A DNA stretch of 64,000 nucleotides, taken from IMG/VR virus record IMGVR_UViG_3300013132_000031, positions 44,086 through 108,085 of that record; one strand, 5' to 3'. Numbering within the stretch: the stretch's first letter is position 1; every line of letters begins with the position of its first letter. A program made the position numbers and the translations under genes. The notes beneath the pieces were generated by a model, which saw only the letters and a list, made by a program, of their open reading frames with translations, searched no databases and was not told where the DNA came from. This document shows positions 1-64,000 of this stretch, piece after piece. This DNA is from a virus.

Positions 1-2
1 CA

Positions 3-200
3 GGATACAAGAAAAAACCCGCATGTGATAGATGCGGGTTTCGAGCAAGACTTGCCAGTCAGTTGTTGGTGTATCACATTGACGGAGATCTCAACAATGT
101 TGCATTGAGAAATCTCAAAACAATCTGTAAAAATTGTGTAGAAGAAGTGTCACGCACAGAAGTTACTTGGCGGGCGGGTGATCTCGAACCAGACGCTTGA
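3..200 (+). CDS. HNH-like zinc-binding protein, 5'-truncated by window edge
   Basis: Manual translation GYKKKPACDRCGF...YHIDGDLNNVALRNLKTICKNC...PDA*: CxxC, HIDG..N.N and CxxC pattern. Not in ORF track. Confidence 0.75.
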   Translation, partial: GYKKKPACDRCGFRARLASQLLVYHIDGDLNNVALRNLKTICKNCVEEVSRTEVTWRAGDLEPDA

Positions 201-813
201 CCTGCTGGTACAAGTCATCTAATGTACCGTTGTTGTCCAGTACCACATCGAACTTAGTGCCCACCCAAGCAGTTTCTGACGCATGCACACCCAGTTGCTC
301 TAATTTTCTGCCGCTGAGAGCCCAGGTTGGATTGCCATCAGGGCCACGATTACGACTCACAGCCGCATCGTACCACTCGGGTTCGGGTCCGCGCACCACA
401 CGTACCACCCGGCCGCCAGCAGCACGAATGGCATGAATTTCGTTGGGAAATCTGCAATCGCTTATGACCACATCATCCCGGCTGTTGCGCAATTTGTTTT
501 CTAGGCTGGCAATCCAGATGTCATCGTGGAAGCCTTTGCGGCATACTTCGGTGCCCCACTGTTGCAGGATCCAACGCGGGGTCAAGTGTGGTATGTCCAG
601 TCGTTGGGCCCACCAGGGATCCACCTGCTCGCGCCACTCACGGGCCATCTTTGTACGGCCCTCCAGCATGGTTCTGTCCCAGCCAAACACCTGTGCCACA
701 GCGTCTTTGAGTGTGTTGGCAAAACTTTCTCGTCGAAAGTGATGTAGGTTCACTAGATAGTCTGCAATAGTATCTTTGCCTGAGCCAATAAATCCACAAA
801 CTCCAATGATCAT
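163..813 (-). CDS. Deoxynucleoside monophosphate kinase (T4 gp1-like)
   Basis: N-terminal P-loop GFIGSGKDT, PRWILQQWGTE, VISDCRFPNE, HASE motifs. Confidence 0.9.
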   Translation of the reverse strand: MIIGVCGFIGSGKDTIADYLVNLHHFRRESFANTLKDAVAQVFGWDRTMLEGRTKMAREWREQVDPWWAQRLDIPHLTPRWILQQWGTEVCRKGFHDDIWIASLENKLRNSRDDVVISDCRFPNEIHAIRAAGGRVVRVVRGPEPEWYDAAVSRNRGPDGNPTWALSGRKLEQLGVHASETAWVGTKFDVVLDNNGTLDDLYQQVKRLVRDHPPAK

Positions 814-1331
814 GCCAGTTCCTTGATATTTAAATGAATCAGGGTTGCTTGCAACATGTCAATTTGTCTGCGGCAGTCTTCCAACGCATGATGGCTGGTA
901 GGCGGTCGGGGCAACCCTGGATACAGCTTATATACCGTTCGTGCATCACAGATCTTATAATATTGCCATGGTAATGGTTTACCATAACTCTTGTAGGCAT
1001 GCTCTAGGATGTTGGCATCGTATGTGGGACCATTCATCCAGATGCGATTGCACTTCCAACATAATTTATGCAGTTCATCCAAGGCTTGATCCAGTGGGAT
1101 ACGACCCTGTTCATTGAACGCTTCGTCACGTGCGGCTGCAGGTTGTGTGGTCCACCAGTTGATGGTGCCTTGTTCAATAGTACGGTTTTCTTGGCTTTCA
1201 AAATCAACTCTGGCATAATACTTGTGCTCGTAGTAACCAGTGCCAAGGGGATCAAATGCCTGGGCCGCAATGGTTAGAATTGTGGTCTCAGGGCCTGTTG
1301 CCAAACCTTCAATGTCGATCATTAGGTCCAT
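810..1331 (-). CDS. DEDDh 3'-5' exonuclease (RNase AS/DUF5051-like)
   Basis: MIDIEGL, NGPTYD, DART, HHALEDC motifs. Confidence 0.85.
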   Translation of the reverse strand: MDLMIDIEGLATGPETTILTIAAQAFDPLGTGYYEHKYYARVDFESQENRTIEQGTINWWTTQPAAARDEAFNEQGRIPLDQALDELHKLCWKCNRIWMNGPTYDANILEHAYKSYGKPLPWQYYKICDARTVYKLYPGLPRPPTSHHALEDCRRQIDMLQATLIHLNIKELA

Positions 1332-1336
1332 GCTGT

Positions 1337-1345
1337 ATTATAGCA
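1337..1345 (-). promoter_or_regulatory. Extended -10 sigma70-type promoter (TGCTATAAT) 5 nt upstream of the exonuclease ATG
   Basis: Minus strand reads TGCTATAAT-ACAGC-ATG with no SD. Confidence 0.6.
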
Positions 1346-1371
1346 GGAATTTTGATAAAAGTGTGTGCAGT

Positions 1372-2142
1372 TTAGCCAATAACCCAGGTGATTGGTTGTG
1401 ACCCATCCACATAGTTTACCAATTGAACAACCAGCGCATCCATCTGGGCCTGTGCTTCGGTTTTCATTGCAGTGCCATTCAACGCACTGCCGCCCTGCGG
1501 TCCAGCAATGGTACCAAACTTTTCACGTGCTTCGCCAATGATCATTTTGCAGTTGGCCACCATGTAGTCTCGTAACCATTGTTTTATTTGGTGATCACTC
1601 AACAGGTTGAATTCAGGTTTCAAGTTGTAGGTCCACAGCAACACAGTTTCGCCGGAGCCTTTGGGATCACGAATCAGTTGCAATTTTTTGGTCACAGGAT
1701 TCCAGGTGTAGTTCATGTAGGCGCCAAACATGCGTCCGGCCAGCTCAATGTATTGACTGTAGAAATCATATGTGGCCAGGCCTCCTGCCACGTTGAAGTT
1801 CATGAGATACACATTGATACTTGCTTGTGCAAACGGGTCAAAGTTTGACGCAAACGGTCCCGAACTGTCGCCAAATGTTCTGCGGAATATTTGACGCACA
1901 CTCACAACTTCTTGAGGCAGTTCGTAGATGTTGACATCTTGTACCAACTGCATGAAACTGTAACTTTCCTCGTAGGCGTTGTTGGCTCGTTGGCGATAGG
2001 TGCCAATGGTTTTTTGATAGGCCGCTTCGTAGTGTGAGGGGTCTAGTTCTAGGTCAATGATATCCCCGCCCAACTGAAGTTTGACATACTCTATCAAGTT
2101 TTGTTTCAGTGTAGGCAGTGATTGCTGTTGCTGTTCTGGCAT
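1372..2142 (-). CDS. gp13: Neck protein (T4 gp13-like)
   Basis: LIEYVKLQLG..IIDLELD, IIGEAREKF, GG.ALNG motifs; late promoter TAAATA at 2161-2166. Confidence 0.8.
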   Translation of the reverse strand: MPEQQQQSLPTLKQNLIEYVKLQLGGDIIDLELDPSHYEAAYQKTIGTYRQRANNAYEESYSFMQLVQDVNIYELPQEVVSVRQIFRRTFGDSSGPFASNFDPFAQASINVYLMNFNVAGGLATYDFYSQYIELAGRMFGAYMNYTWNPVTKKLQLIRDPKGSGETVLLWTYNLKPEFNLLSDHQIKQWLRDYMVANCKMIIGEAREKFGTIAGPQGGSALNGTAMKTEAQAQMDALVVQLVNYVDGSQPITWVIG

Positions 2143-2163
2143 CTGGAACTCCGGTTCCTGTAT

Positions 2164-3234
2164 TTATTGAAGTTTTGCTATCGTGTTGGGCAACCATTGG
2201 GCAAAATCCACGGGCCACTGGCGTTGCATTTGTGCCAACAGTTGTTGATTGTGTGTGGCCGCTGCGTGACATCTCACAGCCAATTTGATTTGATCAGAAT
2301 TTTTTATGTTGTGATAATTTTGTATGTTGAGTCTGACAAATTCTGTGATTTTTCCATGCCCGTACATGGTGTTACTTTGTGTCAAACGGTCATAACTGTG
2401 ATCTACCACATCATCCAACACATCAAACCCCAGTGTTTTCAAATACTCCACAGCGTGTTTTGCTGAAAACACAGCCCAAGGTGCTGGCGTTACCAGTGCT
2501 CTAAATATCTTTTCGCTGAATGCTACAGTGGCGTCTCCAGCATAGGTTTCAATTACCAAATTGAGGCACGCACCAACCTGCGTTTGCTCAACTGTTAGTG
2601 CATGGTTTCTAATGGGTATGTGGGGTCGGGTTTGATCAAACCACTCGGCATATTCGGTGTTGTGCAATTGATTCAACTGTGTCCAACAATGTGCAAAACT
2701 GTGTTGAGCATGTTCAGCAGTGTGCTCATTGCCCTGTGCTCGTGCATTGAAATTCACATGATCCAATTGTTGCACTTGATCAATCCCGCCCGACTGTTTT
2801 GTCAATTCTAATAGAATCAACTGTCGCTGACTGTCTAGCCTGTTGACTGAAAAATTAAATCGCCGACTTGGTGTCCAATTTTGATCTGCTGGCACATAAC
2901 TAAACACTCCAAAGTAACTTGATGGCAACTTTAGAATCTCATAATTGGTAGCAAAGGGCATGTGGTTGTCAGTGACGATTGTGGTGTCAGTATCAAACCA
3001 CTGATCAGGTGGCAGGCTCCAATCATCTCGGTTGACTCCAAAGTCATCGGCCAAACACACAATGACCTTGCGACTACCGCGCCCCCATGCTCTGGCACTG
3101 CCGGGTATTTTTCGATAGCCCATGTTCATCAACACACTTGAAAACAAATGAACCATTGCATGCTCATGATACATGCAGTGACTTTGCTGAAATATTTCTC
3201 CAAGATCAATTCGATAAAACTCTTGGTCAAACAT
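2164..3234 (-). CDS. Glycosyltransferase-like protein (GT10/fucosyltransferase-like C-terminus)
   Basis: NLVIETY...FSEKIFRAL..P.P...LKTLGFDVLDDVVDHSYD; paralogous to 25438..26295. Confidence 0.5.
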   Translation of the reverse strand: MFDQEFYRIDLGEIFQQSHCMYHEHAMVHLFSSVLMNMGYRKIPGSARAWGRGSRKVIVCLADDFGVNRDDWSLPPDQWFDTDTTIVTDNHMPFATNYEILKLPSSYFGVFSYVPADQNWTPSRRFNFSVNRLDSQRQLILLELTKQSGGIDQVQQLDHVNFNARAQGNEHTAEHAQHSFAHCWTQLNQLHNTEYAEWFDQTRPHIPIRNHALTVEQTQVGACLNLVIETYAGDATVAFSEKIFRALVTPAPWAVFSAKHAVEYLKTLGFDVLDDVVDHSYDRLTQSNTMYGHGKITEFVRLNIQNYHNIKNSDQIKLAVRCHAAATHNQQLLAQMQRQWPVDFAQWLPNTIAKLQ

Positions 3235-4126
3235 TGCTGGTTCCTTTGATCACTGGAAATATTTTTTGAAATGTGTACTGCTCAGGACAAAATTTACACT
3301 GTGCAATGGGATTATCCAATTGAGCAAAAAATTCTTGTTGATAAGTTTCAAAATTGTCCACGCTCAGTGGCTGATACGAATTTAACAATGCTCGGTCTGC
3401 AGCAGATATATCCAATGTGTGTTGTTGATCAAACTCGGGCATCAGTGCCACTGGCGCACACTTGTACAACTGGCCGCGTATGAAATGATAACTTTTGAAT
3501 GTGGCAAATCCACAATTTTGATGTGCAAAAAATGGATCGCTGTTGTGCAATTTGAACACTGGTTGGGTGCTGTTTTGCCAAGAATGAGTGATGGCGGCCG
3601 AATGAAACGTATCAACGTTCATCACCGTTACCACTATGCCATTGCGGTCAACAAACAAATAATCACTACTCCAAAAATTTTTTGGATGTCCTTTTGGATA
3701 TATTTGCACTGGTCCTTTAAGGAACCATAGTATGTCTTCTTTTAATTTTTCAAACTGATCAGGGTTGTGCAAACTCACACCAATGTAATTGTGCGGACGA
3801 GTCTGATGTGGAAAAAACAAAGCATCATAAAGATCAGGATTGTGTCTAAATCTAGTACCATTAGTGAGTATTTGTACTTCAATTCCAAATATGCGATTAA
3901 TGCCACGCACCCAGTCTATCAGGGTGGGGTTCAAAAAAGGTTCCCCGCCCATGATAGTGACTGCTGTGAGATTAACTAACTTACCCCACTGCTGGTATTG
4001 ATCTTCATAGTCGCCCCAACGCTGCCAACCTTTAAAATTGAAATTGTTAAATCTATTGCAGTGCTGGCAGGTTAAATTGCATACGTTGGTAATGTATACG
4101 TCTACTTTGTTGGGGATTACATGCAT
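3227..4126 (-). CDS. Radical SAM protein
   Basis: CNLTCQHC (CxxxCxxC), MGGEPFL, TNG, C-terminal auxiliary Cys (YKC, CKFC). Confidence 0.9.
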   Translation of the reverse strand: MHVIPNKVDVYITNVCNLTCQHCNRFNNFNFKGWQRWGDYEDQYQQWGKLVNLTAVTIMGGEPFLNPTLIDWVRGINRIFGIEVQILTNGTRFRHNPDLYDALFFPHQTRPHNYIGVSLHNPDQFEKLKEDILWFLKGPVQIYPKGHPKNFWSSDYLFVDRNGIVVTVMNVDTFHSAAITHSWQNSTQPVFKLHNSDPFFAHQNCGFATFKSYHFIRGQLYKCAPVALMPEFDQQHTLDISAADRALLNSYQPLSVDNFETYQQEFFAQLDNPIAQCKFCPEQYTFQKIFPVIKGTSNV

Positions 4127-4133
4127 CCACTAC

Positions 4134-5270
4134 TTACCAGGCTTTTAGCACCACCAAGTTCTCTGTACCACGCCCGTTGAATGGAGTCTCAGTTGTGGTA
4201 AGGTCTTTGTAGATCTTACGTGCGGCTGGCTTGCCTGCGGCTTGCACTGCTTTCACAACATCTGCTGGCTTGCGCACAGTTTTTTGCATGGTCTCAATGG
4301 TACTGAAACCAATGATGCTGTTTGACTTCACAGTAAACGCCTGTGTGTGACTGTCGGCCACAATGTGGATCAACTTGCGCTTCTTGGTATCGTACAACCA
4401 TGCTTCGGCTTTGTCCACAAGACTTGCGGCTGGCAAGCCTCGGAGTTTGAGTTCGGCAAATTCCATCATGACTTTGAATTTTGCGGCACGTTTTTCAGGT
4501 GGCACTGACCGGACCTTGCGTGGCTTGCGTTCCACTTTCTTGATTTGTACGTATGCACCGCAGTCATTGATCACTGCTTCGCAAAACTTCACAATGTTGC
4601 GCATTTGAATCTTTGAAAAATTGCTGTAGCCTTCCGCGAGTTGTGCGTCTTTGCCTTCCATAGCAGTTTCAAATTCTGCCAGTTTGGCCTTCCACAAGTT
4701 GGCAATGTCCGAAATCATTTGCGGTGCTACATTTAGCCCACGGATCACTGTGATAGGTTTGTAGTCTGCTGACATCTTGACACCTGCAACCACAAACTCA
4801 TCAAACATGCCATCCAGTTCTCCAGCACATTCTGATACCTTTTCACGCAGGCGATCCTGAATGTTGGGCTTGGTCACTGGGGGTGCGGCGTCTACTACTA
4901 CCACTTCGGGTTCACGTGCTCGTAAAATTTCTTGAATGTAGCCTTCTAATCGAACTGTCTCAGTGTCTGTGAGTTCCAGGCCTACCATACTCATACGGCA
5001 AAGCCATGCAGTGGTCAAACGAACTGCCGAGTCAGGCACGCCTTTCAATGCACGAACATCTGCTCGGCGTCCGTTGTGCTCTAAGTAAGCCACCAACATC
5101 TCACGTGCGTCTTTTTTGCCGTAGAAGTAATTGTACCATGAAAAGGCAGCACTGAGCTGGCTGGTGCGATCATCTGTGGGTTGCACACGCCATGTTGGTT
5201 CCAGTCCTGTGTATTTGGTATCGGGACTGCGAGGGTTCAGTGGCTTGACAACGGCTCGTGTTGCGTTCAT
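4134..5270 (-). CDS. Hypothetical phage protein, probably early
   Basis: 378-aa ORF with SD AAGGAG and a sigma70 promoter upstream. Confidence 0.8.
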   Translation of the reverse strand: MNATRAVVKPLNPRSPDTKYTGLEPTWRVQPTDDRTSQLSAAFSWYNYFYGKKDAREMLVAYLEHNGRRADVRALKGVPDSAVRLTTAWLCRMSMVGLELTDTETVRLEGYIQEILRAREPEVVVVDAAPPVTKPNIQDRLREKVSECAGELDGMFDEFVVAGVKMSADYKPITVIRGLNVAPQMISDIANLWKAKLAEFETAMEGKDAQLAEGYSNFSKIQMRNIVKFCEAVINDCGAYVQIKKVERKPRKVRSVPPEKRAAKFKVMMEFAELKLRGLPAASLVDKAEAWLYDTKKRKLIHIVADSHTQAFTVKSNSIIGFSTIETMQKTVRKPADVVKAVQAAGKPAARKIYKDLTTTETPFNGRGTENLVVLKAW

Positions 5271-5293
5271 CGGGGCTCCTTAAATTATATGTA

Positions 5294-5329
5294 ATTATAG
5301 CAGAATGGCCATTGTTGGTCAACCCATTC
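5294..5329 (-). promoter_or_regulatory. Early sigma70-type promoter
   Basis: GAATGGG-TTGACC-17 nt-TATAAT with TG extension. Confidence 0.85.
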
Positions 5330-5615
5330 TTTTTGGCAAATCTTTGACTAGATCGAACAAATACGAAGCTCGATTGATATTGAAGTTTTTGTGTCGATAC
5401 ATGTATGCTTTTTTGCGCTCGGCTATCTCTAGTGCGTCCATGAGTTGACATTTCAATTTGAAATCTCGTGTGCTCATCATCTCTGATTGCATGTCTTTCA
5501 CATCTAGTGCATACTCCACCCATTTTTCGGTGGCTTTTACTTTGTCATATGGCACTATTGCTTTGCTGCCATTTGAGGTAGCATATTTGCTTACAAAATT
5601 GTGTGCTTTCATCAC
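5319..5615 (-). CDS. Hypothetical small early protein
   Basis: 98-aa ORF, SD AAGGAG, own sigma70 promoter. Confidence 0.75.
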   Translation of the reverse strand: MMKAHNFVSKYATSNGSKAIVPYDKVKATEKWVEYALDVKDMQSEMMSTRDFKLKCQLMDALEIAERKKAYMYRHKNFNINRASYLFDLVKDLPKRMG

Positions 5616-5638
5616 TCACTCCTTTGTTGTCAAGCTGT

Positions 5639-5674
5639 ATTATAGCAGTTTAGGAATATTTGGTCAACCCATTC
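5639..5674 (-). promoter_or_regulatory. Early sigma70-type promoter (second copy)
   Basis: GAATGGG-TTGACC-17 nt-TATAAT; conserved blocks identical to 5294..5329. Confidence 0.85.
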
Positions 5675-5693
5675 AATGGTAAACCCAAAGTAC

Positions 5694-5701
5694 TATAAAT
5701 A
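5694..5701 (+). promoter_or_regulatory. T4-type late promoter TATAAATA
   Basis: Exact T4 late consensus 4 nt before ATG 5706; gp55 encoded in the window. Confidence 0.8.
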
Positions 5702-5705
5702 TAGC

Positions 5706-7046
5706 ATGCCACGCTTATCCCTATACCGTCCAAATCGCACTAAAGATTATCAATTTTTTGACCGCACCATTCGTGAAATGTACACTGTTGGCGGGGTCGA
5801 CATGTATGTTCACAAATATATGGGTCCACAAGCAGGCGGTGCAGACTCTACTCTAAGCGGCAATTTTGACGCCACACAGCCTGTGTACGAAGATCAAAGT
5901 GAGTTGAACATTCAAGACTTGCTGTTGTTGGAAAACCGTGATCGGATCTACTCCACAGACATATATACCATGCGTGGTGTGTTCAATCATCAAGACATTG
6001 ATTTTGATTTGACACAATTTGGATTGTTTTTGAACAACGACACCCTGTTTATTACGTTTCACTACAACACCATGATTGACGAATTTGGGCGCAAGCTCAT
6101 GAACGGTGATGTGTTGGAACTGCCCAATTTGAAAGACTATCATCCGCTGAACAGTGACATACCCCTGGCTATTCCTAGATACTATGTGATACAAGATGCT
6201 GACTTTGCAGCTGAAGGATTTAGTCGCACCTGGTTGCCGCACTTGTGGCGTGTAAAAGCAACACCGTTGCAAAACCAACAAGAATACAATGACATACTCA
6301 AACGCCCATTCATGCCCGAAAACATCTGGGACAACGGCAATTACTATCCCACTGGCACAGTGGTCAATTACGGTGATGTGTACTACACTGCTCAAAAAAA
6401 TGTCGCAGCAGGCACTGACATCACAGACACCACGGCTTGGCTACCAGTGACCAATCCGCCCAGCATCAGTGATGTGATCAGTACCAGAAGCAAAGATTAC
6501 CAGATCAACGATGACATTTTGATTCAAGCCGAGGTGGAGACTCCTGCATCTGGATACGACAGTAGCAAATTTTACATTGTGCCCACACAAAACGGCGAGC
6601 CAGCCAACCCCAGTGGCATCACTGCCGATGGCACTACCACAGTGGATGGCACACAAGGTGGCATGGATGTTACGCCAAAAGGCCAAGGCTATGCCGCAGG
6701 TTACATGACTGGTGGTGCAGTGGCACCCAATGGCCTGCCTGTGACACCAGCTGTGTCATTCCCGCCCAGTGCTGTGGCTGGCGATTATGTGTTGCGCTTG
6801 GACTACAAGCCCAATAGACTGTTTCGTTATGATGGCAAACGTTGGGTCAAGATTGAACAGAAAGTCAGAACTTCTCTTGACAACGGGCCACAAAATCAAA
6901 GCCTGCGCAGCACTTTTGTAAATAACACAGCCACGGTGAATACCAAAGATCTAGGCAACATTCCAAGTAGACAAAGCCTTAGTGAAGCATTGAAACCCAG
7001 AGCCGACAATGGCGATCAGGGTGGCTTCTTACCGCCTGGCACCTAA
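5706..7046 (+). CDS. gp14: Neck/head-completion protein (T4 gp14-like) with C-terminal extension
   Basis: MPRLSLYRP start chosen after the late promoter; DFDLTQFGLF, GDVLELP motifs; followed by gp15-like gene. Confidence 0.65.
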   Translation: MPRLSLYRPNRTKDYQFFDRTIREMYTVGGVDMYVHKYMGPQAGGADSTLSGNFDATQPVYEDQSELNIQDLLLLENRDRIYSTDIYTMRGVFNHQDIDFDLTQFGLFLNNDTLFITFHYNTMIDEFGRKLMNGDVLELPNLKDYHPLNSDIPLAIPRYYVIQDADFAAEGFSRTWLPHLWRVKATPLQNQQEYNDILKRPFMPENIWDNGNYYPTGTVVNYGDVYYTAQKNVAAGTDITDTTAWLPVTNPPSISDVISTRSKDYQINDDILIQAEVETPASGYDSSKFYIVPTQNGEPANPSGITADGTTTVDGTQGGMDVTPKGQGYAAGYMTGGAVAPNGLPVTPAVSFPPSAVAGDYVLRLDYKPNRLFRYDGKRWVKIEQKVRTSLDNGPQNQSLRSTFVNNTATVNTKDLGNIPSRQSLSEALKPRADNGDQGGFLPPGT

Positions 7047-7095
7047 CGAAAGACCATAGACTGTAAACGAGTGTATATGGACTAGGAGAATTAAA

Positions 7096-8493
7096 ATTAA
7101 TCAATATTTTTATGACGCTCAAATACGCAGATTCCTGTTGCAGTTCACTAGAATTTTTTCAGGGTTTCAAGTGGAATATGGCAACGAAACCGACGGTGTG
7201 AACGCTGCTGCCTTGTTGCGTGTGCCTGTGCGCTATGGTGATGCCAGTCGCAATGCTCAAACAATCATACAAGAAAACAGTCGCAATGCTTTGCCGTCAA
7301 CTCCCTTAATGACTTTTTACATCACTGGATTGGACTATGAGCAAACACGTTTGCAAGATCCAACTTTTGTCAGCAGAATCAATGTTCGGCAACGCACCTA
7401 TGACTCGGCCACAGAAAGCTATGAAACCACTCAAGGCAATGCATTCACAGTTGAGCGACTCATGCCTGTGCCATACAAGCTCACTATCAACTTGGATATT
7501 TGGACATCTAACACCAGTCAAAAACTTCAATTGCTGGAACAGGTACTGACCATGTTCAATCCCAGTTTGGAAATACAAAGCACAGACAACTACATTGACT
7601 GGACCAGTTTGAGTGTGGTATTTTTGGAACAGGTCACTTGGAGTTCAAGAACCATTCCTGTGGGCACTGACAATCCCATTGACATAGCCACTTTGAGATT
7701 TAGCTTGCCAATTTACATCTCACCACCAGCCAAGGTACTGAAACTGGGTGTGATTGAACGAGTGATAGCGTCAATCTATGACGCACAAGGCGACCTAAAT
7801 GATGCTGTGCAAAATAATGATTTGTTGTTGGGCACCAGACAAGTTATCACTCCTTACAACTATGCCACTGTGTTGATTGGCAACAAGATTCAAGTTTTGC
7901 AGGCCAGAGACCTGGCACAAGAACCTGACAATGACCTGCTCACCCCTGCAGGCATTGTGTCTGACAGTAATTTGATGTGGCCTTCAGTGATCGATTTGTA
8001 TGGATCCTTACGACCAGGTGTGAGTCAAATCAGACTGATCCAAGCAGACGAATCTGAAATTGTGGGCACTGTGGTACTGGATCCCAATGACGATAGATTT
8101 TTATTGTACAGTGTGGACATTGATACTACCCCACAGAACACCCTGGAACCTGTGGATGCTGTGATCAATCCCCTGACTTCAGGTCCAAGACCCGAAGACA
8201 GTGTGCTAGCCGGTGTGCGGTACCTGCTGACCGAAGACACTGGCGAAGGCGTCAATCAAGATCCAGCACAGGCCTGGGTAGGCGAAAACGGTCGGCCTCT
8301 TGTGGCCCATGCCAATGACATCATTGAATATCGCAACGGTGCCTGGCGAGTGGTTTTCATGGCCAGCACTGCCAACGAAATTCAGTATGTCACAAACATA
8401 ACCACAAGTCTGCAGTATGAATGGACTGGTGACAGTTGGGTCAAAAGTTATCAAGGTGTGTATCCAGGAGGCACCTGGAGGCTGGTACTGTGA
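7096..8493 (+). CDS. gp15: Tail terminator/sheath stabiliser (T4 gp15-like); probable ATT start
   Basis: YFYDAQIRRFLLQF N-terminus, VPVRYG, MPVPY, QLLEQVL.MFNP motifs; SD AGGAG at 7084-7088. Confidence 0.8.
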   Translation: MNQYFYDAQIRRFLLQFTRIFSGFQVEYGNETDGVNAAALLRVPVRYGDASRNAQTIIQENSRNALPSTPLMTFYITGLDYEQTRLQDPTFVSRINVRQRTYDSATESYETTQGNAFTVERLMPVPYKLTINLDIWTSNTSQKLQLLEQVLTMFNPSLEIQSTDNYIDWTSLSVVFLEQVTWSSRTIPVGTDNPIDIATLRFSLPIYISPPAKVLKLGVIERVIASIYDAQGDLNDAVQNNDLLLGTRQVITPYNYATVLIGNKIQVLQARDLAQEPDNDLLTPAGIVSDSNLMWPSVIDLYGSLRPGVSQIRLIQADESEIVGTVVLDPNDDRFLLYSVDIDTTPQNTLEPVDAVINPLTSGPRPEDSVLAGVRYLLTEDTGEGVNQDPAQAWVGENGRPLVAHANDIIEYRNGAWRVVFMASTANEIQYVTNITTSLQYEWTGDSWVKSYQGVYPGGTWRLVL

Positions 8494-8921
8494 AGGCCGT
8501 GGGTGTTTGGTTCCGCAGTGTGGTCACTGGACGTTATCTCTATCTCCTACGCAATGACGCAAAAAATCCCAGTACCTGGGGCTTGCCTGGCGGCAAAGTA
8601 GAATCAGGCGAAACACTACTTGGTGCCATGGAACGTGAATGTATTGAAGAACTGGGTCACATGCCTGAATATCAACGCCTGGTTCCCTTGGAAAAGTTCA
8701 CATCAGCTGACGGTGTGTTTGAATATCATACCTGGATATGTGTTGTATCTCAGGAATTTGTGCCCACACTCAATCACGAACACCTGGGCTGGGCTTGGAT
8801 TGATCGAGGCACCTGGCCTCGACCCATGCATCCAGGTCTGTGGAACACAGTGAATTTAACCACTGTGCAAGACAAGATACACACTGTAGAGCAGTATCTT
8901 GCTGCAGATTCTCAAGCCTGA
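8490..8921 (+). CDS. Nudix hydrolase
   Basis: Nudix box GGKVESGETLLGAMERECIEELG; GTG start overlaps the gp15 stop. Confidence 0.9.
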   Translation: MKAVGVWFRSVVTGRYLYLLRNDAKNPSTWGLPGGKVESGETLLGAMERECIEELGHMPEYQRLVPLEKFTSADGVFEYHTWICVVSQEFVPTLNHEHLGWAWIDRGTWPRPMHPGLWNTVNLTTVQDKIHTVEQYLAADSQA

Positions 8922-11900
8922 CTTTCTTGGAATTGCAACTGCACTTCGCCAACTGGAGTGACGCTGGTTGTCAACGCTGTGATGGTCACTGCCAACACTT
9001 CGGGACCATTGGGATAGGTACCTATGCCAGGAACAGCACTGGTTCCAATCTGCTTGACGTTGGTCAAGTCCAGCACCCCAGAATTGGTTGTTGAAATAGG
9101 TATGGCAAACAGTCGTTCGCCTCCTGAAATTTCTGCTGAAATATTTTGCACAATCAATGACATATCATTTGCAGGGGTAGAACCACCTATCACATTGCCA
9201 AGGATCTTCAGTGTATCGCCCACCGCATAGCCTGTTCCTGGATTTTGAATCTGTATGGCTGTGGTGGTAATTCCATAGGAGGTGCCTGTTCGTGTCAACT
9301 GCACAGTAAGGTTGGCTCCTGTGCCTGCACTGGATACCACAACTGGAGTCAAGTTAGCAAAACTCTGATTTGAACTGAATGTAACCTTGGTGCCTGTGCG
9401 AGTAAAACCGCCTGTAGTACTCAATGGTGCAGATTGCACACCGCCAGTACTGACACCTGAGAAAACTGGCGCTGTGGAAAACTGTGTAAAGCTGGGCTGG
9501 AAACCACCGCCTGCATTGTTTAGTCCTGCCCATACAGTGTTGGCTGAGTCAATGTTGTTGGGATTCAAGATACCAGCTACCAAGAATCTACCAGCAGTGA
9601 TGTTGACAGTAATATTTACTAGTGTCAACTGTGCTCGATTTATAAGATCTTTAATGCCTAGATTTCCAATCACGCCATTGCTGACACTGGGGCTGAGACG
9701 CATAGCAAACGCCACTTGTTGTGCGCCCACTGTGGCAGGGAGGCCATAATTGGTGCGGTTGAACTGGAAGCTGTAGCCTTCGTCGCCGTCAAAGTTGCCG
9801 TCCATGATAATGGCTGAACCCCAGTGATTTACCAAGGGTGTACAGGTGTTGCTGATCAAAATCACACCGGTGTTGATGGCATGTGTGGCAGCCGCTGAGC
9901 TGGTGTAACTGCGACTTTGTCCTTCTTGCCATTGAACAAACGTTGCAGCTCTAGTACATCCAGTCAAATTGTTGCCTGCTTTGCCAGAATATTTTATAAC
10001 TTCACTGTCAATCATCACAAACACTGGATAAGTCACTGACGCTGAGGGATAATCTGTAGCGTCTACTAGAGTAATTGTGGTCTGGCTGGCGTCAATAGCA
10101 CTGGCAAGACTGCTGTTGGGTGTTTCATTGATGGCTTCATAACGTGCTGGCAAGTTACCTGAACGCATGAATGCTTCGTTGTTAAAGTTGTTGTTGGGAC
10201 GACGATGTGCATGAATAAATCTACCATCTTGACCACGTACCATCCACGTTATATAACCCGCACCGTACCATGAATATTCAATACCCAACATCTGCATTTT
10301 GGTGGCGTTGATGGTGTATCCTGATTGACCTGTTCCGTCTATCTTGTCTATGTTGAAACTGGATTGTCTCACACGTAATTCAGTACGCAAACACATTTTT
10401 ACACGACTTTGATTGCTGACTCCGCGAAACGGAGGAATCACTGTCATTCTGTTGTTGTTCAGAATGCTGGTAACATAGTGTGACATACCTTTGATAATGA
10501 CCAAATCACCAGTGTTGATTTGATCTTCAAATCTACAAGTTCCATCTCCTGTGACAAGATTAGATCCTACCCCTACACTGACCAGGCCAGACAACTGATT
10601 GGTTGAAGTACGCAGAACTGCGTTCAAACTTTGCCCGTCATGTTCCCAAAACATGCCGTTTTGGTCGTCAAACATGCCGGCACGAATACTGGCACCATGC
10701 CAACTTGATACGTTGATTCTTGGTTGTTGACCCAGTGTGGGAGTAGCACTGCCCAAGATAGCAATTGCATTTACTGTGAAAGAGGTGTCGCTGACAATGG
10801 CAGTGACAGTGTAGCCAGATTGGTCGTAGCCCGATGTGGTAATTCCACTGAGTACAATCACTGCTCCAGCATTGAGACCGTGTTCAAGATCAGTTGTGAT
10901 GGTTATGGCAGATCCTGCTGCGGTTCCTGCTGCGGTCACTGCTGTCACATCCAGGGTTGGCTGTAGCATGGTACCTGAGGTAAACAACAGGCCTTTACCT
11001 GATTGGTAACGGAAATATTTTTTTGTTTGTCGCACAGCACTGGCACCACGAGTGGGATTACCAGGACCAATGATCACACCACCGTCAAACGGTCTGGGCA
11101 AAAAGCTGGCATTGCTGCGTATGTTGATTTGTCCCACTGCTGGGCTAACAACTATTGCACCGGCTTTGGCGGTGTATTGGAATGTGGTAGTACTGGGAAT
11201 AGCAGTGACAATAAACGAACCTTCAGCATAAGACTGGTTGGTTCCTGCACTGAGAACACAAAGAATAGGAGTGCCTGGAACCAGGCCGTGGGCAAACGTT
11301 GTGGTCACTGTGATAATACTGGGGTTGCCGCCATCGCTGGCCATGGAAATCACATCAAGGTCAGCACCGGTGTAAGGGAAGGCCTGACGCACAGTGCTGT
11401 CAGTTTGATTGAGTGGGTATCCCACCGCCACACCAGGGTTGCGTCTTGGGTAAAAGCTAAAATTGTTGGTTTCTGCAAAGTTGACCAAGCTCGTACCCTC
11501 AGCATTGCTGAGCACAGTGTTCAAAACACTGACATAATTGTCTGTGACCAAGGCACTGTCTGTATAGTTTACTGCCACTTCAGGAATGTTAGAGTTGCCA
11601 GTGGCATTGAAAATACCAGTCATGCGAATGAACGGTGATCCGACCCCGGCACCAGTGAGTATGGTGCTGTTGAATTGTCCACGGGTGATAACCTGACTGC
11701 CGTTGACTGCGGTGCTAACTGTGGTGTGTTTGACCAGTTCAACATTGCCGCTGAGTCTTTGAAACACGGAACCTGTGGCGTATGAATTGGCCGCTGAAAT
11801 ATTGTACCAGCCACGATTGAGTTGCAGAGTAGTGGCATCAGTGACTTCTTGAACCTGTGCAATTTCTAAGGTATTGACTGCATAGATGTTGGCACCAATT

Positions 11901-12874
11901 ATGATGTTGGCTGCCCCAGAATTGGTACCATTGCTTTGACGCACCACTGTGAGTGCATTGGCGGCCACACTGGTCACAGCCATGACTTCATACACGTTGT
12001 TGGTGATGGTTTCAGCAATTACATAAATGCCAGCTCCAGCCACTATTGTTGCAGCGTTGGCCACGTTCACAGTGGTGGTAGCATTGCTGGTAATGTTGGC
12101 CACTGCAATGGTAGTACCGCCTGAGGTGGGACGACCAATCAATAAAATATTGTCCAGTGCTGTAACGCCAGTGGTTGATGCCACAGTGAATGTGCGTTCA
12201 GCTGAACTGGCCACTGCAGAAGTAAGGTGACTGGTCACAAAAGGCGCAACGTTGCCTTGTGTTTGACTGATCATCAATGCAAAGTCATTGGCTAGCCAAG
12301 GTGCTGTGCCTTGGTTGCTCAAGCGCACCGCAGTGTCCACGTTACTGGCAATAAAATCAGTACTGGCCAACAATGTTGCGTATCCGTTGGTGTTGTACAC
12401 CAAATCTGCACCAATGTCTTCGAAAAAACCTGGAACATAATTTATCAAGCTGACGTTTTGCCATTTGGTATTTTGCAAGCCGTATTCAAAGTCAGCGTCA
12501 ATCAAACTTTCTGGTTGACCCACACGAGCTCGACCAATTGCATCTTCACCGAATGACCAAGGCTGTGAGGTCAGGCCGTTGTAGTCTTCTACATATATGG
12601 CCAGGTCGTCTGAGCTGCTCAGTGACGAAGTATCAGCGTACAACGACAGTGTGGTCACTCCAGCATAGGCTGCAGGGAAAGTTGCAGTGGTTCCTGCTGC
12701 CCATGTGACAGAACCGCCCAATGTGGGCTCGGCAAAATTGTAGATATTTTGATCAGCAGTTGTATCATACACAGCAAGAAAATCTGCCAGGTTGTAACGA
12801 TTTGGCACTTGGATAGTGCCCAGTCCGCTGGTACCTGGTGTGAACGAATATTCGTATAATCTTTTTCTAGCCAT
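8912..12874 (-). CDS. Large beta-rich virion structural/fibre protein
   Basis: 1320 aa, G/T/S/A/V-rich; repeated ITVTT..AHGL..G modules; QTKKYFRYQSGKG motif typical of T4-like structural proteins; last gene of the fibre operon. Confidence 0.7.
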   Translation of the reverse strand: MARKRLYEYSFTPGTSGLGTIQVPNRYNLADFLAVYDTTADQNIYNFAEPTLGGSVTWAAGTTATFPAAYAGVTTLSLYADTSSLSSSDDLAIYVEDYNGLTSQPWSFGEDAIGRARVGQPESLIDADFEYGLQNTKWQNVSLINYVPGFFEDIGADLVYNTNGYATLLASTDFIASNVDTAVRLSNQGTAPWLANDFALMISQTQGNVAPFVTSHLTSAVASSAERTFTVASTTGVTALDNILLIGRPTSGGTTIAVANITSNATTTVNVANAATIVAGAGIYVIAETITNNVYEVMAVTSVAANALTVVRQSNGTNSGAANIIIGANIYAVNTLEIAQVQEVTDATTLQLNRGWYNISAANSYATGSVFQRLSGNVELVKHTTVSTAVNGSQVITRGQFNSTILTGAGVGSPFIRMTGIFNATGNSNIPEVAVNYTDSALVTDNYVSVLNTVLSNAEGTSLVNFAETNNFSFYPRRNPGVAVGYPLNQTDSTVRQAFPYTGADLDVISMASDGGNPSIITVTTTFAHGLVPGTPILCVLSAGTNQSYAEGSFIVTAIPSTTTFQYTAKAGAIVVSPAVGQINIRSNASFLPRPFDGGVIIGPGNPTRGASAVRQTKKYFRYQSGKGLLFTSGTMLQPTLDVTAVTAAGTAAGSAITITTDLEHGLNAGAVIVLSGITTSGYDQSGYTVTAIVSDTSFTVNAIAILGSATPTLGQQPRINVSSWHGASIRAGMFDDQNGMFWEHDGQSLNAVLRTSTNQLSGLVSVGVGSNLVTGDGTCRFEDQINTGDLVIIKGMSHYVTSILNNNRMTVIPPFRGVSNQSRVKMCLRTELRVRQSSFNIDKIDGTGQSGYTINATKMQMLGIEYSWYGAGYITWMVRGQDGRFIHAHRRPNNNFNNEAFMRSGNLPARYEAINETPNSSLASAIDASQTTITLVDATDYPSASVTYPVFVMIDSEVIKYSGKAGNNLTGCTRAATFVQWQEGQSRSYTSSAAATHAINTGVILISNTCTPLVNHWGSAIIMDGNFDGDEGYSFQFNRTNYGLPATVGAQQVAFAMRLSPSVSNGVIGNLGIKDLINRAQLTLVNITVNITAGRFLVAGILNPNNIDSANTVWAGLNNAGGGFQPSFTQFSTAPVFSGVSTGGVQSAPLSTTGGFTRTGTKVTFSSNQSFANLTPVVVSSAGTGANLTVQLTRTGTSYGITTTAIQIQNPGTGYAVGDTLKILGNVIGGSTPANDMSLIVQNISAEISGGERLFAIPISTTNSGVLDLTNVKQIGTSAVPGIGTYPNGPEVLAVTITALTTSVTPVGEVQLQFQESQA

Positions 12875-12876
12875 TG

Positions 12877-13269
12877 TTAAACTCCAAAAATAATCTGATT
12901 AGCAGTCAATCTTGCCTGAGTAATACTGCTAAACTTGTTGTAACTGATGGTGCCCACAGCAATCTTGCTGTCTGTAACTGTGCCATCACTGGGTGTGCCT
13001 GTATATAGTGTGTCTCCAAATATCAACGCAAAGAAAGGAGTCAATGCCGCAGGTGCCACTGCAAAACTCAGGTCAGCTGCTGATATTGAAAAATTGATAC
13101 CAGGATTTTGTGGCACGCCGTTCAGTACCACCAGCATGGCAAACGCAGTTGAGGGTGTGACACTGACCCCATCAATGGTCATGGCAAACGTGGTCTGCAC
13201 ACCATTGAACACAAGATTGTCCAACTTTCGATACTGGCCAATTGGTGGCTGATTTCCCAAATAACTCAT
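12877..13269 (-). CDS. Small virion fibre-associated/adaptor protein
   Basis: MSYLGNQP N-terminus, VVLNGVPQNP, PSDGTVT; coupled within the operon. Confidence 0.65.
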   Translation of the reverse strand: MSYLGNQPPIGQYRKLDNLVFNGVQTTFAMTIDGVSVTPSTAFAMLVVLNGVPQNPGINFSISAADLSFAVAPAALTPFFALIFGDTLYTGTPSDGTVTDSKIAVGTISYNKFSSITQARLTANQIIFGV

Positions 13270-16200
13270 TATAGTCTTCCCACAACAATTTCAATCATGC
13301 CTGAACCGCCTGGATGATCTTGTGCGGCTTTACCAATCACACTTCCCATTCGGGGTTCAGCACAGGCCTGCGCCACACCGCCGCCGGCAGTGACCATCAT
13401 GTCACCTTTGCGTACGACTCCTATCACTGAAGTTGGCACACGACCAGTCAGTGCAAGAGCCGCGGTGTGAGCACTTTGCAAAGTGCTGTTCATCAAGTGA
13501 GCAGGGTTGGTACTGACCACTCCAGCCACTCGCACACTGTTGATACCAATGCTCAATGTGACTTCATTGGCACCGCCAAAATCCAATACTGTTCCTGGTG
13601 CATATTCTGCGTCCGCAGCATACAGCTCGGCCAAGTCAGCGTACTCTGCTGTGGTTGCTTTGGCAAACACTGTGTTAAAACCAGTTGTGCTGGTTCCAAT
13701 ATTGCCCACACCGTTGGTGCCGCCATTTACAATGGCCGTGACTGCATTACCGCTGTTCACTGTGATTGCGCCGCTGACTGCCAGTGCGGTGAGTGTGCCC
13801 AGTGATGTGACATTGGTCTGTGCGGCTGTGGCCAAAGTGCCGGTTAAGTTGGTAGCTGTGACATTGCCACCTGTGATCAAGCCTGTAACTGAAACTGTGG
13901 TGCCTGTGTGTGTGGTGGCATTGACATTGGCACCACCTAATACATTGCCACCAATAATATTGCCTACTGCACTGATCAAATCAGCAGAATTAATATTGCC
14001 GCCAGTGACATTGCCAGTCACATTCAAGCTACTGATCACATTGCTGGTCAAGCTCAATCCAGCTGCATTGAGGTTTCCTGCAACAACATTGCCTGTGGCA
14101 CTGAGTGTGGCAGCTTGTAATAAATTGGCAGTGACCAAATTGCCAGCAATCACATTGCCAGCAGATGTTATGTTGCCAGTGGCTGTGATCAGCCCGGCTG
14201 TTTGAATATTGCCGCCAGTGACATTGCCAGTGGCACTGATCAAGCCGCCTGTCCGCACGTTGCCACCAGTGATGTTGCCTGCGGCACTGTAACTACCTGC
14301 GGTACTTGCACCTGTGGTGCTGCTGGTTCCTGTAGAGATCAAATTACTACCTGTGACATTGCCTACGGAATATACCTCCGAGTATGCATAGAGGGTGCTG
14401 CCAATTACAAATCCTGTAGCTGATACTTGTCCAAGAGTGCGAAAATTGCCACCAGTGATGTTGCCACCTACACTCAGTGCTGATCCACCAGTGTTGGCAA
14501 CAACCACTTTGGTGGCGGTGTTGAATGTTGCTGTGCCTGCTGCTGTGGTTGCTGTCACAGGACCAATGCCAATCAATGTAGTTGAGCCAGCAGCACCGCC
14601 AACACCAATGTGAACGCTCTTTGTGCTGCCCGAACTGGCCACACCGTTACCAATGCCCACAGTCTGACTGCCTGTGCTTTGCCCAATTAAAATTGTTCCA
14701 GTCTGTGCTGTGCCACCTACTGTGGTTGTGCCTGTGGTCTGACTGGTTCCAATGTCGATATTTTGTGTGGTACCTGAGAATGTGACTGTGCCAGTTGCAC
14801 TGAGATTGGCCGCATTTGTGGTACCTGCAATGGTGGCACCCAGCGGGCTGAACACTGCTATATTGGCCACTCCGTTCACTGTCACGGCCACATTGCCAGC
14901 TGAACTGACCACTCGCACATTGCTGTTGCCAAACTGTATGCTGGTAGCATCAATGCCTGTGAGTGCAGCACCGTTGCCTATGAAATAAGGTGCAAGTATG
15001 TTGCCTGTGGCTGACATGATGCCAGAACTCAACACATTACCAGCTATGACATTACCAGTGACACTGGCATCAAGGGGCACATTCAAATTGGCAGACAGAT
15101 TGAAATTGGCACCAAATATATCGCCGGCTGCTGACACAAAACCGTTGGTTTTTATGTTGAGACCAGTGACATTTCCGCCTGTGCTCACAGCCGAGGTACC
15201 TATGATGTTGCCACCGGTGATGTTGCCTGCGGCACTGATCAATCCGGTGATCAGTGCATTGCCTGCTGAAACATTGCCTGAGACCGTGGTTATGTTGCCA
15301 GCGGCACTGATAATATTGCCTGCGTTTACATTGCCTGCCACAATGTTGCCAGTGATGCTGGCAGTGGTTGATCCAGATATGGCCCCAGTCACTGCCAGGC
15401 CGCTGCTGGACACAGTCACAATGTTCACGTTGTTAACATTGCTGAGAATGTTGCCGTTTATGGTTGGTATATTCACAGCAGAATTGCTGTTGAATATGGT
15501 GGTGGTCAACTGTGCAATTCCGGAGAGTTGACTACCATTACCGGTAAAAAATGCAGCCTCCACATTGCCAGTGGCGCTGACATTGGCCAACACTAGATCT
15601 GTCAGTTGAAAACTGGGATCAGTGGTATCAACCACTGTGGTGGGTTCTGTCAGTAGATTGGTAAACAACTTGTATTTGGCATCAGTTACATCTCTAAACA
15701 AGCCGTTGTATCTGGTATTGGCACCATCATAGTACTGTGCCACTAGACCTGTGTCAAATGTGTCTCCAGGATTGTTTGCAGCCAAAAAGATAAATGGATC
15801 TGCCACTGCAAGACTGTCTACACCAGTGGTGGTAAAGTTGCCATTGACCACAAAGTCGCCCACGCAAGTTAAGCCTCCACCCACATTGATATTGCCTACT
15901 ACGCCTACGCCACCGGCTACCAACAATGCACCACTGGTAATGCTGGTGCTGTTGCTGGTACTGCCTACTACAACTTGTCCGCCAGCGTATAAGTTACCAG
16001 TTATGCCAGCACCGCCAGTGACTCGCAAGGCTCCTGTAGTGCTGCTGCTGGCGTTGATGTTGGCGCTGAATGTGGCACGATTGGCTCCTGCTGTGGTCAC
16101 TATCACTGTTTGTGCATCAGACCAATACAGTCCCGAATTGTTGGCAGCTACTGAGTACACACTGGGCGCACCCACTGTGCCTGCGCCAAACGCATTGGCT

Positions 16201-16475
16201 GCTTGTAGATCCAAGCTGTTGAGCGCACCAGCACGATATGTTACCGCAATGTTGTCGCTGCCAGAAGCAGGTGGAGTGGTGAATATCAGTACAACATTGC
16301 CTGCTATGTAATCAGTGAATGGTACTTTTAATACATTGCCCACAATTACATCAAGGTCACTGGCTGACGCTACACTTCTATTGAGGTTGAACTGTGTGGC
16401 CACTGAATTGCCACTGAAAAACTGTGTGCTAGTATTCAGCAGTGTTTGCTGAGGATTAAGACCAATATAACTCAT
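13269..16475 (-). CDS. Beta-solenoid tail fibre with C-terminal autoproteolytic chaperone (peptidase G2/IMC-like) domain
   Basis: ~17-aa GNITGGN repeats; C-terminal YADLAE...AGVVSTNPA...LTGRVP...KGD...IGKA. Confidence 0.75.
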   Translation of the reverse strand: MSYIGLNPQQTLLNTSTQFFSGNSVATQFNLNRSVASASDLDVIVGNVLKVPFTDYIAGNVVLIFTTPPASGSDNIAVTYRAGALNSLDLQAANAFGAGTVGAPSVYSVAANNSGLYWSDAQTVIVTTAGANRATFSANINASSSTTGALRVTGGAGITGNLYAGGQVVVGSTSNSTSITSGALLVAGGVGVVGNINVGGGLTCVGDFVVNGNFTTTGVDSLAVADPFIFLAANNPGDTFDTGLVAQYYDGANTRYNGLFRDVTDAKYKLFTNLLTEPTTVVDTTDPSFQLTDLVLANVSATGNVEAAFFTGNGSQLSGIAQLTTTIFNSNSAVNIPTINGNILSNVNNVNIVTVSSSGLAVTGAISGSTTASITGNIVAGNVNAGNIISAAGNITTVSGNVSAGNALITGLISAAGNITGGNIIGTSAVSTGGNVTGLNIKTNGFVSAAGDIFGANFNLSANLNVPLDASVTGNVIAGNVLSSGIMSATGNILAPYFIGNGAALTGIDATSIQFGNSNVRVVSSAGNVAVTVNGVANIAVFSPLGATIAGTTNAANLSATGTVTFSGTTQNIDIGTSQTTGTTTVGGTAQTGTILIGQSTGSQTVGIGNGVASSGSTKSVHIGVGGAAGSTTLIGIGPVTATTAAGTATFNTATKVVVANTGGSALSVGGNITGGNFRTLGQVSATGFVIGSTLYAYSEVYSVGNVTGSNLISTGTSSTTGASTAGSYSAAGNITGGNVRTGGLISATGNVTGGNIQTAGLITATGNITSAGNVIAGNLVTANLLQAATLSATGNVVAGNLNAAGLSLTSNVISSLNVTGNVTGGNINSADLISAVGNIIGGNVLGGANVNATTHTGTTVSVTGLITGGNVTATNLTGTLATAAQTNVTSLGTLTALAVSGAITVNSGNAVTAIVNGGTNGVGNIGTSTTGFNTVFAKATTAEYADLAELYAADAEYAPGTVLDFGGANEVTLSIGINSVRVAGVVSTNPAHLMNSTLQSAHTAALALTGRVPTSVIGVVRKGDMMVTAGGGVAQACAEPRMGSVIGKAAQDHPGGSGMIEIVVGRL

Positions 16476-16807
16476 TAGGTAATTTCCAATATGCTCATCA
16501 CGGTATCAATGCTGGTACCTGCGCTGCTTTGAACGTACATTGTGTCGCCAGTTATCAGTACCAATTTCTGATCCCCACCGCCCACTACCAAACTGGAACC
16601 AGCCGGCACTGGACCTCTAGCAATTATGTAAGTGTTGGCCACCCCGTTGTTGATAAACACATTGGCTGTGATAGCACTGCTGGTGGTGTTGGTCACGCTG
16701 AGACCAACCACTATGGTTTTGGTGCTGGCTGGCACCGTGTATGCGCCCACTGGATCAGCCGTAGTACCAGTGTTTTGTTGTAGTTTTCTCGTGAAGGTAT
16801 TTGCCAT
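16475..16807 (-). CDS. Small virion fibre adaptor protein
   Basis: MANTF...YTVPA...VPAGSSL...MSILEIT; directly follows a fibre ending in IALSIALG. Confidence 0.65.
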   Translation of the reverse strand: MANTFTRKLQQNTGTTADPVGAYTVPASTKTIVVGLSVTNTTSSAITANVFINNGVANTYIIARGPVPAGSSLVVGGGDQKLVLITGDTMYVQSSAGTSIDTVMSILEIT

Positions 16808-16810
16808 TTT

Positions 16811-19800
16811 TTATCCTAATGCTATTGATAATGCTATTGCATCATCCACAGTGGCTGCCACTGCTCCTGCAATATTTATGGAGGTTGTGGCTGCGATGTT
16901 GTTGGCTGTGATGTTGCCTGTGGTAGTGATGTTGGTGGTCATGTTCAGCGCACTAAGCACATTTCCACTCAAACTCAATCCTGCAGCCCGTAAATTGCCA
17001 CCAGTGATATTGCCAGTGGCCGAAATTGCCCCATTGGATATGACGTTTCCGCCAGTAATATTGCCAGTTACACTGATTGCAACACCCTGCAATTGACTTG
17101 TGGCATTGATCACACTGCCAACTATGTTGCCAGTGGCTGTGATAGAACCTGCTGTGTTGATATTGCCACCAGTGATGTTGCCGGTGGCTGTGATTAATCC
17201 TGCTGTGCTAACATTGCCACCTATAACATTGCCTGTGGCACTGATTGTTAATCCTTCAACCAGTGCGCTTGTTATGATGTTGCCGCCTGTTACATTTCCT
17301 GTGGCTGTGACCAGCCCCGCAGTTTGAATGTTACCGCCGGTGATGTTGCCTGTGGCACTGACTGTGCCAGACTGCATCAAGGCAGCAGTGACTAGATTTC
17401 CACCTGTGACATTGCCAGTTGCTGTAATCAGTCCAGCTGTGACAATATTGCCGCCTACAATGTTTCCTGTGGCAACGACTTCACTTGCAGCATTTAAATT
17501 TCCACCGGTGATGTTGCCCACAGCAGTGATCAAACCTCCAGTTACCAAATTGGCACCAACTATGTTGCCTGCTGACGACAGCAGTGTGGTAGCCAATATA
17601 TTGCCGCCATCAATATTGCCAATCACTGTGCTGATATTGCCTGTTACTGTGGTTTTACCAGCCACAGTCAAATCTCCACCGCTGGTTGTGGTTATTGCAC
17701 CAGCTATGGTCAATGCATTGGCTGCGTAGTCAAATACCAATCCAGCGCCGCTGCCAATGGATCCCAACTGGTTATACAACACTTGACTGTTGGCGCCAGT
17801 GAGAGTCAAACTGCCAGTTACGTTACCAATAAATGTATGAGCCTGAATATTACCTGATGAAAAGATATTTCCAGTAGCACTGATTATACCATTGGTCAGT
17901 ACATTGCCTGTCACACTAACTTGACCTGCAGTGACTATGTTACCACCAGTTACATTGCCTGTGGCGCTGACTTGTCCTGCTGTTAAAAAATTTGCACCAG
18001 TGACATTGGCTGCGGCAGTGATTTGCCCCAATGTACTGATGTTTCCGCCAATCACATTGCCTGTGGCATTTACAATTGCTGCAGATACATTGGCCACGGC
18101 CGACACATTGCCACCAGTGATGTTGCCAGTAGCAGTGATTGTGGCAGTGCTTACTGAATCAGAACTCACAGCAAGAACAGCTACTAAGTTCCCGCCAGTG
18201 ATGTTGCCTGTGGCACTGACTTGGCCTGCTGTACGCACATTGCCTGATTGAGTGTTGCCAGTTATGCTAATGCTGGACAGCACTCCCACATTCACAGCCG
18301 TGACATTGGTAACCAATGTGCCATTGCCGATCAAATTGTTGCCAGTGATATCAGCTGACGTGGTAATGTTGTTGGTTGAATTCAACACACTCAATACATT
18401 GCCAGTGAGACTGAGATTGGCTGCATTCACTGCGTTGGCTGCCACGTTGCCTGTGGCACTCACAATGCCTGCAGTGATTATGTTGCCGCCAATCACGTTG
18501 CCCACTGCTGTGACTCGATCAGTTGCAACTAAATTTGCGCTGGTGATATTGCCAGTGGCAGATATTGATGCCACTGCAATTGTACCTGTTGTGATCAAAT
18601 TACCGCCAGTGATGTTGCCAGTGGCCACCATGGACGCTGCTGACACTGCTGATATTGCTATCACATTGCTGCCAGTGATGTTGCCTGTGGCTGTGACCAG
18701 GCCTGTGGTGATCAAATTGCCACCAACAATGTTGCCAATCACAACTCCAAATGCTGCACTCAACGCAGCGCCAGTTATCAAATTCCCACCAGAGACATTG
18801 CCAGCGGCTGCTACAAATCCTCCAGTGGTGATATTGCCAGCCAGTAATGCTCCTGTAGCAGACATTGATGCAGCTGAAACTGCTCCTGATATCACTGCAT
18901 TGCCGCCAGTGACATTGCCACTCACTGACGCAGACTGTGCATAAATTCCTAGATTGGCATTGACGTTGGAACCACTAACATTGCCGGTCATTAAAGTAGA
19001 AGTGCCAGTGAAGAACTGTGCGTTTATAGTGTCAGCTGCTATTACGTTGCTGCCGCTGATGTTGCCTGATACTGACACTGTAAACCCAGTGTGTGTGACA
19101 GCATTGACATTGGCTCCGCCTTGAATGTTACCACCAATGATGTTGCCCACTGCTGAGATCAAGCCTGCTGTGCGCAAATTTCCACTGTTGACGTTGCCTG
19201 TAGCACTGACTGCCGCAGCTGACACAAGAGATACAGCTATCACATTGCCGCCTGTGACATTGCCTGCAGCCGAAATCAATCCTGCTGTCAAAATATTGTC
19301 GCCAGTGATGTTGGCTCCAGTAATTGCGCCTGTAGCCGAGATAATACCACCAGTAAGCACATTGCCACCGGTAATAGTTCCTGTGGCTGTTATTAGTCCA
19401 GCAGTGCGAACATTGCCACCAGTGACGTTGCCTGTGGCGCTGACGGCTGCATAGCTGTTGACGTTGCCGCCTATGACATTGCCACTGGCACTCAAAGATA
19501 CCGAAACCACCAACACATTGGCTTGAATGTAATTGGTAACAAAATTGTTGGCACCAGTGATGTCATTGATCACAGCCAAGTTGTTGCTGACTATGTTGCC
19601 TGTGACATTCAACGGAGTCAACACATTGCCCGACAGGCTCAATCCTGTGGCTTGCAAATTTCCGCCAGTGATATTGCCTACGGCGCTTATTTGTCCCAGT
19701 GAATTGAGATTACCGCTTGTAACATTGCCAGTCACACTCAAACTGGGCAACACTCCCACATTGGTAGCCACCACACCAGACAGTTGTGAACCGTCACCAA

Positions 19801-21220
19801 CGAACACTCCGCCTACTATGCTGCCAAGTGCAGTGATTTTGCCTGCTGTGATAATGTTGCCACCAGTGACATTGGCCAAAGTAGTGATTGCGCTGACACT
19901 GTTTAGTGCTGACATCACATTGCCTGACAAGCTCAACGCCACAGCATTGACCGCGCCGCTGGTCAAGGTGCCTGTAATATTGGCCGAAGCAGCACTCACT
20001 GCACCTGCTGTGATGACATTACCACCAGTGACATTGCCTGTGACCACTGCACTCACAGCACTTACCGCACTGAGTGCTATGACATTGCCACCAATTACAT
20101 TGCCCACTGCACTGACATTGCCCGAAGCTTGGACTAGGCCTATGGCAGACAAGTTGGTGGCTGTGAGTCCGGTGTTGGCAAACACTGCCACATTGGGTGT
20201 GCCATTAACACTCACACTGATATTGCCGTTGGCACCATTGATCACAAGGTTGCTGTCGCCCAGTGCAAAAGATCCGCTGGACACATTGCTTATGCCTTGC
20301 ACTGCAAAAGATCCGCCCGCTGGATTGGTCAAAATAAGACTGTCTACGTTGGACGTGATTATTGAGTCGCCCAGTCTAATGGTACTGCCAGTCAACCAAA
20401 TGTTAGCCCACCGCTGAGTGCTGGATCCAAGACTGTACACATTGTTGGCTGCAGGCAGCACATTGCCTGCAAATGTAACGCTGGTTGTGGCAAACACTGC
20501 ACGGTTGCTGAGTCCACCCACACTCACTGCTATGTTGCCGCCTGGGGTCACAATGTTTACTGTGCTGTTGCCGCTGACCAGATTGGATGCTGTGGTCAAA
20601 ATTCCAGTCAACAATGAACCATTGCCAAGAAAATAATTGCCTACTACATTGCCTGTGGCACTTACAGAACCTGCAGTGACCAAATTACTACCGGTTATAT
20701 TACCTGAGGCAATCATTTGCCCACTGGTGCTGATATTGCCGCCAGTGACTGTGCCGCTGACACTGACTCCAGTGGTACTAAACACTGCCACGTTGCTGGT
20801 GCCAGCAACGCTGACAGTTACATTACCGTTGGCGCTGACAATTTTTACATTTGATGTACCTGAATTTATACTGCTACCAGCAGTGGTTACATTGGTAAGT
20901 CCAGCACCGTTGCCCACAAAATATTGGGCATAAACAGTGTCGATGCGTTGAGCAGGAGCGCCAATGTCATACACAGCGTCGATGCTGGGCATGATAGAAC
21001 TATTTGCTTGAATATTGCCAATTCCATTAGCTCGGAGTATCAGGTTGTTGTTGGTACCAGTGACTGTGATGGTATTACCGGTGATGACCACATTGCTATC
21101 CACTGGGCCCGCAGCGAATATTTGGGTGAAATTGTTATTGACAGCTTCAAAAGCTGTTCTTAATGGTTCACCAGTGCCATCGTTGGCAGCGGCGCCTACA
21201 TCTATTATATTTTGTGCCAT
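16811..21220 (-). CDS. Long beta-solenoid tail fibre with gp9/gp10-like baseplate-attachment N-terminus
   Basis: IDVGAAANDGTGEPLRTAF..VNNNF N-terminus; dozens of ~17-aa (S/T)ATGN(I/V)TGGN repeats. Confidence 0.8.
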   Translation of the reverse strand: MAQNIIDVGAAANDGTGEPLRTAFEAVNNNFTQIFAAGPVDSNVVITGNTITVTGTNNNLILRANGIGNIQANSSIMPSIDAVYDIGAPAQRIDTVYAQYFVGNGAGLTNVTTAGSSINSGTSNVKIVSANGNVTVSVAGTSNVAVFSTTGVSVSGTVTGGNISTSGQMIASGNITGSNLVTAGSVSATGNVVGNYFLGNGSLLTGILTTASNLVSGNSTVNIVTPGGNIAVSVGGLSNRAVFATTSVTFAGNVLPAANNVYSLGSSTQRWANIWLTGSTIRLGDSIITSNVDSLILTNPAGGSFAVQGISNVSSGSFALGDSNLVINGANGNISVSVNGTPNVAVFANTGLTATNLSAIGLVQASGNVSAVGNVIGGNVIALSAVSAVSAVVTGNVTGGNVITAGAVSAASANITGTLTSGAVNAVALSLSGNVMSALNSVSAITTLANVTGGNIITAGKITALGSIVGGVFVGDGSQLSGVVATNVGVLPSLSVTGNVTSGNLNSLGQISAVGNITGGNLQATGLSLSGNVLTPLNVTGNIVSNNLAVINDITGANNFVTNYIQANVLVVSVSLSASGNVIGGNVNSYAAVSATGNVTGGNVRTAGLITATGTITGGNVLTGGIISATGAITGANITGDNILTAGLISAAGNVTGGNVIAVSLVSAAAVSATGNVNSGNLRTAGLISAVGNIIGGNIQGGANVNAVTHTGFTVSVSGNISGSNVIAADTINAQFFTGTSTLMTGNVSGSNVNANLGIYAQSASVSGNVTGGNAVISGAVSAASMSATGALLAGNITTGGFVAAAGNVSGGNLITGAALSAAFGVVIGNIVGGNLITTGLVTATGNITGSNVIAISAVSAASMVATGNITGGNLITTGTIAVASISATGNITSANLVATDRVTAVGNVIGGNIITAGIVSATGNVAANAVNAANLSLTGNVLSVLNSTNNITTSADITGNNLIGNGTLVTNVTAVNVGVLSSISITGNTQSGNVRTAGQVSATGNITGGNLVAVLAVSSDSVSTATITATGNITGGNVSAVANVSAAIVNATGNVIGGNISTLGQITAAANVTGANFLTAGQVSATGNVTGGNIVTAGQVSVTGNVLTNGIISATGNIFSSGNIQAHTFIGNVTGSLTLTGANSQVLYNQLGSIGSGAGLVFDYAANALTIAGAITTTSGGDLTVAGKTTVTGNISTVIGNIDGGNILATTLLSSAGNIVGANLVTGGLITAVGNITGGNLNAASEVVATGNIVGGNIVTAGLITATGNVTGGNLVTAALMQSGTVSATGNITGGNIQTAGLVTATGNVTGGNIITSALVEGLTISATGNVIGGNVSTAGLITATGNITGGNINTAGSITATGNIVGSVINATSQLQGVAISVTGNITGGNVISNGAISATGNITGGNLRAAGLSLSGNVLSALNMTTNITTTGNITANNIAATTSINIAGAVAATVDDAIALSIALG

Positions 21221-21270
21221 GGATAAACAAGGTCCTCTGATGTATTTACCAAAAGGACTTGTTTGCTATT

Positions 21271-22737
21271 TTAGCCAATTCTTGTGTAGGTCAGGTAAGC
21301 ACCGCTTTGTATCGCTAGATCGTTGCTGGAAGTTTGAGCTTGAATGGTCACATTGGCATTGCCCACACTGTAAATGGTACCAGTTACTCTGGCAGCACGT
21401 GGCGTGGTACCAGTCATTGCTTGTGTAGCAGTTGCAGCGGCTGACACATTTGAAGTTGATGTAGAGAATGCACCTGTTTGTGTGGCCTGTGCTTCCACAG
21501 TGTAGTAACAGATACCAGCATCAAAATATGTGCTAAACGCAGTGGTAGTAGAACCAGCTGGCAGTATGGGCAAGTAAGCTTCAAATTTGTAACTTTGGCC
21601 TGCCAGCACAAAGAAGCCCAGACTGCCCACATTGGCCATGGATGCTGACGTCATGGTGGCTGTGGTATTTTGCCACACAATGTTTTCTGCACCAATGCCG
21701 CGACCACTGCTGAGTGTATTAACTATCAGTGTGTTTGTGTCAGTGATACCTGACACAGTGGCATTGCCTGTTACAACGTTGGCCACTGTGCTAAAACCTG
21801 ATCCAGCGTTGATTACCCCGTTGTTGGTGATATTGCCCACGGCACACATGATTCCATCGCTGTTGACATTGCCTCCGGTGACGTTGCCTGTGGCGCTGAT
21901 ACCTAATGCGCCGGCACTAACTGCACCAACACTGACGACATTGGCACCGGTGATATTGCCTGTGACTGTAGCCAAACCTCCAGTGATCAAATTGCCTCCA
22001 GTGATATTGCCAGTTACGCTGCTCAATCCTGAATTCAAAATATTGCCAGTGCTGACATTACCAATCACACTGGCATTGCCGCTGACAAAGGTATTTCCGC
22101 TCACCGCAAATGTGTGCAAAGGAGCAATATTGGCCACGCCCACATTGCCCACGCTGTCTACAGTGACCTTGGGCGATGCTGCTGCGCCGCCAGTGCTGGT
22201 AAAAATCTGTACCAGTGCATTGCCCAAAATACTGTTGGCTGTGCTTTTGATAGCTGATGTTACTCTAGCGCCAGATCCTGACAAATCGTTGGTGTACCAT
22301 TCAATGGCACCAATCACCGTGCCATCACTCACAGTGGTATCAGTGTCTTCAAATCTCAACAGTGGTGTGCTCGCACTGGCATCTCGACGTACCAAAAAAA
22401 CATTGCCAGTTACATTGCCTGTGGTATTGACATTGCCTGCATCCACGTTGCCAGTAAAGCCCACAGCGCCGGCAAAAGTTGTGCCAGTTGGGCTGACTAC
22501 CATGATATTGCTGACACCACCTGGATTGAATGTGATGTTACCGTTGATCACAGGAATTTCAACGCTGGTGGTACCATTAAAAATTTTGTCTGCGTTGATA
22601 TTGCCGGACAACACGGCATTTCCTGTGACTGTGAGATTGCCCACAATGTTGACGTTGGTGCTGCTGACAGTGACCAGGTCACCAGAATTTATGGTTTCTA
22701 TAGTATAGTCGCCGCTGACTCTTTTGACTGTTGACAT
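21271..22737 (-). CDS. Tail fibre-like protein with GNITGGN repeats
   Basis: Same repeat family; beta-sandwich-like C-terminus; late promoter upstream. Confidence 0.7.
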   Translation of the reverse strand: MSTVKRVSGDYTIETINSGDLVTVSSTNVNIVGNLTVTGNAVLSGNINADKIFNGTTSVEIPVINGNITFNPGGVSNIMVVSPTGTTFAGAVGFTGNVDAGNVNTTGNVTGNVFLVRRDASASTPLLRFEDTDTTVSDGTVIGAIEWYTNDLSGSGARVTSAIKSTANSILGNALVQIFTSTGGAAASPKVTVDSVGNVGVANIAPLHTFAVSGNTFVSGNASVIGNVSTGNILNSGLSSVTGNITGGNLITGGLATVTGNITGANVVSVGAVSAGALGISATGNVTGGNVNSDGIMCAVGNITNNGVINAGSGFSTVANVVTGNATVSGITDTNTLIVNTLSSGRGIGAENIVWQNTTATMTSASMANVGSLGFFVLAGQSYKFEAYLPILPAGSTTTAFSTYFDAGICYYTVEAQATQTGAFSTSTSNVSAAATATQAMTGTTPRAARVTGTIYSVGNANVTIQAQTSSNDLAIQSGAYLTYTRIG

Positions 22738-23325
22738 TTAAAGGTCCTTTGTGTTATTTATGCGGTTCAAAAAGTCTGCTATGGGCATGTGTCTTAGATT
22801 GGGCAATCCATTTAGCTCGTTTACTGTGGCTGTGGTTTCGCCCTGTACTCGATAAAAACTTATTTTGGGATGATCTTTTATCACCGTGGCCAACTGTCTG
22901 GCCCAGTTGCCAGTGTAGGTAGGCAAAGAATTGCTTTTTTTATAAAATTGTGTGTCAGCATACACATTGTTGAAACGATTGTTTTGTGCCGGTCCCATGT
23001 CAAATCCAATGAGATACACTGCTATGTTGCGGTCCAGTGCAGCGATCCCCACTGCAATAGGTCCTGAACTAAAACCAAAATAGCTTTGAGGAACAGTTTT
23101 GGCACCTAGTCCTGGCATGGGCCTGCGAGTGTACATGCGATTTTTTGTAGCGTAACCTGAATTTTGTATTTCTTGGCTGATTGCTTTGTCGGTGCTGACC
23201 AACACTGTGGGAGTGTGCTCACGATAAAGAGCGTTACAACCATACACAGGCCCAGTTGCTTGTAGTGTTTTGACATCTACTTCAAGTCTGCTGATGCCGT
23301 TGCCTAATACAAATCCAATACTCAT
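22738..23325 (-). CDS. Maf/DUF115/sialyltransferase-fold glycosyltransferase-like protein
   Basis: VLGNGISR, YGCNALYR, SSGPIA, YLIGFD motifs. Confidence 0.55.
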   Translation of the reverse strand: MSIGFVLGNGISRLEVDVKTLQATGPVYGCNALYREHTPTVLVSTDKAISQEIQNSGYATKNRMYTRRPMPGLGAKTVPQSYFGFSSGPIAVGIAALDRNIAVYLIGFDMGPAQNNRFNNVYADTQFYKKSNSLPTYTGNWARQLATVIKDHPKISFYRVQGETTATVNELNGLPNLRHMPIADFLNRINNTKDL

Positions 23326-23358
23326 AAAAAGTCCTCCCAGTATGTAGCTGGGAGGACT
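23326..23358 (-). terminator. Intrinsic terminator hairpin that also contains the SD of the next gene
   Basis: AGTCCTCCCAG-CTACATA-CTGGGAGGACT followed by TTTT-ATG. Confidence 0.75.
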
Positions 23359-23373
23359 CAGTTGCGTTACAAA

Positions 23374-24156
23374 TTAGGAAGTGACGTTATCAACAATAGC
23401 TAGATCCAGCAAGTTTTGTTGACCTGTTGATACACTGCCAGTGTTGGCAGAGCCTGTGGTTCCTGACTTGATCACTGTGCCTTCGTCAGTGAAGAAGTTG
23501 GTCACATATCGTTTGTCCGCAATCACTGAAGTGGCTGCATAGGTTGACCCGCCGGTCCAGTCCAACAAGAACTTGTTGGTCAGCTTGCTGACGGTGGTAG
23601 CGGTACTATCACCTGTGGTAAATGTGATGGCCATGAGTCCAGCAGCAGGTGTCACATCGTCATCCAGCACACACACGCCCACGCTGTTGGCTGTTCCTGA
23701 GCCTGCACCGCCCACTGAAGTGGCTGTGAATATGGTGCCCACACCAAAGTTGGCAGGTGCACCTGCGGCTGTCCAAGCCGTGGTACCCACAGATGTTATT
23801 TGATAGGCCTGACCTACCACAAATGAACCATCGTTAACACCAGTGACGTCACCTACCAAGTACTTGTGACTGCCTTTTTGGCGGATGATATAGCCCTGTG
23901 CCACACCAATGCCTGAACCATCAGGTGCAGCAATGTTGACTGTGACATCAACTCTGGGATTGGTTGCAGAAGGTGCATCAGTGGGTGCTGCACCGCCTAC
24001 CACACCCAGATATTCAGTGGTGTTGAGTGTGTTGGTAGTGTTGACTACTGGTGCTGTGAGTGACCCAAAGTTGGGAAAACCCAGATCCACGCTAACGCTG
24101 GCGCCACCGTTGCCTGATCCGGTTGAAGTTTTTTGTATTTTTAGAGGACGTCCCAT
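23374..24156 (-). CDS. Virion structural protein (unassigned)
   Basis: MGRPLK N-terminus, GYIIRQKGSHKYLV; strong SD, late promoter, own terminator. Confidence 0.65.
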   Translation of the reverse strand: MGRPLKIQKTSTGSGNGGASVSVDLGFPNFGSLTAPVVNTTNTLNTTEYLGVVGGAAPTDAPSATNPRVDVTVNIAAPDGSGIGVAQGYIIRQKGSHKYLVGDVTGVNDGSFVVGQAYQITSVGTTAWTAAGAPANFGVGTIFTATSVGGAGSGTANSVGVCVLDDDVTPAAGLMAITFTTGDSTATTVSKLTNKFLLDWTGGSTYAATSVIADKRYVTNFFTDEGTVIKSGTTGSANTGSVSTGQQNLLDLAIVDNVTS

Positions 24157-24163
24157 TTTGTTT

Positions 24164-24249
24164 CTCCTTAAAGAAGTCCGATCGGAGTTCTAGTCCGTAC
24201 GCGGTGGGTAGAACCGCATAAAACGCAGAATTGCGTTGACAAGTATTTA
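24164..24249 (-). ncRNA. Candidate structured 5' leader RNA (three hairpins, loop-loop pairing)
   Basis: Stems AACGCA/UGCGUU, UAUGCGG/CCGCGUA, CGGA/UCCG; loops UUCUA and UAGAA are complementary. Confidence 0.6.
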
Positions 24250-24296
24250 TGATTATCAGAAATAAAAGAGTGGCTTGGTAAAATTTTAAATACTAC

Positions 24297-25448
24297 ATGC
24301 ACCCAAACCAACTAATAGAACAAGGCAATCAATTTCGAGCAAATTGTCAACCACAACAGGCTTTGGCCTGTTATGCACAGGCTTTTGTGGCTGATCCTGA
24401 TTCGGCCGCTGCCTTTAACAATTATGGCAATGTCCTGCGTGAGTGTGGACAACCTGCCAGGGCCATACCATTTTTGCAACATGCCATGATACTTGAACCC
24501 AACAATGTAACTGCCAGATTCAATTTGGCTGTGTGTTATTTGATACAGGGAGACTATGCACAAGGATGGCCGGCCTATGAATCACGTTGGCAGTACGAAC
24601 ACCTAGCTGGTACACAACCGCAACACAGTCAACCACGCTGGACCGGTGAAAACCTCAAGGACAAAACCATTCTTGTGGTAGGTGAACAAGGTCACGGGGA
24701 CAACATACAGTTCTGTAGATTTTTGTACAATCTACATGTGTTGGGTGCTCGCATATTGCTACAAGTCACAGATGGATTGATTCCCATGCTCAGTGCCAGT
24801 CCCATACTTTCATGGGTAGGCGGGTACACTGAAGAAATTCCTGAAACGTTTGACTATTGGGTGTCTATCATGAGTTTGCCAGGTGTGTTGGGTATTCAGT
24901 TGCACAACTTGCCACCACAGGTACAGTATCTCAATCCTCCATTGAATCTCCATCAAGACTGGCTGAAACTGCTTGGACCAAAAACACGCATGCGGGTGGG
25001 ATTTTCATGGTCAGGTCGACGAGACGCTTGGTTGAACCAACACAAAGGCATGCCGTTTGATGTCATGCTGGACATTGTACGCCACAACCCGCAATACGAA
25101 TGGATCAGTCTACAAATAGACGCCACTGATGAAGAATCTCAAGCCTTGGCTGATGCTGGGGTAAACTTGTATCCTGGTTCTATTCAGAGTTTTGCAGACA
25201 CTGCTGCTTTGATAGCATGCACAGATGTTGTGATCAGTGTGGACACAGCCATTGCACATTTGTCAGCTGCGCTGGGACGACCCACATGGTTGATGTTGCA
25301 GTGGTTTGCCACAGACTGGCGTTGGATGCTGGATCGTGACTCAAGTCCGTGGTACAGTACCATGCGCATATTCCGTCAACCCAGCATGGGTGATTGGAAA
25401 TCAGTCACTCAAAAAATAGAACAGTATCTGGGTTGGTTCAAAGTGTAA
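24297..25448 (+). CDS. TPR-containing glycosyltransferase (GT9/heptosyltransferase-like C-terminus)
   Basis: N-terminal TPRs (AAAFNNYGNVL, ARFNLA), EQGHGDNIQF, VGFSWSG, DVVISVDTAIAHLSAALG, DWRW..SPWY. Confidence 0.9.
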   Translation: MHPNQLIEQGNQFRANCQPQQALACYAQAFVADPDSAAAFNNYGNVLRECGQPARAIPFLQHAMILEPNNVTARFNLAVCYLIQGDYAQGWPAYESRWQYEHLAGTQPQHSQPRWTGENLKDKTILVVGEQGHGDNIQFCRFLYNLHVLGARILLQVTDGLIPMLSASPILSWVGGYTEEIPETFDYWVSIMSLPGVLGIQLHNLPPQVQYLNPPLNLHQDWLKLLGPKTRMRVGFSWSGRRDAWLNQHKGMPFDVMLDIVRHNPQYEWISLQIDATDEESQALADAGVNLYPGSIQSFADTAALIACTDVVISVDTAIAHLSAALGRPTWLMLQWFATDWRWMLDRDSSPWYSTMRIFRQPSMGDWKSVTQKIEQYLGWFKV

Positions 25449-26295
25449 ACACTTGCATTTGCCCCATGATCTTGTTTCTAAATGCTTCGCTGTGAAAGTA
25501 CTGTTTGTTTTTTTCAATTCTAGGCAACAGACTATGATAGTCATTTAAAATAGTCCTGCCACGGATCCAGGCATCCACAAACTGTGCTATCTTGACAACT
25601 CTGGTCAATTGATCTGCCTCATTGTCCCAGGTGCGCCAGGGAACTACATCTTCAAACATGTCTAGTCCAATATCTTGCAAGAATTTGTTGACTCCAACAC
25701 AGCCCACAACAACAGGTATCTGCTGAGCCACAAAAGCCTTGCAGATTTTTTCACTCACATAAGACACGTCTGTAGAAGTTTCAGTCACAATGTTTACTGC
25801 ACACTGATTGTATACTTCATGTCCCACACCAACATCGTTGCGCTGTGGGTCTTCTAATTCTCCACGCAACAGCATGGGATATTGGTAAGCGTAAGACAAA
25901 GCATTATCTTCAGGTCCTACAAAACTGTAAATTATCCGGTTGATAATTCCCAGGCTATTTAACTCTGCCCACAACTGTGTTCTATGACTGCGACGCCTGT
26001 TGTTGAGGCACATGACTTCTTTGCTTTTTTTTGTGCCTGCATCAAAACACAAAACATCCCACCATTGCGGATTGCGTAACGAATACATCCATAACCAGAT
26101 AGGAAAGAACACATGTCCAGGCTGTGGATCATAATAACGCTCAAAGTTGTTGGTGAGGCAGGGACGTATATTTAGAACAACTTGTTTGTCTGGAAAAGGA
26201 TTGTGTGTGATGTCTAGTATTCTGTCAAAGTTGCTGTGTTGATCCAACAATTTTTGAGATTGAGATTGATTTTGTAAATCGTTGTCTGTGACCAC
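25438..26295 (-). CDS. Glycosyltransferase-like protein (paralog of 2164..3234); true start may be 26370
   Basis: CLNNRRRSHR, NIVTET...SEKICKAF..QIPVVVG...GLDMFEDVV. Confidence 0.55.
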   Translation of the reverse strand: MVTDNDLQNQSQSQKLLDQHSNFDRILDITHNPFPDKQVVLNIRPCLTNNFERYYDPQPGHVFFPIWLWMYSLRNPQWWDVLCFDAGTKKSKEVMCLNNRRRSHRTQLWAELNSLGIINRIIYSFVGPEDNALSYAYQYPMLLRGELEDPQRNDVGVGHEVYNQCAVNIVTETSTDVSYVSEKICKAFVAQQIPVVVGCVGVNKFLQDIGLDMFEDVVPWRTWDNEADQLTRVVKIAQFVDAWIRGRTILNDYHSLLPRIEKNKQYFHSEAFRNKIMGQMQVFTL

Positions 26296-26383
26296 TAACG
26301 TGTGCGGAGGGAACCATTGAGTCAGATACGTTCGACTGGTATAGTGTTGCTGTGGATTGAGATATTGAATAGTTGCCCCCGAC

Positions 26384-27025
26384 TCAATATTTTTTCTTCA
26401 TAAAATTTCTAATACGCTCCACGTCATCCACTGTTTCTGTTGTGGTGGCTGATCCTGTGGAAGGCTTGGGCTCAGCAGGTGCTGCTATGGTGGGAGTGGT
26501 ACTGGCTGTTGTGGCAGACCCTGTTGACGGCTTAGGTAGCTGTGCCGCAGGCGGAGCTGGCGGCGGGGTGGTTGATGGTATCATGGGCTTGCTTGGAGTC
26601 TGCAAAGGCTGTGCTGGTTGTGCCATTGGAGCTGGTTGTGCTGTTGGTCCGCGCTGCTGCGGAGTCAGCATCAACGTTGGCTGTATTGGTTGTGCCATCA
26701 GCCTGGGCTGTGCTGGTTGTGCTGTTGTAATAGGTTTCGTAGTGCCACCTATGCCAACTGCTGGCTGTGCTGGTTGTTGTGTTGGTTCTGGTTGTTGTGT
26801 TGGTTGTGGTGTTTGTCCAGGTGCTGGCTGTGCTGGTTGTTGTGTTGGTTCTGGTTGTTGTGTTGGTTGTGGTGTTTGTCCAGGTGCTGTATTGTTATCA
26901 GTTGCGGCATCTTGTGTAGCAGTGTCAGGTTGGTCTGACACGTCGTCGGTGGTAGTCCCCGGCATTACTGGGGGCTGGGCTTCGTTTATAATGTCAATGT
27001 ATTTTCTAAAAAATCTTGGATCCAT
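26384..27025 (-). CDS. Pro/Gln/Thr-rich low-complexity protein, probably head-internal
   Basis: MDPRFFRKYIDIINEA N-terminus, DDVERIRNFM C-terminus; late promoter and SD upstream. Confidence 0.7.
   Translation of the reverse strand: MDPRFFRKYIDIINEAQPPVMPGTTTDDVSDQPDTATQDAATDNNTAPGQTPQPTQQPEPTQQPAQPAPGQTPQPTQQPEPTQQPAQPAVGIGGTTKPITTAQPAQPRLMAQPIQPTLMLTPQQRGPTAQPAPMAQPAQPLQTPSKPMIPSTTPPPAPPAAQLPKPSTGSATTASTTPTIAAPAEPKPSTGSATTTETVDDVERIRNFMKKKY
26759..26889. repeat. 63-bp perfect tandem duplication (APGQTPQPTQQPEPTQQPAQP x2)
   Basis: Unit ctggctgtgctggttg...gtccaggtg at 26761 and 26824. Confidence 0.9.
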
Positions 27026-27076
27026 ATCCTGCTCCGACTCAGTTATTTAGCGGTACTGTTCAACAGTGGTAGCAAC

Positions 27077-27098
27077 AAAAAAGGGCCTTGCGGCCTTT
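27077..27098 (-). terminator. Intrinsic terminator
   Basis: AAAGGCC-GCAA-GGCCC-TTTTTT (GNRA loop). Confidence 0.85.
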
Positions 27099-27123
27099 GG
27101 TATCTCGTTTTGGAGTTGAAGAT

Positions 27124-27678
27124 CTAGCCAATATACCAGTTTGTACCGTCTGACCATACTGGAACAACATTGGCACCACCACTGCCAATCTGCGCACCAA
27201 AGTTGCCTGCTGCTGCCAAGTTGCCATCTGACACAAAGGCACGACCGCCAGATACTGTTGCGAGGTTGGCCAAGGGCACAGCAGGTGTGACAACACCCGT
27301 GGCAGTAATGGTGCCTGTGGCAGAGATACTGCCAGCAGTTAGTAGATTAGTTGCTGAGTTGAAGAACAAATCCACGTCGGCTCTTACTTCTTGTGCTGCG
27401 GACCTATTTTCAACAAAAGTTAAATAATAGTTGGTGTCTATGCCATTGGTGTTGGTCACATCAATGGTCACAGCATTGACGTTGTTTGATGAGATTGCCG
27501 TCAATGCACCCAGATTGTTGCCTATGTAAAGTGCAGGCGGATCTTGGGTCAAGTCTGCCACAATTTCGCCCGGTCTGGCATTGCCATTGTAGTTGGCCAA
27601 CGTCTCTTGAGCGTTGTCCTTCATCACCGCGCGGCTGATGCCGGTGATCGAGTCGTAGGGGGGAGGTGGATTGGCCAT
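27124..27678 (-). CDS. Virion structural protein (fibre/decoration-like)
   Basis: 184 aa; NYNGNARPGEI, C-terminal VPVWSDGTNWYIG; late promoter upstream. Confidence 0.65.
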   Translation of the reverse strand: MANPPPPYDSITGISRAVMKDNAQETLANYNGNARPGEIVADLTQDPPALYIGNNLGALTAISSNNVNAVTIDVTNTNGIDTNYYLTFVENRSAAQEVRADVDLFFNSATNLLTAGSISATGTITATGVVTPAVPLANLATVSGGRAFVSDGNLAAAGNFGAQIGSGGANVVPVWSDGTNWYIG

Positions 27679-27688
27679 GATTGTTTAT

Positions 27689-28447
27689 TTATTGTTTTTG
27701 GCTGCAGGCATCACCGTGTCTGTAGAACCAACCTTGAGCAATATCTCTGTTGCAGTGCGGGCAGTAGAGTTTTTGACGCTTTTGCCCAGTTTGTGACGCT
27801 ACACGTCGAGCCAACACTTCAGGGTCAACTTTACGACCCTTCATTTTTTCACTGAGTTTTTGTTTTTGTTCTTCAGTCATGGGCACGCCTTTGTTGGAGG
27901 GCACCTTACCTTTGTTCGCTGCACCAATCTTGGCTGCTCGTTCTGGTGTACATCCTTTGCCGTACATTCCATTTCCAGCGCCAGATTTAAGCAACGACAT
28001 TTGTTTCCTATATTCGTCACTTTGGTACACTGTAGATTTTTTAGGTTTCCCTTTTTGTGCATCTCTAATTTTTTGTTTATGCTCGTCGCTTTTAGGTTTA
28101 TCTTTGTGGTAATCACTAATCTTCTTACGACTTTCTTCAGTAGGCAGAATATAACCTGCAATATTGCCATTAAACCATTTTTTGCTTTCTAACACCTTGC
28201 ATCTTTTCAACACACGGGTTTCCCAATCAGTGGCTTGTTCTGCTGTTGCAAAAGTTTTTCGTACTTCCCACTCAAATGCTTCTAGCCCGTATTTTGCAAT
28301 AAGATCATTTATATCTTTGCTACTAGTAAAATATTTGATCATTAGATCATCTTGTGGACTTATTCCAAGACGAACATTTTTAAATCTTGACCCGTAATAA
28401 CATTGGCCAGTTGGTTTAAACTTGATTAGATATGTGTAAGGTTGCAT
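27689..28447 (-). CDS. Seg-like GIY-YIG homing endonuclease with NUMOD3 repeats
   Basis: YTYLI...YYGSR, YFTSS, repeated (T/S)EE.K.KIS, GNGMYGK, PSNKG, C-terminal CPHC; AT-richer than flanks. Confidence 0.85.
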   Translation of the reverse strand: MQPYTYLIKFKPTGQCYYGSRFKNVRLGISPQDDLMIKYFTSSKDINDLIAKYGLEAFEWEVRKTFATAEQATDWETRVLKRCKVLESKKWFNGNIAGYILPTEESRKKISDYHKDKPKSDEHKQKIRDAQKGKPKKSTVYQSDEYRKQMSLLKSGAGNGMYGKGCTPERAAKIGAANKGKVPSNKGVPMTEEQKQKLSEKMKGRKVDPEVLARRVASQTGQKRQKLYCPHCNRDIAQGWFYRHGDACSQKQ

Positions 28448-28514
28448 ATTGTTATTTAGTTTGACATTGCGATTTCACCTAATAACAATAACATTTTTAG
28501 ATTTTTTTGTCAAC

Positions 28515-28537
28515 AAAAAACCCGCCGAAGCGGGTTT
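28515..28537 (-). terminator. Intrinsic terminator after the major capsid gene
   Basis: AAACCCGC-TTCG-GCGGGTTTTTT (cUUCGg loop). Confidence 0.92.
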
Positions 28538-28565
28538 CTTGAACTTCCCATCCCTGGGTTGTATC

Positions 28566-29762
28566 TCAACTAAATGACAAATTGCTCACGGCTATCTCGC
28601 CGACATAGTCGCCCGCATTGCCGAAGCTAGATGCAGTGTTAGTGAGCTCGATGTACCCATAACGAGTCATAAAACTCACCACTGGTTCGAATGTTGTGGG
28701 ATCAAGCACAACACCGCTGCTCATCAAAGGAATGTATGGGCAGTAGAATGCTGGTGCGTCAGCTTCTGAACTACCTTTGTAACCAACCAACACAGCTTGT
28801 GTGTCAGCAGCATAGCTGTCAACAAACACACGCATACTGCCGTTCAATGTACCAACAAACTTGGTGTTGGTAGGTGCTTCAAATGTACCTTCTGTAGTGC
28901 GAGCAAAAGCACTAGTTGTTGCACTTTGCAACACTGTCAGTGCAGCTGAACTAACCACAGCGTAGTTACCAGCGCCACGACGTGTGCGTTGAGCAATCAA
29001 GTTAGCCACACGGTTGACCAACACAGCCAGTGCGGCGTGTTCGTCACCAACAAATGTTGCTGTACCACTAACGGTAGCTTGGTTGTATGTGAACTCAGTA
29101 GCTGCCAGTGAACGCAAGCTCAAGAGAATCTCTTGGTCGATTTCAGCGGTAATTTCTTGAGCCAATGCTGCCATGATTTCTGCTTCAACGTCAATACCAT
29201 GCATGGCTTGTGCGTCTTGTGCAGATTCAAATGTCCAGCGAGCTTGCAACTTACGTGTGCGAGCTTCAACAGCTTGTTTCAGGATCTGAACGCTAATTTG
29301 CTTACCGCCAGTGCCTTCCATGGTAGCTGTGTTGCCACCAGTGTAGCTAGATGCGCTAGCTGTTCCGCTAGGAACAGTAGAATATGCCTGAGCAATTTTG
29401 AATGGACTCAATGCTTCTTCACCAGCTGCAACAGAAGTAGCGGCTGCACTGTTGTCTGTCAAGCTGTTGGCATACCGCACACGCAGGGTGTGGATTTGAC
29501 CAACAGGACCTGTCATGGGCTGAACGCCAACCAACTCGTTAGCAATAACGGTGGGCATAACACGACGGATCACTGGCAGAATCACACGGTTAAGTGTGGC
29601 AATGTTGCCAGCAGCAGTTGAACCTGCTGTTGCATTCTCTTTCAAGTAGCGACGGGTATTTTCTAAGATTACCCCCATGCTGTTGCGCTTGGAACCGCCA
29701 AGACCTTCAAGCAATGCTTCTTTGGTCTCGCCCCAGCGACTTTCTAATAGTTCTTGTGACAT
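28566..29762 (-). CDS. gp23: Major capsid protein (T4 gp23-like)
   Basis: GVQPMTGPVGQI, EARTRKLQARWT.E.AQD..A.HG.D.EAE, FYCPYIPL, FMTRYG. Confidence 0.97.
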   Translation of the reverse strand: MSQELLESRWGETKEALLEGLGGSKRNSMGVILENTRRYLKENATAGSTAAGNIATLNRVILPVIRRVMPTVIANELVGVQPMTGPVGQIHTLRVRYANSLTDNSAAATSVAAGEEALSPFKIAQAYSTVPSGTASASSYTGGNTATMEGTGGKQISVQILKQAVEARTRKLQARWTFESAQDAQAMHGIDVEAEIMAALAQEITAEIDQEILLSLRSLAATEFTYNQATVSGTATFVGDEHAALAVLVNRVANLIAQRTRRGAGNYAVVSSAALTVLQSATTSAFARTTEGTFEAPTNTKFVGTLNGSMRVFVDSYAADTQAVLVGYKGSSEADAPAFYCPYIPLMSSGVVLDPTTFEPVVSFMTRYGYIELTNTASSFGNAGDYVGEIAVSNLSFS

Positions 29763-29779
29763 TTTTAGTCTCCTGTTAA

Positions 29780-30874
29780 TTATAGACCTGCCAGTCGCTT
29801 GAGGTCAATCACGTTGCTTTTCGCATCGTTGTATTCCTGCTGACTCGGTACAGTTTTATCGCCCGTTACTGCTGTGACTTGTTCTGAAATTACTTTGCGG
29901 GCTTTTACAGATCTGTCTTCCAACACTGCTGGTAGATACTTTTCAAAAGCATTTTTCAAACGGTTTGTTTGAACGCTTTCAAGTAAATTACGCATGACTT
30001 CTTGCTTTTCCCGGTTTAAGGGACGTAGCAATTCATCCATTGTGCTTTGACGCTCATTGGACTCACGGATCATGTATAACTCACGCTCTTTTGACTCAAT
30101 CAAAACTTTTGCATTTTGAGAAAGTTTAATGGCTTCCGCCAACTTACGGTCTTTGTGGCTCAGCAAGTCATAAAGTTTGCGTACTTCTGCCTTCTCATTG
30201 AGATGAGTAGCACCAAATTCTGTTGCATAAGCTTCAAAGATTCTGCGACCAAAATTGTTCTCGCGAGCAATTTTGATATCTTCATGTAGCTGATTTAACT
30301 CAGACTTTAGATGACTGCTAACAGCTTGACTCATTTTACTTGCACTTTCTTTGATGAAACGTGCTTTCAATTGTTCAAGTTTGCCACGTGCTTCACGAAC
30401 CAGACGCACTTTTGTTTCTACAACATCGCGTTTGTCTTTTGCAAATTCAGTGATTTCACGGGCCAATGCTTGTACCACAAAGTTTTCCAACTTGGCAACA
30501 CCTTCGGTATGCATTTTACGGTCACGGCGCAATTCGCCGATTTCTTCTGCCAATTTGGTTACTAAAAAGCCGTTAAACTTGGTAGCACTTTCTTTCATCT
30601 TGGTTTGGAAACGCACACGATCTTCCGCCAGTGCTTGCTTTTCAGCAGCCACTTGCGCAATTTCTGTACTGAGACCTTCTGTTATCATTTTATCTAGAGC
30701 TTCTACCATTACTGTCTTGTCATGCTCGTAGCGTTGTGCAAACTCTTCTCTGAGTTCCGCACGTACCTGTTCACGGGCTTCGTTTAGTTTTCCTTCCCAA
30801 GCTTCGTTGAGTTCTTGACTAACGTCTTCGTTAATTAGGCCACTATCAAGCAGGGGTTTAATTGCATCAAACAT
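29780..30874 (-). CDS. gp22: Prohead core scaffold protein (gp22-like)
   Basis: Coiled-coil, between protease and capsid genes; ends LKRLAGL. Confidence 0.85.
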   Translation of the reverse strand: MFDAIKPLLDSGLINEDVSQELNEAWEGKLNEAREQVRAELREEFAQRYEHDKTVMVEALDKMITEGLSTEIAQVAAEKQALAEDRVRFQTKMKESATKFNGFLVTKLAEEIGELRRDRKMHTEGVAKLENFVVQALAREITEFAKDKRDVVETKVRLVREARGKLEQLKARFIKESASKMSQAVSSHLKSELNQLHEDIKIARENNFGRRIFEAYATEFGATHLNEKAEVRKLYDLLSHKDRKLAEAIKLSQNAKVLIESKERELYMIRESNERQSTMDELLRPLNREKQEVMRNLLESVQTNRLKNAFEKYLPAVLEDRSVKARKVISEQVTAVTGDKTVPSQQEYNDAKSNVIDLKRLAGL

Positions 30875-30886
30875 GCCTGGTTCTCC

Positions 30887-31525
30887 TTAGATTTTGAGAT
30901 CCCGAATGAGTCTTTTAACTTCATTCTTAAGGTATCTCTGCACTTTGTCGCTCTCGCCAGATTCCCTTGCCATCTCCAAGATTTTATGACCGTGCTTCAT
31001 GTTCATGAGGCCTTCATAAATTGCTGTTGGATATGCATTGGGTGCGCTGGGTTGTGCAACCACATCTATAGTGACAATTTCAAAGTCACTTACATGTCCT
31101 GTTCTGTCGTCTACGTTGCCGCTACCACGACTGCTGACACCAAGTTTTACATCTGATGTCAACAGGGTCTTGATCAACTCGCCCATGGGAGTTGGCAGGA
31201 TCTTCAACTTGCCGCAACCGGCATGCCCGTCCATCCACATGCCTTCCACAGTGTGGCACACACGATCTAAATTGATTTTTAAATCATCTGGATGGTCCAC
31301 TTCACCTAAAACTGAGTTACCGCCACGGATCTGTTCGTTGATGGTTTCAACTGCCTTGATAATTTCATGTCGCGGATAGATACGTTCATTTGCATTCTTC
31401 TTGTCGCCTTCAATACAAATGCCTTTGAGGTAGAGATGTTTTTTACCGGCCATATCCGACTCTTCTAAGACTTGGATATTGGCCTGGCGAAAAGTTAAAT
31501 CTTCTCTTAGGTATCTAGATGACAT
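30887..31525 (-). CDS. gp21: Prohead protease (gp21-like)
   Basis: NANERIYP, GEVDHP, LGVSSRGSG, DVVAQPSAPNAY. Confidence 0.95.
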   Translation of the reverse strand: MSSRYLREDLTFRQANIQVLEESDMAGKKHLYLKGICIEGDKKNANERIYPRHEIIKAVETINEQIRGGNSVLGEVDHPDDLKINLDRVCHTVEGMWMDGHAGCGKLKILPTPMGELIKTLLTSDVKLGVSSRGSGNVDDRTGHVSDFEIVTIDVVAQPSAPNAYPTAIYEGLMNMKHGHKILEMARESGESDKVQRYLKNEVKRLIRDLKI

Positions 31526-31529
31526 CTAA

Positions 31530-32357
31530 TTAACCCTTACGTCCGCCGGGAAGTGGGCTCTTGTTATTTTGACCTTCGCTGCCGGCGCCCATTTTAGGCT
31601 TTGGTGCTGCTGAAGGCTTTTGTGTGCCTTGTGCAGGTGTGTTACCAACTTTTCCTATCAAGTCTTTTGTGTTGTTGCTGTAAGCGCCAGATGCGTCATG
31701 ACGTCCACCTTCACCTGCACCAGTGTGTACTGGACGGCTGGCCATGCCTGCTTGTCCGCTGTTGGCTGCATAGGTAGACTTCTTGTTTACGCCGCCTTCT
31801 TCACTGGTAACTGGCTTTGGGGCTGCTTTTAATGTAACAGCTTCCATCATGCCCATTTCTTCAGTGTCGTCCATTTCAATAGCGTCACCACCTTCGTCAG
31901 GACCAAAGTCATCGCCGTCGCCCATGAGGTCTTCAAACTCGGCCATTAGTTGGTCCAGTTTGTCTTCTAAATTCATGATGTCGTCTTTGGTAGCTGGCTC
32001 ATCGCCGCTGTCTTTGTCGTTGCCCATGCTAAATTCTTCTTCGCCGTCGTCCATGGACATGTCCATTTCTTCGTTGTCGTCTTCGCCTTCCATGTTCATG
32101 TCAGACTCTTCTTCCATTTCCACGTCGTCGATCAGGTCGTCAGCAGCGTCACCGCCCATCATGCCTTCTTCAATTTCTTCGTCGGCTGCTTCTTCAAGCT
32201 CTTCGTCAGCTTCTTCAAGCTCTTCGTCAGCTTCTTCAGCCATTAGATCTTCATAAATCTGGCGGCTTTTTTCTACCACGATGTCATGGAAAAGCTCGCG
32301 AGCTTTGGCTTCTTCATCATTGATCACGTATTCGATCAATTGTTCAAATTTGTTCAT
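31530..32357 (-). CDS. Highly acidic prohead core protein
   Basis: D/E-rich with EEADEEL repeats; lies between portal and protease like T4 gp67/68. Confidence 0.7.
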   Translation of the reverse strand: MNKFEQLIEYVINDEEAKARELFHDIVVEKSRQIYEDLMAEEADEELEEADEELEEAADEEIEEGMMGGDAADDLIDDVEMEEESDMNMEGEDDNEEMDMSMDDGEEEFSMGNDKDSGDEPATKDDIMNLEDKLDQLMAEFEDLMGDGDDFGPDEGGDAIEMDDTEEMGMMEAVTLKAAPKPVTSEEGGVNKKSTYAANSGQAGMASRPVHTGAGEGGRHDASGAYSNNTKDLIGKVGNTPAQGTQKPSAAPKPKMGAGSEGQNNKSPLPGGRKG

Positions 32358-32465
32358 ATGGAAAACTCCTATAGGTAAAGTGTGCTGTTATTTACAACAA
32401 TGCCTAAAAACTAGCTGTTTAAGGAGTGAAAAACACCAATAAATGTAAACTTTATGACAAAAAGT

Positions 32466-32687
32466 TTATGCTACTGGTGCAACTGGTGCTGGTGCGTATT
32501 GCTTGCGAACATTTTTGAGTTTTTCTTTGTACTCATATGCTCGAACATCATTCATTCTTCTCAGTTTGTTGAGCTGTCTCAATGTGAGACGTGTTTTACG
32601 AAGATCGCTGGCAGTGGGCTGGCTGTTGTCTTGGCTCAGGTCCTGATAGGCAGCTGGTGCTTTTTCGTAAATTTCATTGAGAATCAT
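32466..32687 (-). CDS. Small head-module protein
   Basis: MILNE..., RKTRLTLRQLNKLR; late promoter 5 nt before ATG. Confidence 0.75.
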   Translation of the reverse strand: MILNEIYEKAPAAYQDLSQDNSQPTASDLRKTRLTLRQLNKLRRMNDVRAYEYKEKLKNVRKQYAPAPVAPVA

Positions 32688-32695
32688 ACTGGTAT

Positions 32696-34465
32696 TTATG
32701 CAGGCGGGGCAGGAGGAGCTGCAGTGGGGGCTCCTGGAGGCGTTGCTCCAACCGCAGCAGATCCAACACCGTTGGGTCCCATGTCTGCCATGGCTTCGCC
32801 AGTCTCGATGTCGCTTTCCAAGGCTGACGGAGTAATGCCCACAGATCTCAAGTCTTGTCCAGCATTGGTCTGCATGTCAACGTTATCACGTTCTTCCAGC
32901 CACATTTCTTCATTTTGTTTGATTTCTTCGTCGGTCAAGCCCAAGAAACGTTCCAGCATGAATCTCTTGCTCATGTAAGGCAACGCTTCCAAACTGGTAA
33001 ATGCTGTGATACGAGTGTTGTCCAGTTCGCTTTGACGATAGCTGGCAAAGTTTTGAGGTGCATTAAATATTATGTCAAACAAACTGGAGTCAAGATTAAA
33101 TCCGCGCCATTTCAAGAACATTTTGAATTCATCATCCAATTTCTGTGCTATCAGCTTTTGCAGGCGTTCACAGTACTGATTGAATCTGTATTCTTGAATC
33201 AGTGCTGTGCCCACTTTACCGTCGTTCAACACAGCAGATGAATCGTCAGGACCAGTGGGCAAGTAGCTACTAGGCACACGCAAACCACGGGCCATTTTGT
33301 TGTTGAAATATTTTAAATCGTCGATTTCGCCTAGATTTTTTCCGCCTTCCAGTGTGCTTACATCGCTGCCACGGCCTTCGGCTGTGACTGGAAAAAAGTA
33401 GTCTTCGTTGATGCTGAGTGGGTTGTAAGATGCATCCATCATGTTGTTGCCGCCACCGTTCATGGTGGGGATTCGCCGCTGATGCATTTCGTTTTTCACA
33501 CGTTCCACAAAGGCCATGGCCAAGTGGCTGGGCATGTTGCCCACGTCAATTTTGAAGATTCTGCGCTCTGGAGCACGGCTCACACGATAGATCAAGATAG
33601 CATCCTCCAGCAGTTCTTTTTGTTTGAACACTTTGTAGATCATTTCCAGCACTGATCTTCCAAATGGCCAGAAAACATCCAGGCCTTCGTTTAGACTAAT
33701 GTGTACCACGTGCTTGGCATCCAAACAAACTTCGTTCATGGCAGTCATAAAACGACTGTTGCCCACACCACCTCCGGTGCCGCCATTGGGCATGGTGTAG
33801 TTGGCATTGCCTGATATGGTGCCTGTCACCGGGTTGGTCATGTAGTCTGTGGTGGTCTTGGCTGCCACAGTCATGTTTTGGAAATTGGGGTTGATGTCAC
33901 GAATCACATACTGTTCAGGACGCTTGCCTTCTGATTCGTTCACAATCACACGAGCCACTTTGCTCATGTCCACCCACATCATTTCAAATGTTTCTGGGTC
34001 ACGCACAAACACTTGATCACCGTACTTGATGGTGTTGCGGAACAGTTTGAATATGCGCTGATCCAACTTGTTCAGCTTGACCCACTGTTTCAACTGTTTC
34101 TTAACAATGTCAATTTCGTTGTCTGTGGGTTTGTCACTCCAGCTGATGTCAAATGGTGTGCCATTTTGTTCGTTCATCTGTGTGGAAAACTCAGCAATGA
34201 TATCCAAACAAGCATTGATTTCACTGTCCATGTCCATGTTTTCGTACTGATTGTAGCGTTCAATACGATTGGGGTGACCACTGTAAACTTCGGGCAGTCT
34301 TGATGCATAGTTGCGGAACACAAAATCAGCTGAATTTTCACCATCATTGTTGCGACCGTATCCGGGCAAGCCCAGTTGATTACGACCCGATATAGGGCTC
34401 ATCACCCCTGACGTGTCTGCAACTTTGAAGTATTTTTTCCAGCCTTGTGAATTTTTATCTGCCAT
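32696..34465 (-). CDS. gp20: Portal protein (gp20-like)
   Basis: LLEDAILIYRVSRAPERRIFKIDVGNMP, EDYFFP, GG.NLGEIDD..YF, LRVPSSYL. Confidence 0.97.
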   Translation of the reverse strand: MADKNSQGWKKYFKVADTSGVMSPISGRNQLGLPGYGRNNDGENSADFVFRNYASRLPEVYSGHPNRIERYNQYENMDMDSEINACLDIIAEFSTQMNEQNGTPFDISWSDKPTDNEIDIVKKQLKQWVKLNKLDQRIFKLFRNTIKYGDQVFVRDPETFEMMWVDMSKVARVIVNESEGKRPEQYVIRDINPNFQNMTVAAKTTTDYMTNPVTGTISGNANYTMPNGGTGGGVGNSRFMTAMNEVCLDAKHVVHISLNEGLDVFWPFGRSVLEMIYKVFKQKELLEDAILIYRVSRAPERRIFKIDVGNMPSHLAMAFVERVKNEMHQRRIPTMNGGGNNMMDASYNPLSINEDYFFPVTAEGRGSDVSTLEGGKNLGEIDDLKYFNNKMARGLRVPSSYLPTGPDDSSAVLNDGKVGTALIQEYRFNQYCERLQKLIAQKLDDEFKMFLKWRGFNLDSSLFDIIFNAPQNFASYRQSELDNTRITAFTSLEALPYMSKRFMLERFLGLTDEEIKQNEEMWLEERDNVDMQTNAGQDLRSVGITPSALESDIETGEAMADMGPNGVGSAAVGATPPGAPTAAPPAPPA

Positions 34466-34481
34466 AGTGTGTTATTTATTG

Positions 34482-37142
34482 TTAGTTCACAGCGGCTTGT
34501 GCTATTCGTTGGTTGCTGGACACCAGGATTTTTTGCATGCGAGTCATGTCTTGCATTTCGGCTAGAATTTGTTGATTGACATCATCTCGAGGTTGTGCAG
34601 CGGCCTGCAGACTGATTTTGAGATCGTTCAATGCTGCTCGTATTTCTGCCCCGACATTGTGACTCATGTTTTTGCTCATGGCCTCAATCTTGGCCGGATC
34701 AATGTCTGGCTGAGCCATTGAATCCAACAAGCCGCCAGCACTGATTGTGACTGGTACTGATCCATTTTTCAAGGGAATAATGGCTTCTGGACCTTTTTCA
34801 CCTATGCGAGCCAGTTGCTCTCTGAGAGCAATGCCACCGTCACCAAAACTGTTTATTGCAGTGTCAAAATCTATAGTTGCTTTGTTTTGATTGCCCGGAA
34901 GACCAGTTTGGCCGCCAGCATCTTTGGGAATGCCAGCCCATATTCCACTAAGGCGTTTTACAAAGGCTTTCTTGGCATCTGGTGTGGGATTGGCAGCATA
35001 TTCATCATAGCCAGCTTGTTTGATCAAAGAGTCAGCCAATTGATCTTGAAGATCCTTGTCGAACATTTGATCGCCTTGAATTTTTAGCTGCGCAATTTTT
35101 TCTTTCAAAGTACTCTGTACTATTTGATATGCGCCTACGGCAGTGCTTTCTCCTTTTTTCAGTCCTTTTTTTCTGCGTTGGTCTTGCAAGGCCAACACTT
35201 GATCCACTGTCATTTTGGTCAGTTGCACTGCTGCTTGTTTGCCTTCGCCTTGCTGTATGTCATAGGGATTTTCTGCCCCTGGCGTGATCTCAGCACTTTT
35301 GATCATGTTTCTGATGTTCTGCATCTGCTGAGCTTGATTGGTGGGCGGTGGTGCTGATTGAACTTGTGGTGCCGGTGCTGTATTTGATTGTCTACCTTTA
35401 CCGGTCAGTCTGTCCAATATTCCCACACTACCTGGTGCTCGATTATCAACCGGACGTGGCGGTTGTGCTTGTGTTGCTGAGTTAGTATCCGCAGTGTTTT
35501 GAGCATTGTTTTGTGCATTGGGAGGTTGCGTTTGTTCAAGGCTTCCCTTGCGTTGTCGGCTTGGTGCGGCTGTGTTCTGCTGTTGTCCAGTGTATTCTTC
35601 ACGAAACTTGTCCAGCTTGTTCTGAGATTTTCTTTGTAAATCAAGGGCTGCCTGACCCTGACCGTTGTATGTTTTTAGAATTTTAACTAAGTCATCTAAC
35701 TGCTTTGCTATTTCCTTGCTGGCCGCAGCCAGCACCCTAGCTGGTGCCTGCAACTGTGGTTGAACCGATTCTACTAGGCCTTGCATTTCCAGTCCCAGCC
35801 TACGATTGCCTTCGTTGATTTTAGCTTGGTCAGCAGTGTTCTTACTGGCTTCATTTAGTTGTTTGCCGTATTCTTCGTCGGCCTTTTTAAATCTGTCCAC
35901 TATACTGGTTTGCAGTTTGGCAGCCAGATCAGCTGACTCGCTCATGCTCACAAACTTTGTATTGAAGTTGCCTGTGAGTCCCAGCACTGTGCCAATTGAA
36001 TCTCCTGTTTGTTGTACTTGTTTCAAAACTGTTTGTGCAGCTTCGGCTGGTTGTATGCTGCCTTCCAATAGTTTTTGCAGTGTGGCAAATGCTTCAGGTG
36101 CTGAACGTTGTAGTTTTTGCGCAGCTTCGCTGGTGAGGTTGCCGGCAAACATGTCTCTAGCACCTTGTGCCACTTCAGGAGCCAGACCTTGTACCACGTC
36201 GTTGAACATGGTCATGTTTTTTACACCTTCGGTGTTGCCGGCCAGTTCTAGGCCACGCAGTTTGGCTCTGAATCGCTCTTCATTCATGGCTGCGGCTCTG
36301 GCAGCTTCTCGTGATTTGCGATCCTGCCCAGTGATCATGGTCAGCTTGTTTTGTTCTTCCAAGTATTTTCGAGCACTTTCGCCCAACTTTTCTGAGTCAC
36401 CAATTTCAGCTTTTGTGTTTCTACCCAGCTGTGTTTGCAGCTTGAGATAACTCATGGTTGCATCGTTTATGTCTTCCTGAGTCATACCTGCACGAAACAA
36501 CGCTTCGCGATTGAGGTTGACCTGTGCTGACGATGCTGCTAGAACTTTGGCTCCTTGCCGCACTGTGCCACCCAACGATGCTAGATCTGCACTGCTTTGT
36601 TTTATAAGGCTACCGTATTCGGGAAATTCATTCAACAGGATTCCCATTTTTTGCAGGTCACCAAACATGCCTTCTAGACCGTCACTGGCAGTGGCACCCG
36701 ATTTGCTGATGTCTTGAAACAGTTTGAACTGTCCGGCAGCCATTTCATTGGACAGTTTGGCTGCTTCAGCGGCTGCACCAAACACCTTTGTTGTAATGTA
36801 GGCTGCTGCTGCCACCAGAGATTTTACAACCACACCACCAGGAGTAAGCACCACCAAACCTGCTGCTGCCAAATTTACTGTCTGTTGAAATTGATCCAAT
36901 GCTGCATTGGCTGCTGTGGCCGAAGTGTTGCCCTGATACACTGCTCGAGCATAGGCTCCTGTGGCTGATGCCAGAGTATTCAGCCCTTGCGCTGCCAAAT
37001 CGGTTTTCATGCCAAAATCTCGTATGCCAGTTTGGGCGTTCAGCAGCGCCTGGCGAGTGCCAGGCAGCACTTGACCAAATTGTTTCATGTCTTGATTGAC
37101 TTGTGCCAGGGTCTGCGACAGCTCTTGTTCTTGTGGGGTCAT
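34482..37142 (-). CDS. Tape-measure-like protein with lambda-R-like muramidase/lytic transglycosylase domain
   Basis: Ala/Gln-rich helical body; IKSAE..YD, STAVGAYQIV..TL, FDKDLQD, WAG motifs; GEKGPEAIIPL; start MTPQEQ after the late promoter. Confidence 0.7.
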   Translation of the reverse strand: MTPQEQELSQTLAQVNQDMKQFGQVLPGTRQALLNAQTGIRDFGMKTDLAAQGLNTLASATGAYARAVYQGNTSATAANAALDQFQQTVNLAAAGLVVLTPGGVVVKSLVAAAAYITTKVFGAAAEAAKLSNEMAAGQFKLFQDISKSGATASDGLEGMFGDLQKMGILLNEFPEYGSLIKQSSADLASLGGTVRQGAKVLAASSAQVNLNREALFRAGMTQEDINDATMSYLKLQTQLGRNTKAEIGDSEKLGESARKYLEEQNKLTMITGQDRKSREAARAAAMNEERFRAKLRGLELAGNTEGVKNMTMFNDVVQGLAPEVAQGARDMFAGNLTSEAAQKLQRSAPEAFATLQKLLEGSIQPAEAAQTVLKQVQQTGDSIGTVLGLTGNFNTKFVSMSESADLAAKLQTSIVDRFKKADEEYGKQLNEASKNTADQAKINEGNRRLGLEMQGLVESVQPQLQAPARVLAAASKEIAKQLDDLVKILKTYNGQGQAALDLQRKSQNKLDKFREEYTGQQQNTAAPSRQRKGSLEQTQPPNAQNNAQNTADTNSATQAQPPRPVDNRAPGSVGILDRLTGKGRQSNTAPAPQVQSAPPPTNQAQQMQNIRNMIKSAEITPGAENPYDIQQGEGKQAAVQLTKMTVDQVLALQDQRRKKGLKKGESTAVGAYQIVQSTLKEKIAQLKIQGDQMFDKDLQDQLADSLIKQAGYDEYAANPTPDAKKAFVKRLSGIWAGIPKDAGGQTGLPGNQNKATIDFDTAINSFGDGGIALREQLARIGEKGPEAIIPLKNGSVPVTISAGGLLDSMAQPDIDPAKIEAMSKNMSHNVGAEIRAALNDLKISLQAAAQPRDDVNQQILAEMQDMTRMQKILVSSNQRIAQAAVN

Positions 37143-37153
37143 GTTTGTGTGCC

Positions 37154-37175
37154 TATAAGTAGAACTATATTTATA
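37154..37175. promoter_or_regulatory. Overlapping divergent late promoters
   Basis: TATAAGTA on + (37154-37161) and TATAAATA on - (37168-37175). Confidence 0.7.
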
Positions 37176-37183
37176 GGTCAATT

Positions 37184-38026
37184 ATGCTCCAAACTTCTAA
37201 CCCTTTGCAACAGTTTTTCCGCCAACCTGCCATCTACATACGGTTGCCCAGCAATGGGCAGCACTGGCCACCGGGCAGTTTGGACATGCCGGCCAACTGT
37301 GAACTGCCAGTGTATCCCATGACTGCCATTGACGAAATCACCTATCGCACACCTGATGCGCTGTTCAATGGACAAAGCACAATCAGTGTGATTCAAAGCT
37401 GTGTGCCAAATATCAAAAATGCCTGGCACATGCCGGGAATTGATCTCAACAGTGTGCTGATTGCCATTAGAGTGGCCAGCTACGGTCACAACATGGAAGT
37501 GGACAGCACTTGTCCCAGTTGCGAGACCATGGGAGAGTATGTGACTGATCTCAGACGCATACTAGATCAAATGGACTCAGCCGACTACAATCTTCCAATT
37601 CAGTACGGCGATCTTGAAATTTATTTCAAGCCATTGAATTATCAGCAACAAAATCAAAGCAGCTTGGATCAGTTTGAACAACAAAAAATTCTAGCTGCTG
37701 TGCCCGAAAGTGATCTCACTGACGATGAAAAAATTGCACGTATGAATCAAGCCCTGGTGCGAATCACAGAAATGACCATGGAGTTGATCAGTCTGAGTAT
37801 TGCACTGATAAAAACTCCCACTGCCACTGTGACTGCCACGCAACACATTGCAGAATTTGTCAGCAACTGTGATCGAAAACTGTACCATGCCATACGTGAT
37901 CGCATGGTCGATCTGCGTAAAAGCACTGAGATTCCCAACATGCACATAGAGTGCAATGAGTGTAATCACAAGTACGAACAACAGATGACCTTGGACATGG
38001 TAAGTTTTTTCGACAAAGCCTCCTAA
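37184..38026 (+). CDS. gp26: Baseplate hub assembly/tail chaperone protein (gp26-like)
   Basis: IYIRLPS.G, PMTA.DEI, DL..VLIAIR.ASYG, two CxxC pairs, terminal SFF. Confidence 0.75.
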   Translation: MLQTSNPLQQFFRQPAIYIRLPSNGQHWPPGSLDMPANCELPVYPMTAIDEITYRTPDALFNGQSTISVIQSCVPNIKNAWHMPGIDLNSVLIAIRVASYGHNMEVDSTCPSCETMGEYVTDLRRILDQMDSADYNLPIQYGDLEIYFKPLNYQQQNQSSLDQFEQQKILAAVPESDLTDDEKIARMNQALVRITEMTMELISLSIALIKTPTATVTATQHIAEFVSNCDRKLYHAIRDRMVDLRKSTEIPNMHIECNECNHKYEQQMTLDMVSFFDKAS

Positions 38027-38052
38027 ACAGCAACGCAGAACAAATCGGTACC

Positions 38053-38241
38053 ATGGTTGAAACTTTGGACAAGGAGGCTAACCAGATTCGCTCAGAAAGT
38101 TTCAAATTGGCCTGGTACATGCGAGGCGGCATAACCTACGAACAAGTCATGCAGTTGAGTTCTGTTGAGCGCGGCATGATCAATGCATTGGCCAAAGAAA
38201 ATATTGAAACCACAAAGAAAACCAACTTACCATGGTTCTAA
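38053..38241 (+). CDS. Small gp51/GT-like ORF, probably made as a -1 frameshift extension of the gp26-like protein
   Basis: WYMRGGITYEQVMQLSSVER; frame open back through the slippery site 38005-38011; no clear SD. Confidence 0.7.
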   Translation: MVETLDKEANQIRSESFKLAWYMRGGITYEQVMQLSSVERGMINALAKENIETTKKTNLPWF

Positions 38242-38738
38242 ATCAAGAAACTGTTGCTGCTGACATCTTAGCCTGGAGTGAAACTTTTGTGGAAGTCCCG
38301 CATCCTGCACTAGGTGGGTGGCCGCCTTGCCCGTTTGCAAGGCAAGCACGCCTTAACCAAACCATACAAGTTTTGACTGGCACAGATCCTTACTTTGATC
38401 TAAAGAACCGAGCACGTTGGGGCATGGGCCGCTATGAGGTGGTTGTGTATGCATATGATCCTGAGGACTGGCCTTATGCTCGTTTTCACTCTGCCATTGA
38501 ATCAGCCAACCAAGAATTTTTGTTAGCACGTGATATCCTGGCTCTGGAAGATCATCCTGAGGATGTGGAAGATGTCAACGGTGTGATAATGAATCAAGGC
38601 CGGTATGCTTTGGTGCTGGTACAAAGTCTTTCAAAGTTAAACACAGCCGCCCGACAAATAGGCACCAAAGGATTTTATCATGCCTGGCCTGAAGAATACT
38701 TGACTGGGCTGTTTAGACATAGACAGGATCCCAGATGA
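38232..38738 (+). CDS. DUF1415-like protein
   Basis: W.E.FV..P...G..PCPFAR and DHP motifs. Confidence 0.5.
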   Translation: MVLNQETVAADILAWSETFVEVPHPALGGWPPCPFARQARLNQTIQVLTGTDPYFDLKNRARWGMGRYEVVVYAYDPEDWPYARFHSAIESANQEFLLARDILALEDHPEDVEDVNGVIMNQGRYALVLVQSLSKLNTAARQIGTKGFYHAWPEEYLTGLFRHRQDPR

Positions 38739-39172
38739 GCAGTTATCAGTTTGCCAGAATTGACCTCAGCAAAACCAACTACAGCATAGGCATAGAATGG
38801 ATGTACATAACCCGTCCAGATATTCCTGCACTCAATGCCATCTATCGTAATTACTGCGTGTACAAAAAGTTTTCAAGCGTGATGCCCATATTTGACAGCA
38901 GATACACCGACCCCATGACTGATGTGATTGGATATTATGACCAGGCCCAGCTGGTAGCGTTTTCACTGATCAAACGCTACGACGAACACAATGCACTGTG
39001 CGATCAATTTGCATGGACTTATCACAATCCTAAAATGCGCATGGGTATAGAAACAATGAAAGCCGAGTGTGCCATATACCGAGCACGAGGATTTAAGTAC
39101 TTGTATCTAGAACAAGCACACTTGTACAAAAGTGAAATAGACGGATTTGAAATATTAGGACCACTGGAATAA
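38735..39172 (+). CDS. Aminoacyl-tRNA-protein transferase (ATE/Bpt C-terminal GNAT)-like protein
   Basis: IY..YC.YK, GYYD..QLVAFSLI, W.Y.NP...MG..TMK.E....R.RGFKYLYL....YK....GFE pattern. Confidence 0.6.
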   Translation: MSSYQFARIDLSKTNYSIGIEWMYITRPDIPALNAIYRNYCVYKKFSSVMPIFDSRYTDPMTDVIGYYDQAQLVAFSLIKRYDEHNALCDQFAWTYHNPKMRMGIETMKAECAIYRARGFKYLYLEQAHLYKSEIDGFEILGPLE

Positions 39173-39175
39173 AAT

Positions 39176-40318
39176 ATGTATAGTGTATATCAACATTGGG
39201 ATCCACTCAAGGTATGTGTTGTGGGACGTAGTTACCCACCTGAGTTTTATTCATGGATCAAAATTCCACATGTACGATCGTTGTTTGAAAAAATAGCAAT
39301 TGAAACTGAAGAAGACTATCAAAAAATTATAAAAAAACTTCAAGAATTTGGCGTCGAAGTATTAAGACCTCAATTGTCCATCAACACCGTTGATAATCAA
39401 AAATATTTTCCGCCACCTATGTGTCCAAGAGATAATATGATTATGTTAGGACAAACATTTTATCATGCTGATCCGTTTAATTTTAAACAATTTTACAAAG
39501 ACGTTAAAGATACATCCTGGCCTCCATGCCAATCTTTAGAAGAATTTGCAACATTGCCACTGCTTATACAAGATGAATGCAATAATGTTCACAAATTGTC
39601 AGATCACCTATTGTCAACCTATCGTAAAACGTATGAAAATTATGATCACGTATTTGCTCAAATCAGCCAACAAGGCAATGAACTAAAGAAAACTGGTATT
39701 TCCAAAGAGCCTGGCGCTTTTATCAGCCGGATCGGCAGAGACTTGTATTTTGGCACAGAAAATTATACCCAAGATCAAACTCAGTATCAAATAAATATTG
39801 ACGCTGAATTTCCTAACACACGTAATCACATTGTGAACACTGGAGGGCACGGGGATGGTGTATATTGTCCTGTTTGTCCAGGTTTAATAATCAGTTTGCG
39901 CGACGTTCCAACATACAAAAAAACTTTCCCAGACTGGGAGGTTGTGTACTTGCCAGGACAGAGTTGGGCTAAAGTACAACCTTTTTTACGTCTCAAAGCA
40001 AAAAATCAAGGCAGATGGTGGATACCAGGGTTTGAACATGATCAAGCAGTGATTGACACTGTTGAAACTTGGTTGGGACATTGGGTCGGATATGTTGAGG
40101 AAACGGTGTTTGATGTCAATATGTTGATTGTTGATCCAAAAAATGTCATAGTGTTTAATTATAACAAACAGGTATTTGATGCACTACATCGTTACGGTAT
40201 TACTCCGCATATTGTGCCGTTTAGACACAGATATTTTTGGGATGGCGGCATACACTGTGTCACACTGGATTTACATCGAGAAGGTGTCATGCAAGATTAT
40301 TTTCCACAAAGAGGTTAA
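39176..40318 (+). CDS. Amidinotransferase (glycine/inosamine-phosphate amidinotransferase family)
   Basis: WDPLKVCVVGR, PRD, GHGDG, DVNML, catalytic-type C-terminus DGGIHCVTLDLHR. Confidence 0.9.
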   Translation: MYSVYQHWDPLKVCVVGRSYPPEFYSWIKIPHVRSLFEKIAIETEEDYQKIIKKLQEFGVEVLRPQLSINTVDNQKYFPPPMCPRDNMIMLGQTFYHADPFNFKQFYKDVKDTSWPPCQSLEEFATLPLLIQDECNNVHKLSDHLLSTYRKTYENYDHVFAQISQQGNELKKTGISKEPGAFISRIGRDLYFGTENYTQDQTQYQINIDAEFPNTRNHIVNTGGHGDGVYCPVCPGLIISLRDVPTYKKTFPDWEVVYLPGQSWAKVQPFLRLKAKNQGRWWIPGFEHDQAVIDTVETWLGHWVGYVEETVFDVNMLIVDPKNVIVFNYNKQVFDALHRYGITPHIVPFRHRYFWDGGIHCVTLDLHREGVMQDYFPQRG

Positions 40319-40319
40319 C

Positions 40320-40661
40320 ATGGATTTATACACAATTTGGGCAGACAAAGAAGGAGACATCTCAGACATTGACTGGGTCAACGGTATGAAGAGTTTCTTT
40401 GATCATCTAGTAGAAGAGGGCCGTATGGAAACCTATAGAATCACACGTTGCAAGATGGGATTCCGTAGCATAGCAGACATGCCCGAATGGATGATCATCA
40501 TGGAATTCCAGAACATGGCACAAATGGATCAAGCCTTTAAAAGAGTAGCACCACTCAAGGGCGATCTAGAAACCAAACATCGAAGTTTCAATCAGTTTGT
40601 TTCAGGAAACATTCAACATGCATTGTTTAGAGATTGGCCAGATACCAACTTGGATGATTGA
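40320..40661 (+). CDS. DUF6614-like dimeric alpha/beta-barrel protein
   Basis: Start MDLYTIW after SD GAGG; YRITRCKMGF, PEW.IIMEF..MAQMD.AF, LFRDWPD. Confidence 0.55.
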   Translation: MDLYTIWADKEGDISDIDWVNGMKSFFDHLVEEGRMETYRITRCKMGFRSIADMPEWMIIMEFQNMAQMDQAFKRVAPLKGDLETKHRSFNQFVSGNIQHALFRDWPDTNLDD

Positions 40662-40685
40662 TTGTATACTGTAAAAAGAGCTTGT

Positions 40686-41723
40686 ATGAATCAAAAAATA
40701 TGTGTTACTAGTTGGCGCAGCATGGGATGCACGTTTATTGACTGGAGTATTCATTTTTTATCTGGACAAACTAGATATTACAATGCCAGTGCAAATGATT
40801 TTATAGAGTTAAGCCAAAATCCAATCAACAACATAAACGCCCACGGGCACAATAAAAATCATCCACTGGGATATGCTGAAACAAAAAAATGTTTGGAAAT
40901 TTTTGACAATCTAACAGACCAGGCCATTTGTTCAATGTATGCTGCCTGGTTGCCGCTTGATAGTGGCGCCAATATTATCAACGTTGGTATTGAACAACTG
41001 CCTGAGTCCAATATGATGACACAAGTTCAACAAACCATTGCTGACGACTACAACAAGATCTTTGAACTATGTTATAAAACTAATACAAAGATAATATATG
41101 TTGCACCAGATGATAGAATGCACCTTTATCATCAATCCATTAGATCTCACAGTAGATTCATGACCAGGCCAGACCAACCAAATTCACCTAAAGAACTCAG
41201 TGATGAAATGCAGCAAGTGTTCTTTCAAAACAGTTTATCTCGTTGGCAAGATTTAAATTTAACCAACGTTTGGGACATCAGAGAACGCATGGCATTGGAT
41301 AGCAGGCCATTTGCTGCCCACAAAAGTGACACCAAAATCCTATATCCCCATCATTGGGTAAGTTGTTTGAGTTTGTGGACCCGAACAGAAGAATCTATAG
41401 CAAACATTTTAAAATATCTTGACTTAGAAATTGATGCCAAAAGATTAGAACAATGGTTGCCTATCTGCAGACAATGGCAAAAAATGCAAACAGACATACT
41501 TGAGTTTTGTTACAATCAGCCACACATTGTTGATGCTATTGTTAATAATTTGGATTTCAGTATTGACCTAACATTTGATCAAGAAGTTATAATTCAGCAT
41601 TGCTTGATTTATCAACATGGACTGAATCTAAAAACTTGGCAATTAAAAAAATTCCCATCAAACACACAGGAACTACACAAATTGTTAGAGCCTAACATAC
41701 ACCCAGTTCCGGTGATTTATTAA
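40686..41723 (+). CDS. Hypothetical protein, possibly P-loop/sulfotransferase-like; paralog of 47263..48153
   Basis: GCTFIDWSI, N.NAH.H, HP, C-terminal QE..IQ..L...FPSNT.ELHKLL. Confidence 0.5.
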   Translation: MNQKICVTSWRSMGCTFIDWSIHFLSGQTRYYNASANDFIELSQNPINNINAHGHNKNHPLGYAETKKCLEIFDNLTDQAICSMYAAWLPLDSGANIINVGIEQLPESNMMTQVQQTIADDYNKIFELCYKTNTKIIYVAPDDRMHLYHQSIRSHSRFMTRPDQPNSPKELSDEMQQVFFQNSLSRWQDLNLTNVWDIRERMALDSRPFAAHKSDTKILYPHHWVSCLSLWTRTEESIANILKYLDLEIDAKRLEQWLPICRQWQKMQTDILEFCYNQPHIVDAIVNNLDFSIDLTFDQEVIIQHCLIYQHGLNLKTWQLKKFPSNTQELHKLLEPNIHPVPVIY

Positions 41724-42180
41724 AGATCTCTAAGAGATCTGTTGATTTCGCTGTGCTCATCAACGTATTGTTTTTTCTAGCGCGAAGCGACCAAGTATTC
41801 ATGTAGATTGTTTTAGTCAGACGGAACCGTTTTGCGCGGTTCCATCTGTGTCTTCATGTGAGTTGAATCAGCCAAGACATTGGAAGTAGGTAATTTTTTA
41901 TACACCGTATGCTAAAGGACTCTGTGCTTTTCCTTCCTACCACGATACGCTAGTGCGCTCTAAACCTCGTTCCTAGTGTTTAGATGTTTATAGCCGGTGT
42001 CTTCGTATGCTAACATTCATACTATATCAATGCGTTGGCCCTATTGTTCTAGCCTCAAACTCGCTTCCCCTTCAGGATAGTGGGATTTACCCACGGGAGT
42101 GCATCAATATGTCACGTGTCCGGTTTATTCCCCGGTTTTTCCACAGCGGTATTGCAAACTGGCCCGCCAACCTTGGGTGT
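41724..42180 (-). ncRNA. Candidate large structured non-coding RNA of unassigned class
   Basis: Largest ORF-free gap in the window; many helices with G-U pairs only on the minus strand; possible pseudoknot. Confidence 0.7.
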
Positions 42181-42618
42181 TAGTTGATTTGTAATTTTAT
42201 CTTTGATGTGTGAGCCATGCACACGTACTTGTATATGGCCGTTGTAATAATCTGTTGATTCCAATACTCGCCTTGCAAATTGTTCTCTTGCCTCAATGTA
42301 ACTGCATTCAGACTTGCTTTTGCAATAGTAAAGTATTTCTCTGGAGAAGTTTTTGGTGCCTAAAGTGATTACGTCTGCGGTTAATTCTGGGCTTGACCCG
42401 TAGTACTCACGCCAGTCTGAATCGACTTTGGTTCGTATCTTTTTCCGCTTTTTGATGCCGTTCTTTTGTTTTACTGTCTTGTACGTTGTTTTTGAAAATT
42501 TCGCTAATTTTTTGCCTATGTACCGGCGTCCAGTGAGATTATTTGTGATCTGATAAACAAATCCCACACATTCTTCGGGCAGTGTCTCAACTGGGGTGTC
42601 TTGATAAAGCCATGTCAT
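42112..42618 (-). CDS. Short GIY-YIG nuclease (catalytic domain only)
   Basis: GFVYQITN..TGRRYIGKK, DWREYYGSS, FSREIL, E..EQF, YYN. Confidence 0.88.
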   Translation of the reverse strand: MTWLYQDTPVETLPEECVGFVYQITNNLTGRRYIGKKLAKFSKTTYKTVKQKNGIKKRKKIRTKVDSDWREYYGSSPELTADVITLGTKNFSREILYYCKSKSECSYIEAREQFARRVLESTDYYNGHIQVRVHGSHIKDKITNQLTPKVGGPVCNTAVEKPGNKPDT

Positions 42619-42681
42619 GTGAGTTTTGAGAAATTGCCTTTCGTGCTATAGTTATGCCTTTGAGAGTGATTATATAGAATT

Positions 42682-44763
42682 TTATGCTAGATCAATATCT
42701 GTGCTGTAACTGGTAAATCCGTTTTCTTTTACTACCCGGAGTATGTTCTCCACACGCCCGGCTAATTCGTCTCTATGGCTCACAAGCCAAATGCTCTTGT
42801 GACGCTCACGAGTCATCTTCTTCAACAGCGCCAAACTGGCTTCTACACCTTGCGTGTCTAGTCCAGAGTCAATCATCTCATCAATAAACAAGATGTTGAT
42901 GGGGTGATACAAACTTTCCCATACATCACGGAATGCCCAACTCATGCTAAGGATCAATCGATTACGCTCACCACGACTCAAGTTGTCAAAGTCAAGTTCT
43001 CGACCCAGTTCCTCAATGCTCACACTCAAGTCGTTTTGAAACTTCACTGTGTGCGGCAATCCAATGCGATCCAAATAGTGTGTGAGTCGGGCATTCAAGT
43101 AACTTAGATTCTGATCAATAATTTTTTTACGAACAAAACTATCTTTGCTGGTCAACAGTTTGAGCAAGAACTCTTGATGGTCTTGCACTTTGGTCAGTTC
43201 GTTAATTTTATTGTAGTCAACCACTTGCAAGGCCTGTTGTTGCATGTCCTCAATCTGTTCGCTGTAGGGATCAGTTTCGGCATGCTTGCTGGTGATATGT
43301 TGTAGCAAGTTATTGACTTGTGTGGAGTGTTTGATGGCCTGTGCTTCTGTGTCGTAGTGTGTGACAGGAGGAGCACCCAATTCCACAGGCACATAACCTG
43401 CAAGTTGTTCAGCATAAGGATCTGCTTCTGCTGACTTGTCTGCAATCTTTTGCTGTAAATTTTCCACCTCACTGCTGTGGCGAATGGCTTCTGCTTCGGT
43501 CTTGTAGTATGTTGTGGACCGAGCGCCCAGTTCGCCCAATGCTCGAAGTGCATCAGTATTTTCCATCCATTGACCATTGGTGGCCAAGGCTTGTAGTGCA
43601 GACTCCTGCAGTGCTTTACGCTTGGTTTCCAGCACAGTTTCGTGGGCACCGTCATGAAACTCTTGACCACAAGCATAACACTTGTGTGCTTCTAGTTCAG
43701 CAATCTCTGCCCGGAGTTTATCTGAAGTCTTTTGTTCTCGTGCTTCATCTGACACACAACGAGCAATGAGTTTTTCAAGTTCAGCAATGTCCTTGGCCCG
43801 TTGATTGTATGCGGCCAAGTCTTGGTGTGCTTGTAGTTCTGCTGAGATATTAATGTGACTGAGTTTGGTGTAACTGTCTTGCAATGCAGCAACTTCTTTG
43901 GCCTGTGTTTGTTGCCAAGCGGTTTGATATGCCAGCAGTCGATCATGTGCATCTGCTTGTTTTTTACGTTCGTTCCACAAGGCAAGTTCTTTGTGAGCCA
44001 ACAACTCTACTTCAATGTTGACTCGTGTCAAGTCATCGTATTGCCCCACAAGATACGCCAAGTCGCTGTCGTATTTCTTTTGCCACAGCCCCTGTCTACG
44101 GCACAGGCTTTCAATTTGTTCTTCAATGCGCTTGTTGGCTTCTTGAACAGCCCGCACCCTAAACTCTTCTGAGGTAATAGCGTCCTTGGTGGCCTTGTTG
44201 AGTTCTTTGATACGATCAGCACGTTCACTCAATACTGTAATACCCAACAACTGCTCAATGATGGTTCGCTGTTCGTTGGCTTTCAAACTTAAGAATGGTT
44301 CGGTATATGTGTTCAGCGCCAAGATGTGCTTGAACATGTCATGACTCATGCCAAACACACGCTCAATGGCATCCTGTGTTTCACGGCTGTCACCCTGTGC
44401 ATCGTCTGTGGCAGTTTGTTCTTCACTGTCCACATAGAAACGTAGGACATTGGGTTTGCGTCCACGTTCAATCTTGTATGTTTTACCGTTGACGGCAAAG
44501 TCCAAGCTGACCAACATGCCCTTGCCATTGGTTTTGTTTACTAGATTGTCCTTGCGAATGTTGCTGAGTGCTTGTCCATACATGGCATAACTCAGGGCAT
44601 TGATGATTGTGGTCTTGCCTGTGCCATTGCGTGATCCGTCACCACCCAGGTCCAAATTCTCACCTAACACCAGCGTAAGGTCTTGACGATCAAAGTCAAT
44701 GCCTTGCGTGGCCGCACCCACACTCATGAAGTTCTTAACAGTGAGATTTTTAATTTGAATCAT
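42682..44763 (-). CDS. gp46: Recombination ATPase gp46 (Rad50/SbcC-like)
   Basis: Walker A NGTGKTT, zinc hook CYAC, signature LSRGE, Walker B LFIDE, SH. Confidence 0.95.
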   Translation of the reverse strand: MIQIKNLTVKNFMSVGAATQGIDFDRQDLTLVLGENLDLGGDGSRNGTGKTTIINALSYAMYGQALSNIRKDNLVNKTNGKGMLVSLDFAVNGKTYKIERGRKPNVLRFYVDSEEQTATDDAQGDSRETQDAIERVFGMSHDMFKHILALNTYTEPFLSLKANEQRTIIEQLLGITVLSERADRIKELNKATKDAITSEEFRVRAVQEANKRIEEQIESLCRRQGLWQKKYDSDLAYLVGQYDDLTRVNIEVELLAHKELALWNERKKQADAHDRLLAYQTAWQQTQAKEVAALQDSYTKLSHINISAELQAHQDLAAYNQRAKDIAELEKLIARCVSDEAREQKTSDKLRAEIAELEAHKCYACGQEFHDGAHETVLETKRKALQESALQALATNGQWMENTDALRALGELGARSTTYYKTEAEAIRHSSEVENLQQKIADKSAEADPYAEQLAGYVPVELGAPPVTHYDTEAQAIKHSTQVNNLLQHITSKHAETDPYSEQIEDMQQQALQVVDYNKINELTKVQDHQEFLLKLLTSKDSFVRKKIIDQNLSYLNARLTHYLDRIGLPHTVKFQNDLSVSIEELGRELDFDNLSRGERNRLILSMSWAFRDVWESLYHPINILFIDEMIDSGLDTQGVEASLALLKKMTRERHKSIWLVSHRDELAGRVENILRVVKENGFTSYSTDIDLA

Positions 44764-46256
44764 ATATTGCTATTATACACATAGCCCATGGCTTTTGCAA
44801 TCTCAGGATGAGAATCCGCAAAATTTTGATTTCTTAAAGAATCAAAGTGCTTGCATAGTTTTATAAATTCTTGCCCATCTGAATCAGGACCTGATAAGAT
44901 ATAGTTTAAGATATTTTTCATTTCGGGCCAAACGCGATGTTGAAATTTTTCTGTGATCAACTTTTTAGCCTCAGCAGTGAGATTTTTAAGATCAAACCCA
45001 GCTGGTTCAGTAACATACCCCACATTTATTGCAAGTCCTAAATCATTAGCCCATTGTACTATTTCGTCTAGGTATAAAACATTCATTATGCTGATTGCGG
45101 GCATAACACTTATTTTGATATTGGGCAAGTTAAGAGCAATTAACTTTTTGATGTTTGAATCAACTTGCTGCCAACTACCACCTCGTTCAAGTTCAAACCG
45201 ATCACCGATGTTGTCGATGCTGAATTGTATGTCCACATGATTGAAATGTTTCCAGTATTCAATCAATGTTTCAGGATACACAGATCCATTGCTGTTATAG
45301 TGTAACCGAATTTGTGAGGCATGTCCTTGTTCTACTGCTTGTTGAATTATGTGCAGCAAAGATTTCAGCAAAAACGGTTCACCGCCGTACATGTCTATGT
45401 TAGTTAAATTTGGCAATAATTTTACAATTTCATCTACAATTTCGAGATTAGATTCTGGCCAATTAAAACTTTCTATAGAAATAAATTTAGATGCTTTTAC
45501 TTCTTGTGCAAACAAGGAACTGCCCAGCGGATTACAAATGCGGCATTTAAAATTGCAAGTATTTCCCGGTTTAATATCTAAACTTTTAATAGTGGGACTA
45601 TCCAAATCAACTGTCAGCAGTTCTTTTTGCAACATACGCATGTGATAATATCGGCTGCTGGTCAACCCTTTTTCTTCGCTGGCCCAACAATTGTTGCATC
45701 CACTGGGTTTTTTACCATCAAGCAATTGTTGACGTAGATCTTGAATACTATGATTGTTAAATGTGTGTTGCAATGAATTTTTTTTGACATGACCAACACT
45801 GTGTTGGTACACACAGCATGGACGAATCTCTCCAGACGGTGAAACTTCTAAGTGTCTCCAAGGCAGCGGACACAGTGTATTTGGGACAAAAAAGTTGTTT
45901 TTTATAGGCTCAGTAGTTTCAATTTCCACTTGCAGTGTTTGAAATGTGTTTGTGTGGTTTAATTTTGCAAAGTGTTTTGTTTGTTGATCAATATCATATG
46001 GACTGCAAATTAACACAAAATAATTTGATATATCAATCAAATCAGTAGCCTGATACAGATGTTGTAGCAAACTAACTGGTATAATTTTTGAAGTATAAAA
46101 AACCAGTCGATCGTTATTACTAAATTTTTCCTGATGGCAACGATCAAAATGTTTGTATGCATGAGTTGGAGAAGTAGACAGTTCGGCCAAGTCAACAAAA
46201 CATTTTACATCATAAAGATTTTGCAGGCTTTTTTCTAAATGATCTATTGACATCAT
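44760..46256 (-). CDS. Radical SAM protein with N-terminal SPASM/twitch-like Cys domain
   Basis: CPLPW...RPCC...CNNC, then CNFKCRIC, YGGEP, YNSNG, SIDN. Confidence 0.9.
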   Translation of the reverse strand: MMSIDHLEKSLQNLYDVKCFVDLAELSTSPTHAYKHFDRCHQEKFSNNDRLVFYTSKIIPVSLLQHLYQATDLIDISNYFVLICSPYDIDQQTKHFAKLNHTNTFQTLQVEIETTEPIKNNFFVPNTLCPLPWRHLEVSPSGEIRPCCVYQHSVGHVKKNSLQHTFNNHSIQDLRQQLLDGKKPSGCNNCWASEEKGLTSSRYYHMRMLQKELLTVDLDSPTIKSLDIKPGNTCNFKCRICNPLGSSLFAQEVKASKFISIESFNWPESNLEIVDEIVKLLPNLTNIDMYGGEPFLLKSLLHIIQQAVEQGHASQIRLHYNSNGSVYPETLIEYWKHFNHVDIQFSIDNIGDRFELERGGSWQQVDSNIKKLIALNLPNIKISVMPAISIMNVLYLDEIVQWANDLGLAINVGYVTEPAGFDLKNLTAEAKKLITEKFQHRVWPEMKNILNYILSGPDSDGQEFIKLCKHFDSLRNQNFADSHPEIAKAMGYVYNSNI

Positions 46257-47266
46257 AAGTTTTGATATATTTGTAGCAACAATTTGTTATCGTAAAATTC
46301 TGATTCGATGTTGGTGAGTTGGTCTGTGACAATTTGATCCACTGACTCAAACTTGACATCACCGGGTGCAAGGTCCACATCCACACCGGCAGTCTTGTTT
46401 GGTATCAAAGCCATTTCACGCAGACTGTAATCTCGAATAAAAGTTTCTTTGATGAAGTTGGCTTCTTCGTATGAGATTTCAATGTCCAAGTTTACACGAA
46501 CGTGCATCCGGGGCGCAAGCAAAGTGGCAGCATTGTCAATTAGATTGGCAAGCCCATACACACGATATCGGGGCTGGTCTGGCCAGGCATGGAACTCAGG
46601 TTCTTTGCCCCATTCCAAGATCATCATGCCGCGCTCGTCGTCTCCAGCATCAGCATAGTTATGCGGAAAGCAGTTGCCGATGTAGGTAATGTTGTTGGCA
46701 GTTTGACGTTTGTGAAAGTGTCCGGTAAACACATGCTCAAAGCCGCCAAAATCGCCACGCTGTATGATGCCATGATCTGGCATTTGAACCATGGCATTCA
46801 TGTAGTAGCCAGGCAGCTCAAAGTGCCCAAACATGTAACGTCCTGTCAGTCGGGGAATACGCTTGTGATCATCTCCGCAAAGCCAAGGAGCAATAACAAC
46901 ATCACCACTGCTGAACCAATCATTGCAAATCGTGACATTGGGGAGGTGTCGGGCCCATTCCACCGATTGAATATCTCTTTTATCCCGATAATAAAGGTCA
47001 TGGTTGCCAGGAATAAAATAAACGTGCTTAAAATTTTCATTCATGTGCTCCAAGGCTCGAAGACTATAGTTCAGTGTGATAATGTTTAGGCTGGCACGAT
47101 TGTTGTGCCAATCGCCCAGGAACAAGCAGGTTTCGCAACCTTGTTCTCGAGCTCGGGCAGTGGCCCACTGTACAAATTCCAAACAGTCTTCGTTGTGTGT
47201 TTGGCTGTTTGATTTCAATCCAAAGTGTATGTCTGTAAAGACTGCGGCTTTTTTAAATAGATTCAT
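46253..47266 (-). CDS. gp47: Recombination nuclease gp47 (Mre11/SbcD-like)
   Basis: DIHFG, LGDWH, GNHD, GHFE, GHFH metallophosphoesterase motifs. Confidence 0.95.
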   Translation of the reverse strand: MNLFKKAAVFTDIHFGLKSNSQTHNEDCLEFVQWATARAREQGCETCLFLGDWHNNRASLNIITLNYSLRALEHMNENFKHVYFIPGNHDLYYRDKRDIQSVEWARHLPNVTICNDWFSSGDVVIAPWLCGDDHKRIPRLTGRYMFGHFELPGYYMNAMVQMPDHGIIQRGDFGGFEHVFTGHFHKRQTANNITYIGNCFPHNYADAGDDERGMMILEWGKEPEFHAWPDQPRYRVYGLANLIDNAATLLAPRMHVRVNLDIEISYEEANFIKETFIRDYSLREMALIPNKTAGVDVDLAPGDVKFESVDQIVTDQLTNIESEFYDNKLLLQIYQNL

Positions 47267-48153
47267 ATGGCGTAGAGTAGTTCTCGCAAGTGTACACTAT
47301 TTGTTGGGAACTTGTCAAGTTCATGACATTGAATTTCCCATCCAATATTTCTCAACTGCCACTGCACATAGGATTCACTGGCCAAGGGCAGTGTTTGATC
47401 GCTCCAGTCAAAAGTTTTGTTGTGTTGCACCGAATCAACAATGGCTGCACACAGTTGGTCTTGAGCAAGATTGGTTTGCAGCAGTAAATTTTTTCTATGA
47501 TAAGGCACAATGTCTGTGATTGGTCGCACAAAGTCAAGATTGAGATTGTGTTGTAATTGGGTCATGACCGATTCAAAATTGTACAGCAAGTCATGAATCA
47601 ACACGGTGTGCGCTCGCTTGTGATGCCACTGATCCAAATGATACCATTCCAACTGTGCGTACCATGCTGGCATGAGATAATGGCTGAGAAATTCTCTGCG
47701 AATCCACTGGGGAATTTCACCTATGGCAACACCGGTCACAGCCCAATTTGAATAAATTAGAGACTGATCAATGTCAAGAGCAAACTGCGTGGTCCACCAG
47801 TCGTCCCAGGCCTTGACAAGGTAGTTGTTGATCACCAGTAACTGACTGTGATGATCAGGATAAAGATAGATCATGCCAGGCACTGATTCAAGAATTTGAT
47901 TTAAATTTTCACTCAATGATTCTGTAGACCGGGTCTTGGGGTGCAGCCTCACAAACTGCTGACAGTCACCGCTGTGTTGATACTGTAGCCAACCAGGTAG
48001 GCCTGAAACAAAATTACCAACAAATTGATGACTATTACCGTTGGGGTTGAATGGTTCCTGAATGGGACCATGCGAACACAGAGTGGTCAAACACCATTCA
48101 ACATAGGTGCCATAGGCACCGGCATTGTAGGCTATGGCAATGGTGTTGATCAT
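47263..48153 (-). CDS. Hypothetical protein, possibly P-loop/sulfotransferase-like; paralog of 40686..41723
   Basis: GAYGTYVEWCL, NGNSH, LHP, C-terminal ESYVQWQL...FPTNSVHLRELL. Confidence 0.5.
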   Translation of the reverse strand: MINTIAIAYNAGAYGTYVEWCLTTLCSHGPIQEPFNPNGNSHQFVGNFVSGLPGWLQYQHSGDCQQFVRLHPKTRSTESLSENLNQILESVPGMIYLYPDHHSQLLVINNYLVKAWDDWWTTQFALDIDQSLIYSNWAVTGVAIGEIPQWIRREFLSHYLMPAWYAQLEWYHLDQWHHKRAHTVLIHDLLYNFESVMTQLQHNLNLDFVRPITDIVPYHRKNLLLQTNLAQDQLCAAIVDSVQHNKTFDWSDQTLPLASESYVQWQLRNIGWEIQCHELDKFPTNSVHLRELLYAI

Positions 48154-49046
48154 TCTTCATAGGTGGTGATCACTGGACCACTCATGGCCGCCATGCTGGC
48201 TTTGCCTGAATTTTGTCTTGTCCAGGACGGATTCAACCCGTTGATTTCAAGAATGTCATCACGGATGTTTTGATTTTTCTTTTCAATGTTCAAGATGCGA
48301 GTAAAGCTATTGGTAATAGCGGCAGTATAATACGCAAAAGGGTTCTGCGATTTTGACTCGTCAAATTGCAAGCCAATTTGGCTGAGTTGTAACAGGGCTT
48401 GTCCGCGCATTTCTTCATTGTAGGTATATCCTCTCCAGTTGGATCTTGTGGCATAGCGTTCACACAGTTTCATGAACATCATGGCCAACTTGCGTGTCAT
48501 CATGCCATGATCTTTGGAAAATTCGCCGGTGTCTAGGTCACCTCGCCAGTGGCTTTTGCCCACCAGCACAGGGTTTTTTTCATTGTCCACACGATAGTGA
48601 TAGAACGGGGGGAAGTTCACACGCATGTGTGTGGGATCTAGTACAATGTCATCTATCAAGTCTGCTAGTGGATCTTCCACTACATCATCCAGGTCCAAAA
48701 TGTCTTCGATTTTTTTCTTTTTGGCAGTAGTTTTAGGCATTTTTTTGGGCGCACGGGGTATGTGTTCCCAAGTCATGACGCGGAAAACCACCTCTGTATT
48801 TGGTATTTTTCGGGGATCAATCACTTCACCAGTTTCACGTCGGTGCCGGTCAGCACGATTGCGGCGTGCTTCTGCAATGGTCTTTTGATTGATTTTGCTT
48901 ACTGAAGGCAGGATCATGTCAAACTGATGATCAGTTGTTCGATCCCGAAATGAGCAGTAGGTATTTTTGCTTAGGTGTATTTCTTTAAGAATATCTCTGT
49001 TGTTGAGATAGTTAACACGCGGCGCAGCCTTTGCGATTAGGGTCAT
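48150..49046 (-). CDS. gp55: Late-transcription sigma factor (gp55-like)
   Basis: NYLNN, NWRGYTYNEEM, FDESKSQNPFAYYT..I.NSF.R.L..EKK. Confidence 0.92.
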   Translation of the reverse strand: MTLIAKAAPRVNYLNNRDILKEIHLSKNTYCSFRDRTTDHQFDMILPSVSKINQKTIAEARRNRADRHRRETGEVIDPRKIPNTEVVFRVMTWEHIPRAPKKMPKTTAKKKKIEDILDLDDVVEDPLADLIDDIVLDPTHMRVNFPPFYHYRVDNEKNPVLVGKSHWRGDLDTGEFSKDHGMMTRKLAMMFMKLCERYATRSNWRGYTYNEEMRGQALLQLSQIGLQFDESKSQNPFAYYTAAITNSFTRILNIEKKNQNIRDDILEINGLNPSWTRQNSGKASMAAMSGPVITTYEE

Positions 49047-49070
49047 TGATAAGTCTCCAAGTATGTACTT

Positions 49071-49098
49071 ATTGTAGCATATCTACAACACTTGTCAA
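49071..49098 (-). promoter_or_regulatory. Sigma70-type promoter for the gp55-47-46 operon
   Basis: TTGACA-16 nt-TACAAT with TG extension; overlaps a late-like TAAGTA. Confidence 0.75.
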
Positions 49099-49155
49099 CC
49101 TCTTGTTAAACTACATGGTTTTTGATTTGAGTAAATAACACATAGGAATACAAAA

Positions 49156-51117
49156 ATGGCCGGTTACGATCCAAAAAAAGCAGCGACATACAACAAACTT
49201 CGTCAGCAAGGACTGAGTGATGAGGCTGCCTTTCAACAATCAGGAATATCCAATTCTGAATCAGACAACTATGTGGTCAATGATGTACCTGGCGATCCGG
49301 GCCGTGGAAAAATAGGTCCTGCAATAATAGGCACAGGCACAATCAGCCAGGCTCCTACTGCTGCTGAACAACGAGAGTCAGCCGAGTTTTATAAAGGACT
49401 TGAATCTAACAACTTTGAAAGAGTTGACTATCCAGTAAAAGCTGACAGTCAGCCCAGCACTAGCACCCCAACAAATTATGTTACCACCAGTACCGAGTCA
49501 ATCAGTGGCGGTGGTTCAACCACTACTATATCAGGTGTGGCAAAAGCCAATGCTGCCAGTCGTGCATTGCAACCCAGCATTGATGCCAAGCAGGCTGAAA
49601 TTGATCAGTTTGTAAAAGAGAACCCCAGCAACTTTGCCAGAAGCAAACAAGGTTTGCCGCCACTGTCACCAGAAGACACTGCGGCCCGGCAAGCAAAATT
49701 CCGAGAGTTGTCTCAAGAAAAGTCTGCATTAAAGGCCGAACAGTTTGATGCCCAAACTCCCGGCAATCCCACAACAACAGTTGTGCCAAACACAACTACC
49801 ACTATCAACACTACCACATTTGGCACAGCATCGACCAACTCAGCTGTGGAAGCACCCGACAGTGCTGATCCAGCCATAGCTCAACAACAAGAAGATCAAG
49901 TTGCTGGACTGCGTGAGAATCAAATTAACAGTGCGCCGACGGCAGTTCCAGCTGAATCGGTGCCTAGCTTACTGACGCGAGAAGAATCCATTGCCCAGGC
50001 ACAAGTCACGCCCACTGACGCAGATCCTGCTGCGGCTGCGGCTGACTTCAATGCCAACACCAATGCCAGTGTGCTGGATGCCATTGGTGTACAAGAACCA
50101 GAGGCGGTGTCAGCTGCAACTCCAGGAACAGCAGGCGCTGAAAGTGCCGACAATCAAGGCGCTGTGGCAACAAAAGCACCGGCAGCAGTAGATGTCACTG
50201 AAGGGGGAGTCATACCCATTTCTAGAGTGAACGAAACACCAGCACAACGAGCAGAACGAGAAGCTATCGAAGCTGCGGCTGCTGAACAAGCAGCCAAGCA
50301 ACGAGCACAAGAACAAGCAGCCATACAAGCTGAATTTCAAACTCCGGCCAATGGTGACTGGCGTGTGCGTTTGCGCCTGGCTCCAGGTGCCACTTATTTG
50401 TACAAAGACGCTGACAACAAATTGTTGGCTCCGCTGGCTGCCAGTGACGGAGTGGTATTTCCTTACATGCCTTCCATTGGTACCACTTACACAGCCAACT
50501 ACGATCAGACTGATCTGGTACACAGCAACTACAAAGGTTATTTTTATCGCAACAGTGCAGTGGACGCAGTCAGCATCACTGGCAAATTCACAGCACAGGA
50601 CACTTTTGAAGCCAACTACTTGTTGGCAGTGATACACTTTTTTAGATCAGTGACCAAGATGTTTTATGGCCAAGACTGGCAACGAGGTGCTCCTCCGCCA
50701 TTGGTATTCCTGTCAGGTCTGGGCGAGTATCAGTTCAACAATCATCCCTGCGTGGTCAACAGTTTCAACTACAGCTTGCCTGCTGATGTGGACTATATTA
50801 GAACCAAGCCCAACAACTATAATGTGGATTTGAGTTCTCGCGAACCCAAACCCATCAGTGGCCCATTCAGTGAGATTCTTGGCGTGGTCAATAGATTGAA
50901 AAATGCTGCCTTGCCCAAAGGAGCTGAGCGTCCGCCGCCTGAACAGGGTCTGGTCACTGCTCAGAGTGTGAACAACACTCAAAACAGTACCTATGTGCCC
51001 ACCAGCATAGACATCACCATCACACTGCTGCCAATACAAACTCGAAAACAAATCAGCCAAGGGTTTAGTGTACAAGAATTCAGCAAAGGCACACTGTTGA
51101 GAAAAGGATTCTGGTAA
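49156..51117 (+). CDS. Baseplate/tail-tube initiator (gp48/gp54-like) with long low-complexity N-terminus
   Basis: DWRVRL, GVVFPY.P, HSNY, KMFYG, GAPPP.VFLSGLG, VPT.I.ITL.P; late promoter at 49132. Confidence 0.65.
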   Translation: MAGYDPKKAATYNKLRQQGLSDEAAFQQSGISNSESDNYVVNDVPGDPGRGKIGPAIIGTGTISQAPTAAEQRESAEFYKGLESNNFERVDYPVKADSQPSTSTPTNYVTTSTESISGGGSTTTISGVAKANAASRALQPSIDAKQAEIDQFVKENPSNFARSKQGLPPLSPEDTAARQAKFRELSQEKSALKAEQFDAQTPGNPTTTVVPNTTTTINTTTFGTASTNSAVEAPDSADPAIAQQQEDQVAGLRENQINSAPTAVPAESVPSLLTREESIAQAQVTPTDADPAAAAADFNANTNASVLDAIGVQEPEAVSAATPGTAGAESADNQGAVATKAPAAVDVTEGGVIPISRVNETPAQRAEREAIEAAAAEQAAKQRAQEQAAIQAEFQTPANGDWRVRLRLAPGATYLYKDADNKLLAPLAASDGVVFPYMPSIGTTYTANYDQTDLVHSNYKGYFYRNSAVDAVSITGKFTAQDTFEANYLLAVIHFFRSVTKMFYGQDWQRGAPPPLVFLSGLGEYQFNNHPCVVNSFNYSLPADVDYIRTKPNNYNVDLSSREPKPISGPFSEILGVVNRLKNAALPKGAERPPPEQGLVTAQSVNNTQNSTYVPTSIDITITLLPIQTRKQISQGFSVQEFSKGTLLRKGFW

Positions 51118-51416
51118 TGGCCAATTATGATCCCACTAGCCCCTACTACTTGACTGGAGTGAGTCAGTTTTTTCTTGACGTCATGGTCAACAGACCCATA
51201 CCCAAAGAAACTGATGACTTGCCGTTTGAAATAAACTTGACCTATCAATACAGACCAGACCTGCTGGCCAATGACCTTTATGGCAACGGCGCCTTGTGGT
51301 GGGTGTTTTATCAACGCAATCCCAACACACTCACAAAACCTCCACTGGATTTTGTGCAAGGAACTTTGATCTACTTGCCCAAGATCAATACCTTGAAATC
51401 AGCCCTGGGATTCTAA
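51117..51416 (+). CDS. Baseplate wedge protein (gp53/LysM-like)
   Basis: YQYRPDLLANDLYG...LWWVF..RN. Confidence 0.8.
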   Translation: MANYDPTSPYYLTGVSQFFLDVMVNRPIPKETDDLPFEINLTYQYRPDLLANDLYGNGALWWVFYQRNPNTLTKPPLDFVQGTLIYLPKINTLKSALGF

Positions 51417-51419
51417 CAA

Positions 51420-54143
51420 ATGGCAGTTCCACAACCGCAAAATCAGGCACAACAACAAAGTGGGCTCAATGCATCACCCAGCAAGTCCAAGATTTCTTCA
51501 GGCAATGCTGTGCCCGACGACAACACTCCGCCATCAGCTACCACAACACAAACAGTCGCCAATCAAGCCAATGCTGGCACTGCTGATCCTTCCAATGGTT
51601 TTGTAAAACCACAGCCCAATGTGTTGGATTCATTTGCCAGCACCACTTGGTCGGCCAGTGTGTATTTGTTGGCACCGTACCTCTACAAAGAACTGGTCAC
51701 TGGCCTCCAATCAGGCATTCCAGGATCATACCTGTTGTTTCAAACTGCTGGTGCAGGTGCCCAAGCTGGTACCATAGGCAACCGGGGCGTAAACAACACC
51801 ACAAATACTGTATCAATCAGCGGCGTTGGTGGTGCTGCTAGAAATGCATATTTCACAGAAGACTTTTACATTGACTCACTCACACTGGAAACTGCCATGC
51901 CAGGTGGTGGCACAGGCGCTGCTCACAGCGCCACCACGTTGAAATTCACAGTGATTGAACCAGGCAATATCAGTCTGTTGGATCGACTGTATCTGGCAGT
52001 GCAAGATGCCAATCAAGGCAGTGTGGACAACAGCATAGTTAATTATTCTGCTGCACAGTACTTGTTGGTGATCAGCTGGTTTGGCTATGACATAGCAGGC
52101 AACTTGATCAAAAGCAATACCATAACAGAAGATGCCACCACCAAGCTGATCAATCCCAATGCAGCCTTGCAAAAACTCATACCATTCACCATCAACAGCA
52201 TTGACTTCAGTGTGAGCAGTAAGTTGGTATCATATGACTTTGACTGTTCTCCAGTGGGACAGATCATTGCTGGTGGAACCCGTAGAAGCACCATACCCAG
52301 AGACATACAACTCACTGCTGGCACAGTGGGGCAACTGTTGCGAGGCGGCGCCGCCGACGTCACTGACTCCGCAGCTTCTGCCCCAGGCGCCAGCACTACC
52401 AATACAAAAAACACACAGCCAGCACAAAACCCGCCCAAGGCCAACAATGCACCAGCAGGCAAGATCACCCTCAAGCAAGGCCTGTCTGCTGCCATGAATG
52501 AAACTGCTCAAGAGCCAGTGAGTAAAAATCTCTATACCATAGCAGATCAGTACGAAATTGTTTTTGTGGGACCGGGCTCTGATGAAATAGAAAATGCCAC
52601 GTTGATTTTGCCTGGATCCATTGTGAATCAGTCTACCAGCCCCATGTCCACGTCCGCGTCTGAGAATCCCAACACTGCTCTGAACCCCAATGCTACGGCC
52701 ATGCAGACCAAGTACAAAAATTGGAGTATCACAGCAGGCATGCAGATTGTGCAGGTGATTGATCTGGCCATACGCAACAGCAGTTATATCTACAATCAAA
52801 GTCTCACTGTGCTGAACGCTCAAGGCAAAGAACAACCAAATCCTTCAGCAGCGAACAACATCAGCGATAGCAAGCCCATGAAATGGTTCAAGATCAATTT
52901 TGTGGCCATTCCCATTGCCAACGATCCTGCTCGCAATGACTATGCTTACAAGCTGCGATTTGAAATCAGTGCTTACACACTGCGTCGATTTGACAGCAGA
53001 TATTTTCCATTGACTCCATTCCGCGGAGTGCATAAAAGCTATCCTTATTGGTTCACTGGCCAAAACACCGCAGTATTGGATTACACAGCCAAGTTCAGTA
53101 ACTTGTACAATCTCACTGTGACTGGTGGCCCAGGCGAAGAAAACAACGTGAGCAAAGTCCGTCGAGCTCAAACTGCCAACATGCGTGAACTGGTAAAAAT
53201 CAATTATTTCCCAACCAGCACAGAAAGCAACAAAGGCGCAGACAACAATGCCAATGAAGTGGGCGCCAATGCATCTGAATATTATTACCAAGAAGACAAT
53301 CAAGGCGGCACTGACCTACGTATTATTGGCGATCCAGCTTGGATACAGCAAGGCAGCCTCACTGGCAGATTGACCAACGGCAAAGACTTCAGCATACAGC
53401 CTTTTCTGCCAGACGGCACCATAAATTTTGACGCCGCACAGGTTATGTTTGAAGTGAGTTGGCAACGTCCTGAAGATTATGATCTCAGCACTGGGCTGGC
53501 CGATCCTTATGCCAGACCAGGCAATGCCAGCCGCCAGCCACAACAAAGCAATGTGTATGTGGCCACCAAAGTCACACATGAATTCCGTGGAGGTAAATTT
53601 GAACAAGTGATCAATGGCGCTTTGTTCAATTATCCAAAGCCTGATGGACTCAACACTGTGAATGGTGGTGCAGCAGTTGGCAAATCCACAGACAAAGCAG
53701 CAGCAGCAGCCGGCACAGCCAGCACCGCAGTGTCCAGCAACGGCTTAGCAGAACGAGAAAATGTCGCAGTGTCTGGTGTGAGAATCAGTGCAGATGGTGG
53801 TGGATCCAACCCCATCTCAGCCACTGCTGGTGGACCCAACGGATTCTTGACCAGCGCACAAAAACAATTGCAAGGTTTGGGAGCCAGGATTCCCAGCAGT
53901 TTGAACACAGCAACAACTCAGGCCATCAACAACGCCATTGCACCATTTGCCTCAGTCAACAATGTGACACCGGCCAGTTATCCACGTGCGCCCACTGGAT
54001 CAGGTGTGGGCCCAGCGTCATTGCCAACCTTGGCAGATGCAGGCTTGCCAGATGTGTTGAGAACCGCGGTGAAAAAAATCAACGACAATCCGTTGGCCAC
54101 AGCAGTGTATGAACGCACACAATTGATATCTAAAGATGCATAA
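51420..54143 (+). CDS. Baseplate hub protein (gp27-like), large
   Basis: Between gp53-like and gp5-like genes; LRIIGDP, Y...KVTHEFRGGKFEQ motifs. Confidence 0.6.
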   Translation: MAVPQPQNQAQQQSGLNASPSKSKISSGNAVPDDNTPPSATTTQTVANQANAGTADPSNGFVKPQPNVLDSFASTTWSASVYLLAPYLYKELVTGLQSGIPGSYLLFQTAGAGAQAGTIGNRGVNNTTNTVSISGVGGAARNAYFTEDFYIDSLTLETAMPGGGTGAAHSATTLKFTVIEPGNISLLDRLYLAVQDANQGSVDNSIVNYSAAQYLLVISWFGYDIAGNLIKSNTITEDATTKLINPNAALQKLIPFTINSIDFSVSSKLVSYDFDCSPVGQIIAGGTRRSTIPRDIQLTAGTVGQLLRGGAADVTDSAASAPGASTTNTKNTQPAQNPPKANNAPAGKITLKQGLSAAMNETAQEPVSKNLYTIADQYEIVFVGPGSDEIENATLILPGSIVNQSTSPMSTSASENPNTALNPNATAMQTKYKNWSITAGMQIVQVIDLAIRNSSYIYNQSLTVLNAQGKEQPNPSAANNISDSKPMKWFKINFVAIPIANDPARNDYAYKLRFEISAYTLRRFDSRYFPLTPFRGVHKSYPYWFTGQNTAVLDYTAKFSNLYNLTVTGGPGEENNVSKVRRAQTANMRELVKINYFPTSTESNKGADNNANEVGANASEYYYQEDNQGGTDLRIIGDPAWIQQGSLTGRLTNGKDFSIQPFLPDGTINFDAAQVMFEVSWQRPEDYDLSTGLADPYARPGNASRQPQQSNVYVATKVTHEFRGGKFEQVINGALFNYPKPDGLNTVNGGAAVGKSTDKAAAAAGTASTAVSSNGLAERENVAVSGVRISADGGGSNPISATAGGPNGFLTSAQKQLQGLGARIPSSLNTATTQAINNAIAPFASVNNVTPASYPRAPTGSGVGPASLPTLADAGLPDVLRTAVKKINDNPLATAVYERTQLISKDA

Positions 54144-54151
54144 GGACTGAC

Positions 54152-55657
54152 ATGTCAGAAGAAATACAACGCAGTAGAGGAAGACCGCAAAATTTCAAAC
54201 AAGACCGCGGCGGTGTGGCCACAGAATTTGGCCCTTTCACTGCTGTGGTAAAAAACAATGTGGATCCCACTAGATCTGGCCGTTTGCAGGTGTTCATTCA
54301 AAATTTCAACAGTGGTGCCGATGAAAGCGACAATCGATTCTGGACCACAGTGAGATACTTGCCTGGGTTCTATGGAGCAACTCCCTCAGGCCTAGCACCT
54401 GACAACACTGTGGGCGGTTATCTTACCAATCAAAGCTCTTATGGCATGTGGATGACACCACCTGACATTGGTATCACTGTGGTAGTGGTGTTTGTAAACG
54501 GTGACAGAGACCTGGGCTACTACATTGGTTCTGTGCCAGACCAAGGCACCGGGCACATGATACCAGCCATAGGCGGCAGTACAAATTATCAGACAGACAA
54601 TAAAAATCAAGAAACTTACTATGTAAATTCTGCCTTGTTGCCTGTGACAGAAATCAATACTGATAATCCCGAGGTGGTAAACAGTGCAAGATTTTTTGAT
54701 CAAAAGAAACCTGTGCATGCAGTGGTAGCTGGTGCTATGTTTCAGCAAGGACTCAACAATGATCGCGAACGTGGTCCCATAAGAAGCAGCAGTCAACGAG
54801 AAAGTCCCAGCAGAGTATTTGGAGTGTCCACTCCAGGCATCCCTGTGTATCAAGGTGGTCTCAAACCCAACGACATAGCACAAAAAATAGCCAGCGGAGA
54901 AATCCAACCTGCTGATGCTCAAGTTATAGGACGCATGGGCGGACACACTCTTGTGATGGATGACGGCGATCTAAACGGTGAAAATGCCTTGTTTAGACTG
55001 AGAACACCCAAGGGTCATCAGATTACCATGAACGACTCGGGCAACTTCTTTTACATCACACATGCCAATGGGCAAACATGGTTGGAGTTTGGACAAGAGG
55101 GCACTGTGGATGTGTTCAGTACCAACTCCATCAACATGCGCACACAAGGCGATATAAATTTTCATGCTGATCGTGACATCAACATGTTTGCTGGTGGTAA
55201 CATACAGGTCAAAAGTACTCTGGCCACCACAATTGAAAGTGTGACTGACCTTTCAATATCAGCACAGAAAAATTTCAAAGTCTACAGCAAGGACACCATT
55301 GGCGTCAAAGCCGACGGCAGCCTGGCTTTGCAAAGTGCCACTGGCACATGGAACGGTGGTGAATCACTGTTGTTTACCGCAGGCGGAATTGATCTCAACG
55401 GCCCAGCTGCCCCTGCTGTGACCAAACCTGCTGTTATCATCACACGCAAACTGGATGACACCTCATTCAGCACCGCTCAAGGCTGGACAGTGGCCACAGG
55501 CAATCTTGAAAGCATTGTGAACCGAGCTCCCACACACGAACCTTATCCTTATCACAACAAAGGAGTCAATATCAAAGTCAATCTTGAACCAGGACAACCA
55601 TCACCTCCACCGGGTGCTGTTCCTGTACCAGCCGGCGTGGTCATTAGAGCAAAATGA
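54152..55657 (+). CDS. Baseplate central spike (gp5/VgrG-like, no lysozyme domain)
   Basis: OB-fold DPTRSGRLQV, SYGMW..PPD.G..V.V.F, beta-helix repeats, RAPTHEPY..H. Confidence 0.85.
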   Translation: MSEEIQRSRGRPQNFKQDRGGVATEFGPFTAVVKNNVDPTRSGRLQVFIQNFNSGADESDNRFWTTVRYLPGFYGATPSGLAPDNTVGGYLTNQSSYGMWMTPPDIGITVVVVFVNGDRDLGYYIGSVPDQGTGHMIPAIGGSTNYQTDNKNQETYYVNSALLPVTEINTDNPEVVNSARFFDQKKPVHAVVAGAMFQQGLNNDRERGPIRSSSQRESPSRVFGVSTPGIPVYQGGLKPNDIAQKIASGEIQPADAQVIGRMGGHTLVMDDGDLNGENALFRLRTPKGHQITMNDSGNFFYITHANGQTWLEFGQEGTVDVFSTNSINMRTQGDINFHADRDINMFAGGNIQVKSTLATTIESVTDLSISAQKNFKVYSKDTIGVKADGSLALQSATGTWNGGESLLFTAGGIDLNGPAAPAVTKPAVIITRKLDDTSFSTAQGWTVATGNLESIVNRAPTHEPYPYHNKGVNIKVNLEPGQPSPPPGAVPVPAGVVIRAK

Positions 55658-57036
55658 AACAGTACTCATTTACTTTTGGGGGCAAAACTTTTCAGGTTGA
55701 TGTGCCCACTGGACTCACTGAAGCTCAAGCACGACAGATATTTGATCAACAGGCCAAAACTGGTGCTTTGGTGGGACTCAAACCAGGAGACATAATTGAT
55801 GCTGCCAGTCAAGCAGCCGCTTCAGTGCCTGGCGCCACGGCACAATTCACACAGGCTCTCAGCGGAATACCAGGCAGTGTGCAAGGTGCGTTGACATCGC
55901 CAGACGCCAAAGCTGGCTTGACCAGTGCAATAGATCAAGGCAAACAAGTGTTGTCCAACATTACCAAGTCACTATCTTCAACTCCAGTGACCAACGGAAT
56001 GAGTATACCAGAGTTTGCCAAACAGGCACAGGCCTTGGTGCCAATTCAAGGACTCAGCAGTGTGGATGTGCGAGCAGGATTGAGTCAGGCAGCAGCTTTG
56101 GTAGGACAGGCTCCTACTGAAATCAGCAATGCCTTGGGCGTGGGCCAGTTTGGATTTGATGCCTCACAATTGGAAACAGCCGGCCTGCTCAAACCAGGCA
56201 CTGCCAGCGCATTTTTATCTCAAGGCGCCAATGAGCTGTCATCAATACTGCAAAGCCCCACAGTGTGGACCGGCGCCGGCGGCATCAAAGACCTGGATAG
56301 TTTTTTGTCAAACCCAGCAGCACAGAATTTGACACAACAGAATTTGATGGATGCAGGACTAACAGCAGTGAAACAACTGGGTCTTCCCATAGGCAAACTG
56401 GACAGCAAAGCCTTGGCTGGAGTGGCACTGAACGCAGCCAAATCTGTGGAGACCACTCTGGACTGGGCCAAGGGACAAGCTCTTTCTGCAGATGTCAAGG
56501 CCGAGTATGACACCTTGGCCAAAGATGCAGCATTTGCTGTGGGAGTGGCTCAAGAAAAACTCAATGATGCACTGAAACAAGAAGAATTTGCTGTGCCGTC
56601 AGAGAACACAGTGGACCGTGCCACCTTGGATGCCGCAGTCACCAGACTGTTTGGCAACGACAAAATCCCATCTTTTGAATACGGCAGCGGCGAACGTGAC
56701 GAAGCACTGGATGGCCAGTACAAAGATCTACGCAAACAATGGTCTGACATCAATGACAATATTCTTGCTGCAAAAATTAGAAGCACCTCAACAGCAGAAA
56801 ATGCACAGGCCAATCTCAGCAAGGCCAATGGTTTCCTGGCACAGAGTCGAGCACTGGAAGGTCAGTTAAAAAGTCTACAGCAGCAGGCAGCGGCCAAACT
56901 CAACATTGGTCTTGCGTTTGATATCGGAGTATTGCTGGCCGAAGTGCAGGCTGTTATCAATCAAATTCTCTATGCCACCATACCTTGGTTGCGCAGTTTG
57001 TCAAATCCCAATGCACCGCCAGCCACACCTTTTTAA
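55654..57036 (+). CDS. Baseplate-associated protein with possible degenerate lysozyme-like domain
   Basis: GVGQFGF...QLE.AGLLKPG...WTG..G......FL.NP..Q; ATGA overlap with gp5-like gene. Confidence 0.5.
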   Translation: MKQYSFTFGGKTFQVDVPTGLTEAQARQIFDQQAKTGALVGLKPGDIIDAASQAAASVPGATAQFTQALSGIPGSVQGALTSPDAKAGLTSAIDQGKQVLSNITKSLSSTPVTNGMSIPEFAKQAQALVPIQGLSSVDVRAGLSQAAALVGQAPTEISNALGVGQFGFDASQLETAGLLKPGTASAFLSQGANELSSILQSPTVWTGAGGIKDLDSFLSNPAAQNLTQQNLMDAGLTAVKQLGLPIGKLDSKALAGVALNAAKSVETTLDWAKGQALSADVKAEYDTLAKDAAFAVGVAQEKLNDALKQEEFAVPSENTVDRATLDAAVTRLFGNDKIPSFEYGSGERDEALDGQYKDLRKQWSDINDNILAAKIRSTSTAENAQANLSKANGFLAQSRALEGQLKSLQQQAAAKLNIGLAFDIGVLLAEVQAVINQILYATIPWLRSLSNPNAPPATPF

Positions 57037-57051
57037 GCCATAAATATCAGT

Positions 57052-57426
57052 ATGACCACATACATTGGCTTCAATACTATCAATCAAAACAAAAAATTCA
57101 CACTCACAGATTTTGAGTTGATTCAACGTGATCTGTTGAATGCTTTCAGTATTCGTCAAGGAGAACTGCCCGGTAGACCCAGCTACGGAACCACGGTATA
57201 TGAGTATCTGTTTGAGAACCAAGCTGAACAAATGCAACAGGCCATCAAGGACGAAATACAGCGTGTGGCGTCAGGGGATCCACGTTTGTTTCTCAATGAC
57301 ATACAGGTTTTTCCACAGAACAATGGTATTTTGATACAGTTAGAAATCATAATAGTACAGACCACCGAAGCCAAAATACTTGCTATCTTTTTTGATGCAC
57401 AGCAACAAACTGCCGGCTATGTATAA
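57052..57426 (+). CDS. gp25: Baseplate wedge/sheath initiator gp25-like
   Basis: DLLNAF.IRQGE.PGRPSYGT..YEYLFE, DPR. Confidence 0.9.
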   Translation: MTTYIGFNTINQNKKFTLTDFELIQRDLLNAFSIRQGELPGRPSYGTTVYEYLFENQAEQMQQAIKDEIQRVASGDPRLFLNDIQVFPQNNGILIQLEIIIVQTTEAKILAIFFDAQQQTAGYV

Positions 57427-57474
57427 CTGCGCCGTTTTCTTTGTCAATAAATAACTCTAGAGGCACAGAGATCA

Positions 57475-60400
57475 ATGGCAACCACCACAAGACAGACCGC
57501 AGTATTTGGCGTAGAAGACTGGAAACAGATCTATCAAACCTATCGCGAAGCGGATTTTCAAAGCTACGACTTTGAAACACTACGCAAGAGCTTTATTGAT
57601 TATCTACGATTGTACTACCCTGAAACATTCAATGACTACATTGAATCCAGTGAATTCATTGCCTTGCTGGATGTCATGGCGTTTATGGGCCAAGCTCTTG
57701 CATTTCGCACAGACTTAAACACTCGTGAAAACTACATAGACACTGCTGAACGCAGAGATTCAGTGGTACGCCTGGCGGACCTTGTGAGCTATTCAGCCAA
57801 ACGCAACACTGCTGCCGAAGGATATCTCAAAGTTTTCAACGTCAGCACCACAGAAAATGTTGTGGACTACAATGGAATCAATCTGAGCAATGTCACAGTG
57901 AACTGGGCCGACCCTACCAACCCTGATTGGCAAGAACAGTTCACAGCCATCATCAATGCCAGCCTGGTAGACAGTCAAAAAGTTGGTCGTCCAGGCAATC
58001 GACAAAGCATATTGGGTGTGCTCACCGATGAATATGCTATCAATCTAGTGCCTGGATTCTTGCCAGTGATCCCATATTCATCCACGGTGGACGGTATCAA
58101 CATGCAATTTGAAGCAGTGACTTCCACGTCAGTGGGTCAAGATTATGTGTACGAACCTGCTCCTGTGCCCAGCACAGCATTCAACGTATTGTTTAGAAAC
58201 GATCAACTGGGATTCCAATCAGCCAACAACGGCTATTTCTTCTTGTTCAAACAAGGTGTGTTGCAGAATCAAGACTTCAACTTGGCTGAACGCATTGCCA
58301 ATCGTACTGTGGACATCAACATTGAAGGCGTGAACAATGAAGATCGTTGGTTGTTTCAATTGGACAATCTTGGCAACATTGCTCAAGAATGGCAATACGT
58401 TGAAAATATCTATCAAGCAGCAGCCGAAAGATCCACACAACTGTTGCCCACTTATGCTGTGACTTCTAGAGCCAATGACCAAATAACTTTGATTTTTGGT
58501 GATGGTGTGTTCTCACAGATTCCTGTAGGCATTTTCCGTGCGTATGTGCGAGCCTCAAACGGGTTGCAGTACATTATCAATCCTGAAGAAATGCAAAACG
58601 TTGTGCTGCCCATCAGCTACACTGACCGCAACGGCAACTTGCAGACCATCACATTCACCTGTGGCATCACACGTCCTGTATCAAACAGCCAAGCACGTGA
58701 ACCCATTGGGGAAATCAAACAACGTGCGCCCGGCAGATACTACACACAAAATCGCATGGTCAACGGCGAAGATTACAATATATTTCCTTACACACAATAC
58801 AACAGTATCATCAAAAGCAAAGCATTGAATCGTGCGTCAATTGGTACCAGTCGATACCTTGACTTGATTGACAACACTGGCAAGTACTCATCAACCAACA
58901 CATTCAGCAGTGATGGAGGTATGTGGCGTAGTTTGGTATTGCCTACTATATTGTTCAGCTTTACCAATAGAAATGATGTAGCTGATTTGATTACCAATCA
59001 AGTGCAACCAAATGTGGCGTCGGCCATTGTGCGACAATTCTACTATTCTTATTTCCCACGAGAGTCCACCAACACAGGCAGCACCGCAGGTACCACCTGG
59101 AATCAAAGCACCACGTTGGCCAACGAAACCACTGGTTACTTTGTAAACGCAGCCGGGCAACCTATACCCATTGGTAGTGCAGTGTCAACAATATTTAAAT
59201 ATGTGGTGGTAGGAAGTTTGATAAAATTTGTTCCGCCCACTGGATTCTATTTTGATCGCAACAACCGACTGGTGCAAGGAGTTCCCACTCGAGCCGACGA
59301 AACTCTGCAGATATGGGCAACTCCTCAACAGATTGTGGGTGATGGATACAACAGCGGCGCAGGTAATTTGCCGTCAGGTGCCGGACCGGTCACTATCAAC
59401 AATTTTGTGCCCACTGGTGCCATTATAGACACAGTGATACCAGCATTTATAACTGATATACCCACAGTGTTACAAGTACAAATGGCCGATCAGATTTTGC
59501 TACTACGCAATTTTGGACTGGGCTATGACAGTGAAGGCACCATAACAGGCACTGCAGCCACATGGTATTTGATACTTGGAGCCAACTTGGATCAAGATGC
59601 TCCTTGGAGCCAACAGTATGCTGGCAACACATCAGGTGCAGGCCTGGATGCCTCGTGGTTGGTACAATTTGTAGTGGTCAATCAAAACTACACCATTACC
59701 TTGCGCGGCCTAGCCTACAACTTTGGTTCAGTGCTACAAACTCGCTTTTTCTTTTATGAAAATCAACTGGTGTACGACAGCCGCACTGGCAGTGTGATCA
59801 AAGACTTTATCAATGTGTTGTCTGTTAATACACAACCTAACAGCACTGATCCATTGCCAGGCGACATTTACACCACCATAATTGGTCAACCTGTGGAAAG
59901 TGATGGCTACGTAGATGACTTCCAGGTGTTGATCAGTTACAGAGACAGTGACAATGACGGCGTGCCTGACAATCCTGATTTCTTTGAAGAAATTGTGGGC
60001 ACTGCTACCAACCCAGGCAACTTGATCTTCTTGCAGCGCACATTGGACTTTGACAATTTACAACGATACTTGTTAACTGAACCAGGCTTGGTAAATTATG
60101 ATTACGGCACACTTGAAGAAATTGAGTTGGTAAAAACCGCTTGGAGCCCAGGGCAAGTTTTTTATGCCTATCAACAAGGCACATTTTACTTGCTGGCCAT
60201 CAGTTTGACCGGAGTTAGAAGTTTAATAGAACAAACTGCCGGTGATTACATAGCAAGAACTGGGCGTCAGGAATTGTATTTTCAATATCGGCATAACTCG
60301 CCACTGACCAATCGCATTGATCCTGGATCAACCAACATTATTGACTTGTATGTGGTGACACAGAGTTATTACACTGCCTATCAAAACTGGCTGCGTGATA

Positions 60401-60906
60401 CCACAGGCACGGTGGAAGAACCGGCTACACCTACCATCAATGAACTCAGCACTGAATATCAAAATCTACAAGACTATAAAATGATTTCTGACAACATGGT
60501 AATTAATTCTGTATCGTTCAAACCGTTGTTTGGTGCCAAAGCAGCTCAGCAGCTTCGTGCCACCATCAAAGTAATTCGTGCTCAAAATAGCACAGCCAGC
60601 ACCACAGAAATCAAGAGTTCTGTACTGGCTGAGATGAACACTTATTTCAGTATCGACAAATGGAATTTTGGAGACACGTTTTATTTCTCAGAACTAGCTG
60701 CTTATTTGCACAGACAGTTGGGCTCAATTATAAGTTCGGTTGTGTTAGTGCCCTTGGATCAACAAAAGAGTTTTGGTGACCTGTACGAGATACGCAGTCA
60801 GCCCAATGAAATTTTTGCAAATGCAGCTACCATAGACAACATTGATGTGATTGAAGCTTTGACCAGTTCTAACCTACGTACTGCACCAGGCAGCGGGGTA
60901 ATATAA
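57475..60906 (+). CDS. gp6: Baseplate wedge protein gp6-like
   Basis: DF..YDFE.LR, FNDYIESSE, ENYIDTAERRDSV, FGDG.F..IP, QNRMVNGEDY. Confidence 0.9.
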   Translation: MATTTRQTAVFGVEDWKQIYQTYREADFQSYDFETLRKSFIDYLRLYYPETFNDYIESSEFIALLDVMAFMGQALAFRTDLNTRENYIDTAERRDSVVRLADLVSYSAKRNTAAEGYLKVFNVSTTENVVDYNGINLSNVTVNWADPTNPDWQEQFTAIINASLVDSQKVGRPGNRQSILGVLTDEYAINLVPGFLPVIPYSSTVDGINMQFEAVTSTSVGQDYVYEPAPVPSTAFNVLFRNDQLGFQSANNGYFFLFKQGVLQNQDFNLAERIANRTVDINIEGVNNEDRWLFQLDNLGNIAQEWQYVENIYQAAAERSTQLLPTYAVTSRANDQITLIFGDGVFSQIPVGIFRAYVRASNGLQYIINPEEMQNVVLPISYTDRNGNLQTITFTCGITRPVSNSQAREPIGEIKQRAPGRYYTQNRMVNGEDYNIFPYTQYNSIIKSKALNRASIGTSRYLDLIDNTGKYSSTNTFSSDGGMWRSLVLPTILFSFTNRNDVADLITNQVQPNVASAIVRQFYYSYFPRESTNTGSTAGTTWNQSTTLANETTGYFVNAAGQPIPIGSAVSTIFKYVVVGSLIKFVPPTGFYFDRNNRLVQGVPTRADETLQIWATPQQIVGDGYNSGAGNLPSGAGPVTINNFVPTGAIIDTVIPAFITDIPTVLQVQMADQILLLRNFGLGYDSEGTITGTAATWYLILGANLDQDAPWSQQYAGNTSGAGLDASWLVQFVVVNQNYTITLRGLAYNFGSVLQTRFFFYENQLVYDSRTGSVIKDFINVLSVNTQPNSTDPLPGDIYTTIIGQPVESDGYVDDFQVLISYRDSDNDGVPDNPDFFEEIVGTATNPGNLIFLQRTLDFDNLQRYLLTEPGLVNYDYGTLEEIELVKTAWSPGQVFYAYQQGTFYLLAISLTGVRSLIEQTAGDYIARTGRQELYFQYRHNSPLTNRIDPGSTNIIDLYVVTQSYYTAYQNWLRDTTGTVEEPATPTINELSTEYQNLQDYKMISDNMVINSVSFKPLFGAKAAQQLRATIKVIRAQNSTASTTEIKSSVLAEMNTYFSIDKWNFGDTFYFSELAAYLHRQLGSIISSVVLVPLDQQKSFGDLYEIRSQPNEIFANAATIDNIDVIEALTSSNLRTAPGSGVI

Positions 60907-63900
60907 TGGCACGACAACGTTCAGTTGATTTTCTCCCAACAATTTTCCAAACACCAGTCAACAAGCAATTTTTGGCTGCCACGCTTGACACCATGGTGCA
61001 AGAACCCAAGTTCAAGAAAACTCAAGGGTTTATTGGTCGCACAGTGGGACCTGGTGTCAACCCCAAAGACAGTTATGTGGTAGAGCCTGACAAAGTTCGT
61101 CAAGAATATCAGCTGGAACCAGGGGTGGTGATTCTTGAACCTGGCACCAAAAAAGTCAAAGATGCCATAACTTATCCTGGCATAAACAACGCCATTGAAT
61201 TTGAAGGTGGGGATTCCAGCAGGCCTGATCTATTGTACCGAAGTGACTACTACACTTGGGATCCGTTTATCAATTATGATGCGTTCATAAATTTCAGTCA
61301 ATACTATTGGTTACCCAGCGGCCCTGACGTGGTATCAGTGGCAGCACTGGGAGTGCCCAGTGAGTACAATTTCACAGTCACACGTGAAGACGGAGTATAT
61401 TCGTTTTCGGGGCAACCAGGAACCAATCCCACGTTGGATCTTGTGCGTGGGGGCAGTTACACTTTTCAAGTTGCACAAAATACCAAGGAAACTGAAAACT
61501 TTCGTGTGACCAACATAGGTACCACCAGTTATCAAATTGATTTTCAATCCAATCCCACTTTGGTGTTGGCGCGGGGCAACACCTACGTGTTCAACCTCAA
61601 CCTCAATGGGGACTACCCATTCTGGATCAAAACACAACAGAGTTTAGGCACCGGCGATGCCTACAACTCAGGAGTCAGCAGAAACGGCAGTGCATTTGGA
61701 CTGGTAACATTTGTTGTGCCTCAAGATGCTCCAGACACTCTGTATTACGTCAGCCAAAATCAAACCAATCTGCGTGGCGTGATCAATATAATTGACGGCA
61801 CAGCCGGCACTGGTCCAGGATTTTGGATTCAGACCAATCCTGGTGTCAACGGCAAAGTGGCTGCAACCCCCAACCTCAGCAACAGAGATGTGCTAGGTGT
61901 CAGCAACAACGGTGAAGATCTTGGCACAGTTACATTTGAAGTGCCGTTGAAAAACGCACAGCAATTTTATTACACACTGCCCGATGTAGGCCCAATTGAT
62001 CTCATGACTGAACTACAGTTTGATCAGATCAACAATCAGCCGTTGCGACAATTCATCATTGACAACAATGGCATTGACGGCATTACCTATCTTACCAGCA
62101 GAACATTGGTGTTCATCAACCCAATCTTGGACGCCGAAGGTGGCGGCTGGTTGGAAACCACATTGTTTGATCCATTGATCAGGTCAGACTCATTGAATGG
62201 GCAACCAGGCAGTTTTGATACTATTGAATTTGATCAAGCCACTCCAATTCCTTTCAACAACAGATATCAACGCTGGCAGATCAACATTGTAAACAGACAA
62301 GGCGTGGATTATATCAGTCTGGCCAACATTGGCAATATCAATGTGAATGAAAAATTCACAGTGGCCTACGGCAGCAAATTCAGCAACACTTCATGGTACA
62401 AAGGCGGCAGCGGATATTTTGAACAAATTCCTCTGCTGACAGCTACTCTGGATACTTTGTACTATCAAGACGGCACTGATCCAGAAATGTTTGGACGTAT
62501 CAGATTGCTGGATCAAACTCAGATAGATACTATTTTCATCGATCAAATTTTAGGTCAACCCAATTACACAGCACCCAACGGTGTTGAACTTACCAATGGT
62601 CTCAAAGTCAAATTCACCGGACAAGTTGAACCTGCAAGTTATGGGTCTGGCAATACTTCGATCATATACACCGCTACCATATCTGGCGGCAATCTCATTA
62701 CTTGTAACAGCACAGCTGGGTTGTATGTGGACGAACCCATTGTGTTCACTGGTACCACTCTTGGCGGCATTGTGGCAGGACAAACTTATTATATTGAAAC
62801 TCTCACTGCCAACGGTTTGCAATTTGCCATTGCATTGCAGCCAGGCGGAGCTCGAGTACAGTTGACCACAGCTAGCAGTGCAGGTTTTTCTGCTGTGGCC
62901 ATTAGCGACAAACAATACTATGTCAGCGGTGTGGGCACAGCCATCGAACTGTTGCCTGTTACAGATTTTGTATGTCCAGAAACCTACATTGTTGATGCCA
63001 ATGACAGCACCATTGCCACAGAACCCGGCGAGATAGACTACATCACCATCAACCGGGCCAGCAAAGATCTCAATGCCTGGACACGCAGCAATAGATGGTT
63101 TCACTTGGAAGTGATTCAAGCCACTGCACAATACAACAACACCGTGGCCGAATTAGACAATCAATATCGAGCCAAACGTCCCATTGTTGAATTCCGTTCT
63201 GGTATTCGACTGTTTAACATGGGCACTGACAGTAAAGCACCAGTTGACATAGTTGATTTTGCAGAAACCGATGCACTCAGCAATATTGAAGGAGCAACTA
63301 GTTATACATATGACGGTTATACATTGGTTGATGGTTCACGAGTTATTTTTGCTGCTGACGAGGATCCCGAAGTAAGAAACAAAATTTTTCAAGTACAGTT
63401 AATCAGTCCAGACACATCTCCGCCCATGGGCGCACCCTATTCTGGCCCACAGCCCATAATTCACTTGGTGCCAGCCAGTGATGCAGAAGTTTTGATTGAT
63501 CAAACTGTGGTAACTCTTGATGGTGCAATCTCAAAAGGACTGACCTATTGGTACAACGGCAGTGCGTGGACACTGGCACAACAAAAAACATCAGTGCAAC
63601 AACCGCCACTGTTTGACGTGTACAATCTTGACGGTGTGAGTTTTTCCAACACCAACACATATCCATCTACCACTTTTGTGGGGTCAAAATTATTCAGCTA
63701 TGCTGTTGGAGACAGTGGTATACTAGATCCAATTTTGCAGTTTCCTTTGCGATATCTCAACATCAACAACATTGGTGACATTGTGTTTGACAACAATCTT
63801 TTCACTGACACATTTGTTTACGTAATCGACAATGTCAGTGAGGTCTTGGCCATCAGCACAGGCACACCAAGAGAATACACATCACGTGCTAGTTTTCAGC

Positions 63901-64000
63901 GTCTGTTGGGTTGGAAATCAGCTGTGGCCGCCAGTCAAGTCTATCAACAGTTTAAATTCTTCTTCCCATCAAAGACATTGCAATTGGATGTATCGGTGGC
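60906..64000 (+). CDS. Very large baseplate wedge/structural protein (gp7-like), 3'-truncated
   Basis: TAATG overlap with the gp6 stop; manual translation MARQRSVDFLPTIFQTPVNKQFLAATLD...; absent from ORF track, apparently because it runs off the window (not every codon checked). Confidence 0.8.
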   Translation, partial: MARQRSVDFLPTIFQTPVNKQFLAATLDTMVQEPKFKKTQGFIGRTVGPGVNPKDSYVVEPDKVRQEYQLEPGVVILEPGTKKVKDAITYPGINNAIEFEGGDSSRPDLLYRSDYYTWDPFINYDAFINFSQYYWLPSGPDVVSVAALGVPSEYNFTVTREDGVYSFSGQPGTNPTLDLVRGGSYTFQVAQNTKETENFRVTNIGTTSYQIDFQSNPTLVLARGNTYVFNLNLNGDYPFWIKTQQSLGTGDAYNSGVSRNGSAFGLVTFVVPQDAPDTLYYVSQNQTNLRGVINIIDGTAGTGPGFWIQTNPGVNGKVAATPNLSNRDVLGVSNNGEDLGTVTFEVPLKNAQQFYYTLPDVGPIDLMTELQFDQINNQPLRQFIIDNNGIDGITYLTSRTLVFINPILDAEGGGWLETTLFDPLIRSDSLNGQPGSFDTIEFDQATPIPFNNRYQRWQINIVNRQGVDYISLANIGNINVNEKFTVAYGSKFSNTSWYKGGSGYFEQIPLLTATLDTLYYQDGTDPEMFGRIRLLDQTQIDTIFIDQILGQPNYTAPNGVELTNGLKVKFTGQVEPASYGSGNTSIIYTATISGGNLITCNSTAGLYVDEPIVFTGTTLGGIVAGQTYYIETLTANGLQFAIALQPGGARVQLTTASSAGFSAVAISDKQYYVSGVGTAIELLPVTDFVCPETYIVDANDSTIATEPGEIDYITINRASKDLNAWTRSNRWFHLEVIQATAQYNNTVAELDNQYRAKRPIVEFRSGIRLFNMGTDSKAPVDIVDFAETDALSNIEGATSYTYDGYTLVDGSRVIFAADEDPEVRNKIFQVQLISPDTSPPMGAPYSGPQPIIHLVPASDAEVLIDQTVVTLDGAISKGLTYWYNGSAWTLAQQKTSVQQPPLFDVYNLDGVSFSNTNTYPSTTFVGSKLFSYAVGDSGILDPILQFPLRYLNINNIGDIVFDNNLFTDTFVYVIDNVSEVLAISTGTPREYTSRASFQRLLGWKSAVAASQVYQQFKFFFPSKTLQLDVSV

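Follow-up and report, generated by a model that had tools for sequence, protein, structure and literature searches.

A conserved gene cassette behind the baseplate hub of a giant T4-like lake phage, with a possible role in arginine or guanidine tailoring

RESULTS

Gene layout and transcriptional context

The window, by which we mean the whole stretch of 64,000 nucleotides analysed here, comes from an uncultured lake T4-like giant phage. Genes A (38232..38738), B (38735..39172), C (39176..40318) and D (40320..40661) were all confirmed among its open reading frames, all on the + strand, and they are packed as the sequence-only reading had described, overlapping or abutting with gaps of 3 nt or less: A and B overlap by 4 nt with the letters ATGA, B and C are separated by 3 nt, and C and D by 1 nt. 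The stop codon of gene D in turn abuts gene E (40662..41723, + strand). The GC content of genes C and E is 37.5% and 36.2%, respectively, compared to 41.5–47.3% for A, B, D and the hub gene upstream.

This hub gene (37184..38026, + strand) is the tail gene directly behind which the cassette had been placed, and it could be assigned as a gp26-type T4 baseplate hub gene (PF12322 T4_baseplate, E = 4.7e-13; phrog_150). It is the first gene of the + strand series leading into the cassette, which it also precedes in most related loci; we treat it as context outside the pathway discussed below. Between the hub gene and gene A stands a small conserved ORF of 62 amino acids (38053..38241, + strand), which shares 10 nt with gene A and recurs at the corresponding position in related loci (44–100% identity); no match to it was found in Pfam or PHROG. 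The description of the tail gene as late-promoter-driven held only in part, since on the + strand there is only a one-mismatch motif, TATAAGTA, at 37155-37162, about 22 nt upstream of the hub ATG, whereas the sole exact copy here of TATAAATA (37168-37175) lies on the minus strand, facing a tape-measure-like gene. At the other end, a consensus scan gave a terminator-like hairpin with a T-rich tail (41724..41740, + strand) directly 3' of gene E, which is likely to be the end of the + strand transcription unit; its stem has 7 bp with 3 GC pairs, and such sites in the region are no commoner than in shuffles.

Gene B encodes a stand-alone GNAT, probably of ATE_C type

Fold and profile comparisons both indicate that the 145-aa product of gene B is one GNAT domain and that it belongs with ATE_C. 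Its AF2 model (pLDDT 90) consists entirely of one GNAT domain, with matches up to Z 15.7 that include the second GNAT domain of MprF, FemX, Sbb17/Sba18 and ATE1. The protein alone gave no match in Pfam, NCBIfam, PHROGs or PDB sequence searches; 15 of 22 homologues, on the other hand, match ATE_C at E ≤ 1 (best score 28.4 bits, cut-off 25), and a profile of the family retrieves proteins of 225–265 aa, and 9 out of 10 of these score above the ATE_C cut-off. The ATE_C/GNAT call of the sequence-only reading is thus supported by the fold and by the relatives, and the absence of such a fold, which that reading had named as the outcome that would speak against it, is not what was found.

Among PDB sequences, the top match of the gene B profile was K. 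lactis Ate1 with a marginal E value of 0.011. In this marginal HMM alignment, residue E281 of the Ate1 chain, corresponding to Glu277 of the untagged protein (the chain carries a 4-residue tag), is paired with profile position 110, i.e. E111 of gene B, which is at least 90% conserved among the homologues. Glu277 is part of the arginine pocket of Ate1, and Gln is found at the same place in the Leu-specific Bpt (PMC9351520). Gene B may therefore retain the arginine-binding Glu of yeast Ate1, as far as this marginal alignment can be relied on.

Gene B resembles Ate1 and Bpt in being an ATE_C-type GNAT with Y-x-Y-L, Y-K and F-E-x-L motifs in this order, but its length is only about 60% of that of Bpt and less than 30% of that of Ate1. 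The ATE_N domain is absent from the 145-aa protein, and homologues of 143–147 aa likewise have no N-terminal extension; distant relatives of 220–265 aa have 50–100 extra residues. In Ate1 and Bpt, ATE_N provides a positively charged pocket for an acidic N-terminal residue along with a Cys/zinc motif (PMC9351520). Since gene B lacks ATE_N, it also lacks this pocket and the Cys/zinc motif, and classical N-terminal protein arginylation is therefore disfavoured.

Gene A is a candidate thiolate-haem oxygenase

Gene A (168 aa) is DUF6875/DUF1415-like. The match to Pfam DUF6875 covers residues 11–48 and scores 16.7 bits, which is below the gathering threshold of 24.5, and 21 of 23 homologues also match DUF6875 below threshold (best E = 8.5e-4). 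Its atlas neighbours are DUF1415/DUF6875 clusters, and the earlier DUF1415-like call was a good one. Comparison of the AF2 model (pLDDT 93) with 48,161 chains gave AglA (9ub3_A; Z 6.5, rmsd 4.1, 152 of 168 residues) as the sole match above Z 5, the runner-up being at 4.2, in a range (Z < 8) where matches can be due to chance. Foldseek with the same model gave no match at E ≤ 0.001.

Inside the DUF6875-matching stretch, C33 in the motif P-C-P-x-A-R is invariant in 23 homologues, the alignment of which also contains an E-D-H-P motif. The haem ligand of AglA is Cys44 (PMC12866846), and the haem-ligand motif of P422 is R-x-G-x-V-C-P (bioRxiv 10.64898/2025.12.11.692455). Gene A thus probably encodes an oxygenase of the YqcI/YcgG-P422 type with a Cys-ligated haem, and an oxygenase is the most likely assignment because the model resembles the AglA-type thiolate-haem sandwich fold. 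An oxygenase role was absent from the options considered in the sequence-only reading. With the P422 family (formerly DUF6875), gene A would share the small size, the thiolate-bound haem, the alpha/beta build and the placement of the ligand Cys in a C-P motif, and its only Pfam match covers this region; however, P422 enzymes have 180–300 aa and act on tryptophan, whereas gene A has 168 aa, falls under the Pfam cut-off and has Gly at −4/−5 instead of −3 as in R-x-G-x-V-C-P. Regarding AglA, the sequence features of gene A are nearer to DUF6875/DUF1415 than to YqcI/YcgG.

The suggestion that the transferase has its missing half in gene A was rejected, as the modelled fold of gene A resembles that of AglA and is neither GNAT nor ATE_N. 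Prediction of an A+B complex (score 0.00, mark 0.32) was evidence neither way.

Gene C is an optional amidinotransferase-like insertion

Gene C (380 aa) was assigned to the Cys-His-Asp guanidino-group-modifying fold from PDB sequence matches to HsvA (2.8e-9), StrB1 (5e-8), SxtG (4.6e-7) and AGAT (1e-5), which rest mainly on residues 308–376, and from its motifs. Residues P84-R85-D86, D189, H225, D227 and C361 are invariant in 16 homologues, and the PRD, HxD and Cys motifs align with those of StrB1 and HsvA. The link to amidinotransferases was therefore borne out, the HGDG (H225-G-D227-G) and GGIHC (G-G-I-H-C361) motifs are intact as described, and gene C is an amidinotransferase relative in which the predicted catalytic residues are preserved. 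The Cys-His-Asp triad is also common to deiminases and dihydrolases; against Pfam ADI gene C scored 16.4 bits (cut-off 22.8), and against the NCBIfam arginine deiminase models it was far below the cut-offs. By sequence it falls in the same fold family as StrB1, HsvA, SxtG and AGAT, with P-R-D, H-x-D and G-G-x-H-C intact, but its similarity to them lies mostly in the C-terminal ~65 residues and short motifs, it is below every Pfam and NCBIfam threshold, and it occurs as several paralogues per phage genome.

Gene C was present in 7 and absent in 44 of the 51 cassettes anchored on gene B. Contigs from lake metagenomes join 39172 to 40318, leading from B straight to D with gene C precisely missing, and in other loci the gene stands behind B or separates A from B. 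AT-rich and the size of one gene, the insertion is optional. Gene C also occurs alone in three or more other genomic contexts, and a single genome can have four or more paralogues. Since it is mostly missing, AT-richer, present in several paralogues and found at these other sites, gene C may act independently of the cassette. Among GenBank phages it had distant matches only, in marine single-virus contigs and Synechococcus phage S-SCSM2R.

Genes D and E

Gene D (113 aa) had been called DUF6614-like, and PF20319 matched it with E = 8e-22 (77.9 bits, cut-off 25), covering profile positions 1–108 of 116. Its start is at ATG 40320 and not at the upstream TTG 40176, because homologues begin with MDLYTIW. 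It is the most conserved member of the cassette (66–92% identity) and possibly an alpha+beta-barrel (Dabb-like) accessory protein; the feature neighbours in the atlas (DUF4286/DUF6974/EthD) offer no more than a lead. An anti-Druantia function of DUF6614 was considered and dropped as too thin, coming from one phage ORF in one preprint (10.1101/2024.04.14.589459).

Gene E (353 aa) is a variable accessory gene, whose true start may be ATG 40686. It gave no match in Pfam, NCBIfam, PHROG or PDB, and its C-terminus faintly resembles a 296-aa ORF at 47263-48153 (E = 0.022). Only about 10–15% of the related cassettes contain it, sometimes inverted. One metagenome contig joins 40643 to 41738 with 29 different letters between, indicating that gene E was replaced there rather than cleanly deleted.

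A-B-D forms the conserved core

The number of viral contigs with relatives of gene B is at least 548 (2833 protein clusters), and 158 have relatives of gene C, with the same neighbours. The triad A-B-D was kept in all 51 well-flanked loci anchored on B. The linkage of the genes is far beyond chance, with A-B-D as the conserved core and C and E as mobile add-ons; the earlier view of four genes linked as one unit consequently stands for A, B and D but not for gene C. In five very divergent phage loci outside the T4-hub context (L071, L072, L078, L080 and L081), A-B-C(-D) were adjacent, at identities of about 35% for A, 28–54% for B and 47–55% for C. Genes B and C occurred together in 3 of 3 near-complete genomes of 342–345 kb tested. 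Nearly all loci have a GIY-YIG SegE gene next to the variable region.

A scan of genome contigs retrieved two contigs only, both in one Haliscomenobacter MAG, and these look phage-like themselves (portal, tape measure, hub, A-B-D and gp46). Among GenBank phages, neither megablast with the region nor tblastn with gene B gave a match, and we found no paper in the literature that describes the cassette.

DISCUSSION

A possible arginine- or guanidine-tailoring pathway

We propose, with a probability of about one half, that the cassette is an accessory enzyme operon behind the baseplate-hub genes for an arginine/guanidine-tailoring pathway acting on a non-protein amine. Overall, such a pathway would install an arginine-type (guanidino) group on the primary amine of a non-protein acceptor and oxidise it; we infer all four of its steps, and their substrates are assigned by analogy. 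Gene B would use charged host tRNA as the donor of an aminoacyl group (probably arginyl) for the amine, after the models of AglC in argolaphos biosynthesis and of Sbb17/Sba18, which act on an amino sugar. Gene A, as a small Cys-ligated haem protein, would then act on this product by hydroxylation or another oxidation, with a guanidine nitrogen as the most likely site, in the manner of AglA, DcsA and Mhr24. Where present, gene C would amidinate an amine using free arginine, like StrB1 and HsvA, giving a second guanidino group or preparing the acceptor, and gene D would serve as an obligatory small partner.

The closest precedent is the AglC/AglA pair of Streptomyces monomycini, in which an aminoacyl-tRNA-dependent GNAT-superfamily ligase is followed by a YqcI/YcgG-type Cys-haem guanidine N-hydroxylase: AglC makes an arginyl amide with ArgRS and tRNA, and AglA then hydroxylates it (PMC12866846, PMC8976061). 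The likeness is that the model of gene A matches AglA best. The cassette differs in that gene B is a 145-aa ATE_C GNAT while the candidate ligases AlpF/AlpO have 342–356 aa (PMC8976061), and in that it is phage-borne, has no phosphonate genes and adds DUF6614 and an amidinotransferase.

As the acceptor, an amino sugar, a sugar nucleotide or a virion glycan is slightly favoured, with DNA and protein as rivals, because the cassette or gene C sits between sugar-nucleotide genes in other phages and because these phages carry many sugar-tailoring genes. In about 15 loci, a GalE equivalog (308.9 bits, cut-off 262.3) lies on one side of gene C or of the complete cassette and a short DegT-like protein on the other, in translational coupling and with a GT1 glycosyltransferase adjoining, and the cassette-bearing genomes G005 and G006 have several epimerase and DegT genes. 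In streptidine synthesis StrB1 acts after the DegT-family aminotransferase StsC, an order that is echoed by GalE-C-DegT-like in some of the phages. This neighbourhood may nevertheless mark a mere insertion hot spot, as tight packing is usual for phage accessory genes of any function. That a widespread group of giant T4-like phages builds a (N-hydroxy)guanidino decoration on virion glycans or DNA by means of host arginyl-tRNA, A, B and amidinotransferases is put forward as a tentative idea, for which we see a limited chance.

Rival readings

T4-like phages commonly modify their own DNA, and gene B could aminoacylate a DNA base from charged tRNA, with A and C tailoring the group and thereby blocking host nucleases. 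Phage Mu Mom sets a precedent as a late, phage-encoded single-domain GNAT that uses Gly-tRNA on adenine in dsDNA, i.e. a non-protein acceptor (PMC13219725); however, Mom acts alone, has no detectable sequence relation to gene B and was not among the sequence or fold matches listed for it, and the cassette follows structural genes instead of replication or nucleotide-metabolism genes. In L078 and in the loci of GalE context, the cassette or gene C stands among GTP cyclohydrolase I, PTPS/QueD and QueE-like radical SAM genes, which speaks for a DNA acceptor. These three are 7-deazapurine precursor enzymes. The neighbours in L078 had raised the idea of 7-deazaguanine in DNA, which was rejected as a main reading: TGT/DpdA and QueC (PF01702 and PF06508) were absent from five related records (G000, 31% complete; G001, a 345-kb genome, 99% complete; G004, G005 and G006), while control families were detected in 14/14 and 13/14 genomes, showing that the known route of 7-deazaguanine to DNA is missing there. 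All in all, we consider DNA hypermodification unlikely. We give a still smaller chance to gene B being a phage N-degron writer that puts Arg or Leu onto N-termini like Ate1 and Bpt, with neighbours that are unrelated or regulatory. The characterised ATE_C members are protein N-terminal aminoacyl transferases only (PMC9351520), and co-transcription with virion genes would suit modification of structural proteins; yet gene B is without ATE_N, the domain by which Ate1 and Bpt recognise acidic N-termini, and its near-constant haem-oxygenase-like partner and frequent amidinotransferase would be left unexplained.

A further reading concerns gene C, and by extension gene E, which would have no part in a joint pathway; gene C would be an independent auxiliary gene that landed in a recombination hot spot beside A-B-D, could make a guanidino polyamine, sugar or osmolyte, and was perhaps helped there by the adjacent SegE-type homing endonuclease. 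Its lack in most cassettes, precise in the metagenome contigs, its lower GC content compared to the hub gene, A, B and D, its solitary copies in three other contexts, its paralogues, and the GIY-YIG SegE gene beside the variable region are all in favour of such independence. Gene C, however, not only follows B in some loci but also splits the triad between A and B in others, and A-B-C remain contiguous at 28–55% protein identity with entirely different flanking genes, which is hard to explain without selection for co-expression. We therefore regard a wholly independent gene C as rather unlikely.

Significance

A stand-alone ATE_C domain, encoded in no fewer than 548 viral contigs and nearly always accompanied by a haem-oxygenase-like partner, would widen the range of the ATE family. 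If the tailoring pathway proposed above is true, it would be the first non-protein role for this family and would bring to three, with Mom and the cell-wall/lipid type transferases, the kinds of phage enzyme that divert charged host tRNA. Structural recognition of small thiolate-haem enzymes (YqcI/YcgG, P422) dates only from 2025, and a 168-aa phage member, if real, would be smaller than any other known one and useful as a catalyst scaffold. The present value lies in a concrete, testable gene set and not in a solved mechanism. For the phages themselves, a pathway of this kind would constitute a new chemical class of hypermodification in freshwater and marine giant T4-like phages, and if its product decorates virions or DNA, it would bear on host-defence evasion or host binding by abundant lake phages.

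Genomic setting and expression signals

The window, 64 kb at the end of an IMG/VR viral contig 108 kb long (completeness 31% by CheckV), comes from a T4-like phage judging by its gene content, which includes the T4-like markers gp23 capsid (28566-29762) and gp20 portal (32696-34465), a gp26-type baseplate hub (37184-38026), a gp46-like ATPase (42682-44763) and a gp47-like phosphoesterase (46253-47266). Lake-water metagenomes contain DNA near-identical to the window and related contigs reach 342-345 kb (completeness 95-99%), indicating a freshwater giant T4-like phage. Between gp46 and gp47 lies a radical SAM/SPASM gene (44760-46256, minus strand; PF04055 5e-12, PF13186 3e-11), which at 35.5% GC is far AT-richer than the adjoining genes and occupies this site in some related loci only (L031, L063, L086). 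Two related contigs of 148 and 183 kb, L085 and L086 (NZ_JBBAKG010000003.1, NZ_JBBAKG010000001.1), were binned in a Haliscomenobacter MAG; they resemble phage DNA, with genes for portal, tape measure and hub, A-B-D, SegE and gp46, and the binning is either an artefact or a hint of the host.

Genes A (38232-38738), B (38735-39172), C (39176-40318) and D (40320-40661), all on the plus strand, were found exactly where the sequence-only reading had placed them, with an ATGA overlap at the A/B junction and gaps of 3 and 1 nt at B/C and C/D, respectively. A fifth ORF, E (40662-41723), abuts D, and a conserved 62-aa ORF bridges the hub gene and A. As for the late promoter that was said to drive the tail gene ahead of the operon, a late-type word, TATAAGTA, does precede the hub ATG, but it is the only one on the plus strand and the exact T4 word TATAAATA (37168-37175) is on the minus strand, so late expression is plausible only. 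The exact word is within a ~40-nt region separating the divergent tape-measure-like and hub genes and points to the minus-strand gene; the real start of the tape-measure-like gene is probably an ATG near 37142. By consensus scan only, a terminator-like hairpin was located 3' of E at 41724-41740. The interval between E and SegE (41724-42111) is the sole sizeable ORF-free gap, and related lake contigs have many small indels at 41846-42124.

A conserved A-B-D triad with optional genes C and E

In a C-anchored survey (158 viral relatives, 80 analysed), the order hub-A-B-C-D-SegE-gp46 was observed in about 45 loci; B and C were swapped in some, C was duplicated in some and E was occasional. When anchored on B (at least 548 relatives, best 80 analysed), A, B and D were present in every one of the 51 loci flanked by 1.6 kb or more on each side, whereas C lay between B and D in 7 of these 51. 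GC contents of C and E (37.5 and 36.2%) were below those of hub, A, B and D (46.0, 47.3, 42.0 and 41.5%, respectively). Moreover, lake-metagenome contigs had joints 39172-40318 and 39175-40320, which correspond to exact removal of gene C, while in others 29 different letters stood in for E, linking 40643 to 41738, or C was ahead of B. These results show that the conserved unit is the A-B-D triad, and that C and E are cassette-sized add-ons. Of the four-gene operon proposed from sequence, for which neighbourhood conservation was the suggested check, the A-B-D linkage therefore stood and C turned out to be optional.

Despite this optional status the placement of C is non-random, because highly divergent phages with these genes in a setting other than the T4 hub (L071, L072, L078, L080/81) keep A-B-C(-D) contiguous, insertions of C occur both downstream of B and within the triad, and every near-complete genome tested (G001, G002 and G009, the last with at least four C) has B and at least one C paralogue. 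The SegE-type GIY-YIG homing endonuclease gene (42112-42618, minus strand; PF19835, 3.7e-32) borders the variable cassette end in nearly all related loci, and through co-conversion it could cause C and E to be gained, lost and shuffled.

Gene A as a candidate haem oxygenase

The sole Pfam match of A (168 aa) was DUF6875, sub-threshold, at residues 11-48. The same weak match was found in 21 of 23 A homologues and DUF1415 in one, and ESM-Atlas feature neighbours of A were clusters named DUF1415/DUF6875, in keeping with the earlier DUF1415-like label. In the alignment P-C33-P-x-A-R is invariant, and there is an E-D-H-P motif. The AF2 model (pLDDT 93) gave no significant match by Foldseek; in a VIA search, all-against-representatives, the lone standout was AglA of Streptomyces monomycini (Z 6.5, 152 residues; next 4.2). 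The YqcI/YcgG guanidine N-hydroxylases have AglA as their prototype, whose haem is bound by Cys44 in a new sandwich fold (PMC12866846). DUF6875, for its part, was newly given the name cytochrome P422; it is a family of thiolate-haem proteins that carry the ligand Cys within R-x-G-x-V-C-P (bioRxiv 10.64898/2025.12.11.692455). From this fold match, which is modest at Z 6.5, the P422 link and the invariant Cys, we infer that A is, most likely, a haem oxygenase of miniature size with a Cys ligand.

Gene B as a probable ATE_C-type transferase

As a single query, B (145 aa) had no match in Pfam, PHROG or PDB sequence searches. Pfam ATE_C was, however, matched by 15 of 22 B homologues from related loci, the best being a 221-aa relative in L078 (28.4 bits, above cut-off). 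A profile search of 1.84 billion representatives found 190 proteins, among them 225-265-aa forms, 9 of 10 of which passed the ATE_C cut-off; the top PDB sequence match was K. lactis Ate1 (E 0.011). The model of B (pLDDT 90) is one GNAT domain, which, together with the ATE_C matches of its homologues, agrees with the ATE_C/GNAT fold that the transferase-like call presupposed. This domain superposes on ATE1 and, in enzymes with tandem GNAT domains, on the second of the two; these include the aminoacyl-tRNA users MprF, FemX and Sbb17/Sba18. It superposes equally well on acyl-CoA users such as VipF and NMT, and therefore the fold alone does not fix the donor.

The arginine pocket of Ate1 consists of Ser255, Ser273, Glu277 and Tyr289, and the Glu277 position is Gln in Leu-specific Bpt (PMC9351520). 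In the alignment at E 0.011 these residues pair with C89, T107, E111 and L123/Y124 of B, and the only charged one, Glu277, corresponds to the nearly invariant E111. B thus probably works like an aminoacyl-tRNA transferase with arginine as the amino acid. It is not a full member of the Ate1/Bpt group, since it lacks ATE_N, which in Ate1 and Bpt makes the pocket for an acidic protein N-terminus (PMC9351520); B probably does not recognise such N-termini.

Genes C, D and E

C (380 aa) has HsvA, StrB1, SxtG and AGAT as PDB relatives (E 2.8e-9 to 1e-5) and matched none of the curated family models at threshold. P-R-D, D189, H225-x-D227 and C361 are invariant across 16 homologues (50-77% identity), which upholds the amidinotransferase call and its intact motifs; C is a predicted amidinotransferase relative, and in silico both transfer and hydrolysis are compatible. 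D (113 aa) is a clear DUF6614 protein, as first called, and the best conserved of the cassette (66-92% identity); its ESM-Atlas features point loosely to alpha+beta-barrel families. E had no relative of known function in Pfam, NCBIfam or PDB searches.

Additional copies of C were also observed. In a third context (helicase ... C-like, C, f18; loci L002-L010, L023, L027, L028), a C-like ORF of ~300 aa directly upstream of full-length C has detectable similarity limited to C residues 66-150 (~40% identity) and could represent a duplicate that has decayed or become specialised. G009, the 99%-complete 343-kb record of L172, has at least four amidinotransferase-like paralogues (233698-234852, 130681-131661, 63179-64201 and 236361-237272), and G001 and G002 have two tandem C copies plus a 25%-identical paralogue adjoining a UDP-glucose dehydrogenase gene. 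A 345-aa amidinotransferase paralogue in L184 (G011:C1:82403-83020) has a frame that is open apart from a single in-frame TGA.

Sugar and 7-deazaguanine contexts

In about 15 loci, C alone is translationally coupled in a string that runs GT1 glycosyltransferase, GalE-type UDP-hexose 4-epimerase (TIGR01179 above cut-off), C and then a short DegT-like protein that keeps the S-F-x-H-x-K lysine region; in L015 and L017 the whole cassette takes the place of C. A sugar acceptor is a modest lead by analogy: a keto or amino sugar would supply the amine for an amidinotransferase, as for StrB1, which acts after DegT-family StsC, and likewise for an aminoacyl-tRNA transferase, as for Sbb17/Sba18. Cassette-bearing genomes have several epimerase and DegT genes. 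However, in another phage (G007 contig C1) this GalE and DegT-like pair lies side by side with C absent, so this site may be a mere insertion hot spot.

GTP cyclohydrolase I, a HIT protein and PTPS are encoded downstream of GalE-C-DegT-like. In L078 (1162-8460), a distant phage, one flank of A, B (inverted, 221 aa), C and D is formed by genes for GTP cyclohydrolase I, a cytidylyl/adenylyltransferase-like protein and a QueD-like protein, and the other by a QueE-like radical SAM gene. The idea of 7-deazaguanine DNA lost support because TGT/DpdA and QueC were not found in five records, one a 99%-complete genome; neither QueC nor DpdA was found in the 117-kb L078 record.

Proposed pathway and alternatives

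The closest worked-out logic to B and A is that of AglC and AglA in argolaphos biosynthesis, where AglC with ArgRS and tRNA gives an arginyl amide whose guanidine is then hydroxylated by thiolate-haem AglA, the free amino acid being a poor AglA substrate (PMC12866846); in that cluster, GNAT-type tRNA-dependent ligases lie beside a YqcI/YcgG enzyme (PMC8976061). By this analogy, B would move arginine from tRNA onto an amine, A would oxidise the guanidine and C would add or supply an amidino group, all in one pathway, to which we give a probability of about 0.5.

It is rather unlikely that C, optional yet non-randomly placed, acts independently of the triad. Mom-like hypermodification of DNA has a precedent in a phage GNAT shown to use Gly-tRNA on DNA (PMC13219725), and we consider it unlikely here. 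Classical protein N-terminal tagging by B would draw on its likeness to Ate1, but is weakened by the missing ATE_N and appears improbable. Literature searches on the three DUFs and on phage amidinotransferase/ATE found no description of the cassette, in line with the statement that no characterised phage pathway with this combination was known. The cassette of B arginine transfer, A guanidine oxidation and C amidino chemistry would represent known chemistry in a new host, the phages.

What the first reader, a model, noticed from the sequence alone, without database searches (positions are those of the whole stretch)
41724..42618. Large structured RNA overlapping the 3' end of a nuclease-only GIY-YIG gene: candidate RNA-protein system
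Seen: the only ~390-bp ORF-free gap in a densely packed window is full of helices on the minus strand. These include AUAUUGAUGC (42110-42101)/GCAUUGAUAU (42033-42024), a 12-bp hairpin at 41848-41818, UCUAAAC/GUUUAGA (41984-41959), GUGGG/CCCAC (42094-42080), and a possible closing helix CCAAGG (42176-42171)/UCUUGG (41877-41872). ACACCG/CGGUGU and GUAGG/CCUAC cross, suggesting a pseudoknot. G-U wobbles work only on the minus strand, the strand of the GIY-YIG gene. A 10-nt direct repeat (CGTATGCTAA) lies at 41906 and 42004. The protein lacks the NUMOD DNA-binding tail seen in 27689..28447, has a very basic insertion (KTVKQKNGIKKRKKIRTK), and its last ~25 codons run into the RNA. Known: large phage ncRNAs (GOLLD, ROOL) and nuclease-plus-RNA systems (HEARO/IscB, TnpB with 3'-overlapping RNA) exist. 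Inference: this is an unclassified large ncRNA or ribozyme, possibly the partner or guide of the nuclease. Short GIY-YIG proteins are common in T4-like phages, so the adjacency could be coincidental.
Basis: partly seen in the sequence, partly recalled or inferred. Interest (0 to 1): 0.88.

Follow-up and report, generated by a model that had tools for sequence, protein, structure and literature searches.

The report
Twin-box phage RNA behind small nuclease
The gene-free stretch behind a small nuclease gene of this uncultured freshwater T4-like giant phage encodes a real, roughly 465-base folded non-coding RNA. It is an uncatalogued variant of a family known only in part since 2010 (Polynucleobacter-1 motif), and its function and its tie to the nuclease remain unshown.

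Summary
Window 41718-42183 (minus strand) is a structured RNA. On 13 close copies, 74 curated pairs are 97.9% paired against 91.7% in shuffles (0/500). On 44 diverse copies, 29 of 55 pairs change on both sides. G-U outnumbers A-C 284 to 37, so the RNA lies on the nuclease strand.

Rfam has no match for this copy. The RNA is modular. A shared 3' domain of about 160 nt carries the same short word twice ("twin boxes"), then a GA-hairpin and a terminator. The 5' head is exchangeable: type A (here), B or C. Head C is Rfam RF01718, Polynucleobacter-1, which Weinberg 2010 reported downstream of PSSM2_218-like genes. That gene family is this GIY-YIG family.

A search with the 3' domain alone gave 100 usable viral loci. 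In 95 a GIY-YIG gene lies upstream, and the other 5 carry an unrelated PD-(D/E)XK nuclease instead. The two nucleases never occur together.

Against a specific RNA-protein partnership:
- RNA heads and box words reassort freely against near-identical proteins.
- There is no guide-like segment.
- Cultured-phage homologues of the protein lack the RNA.
- The 26-codon overlap is peculiar to this window, where the stop codon was lost.

The scan has noted this family before, in at least 75 other genomes. Verdict: real RNA, a new variant of a known orphan kind, function unknown.

The parts
41718..42183 (-). Whole structured RNA (about 466 nt), 'type A head' variant of the twin-box / extended Polynucleobacter-1 family
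   Evidence: The conserved block shared with 18 related viral loci starts at about 42183 and ends after the terminator. Covariation is shown. No ORF is present and all frames contain stops.
41864..42183 (-). 5' head, type A (exchangeable module; no Rfam match)
   Evidence: Found in 59 distinct related sequences, while types B and C occupy the same place in other loci. Helices are supported by double changes. cmscan is negative.
41852..41863 (-). Twin box 1 (ACUC-AC-AUGAAG)
   Evidence: The pattern is shared by all head types. The variable dinucleotide is identical in both boxes in about 116 distinct contexts, in four states.
41819..41847 (-).
   Evidence: 90-100% canonical with one-sided and two-sided changes. 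The stem sequence is replaced in types B and C but the hairpin is kept.
41799..41808 (-). Twin box 2 (AUCU-AC-AUGA)
41741..41764 (-). Conserved hairpin with tandem G-A internal loop (GUUGAU-GAGC..GCGAA-AUCAAC)
   Evidence: 4 of 6 stem pairs change on both sides in A1. It is present in all head types.
41724..41740 (-). Terminator-like hairpin; palindromic, abuts the stop codon of the convergent gene 40662..41723, so probably serves both directions
   Evidence: 3 pairs change on both sides. The scan calls it on the + strand. The function of the T-rich tail on the - strand is inferred.
42193..42618 (-). GIY-YIG-only nuclease gene, conserved 142-codon core
   Evidence: Pfam SegE_GIY-YIG, 3.7e-32; phrog_447. 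The AF2 model has pLDDT 90 and its best fold match is the I-TevI catalytic domain, Z 8.6. It is single copy in complete 345-kb genomes.
42112..42192 (-). 26-codon read-through extension into the RNA, specific to this window (stop codon lost)
   Evidence: Homologues are 142-144 aa. L003 keeps the stop at this place.
42669..42674 (-). TATAAT at the 5' edge of the conserved cassette (possible -10 of a nuclease-RNA transcription unit)
   Evidence: Similarity to related loci begins here. TTGATC lies 15 nt upstream. The promoter scan does not call it, so this is inference only.

Best explanation
This is a genuine non-coding RNA of about 466 nt with many helices. It is transcribed on the minus strand as the tail of the small-nuclease transcription unit, at the end of the gp55-gp47-gp46 gene row, and is stopped by the hairpin at 41724-41740.

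It is an uncatalogued 'type A head' member of a modular phage RNA family. The family has a constant 3' domain: twin boxes around a hairpin, a GA-hairpin and a terminator. To this is joined one of at least three exchangeable 5' heads, and head C is the Rfam Polynucleobacter-1 motif.

Most likely it acts as a stable, free-standing folded RNA. Its twin-box domain would be read by a factor not yet identified. The upstream nuclease would be a constant operon neighbour rather than a sequence-specific partner.

Shown: the structure, the strand, family membership, the linkage statistics, and presence in RNA libraries. Inferred: co-transcription, stability, action in trans, and the existence of a reader.
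For: Structure and strand.

Modular family: nhmmer with the type-A profile hits the last ~155 nt of the type B and C RNAs (E down to 1e-16). There are three head clusters. RF01718 hits the first ~140 nt of all 10 type C loci tested and of the L130 group, and none of types A or B.

Same slot and same strand: the RNA begins within ~25 nt of the nuclease stop codon, there is no sigma-70-like promoter in between, and one terminator follows.

Expression: metatranscriptome contigs from three studies cover the RNA, and one bridges the ORF end and the RNA.

Independence from the protein: protein pairs at >=93% identity carry different box words about as often as the same (136 against 160). No protein column covaries with the word. 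Identical heads occur behind GIY-YIG and behind PD-(D/E)XK genes. Extra genes can sit between nuclease and RNA. Homologues of the protein in cultured phages have no such RNA.

A reader is suggested by identity covariation. The box dinucleotide is the same in both boxes in all ~116 contexts (AC, AG, GG, GC). Within types B and C it correlates with nothing else in the RNA.
Against: Every one of the 100 RNA loci with enough upstream sequence has a small nuclease gene upstream. GIY-YIG accounts for 95 (94 close upstream on the same strand, plus L104 at 3 kb on the opposite strand) and PDDEXK_15 for 5, and the two are mutually exclusive. All 56 protein-derived loci with enough downstream sequence have the RNA. 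That is tighter than simple synteny would predict and points to some functional tie.

No transcript ends, abundance or processing could be measured, because only contigs were available. No reader was found.
Confidence: 0.5

Rival explanations
1. Two-part system. The RNA and the small nuclease work together: the RNA regulates, scaffolds or directs the nuclease. The nuclease is a swappable effector, GIY-YIG in most phages and PD-(D/E)XK in a few.
For: 100 of 100 RNA loci have one of two unrelated small nucleases upstream, never both. 56 of 56 protein loci have the RNA. They lie on the same strand with no promoter between them. The nuclease has no DNA-binding domain, but it has a basic beta-hairpin insertion.
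Against: No guide-like variable end exists. RNA heads and box words do not covary with the protein. The same RNA heads sit behind two unrelated folds, which is hard to reconcile with a specific binding interface. The protein family (phrog_447, PSSM2_218) is widespread in cultured phages without the RNA. Other genes can be inserted between the two.
Confidence: 0.22
2. Homing-nuclease hot spot. The GIY-YIG and PD-(D/E)XK genes are free-standing homing-type endonucleases parked beside a conserved RNA gene. The breaks they make drive local gene conversion, which would explain the mosaic RNA heads and words.
For: The Pfam family is SegE_GIY-YIG. The best fold match is I-TevI. Two unrelated nuclease families use the same slot. 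Neighbouring RNA modules reassort strongly against near-identical nuclease genes. Small inserted ORFs occur in the slot.
Against: The distribution is not sporadic. The gene is single copy and present in every related genome examined. Catalytic motifs are conserved from 36 to 98% identity. There is no DNA-binding domain. No empty site without a nuclease was found.
Confidence: 0.15
3. Cis-acting 3' UTR. The folded tail only stabilises or controls translation of the nuclease mRNA.
For: The position directly behind the stop codon and in front of the terminator. A bridging RNA contig.
Against: About 460 nt with long invariant unpaired stretches and exchangeable heads is far more than a stabiliser needs. 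The RNA is kept behind unrelated genes: a 335-aa ORF in L088, and PD-(D/E)XK genes. The resemblance of box 1 to the nuclease start region is a coincidence of this window.
Confidence: 0.1
4. Not an RNA. The stretch is a decayed C-terminal domain of the nuclease, or a DNA-level element.
For: The ORF runs into it in this window.
Against: All frames are full of stops. Homologues are all about 142 aa. Indels are not in threes, and helices change on both sides with a G-U bias on one strand.
Confidence: 0.02

Closest known systems
Polynucleobacter-1 RNA motif (Rfam RF01718; Weinberg et al. 2010, Genome Biol 11:R31, PMC2864571)
   Same: Same genomic slot, directly downstream of the PSSM2_218-like small GIY-YIG gene. 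The RNAs that carry RF01718 continue into a 3' domain homologous to that of the window's RNA. Freshwater origin. Function unknown.
   Different: RF01718 models only ~141 nt, the 5' head of type C. The window's head (type A) does not match it even at E<=10. The twin-box 3' domain is not in Rfam.
Large ornate bacterial and phage RNAs (ROOL, GOLLD, OLE)
   Same: Large, complex, phage-associated RNAs without known function, with much conserved unpaired sequence.
   Different: No Rfam match to any of them. Smaller. Tied to a nuclease gene, not to tRNA clusters. Oligomerisation was not tested.
OMEGA systems (IscB with HEARO/omega RNA; TnpB with 3'-overlapping omega RNA)
   Same: A small nuclease gene with a large structured RNA directly at its 3' end.
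   Different: The nuclease fold is GIY-YIG or PD-(D/E)XK, not RuvC/HNH. There is no variable guide at either RNA end, no transposon ends, and one copy per genome.
T4 Seg free-standing GIY-YIG homing endonucleases (e.g. SegB inside the tRNA gene cluster)
   Same: GIY-YIG catalytic domain of the SegE Pfam family, lying next to structured-RNA genes. A second nuclease family can occupy the slot.
   Different: No DNA-binding tail. Not sporadic. Conserved as a single-copy gene.
T4 endonuclease II (DenA) with gp46/gp47 host-DNA breakdown (own knowledge of T4 biology)
   Same: A ~140-aa GIY-YIG-only enzyme; here it is encoded right behind gp47 and gp46. The fold match to 2WSH has Z 5.5.
   Different: Closer in fold to I-TevI (Z 8.6). 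No sequence match to solved structures. T4 has no RNA of this kind there.

Membership tests
Rfam RF01718 Polynucleobacter-1 | Covariance-model score at or above the gathering score (37 bits) | tested here: not met
   No match in the window at gathering score or at E<=10 over 41500-42800. The positive controls L010, L012, L062 and others score 94-121 bits.
Rfam RF01718 Polynucleobacter-1 | Lies downstream of a GOS11034 / PSSM2_218-like gene | tested here: met
   Weinberg 2010 supplement. PSSM2_218 is 36% identical to the window's protein, E 5e-20.
Extended twin-box RNA family (RF01718-bearing RNAs plus heads A and B) | Homologous 3' domain: two boxes with the same word, a hairpin and UGAC between them, a GA-hairpin, and a terminator | tested here: met
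   nhmmer with the type-A profile hits type B and C RNAs over profile positions ~322-480. The pattern is found in more than 120 viral loci.
OMEGA-type guide RNA | A variable guide segment at an RNA end, matching flanking or target DNA | tested here: not met
   The 5' end is conserved from its first bases. The 3' end is a conserved hairpin plus terminator. The only hypervariable piece is a self-paired UUCG-type hairpin.
OMEGA-type guide RNA | RuvC-type (TnpB/IscB) nuclease | tested here: not met
   The nuclease is a GIY-YIG domain only.
Group I intron with homing endonuclease ORF | Group I core and an interrupted host gene | tested here: not met
   No Rfam intron model matched at E<=10. The upstream gene ends with its own stop codon and the downstream gene is convergent.
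Free-standing Seg-like homing endonuclease | GIY-YIG catalytic domain | tested here: met
   PF19835, 3.7e-32; I-TevI fold, Z 8.6.
Free-standing Seg-like homing endonuclease | C-terminal DNA-binding domain | tested here: not met
   142 aa, with the domain covering residues 3-129 and no NUMOD. Homologues have the same length.
Free-standing Seg-like homing endonuclease | Sporadic presence among close relatives | tested here: not met
   One copy in each of 5 genomes. The nuclease is present at every RNA locus.
ROOL / GOLLD | Match to the Rfam models | tested here: not met

The most novel reading that the evidence does not exclude
The RNA and an interchangeable small DNA nuclease (GIY-YIG or PD-(D/E)XK) form a two-component phage system. 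In it the RNA controls or directs DNA cleavage, and the fast-changing twin-box word sets a specificity. This would be a new kind of RNA-nuclease system outside the RuvC/HNH world.
Probability: 0.2. Interest if true: 0.9.

Novelty: new variant of a known kind. Interest (0 to 1): 0.6.

Why it matters
An orphan Rfam motif from 2010 turns out to be one head of a ~400-470-nt modular RNA that is common in abundant freshwater giant phages. The family has at least three exchangeable heads. It also has a constant domain in which one short word is kept identical at two places through at least four states, an unusual identity covariation that calls for an unknown reader. Its unbroken linkage to one of two unrelated small nucleases gives a concrete, testable question about RNA-nuclease cooperation or homing in phages.

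Tried and rejected
1. blastn of the region against cultured-phage records gave no match.
2. ARAGORN found no tRNA or tmRNA.
3. Decayed C-terminal domain: translations are full of stops and homologues are all short.
4. Mimicry of the start region: box 1 resembles ACUCAC-AUG-A at the nuclease start in this window, but other loci with the same start region carry other box words. Rejected.
5. Protein-to-word covariation: none.
6. Antiparallel pairing of the two boxes (U-A, C-G, N1-U, tandem N2.A, U-N1, G.U) fits the states AG, GG, AC and the AGCU variant of L030. It does not explain why G-to-A changes occur in both boxes. Left open.
7. K-turn, C/D-box-like and hammerhead-like readings of the GA motifs do not hold consistently across head types (by inspection).
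8. A third copy or complement of the word in the phage's own 108-kb record: only chance-level hits. The freshwater-2 RNA does not carry the complement.
9. Sigma-70 promoter between nuclease and RNA: none called. The promoter-like TTGCAG-N17-TATAAT in L088 lies inside the end of an upstream ORF, so it is not evidence for an own promoter.
10. Read laying used contigs only. It gave no ends, no levels and no strand, and uncovered parts (for example the convergent gene) mean nothing.
11. The pattern in bacterial genome collections hit only MAG contigs that are probably mis-binned phage, plus two likely chance hits. It gives no host clue.
12. Building a covariance model of the type-A head was dropped, because the seed alignment A3 exceeded 400 columns.
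13. The RNAalifold structure of the 13 close copies missed the 10-bp helix that the diverse set supports.

Full report
WHERE WE ARE. The window is part of a 108-kb IMG/VR viral contig. It belongs to a group of T4-like freshwater phages whose complete genomes are about 345 kb. On the minus strand the gene row runs gp55, gp47, a radical-SAM/SPASM gene, and gp46 (SMC_N/AAA_23). Then comes a 168-codon GIY-YIG ORF at 42112..42618, followed by a stretch without ORFs down to 41724, where a convergent 353-aa gene ends.

THE OBSERVATION.
- The single sequence folds better than its shuffles (z = -3.1), but the real evidence is comparative.
- A protein-based scan of viral contigs returned 80 loci with a homologue of the nuclease. 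Eighteen of them also carry a close copy of the window's downstream element.
- RNAalifold on 13 distinct copies found 23 pairs with changes on both sides.
- I widened the set to 44 type-A copies that sit behind proteins only 50-100% identical to the window's.
- UCUAAAC/GUUUAGA, GUGGG/CCCAC, GUAGG/CCUAC and the 12-bp hairpin are likewise supported.
- CCAAGG/UCUUGG is compatible but never changes on both sides.
- ACACCG/CGGUGU is only 56% canonical, so the proposed pseudoknot is not supported.
- Controls: 55 curated pairs are 94.1% canonical against 81.8% in shuffles (0/500), with 29 pairs changed on both sides. Slid partners give 30-45%.
- On alignment A1 the counting tool gives 97.9% against 91.7% (0/500), and a covariation score of 0.225 against 0.104 (0/500).
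- G-U cells outnumber A-C cells 284 to 37, so the molecule is an RNA on the nuclease strand.

THE ORF OVERLAP IS LOCAL. Thousands of homologues are 142-144 aa long. In the 93%-identical locus L003 a stop codon stands where the window reads on. The 26 extra codons (42112-42192) are therefore a lost stop codon in this contig, not a feature of the system.

WHAT THE RNA IS. The DNA behind the nuclease gene comes in alternative, mutually unalignable versions. All are ORF-free and 390-470 nt long. Clustering gives three main 5' heads: A (the window; 59 distinct sequences), B (31) and C (25), plus minor ones.

All versions share the last ~160 nt (nhmmer, E down to 1e-16). That shared domain consists of:
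- a box ACUC-NN-AUGAWG;
- a hairpin followed by UGAC;
- a second box AUCU-NN-AUGAW;
- a variable hairpin with a UUCG-type loop;
- a conserved hairpin with a tandem G-A internal loop;
- a terminator hairpin.

Rfam has no match for the window. It does match the first ~140 nt of every type C RNA tested, and of the L130 group, to RF01718, Polynucleobacter-1, at 62-121 bits. Weinberg et al. 2010 described that motif as lying mostly downstream of genes of family GOS11034, with possible homology to PSSM2_218 of cyanophage P-SSM2. PSSM2_218 is a 145-aa protein misannotated as 'NAD synthetase'. It is 36% identical to the window's nuclease, E 5e-20. The gene-RNA pairing has thus been on record since 2010. 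What was catalogued is one head of a much larger modular RNA, and the window carries a head that is not catalogued.

THE TWIN BOXES. The dinucleotide NN is identical in the two boxes in all ~116 distinct contexts, and it occurs in four states: AC, AG, GG and GC. Rarer changes at other box positions also occur in both boxes together: AUGA to AUAA in several loci, and AGAU to AGCU in L030. Within types B and C the first variable base of box 1 correlates perfectly with that of box 2 and with no other column. This is identity covariation, not complementarity. An antiparallel box-box helix with a symmetric tandem mismatch explains part of it but not all. Something reads both boxes alike, or an unusual symmetric structure does. 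I could not tell which.

THE NUCLEASE.
- Pfam assigns SegE_GIY-YIG over residues 3-129, and PHROGs assigns phrog_447.
- The AlphaFold model (pLDDT 90) is a GIY-YIG domain in which the basic insertion forms a long beta-hairpin.
- Fold matches are the I-TevI catalytic domain (Z 8.6), the PD-T4-3 GIY-YIG restriction enzyme (7.5), the UvrC N-terminal domain (5.6) and T4 EndoII (5.5).
- Catalytic-motif residues are invariant across 31 proteins down to 36% identity.
- The gene is single copy in each genome examined.
- The family occurs in 472 cultured-phage records, mostly cyanophages.
- In the four cultured phages I examined (Melnitz-3, P-HM2, phiM12, P-SSM2) the neighbourhood is coding and holds no twin-box RNA.

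LINKAGE. I searched viral contigs with a pattern from the 3' domain alone and obtained 120 new loci.
- Of the 100 loci with at least 900 nt upstream, 94 have a GIY-YIG homologue (36-96% identical) ending mostly 190-600 nt before box 1, and in some loci 1-2 kb before it.
- Of the six exceptions, L104 has the gene 3 kb upstream on the other strand.
- The other five (L088, L125, L172, L184, L197) carry a PF24608 'PDDEXK_15' nuclease of about 170 aa in the slot instead.
- No GIY-YIG locus has that gene.
- Complete GIY-YIG genomes lack PDDEXK_15, whereas the GIY-less 192-kb contig has it and has no GIY-YIG anywhere.
- Conversely, all 56 protein-derived loci with enough downstream sequence have the RNA.
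- gp46 lies upstream in most loci of both protein clades, so the whole arrangement is a conserved slot at the end of the gp46 row.

WHAT THIS MEANS FOR THE PARTNERSHIP IDEA.
For a tie:
- the exhaustive and mutually exclusive presence of a small nuclease;
- the same strand, with no promoter in between;
- a nuclease without a DNA-binding domain.

Against a specific ribonucleoprotein or guide:
- both RNA ends are conserved, and the only hypervariable segment is a self-paired hairpin;
- heads and box words reassort freely against nearly identical proteins (136 against 160 pairs at >=93% identity), and no residue covaries;
- the same heads sit behind two unrelated nuclease folds;
- other genes can be inserted between nuclease and RNA, namely a CxxC ORF of 67-93 aa in 13 loci, or 1-2 kb of other genes;
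- the protein family does without the RNA elsewhere.

The homing-endonuclease reading explains the two nuclease families and the mosaicism. It fits poorly with a ubiquitous, single-copy, strongly conserved gene that lacks a DNA-binding tail.

I therefore rank the readings as follows:
- an independently acting RNA made as the tail of the nuclease transcript, 0.5;
- a true RNA-nuclease system, 0.22;
- a homing hot spot, 0.15;
- a mere 3' UTR, 0.1.

EXPRESSION. Contigs from metatranscriptome libraries of three studies cover the nuclease ORF and the type-A RNA. One contig runs across the ORF end into the RNA. Contigs give no levels, ends or strand, and DNA carry-over cannot be excluded, so this shows presence only.

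PREVIOUS NOTES OF THIS SCAN. I reached the above first and then looked. The scan holds 84 notes on this family in at least 75 genomes. Follow-up agents call it an 'extended Polynucleobacter-1 twin-box phage RNA' of unknown function. My results agree.
- the explicit three-head classification, with the window's head unmatched by RF01718;
- the linkage statistics;
- the lack of covariation between protein and RNA;
- the PD-(D/E)XK replacement in every GIY-less locus;
- the finding that the ORF overlap is a local loss of the stop codon.

Noticed in passing
L088, L125, L172, L184, L197 (related viral loci): Every twin-box RNA locus that lacks the GIY-YIG gene carries a PF24608 PDDEXK_15 nuclease of about 170 aa in the same slot. 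The two nucleases are mutually exclusive across 100 loci and in whole genomes.
   Followed up: partly
L048:3426-3692 and 12 other loci; L125:8730-8930: A small ORF of 67-93 aa with a C-terminal CxxC motif (..KIVCN(T/S)CGGK(F/W)V.W.PKG..) sits between nuclease and RNA, overlapping the nuclease stop (ATGA). It occurs behind either nuclease type and has no Pfam or PHROG match.
   Followed up: partly
window 24154-24238 (-): Rfam freshwater-2 RNA (RF02980, 70.6 bits), upstream of a late-looking gene.
   Followed up: no
window 41724-41740: The terminator hairpin is a perfect palindrome that abuts the stop codon of the convergent gene 40662..41723, so it probably terminates both transcription directions.
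   Followed up: no
window 44760-46256 (-): A radical-SAM/SPASM gene is inserted between gp47 and gp46. Related loci have one or two such genes and an SDR-like gene in the same row.
   Followed up: no
window 40662-41723 (+): The convergent 353-aa gene is conserved next to the RNA in many related loci, but has no Pfam or PHROG match.
   Followed up: no
L205, L208, L209, L211-L213 (genome contigs): The twin-box pattern occurs on contigs of MAGs labelled Crocinitomicaceae, Haliscomenobacter and Neomarinimicrobiota (one contig is 335 kb). These are probably giant-phage contigs binned into bacterial MAGs.
   Followed up: no
phage records, e.g. NC_006883 PSSM2_218: The short GIY-YIG family (phrog_447) is widely annotated as 'NAD synthetase' in cyanophage records. 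This looks like a propagated misannotation.
   Followed up: partly
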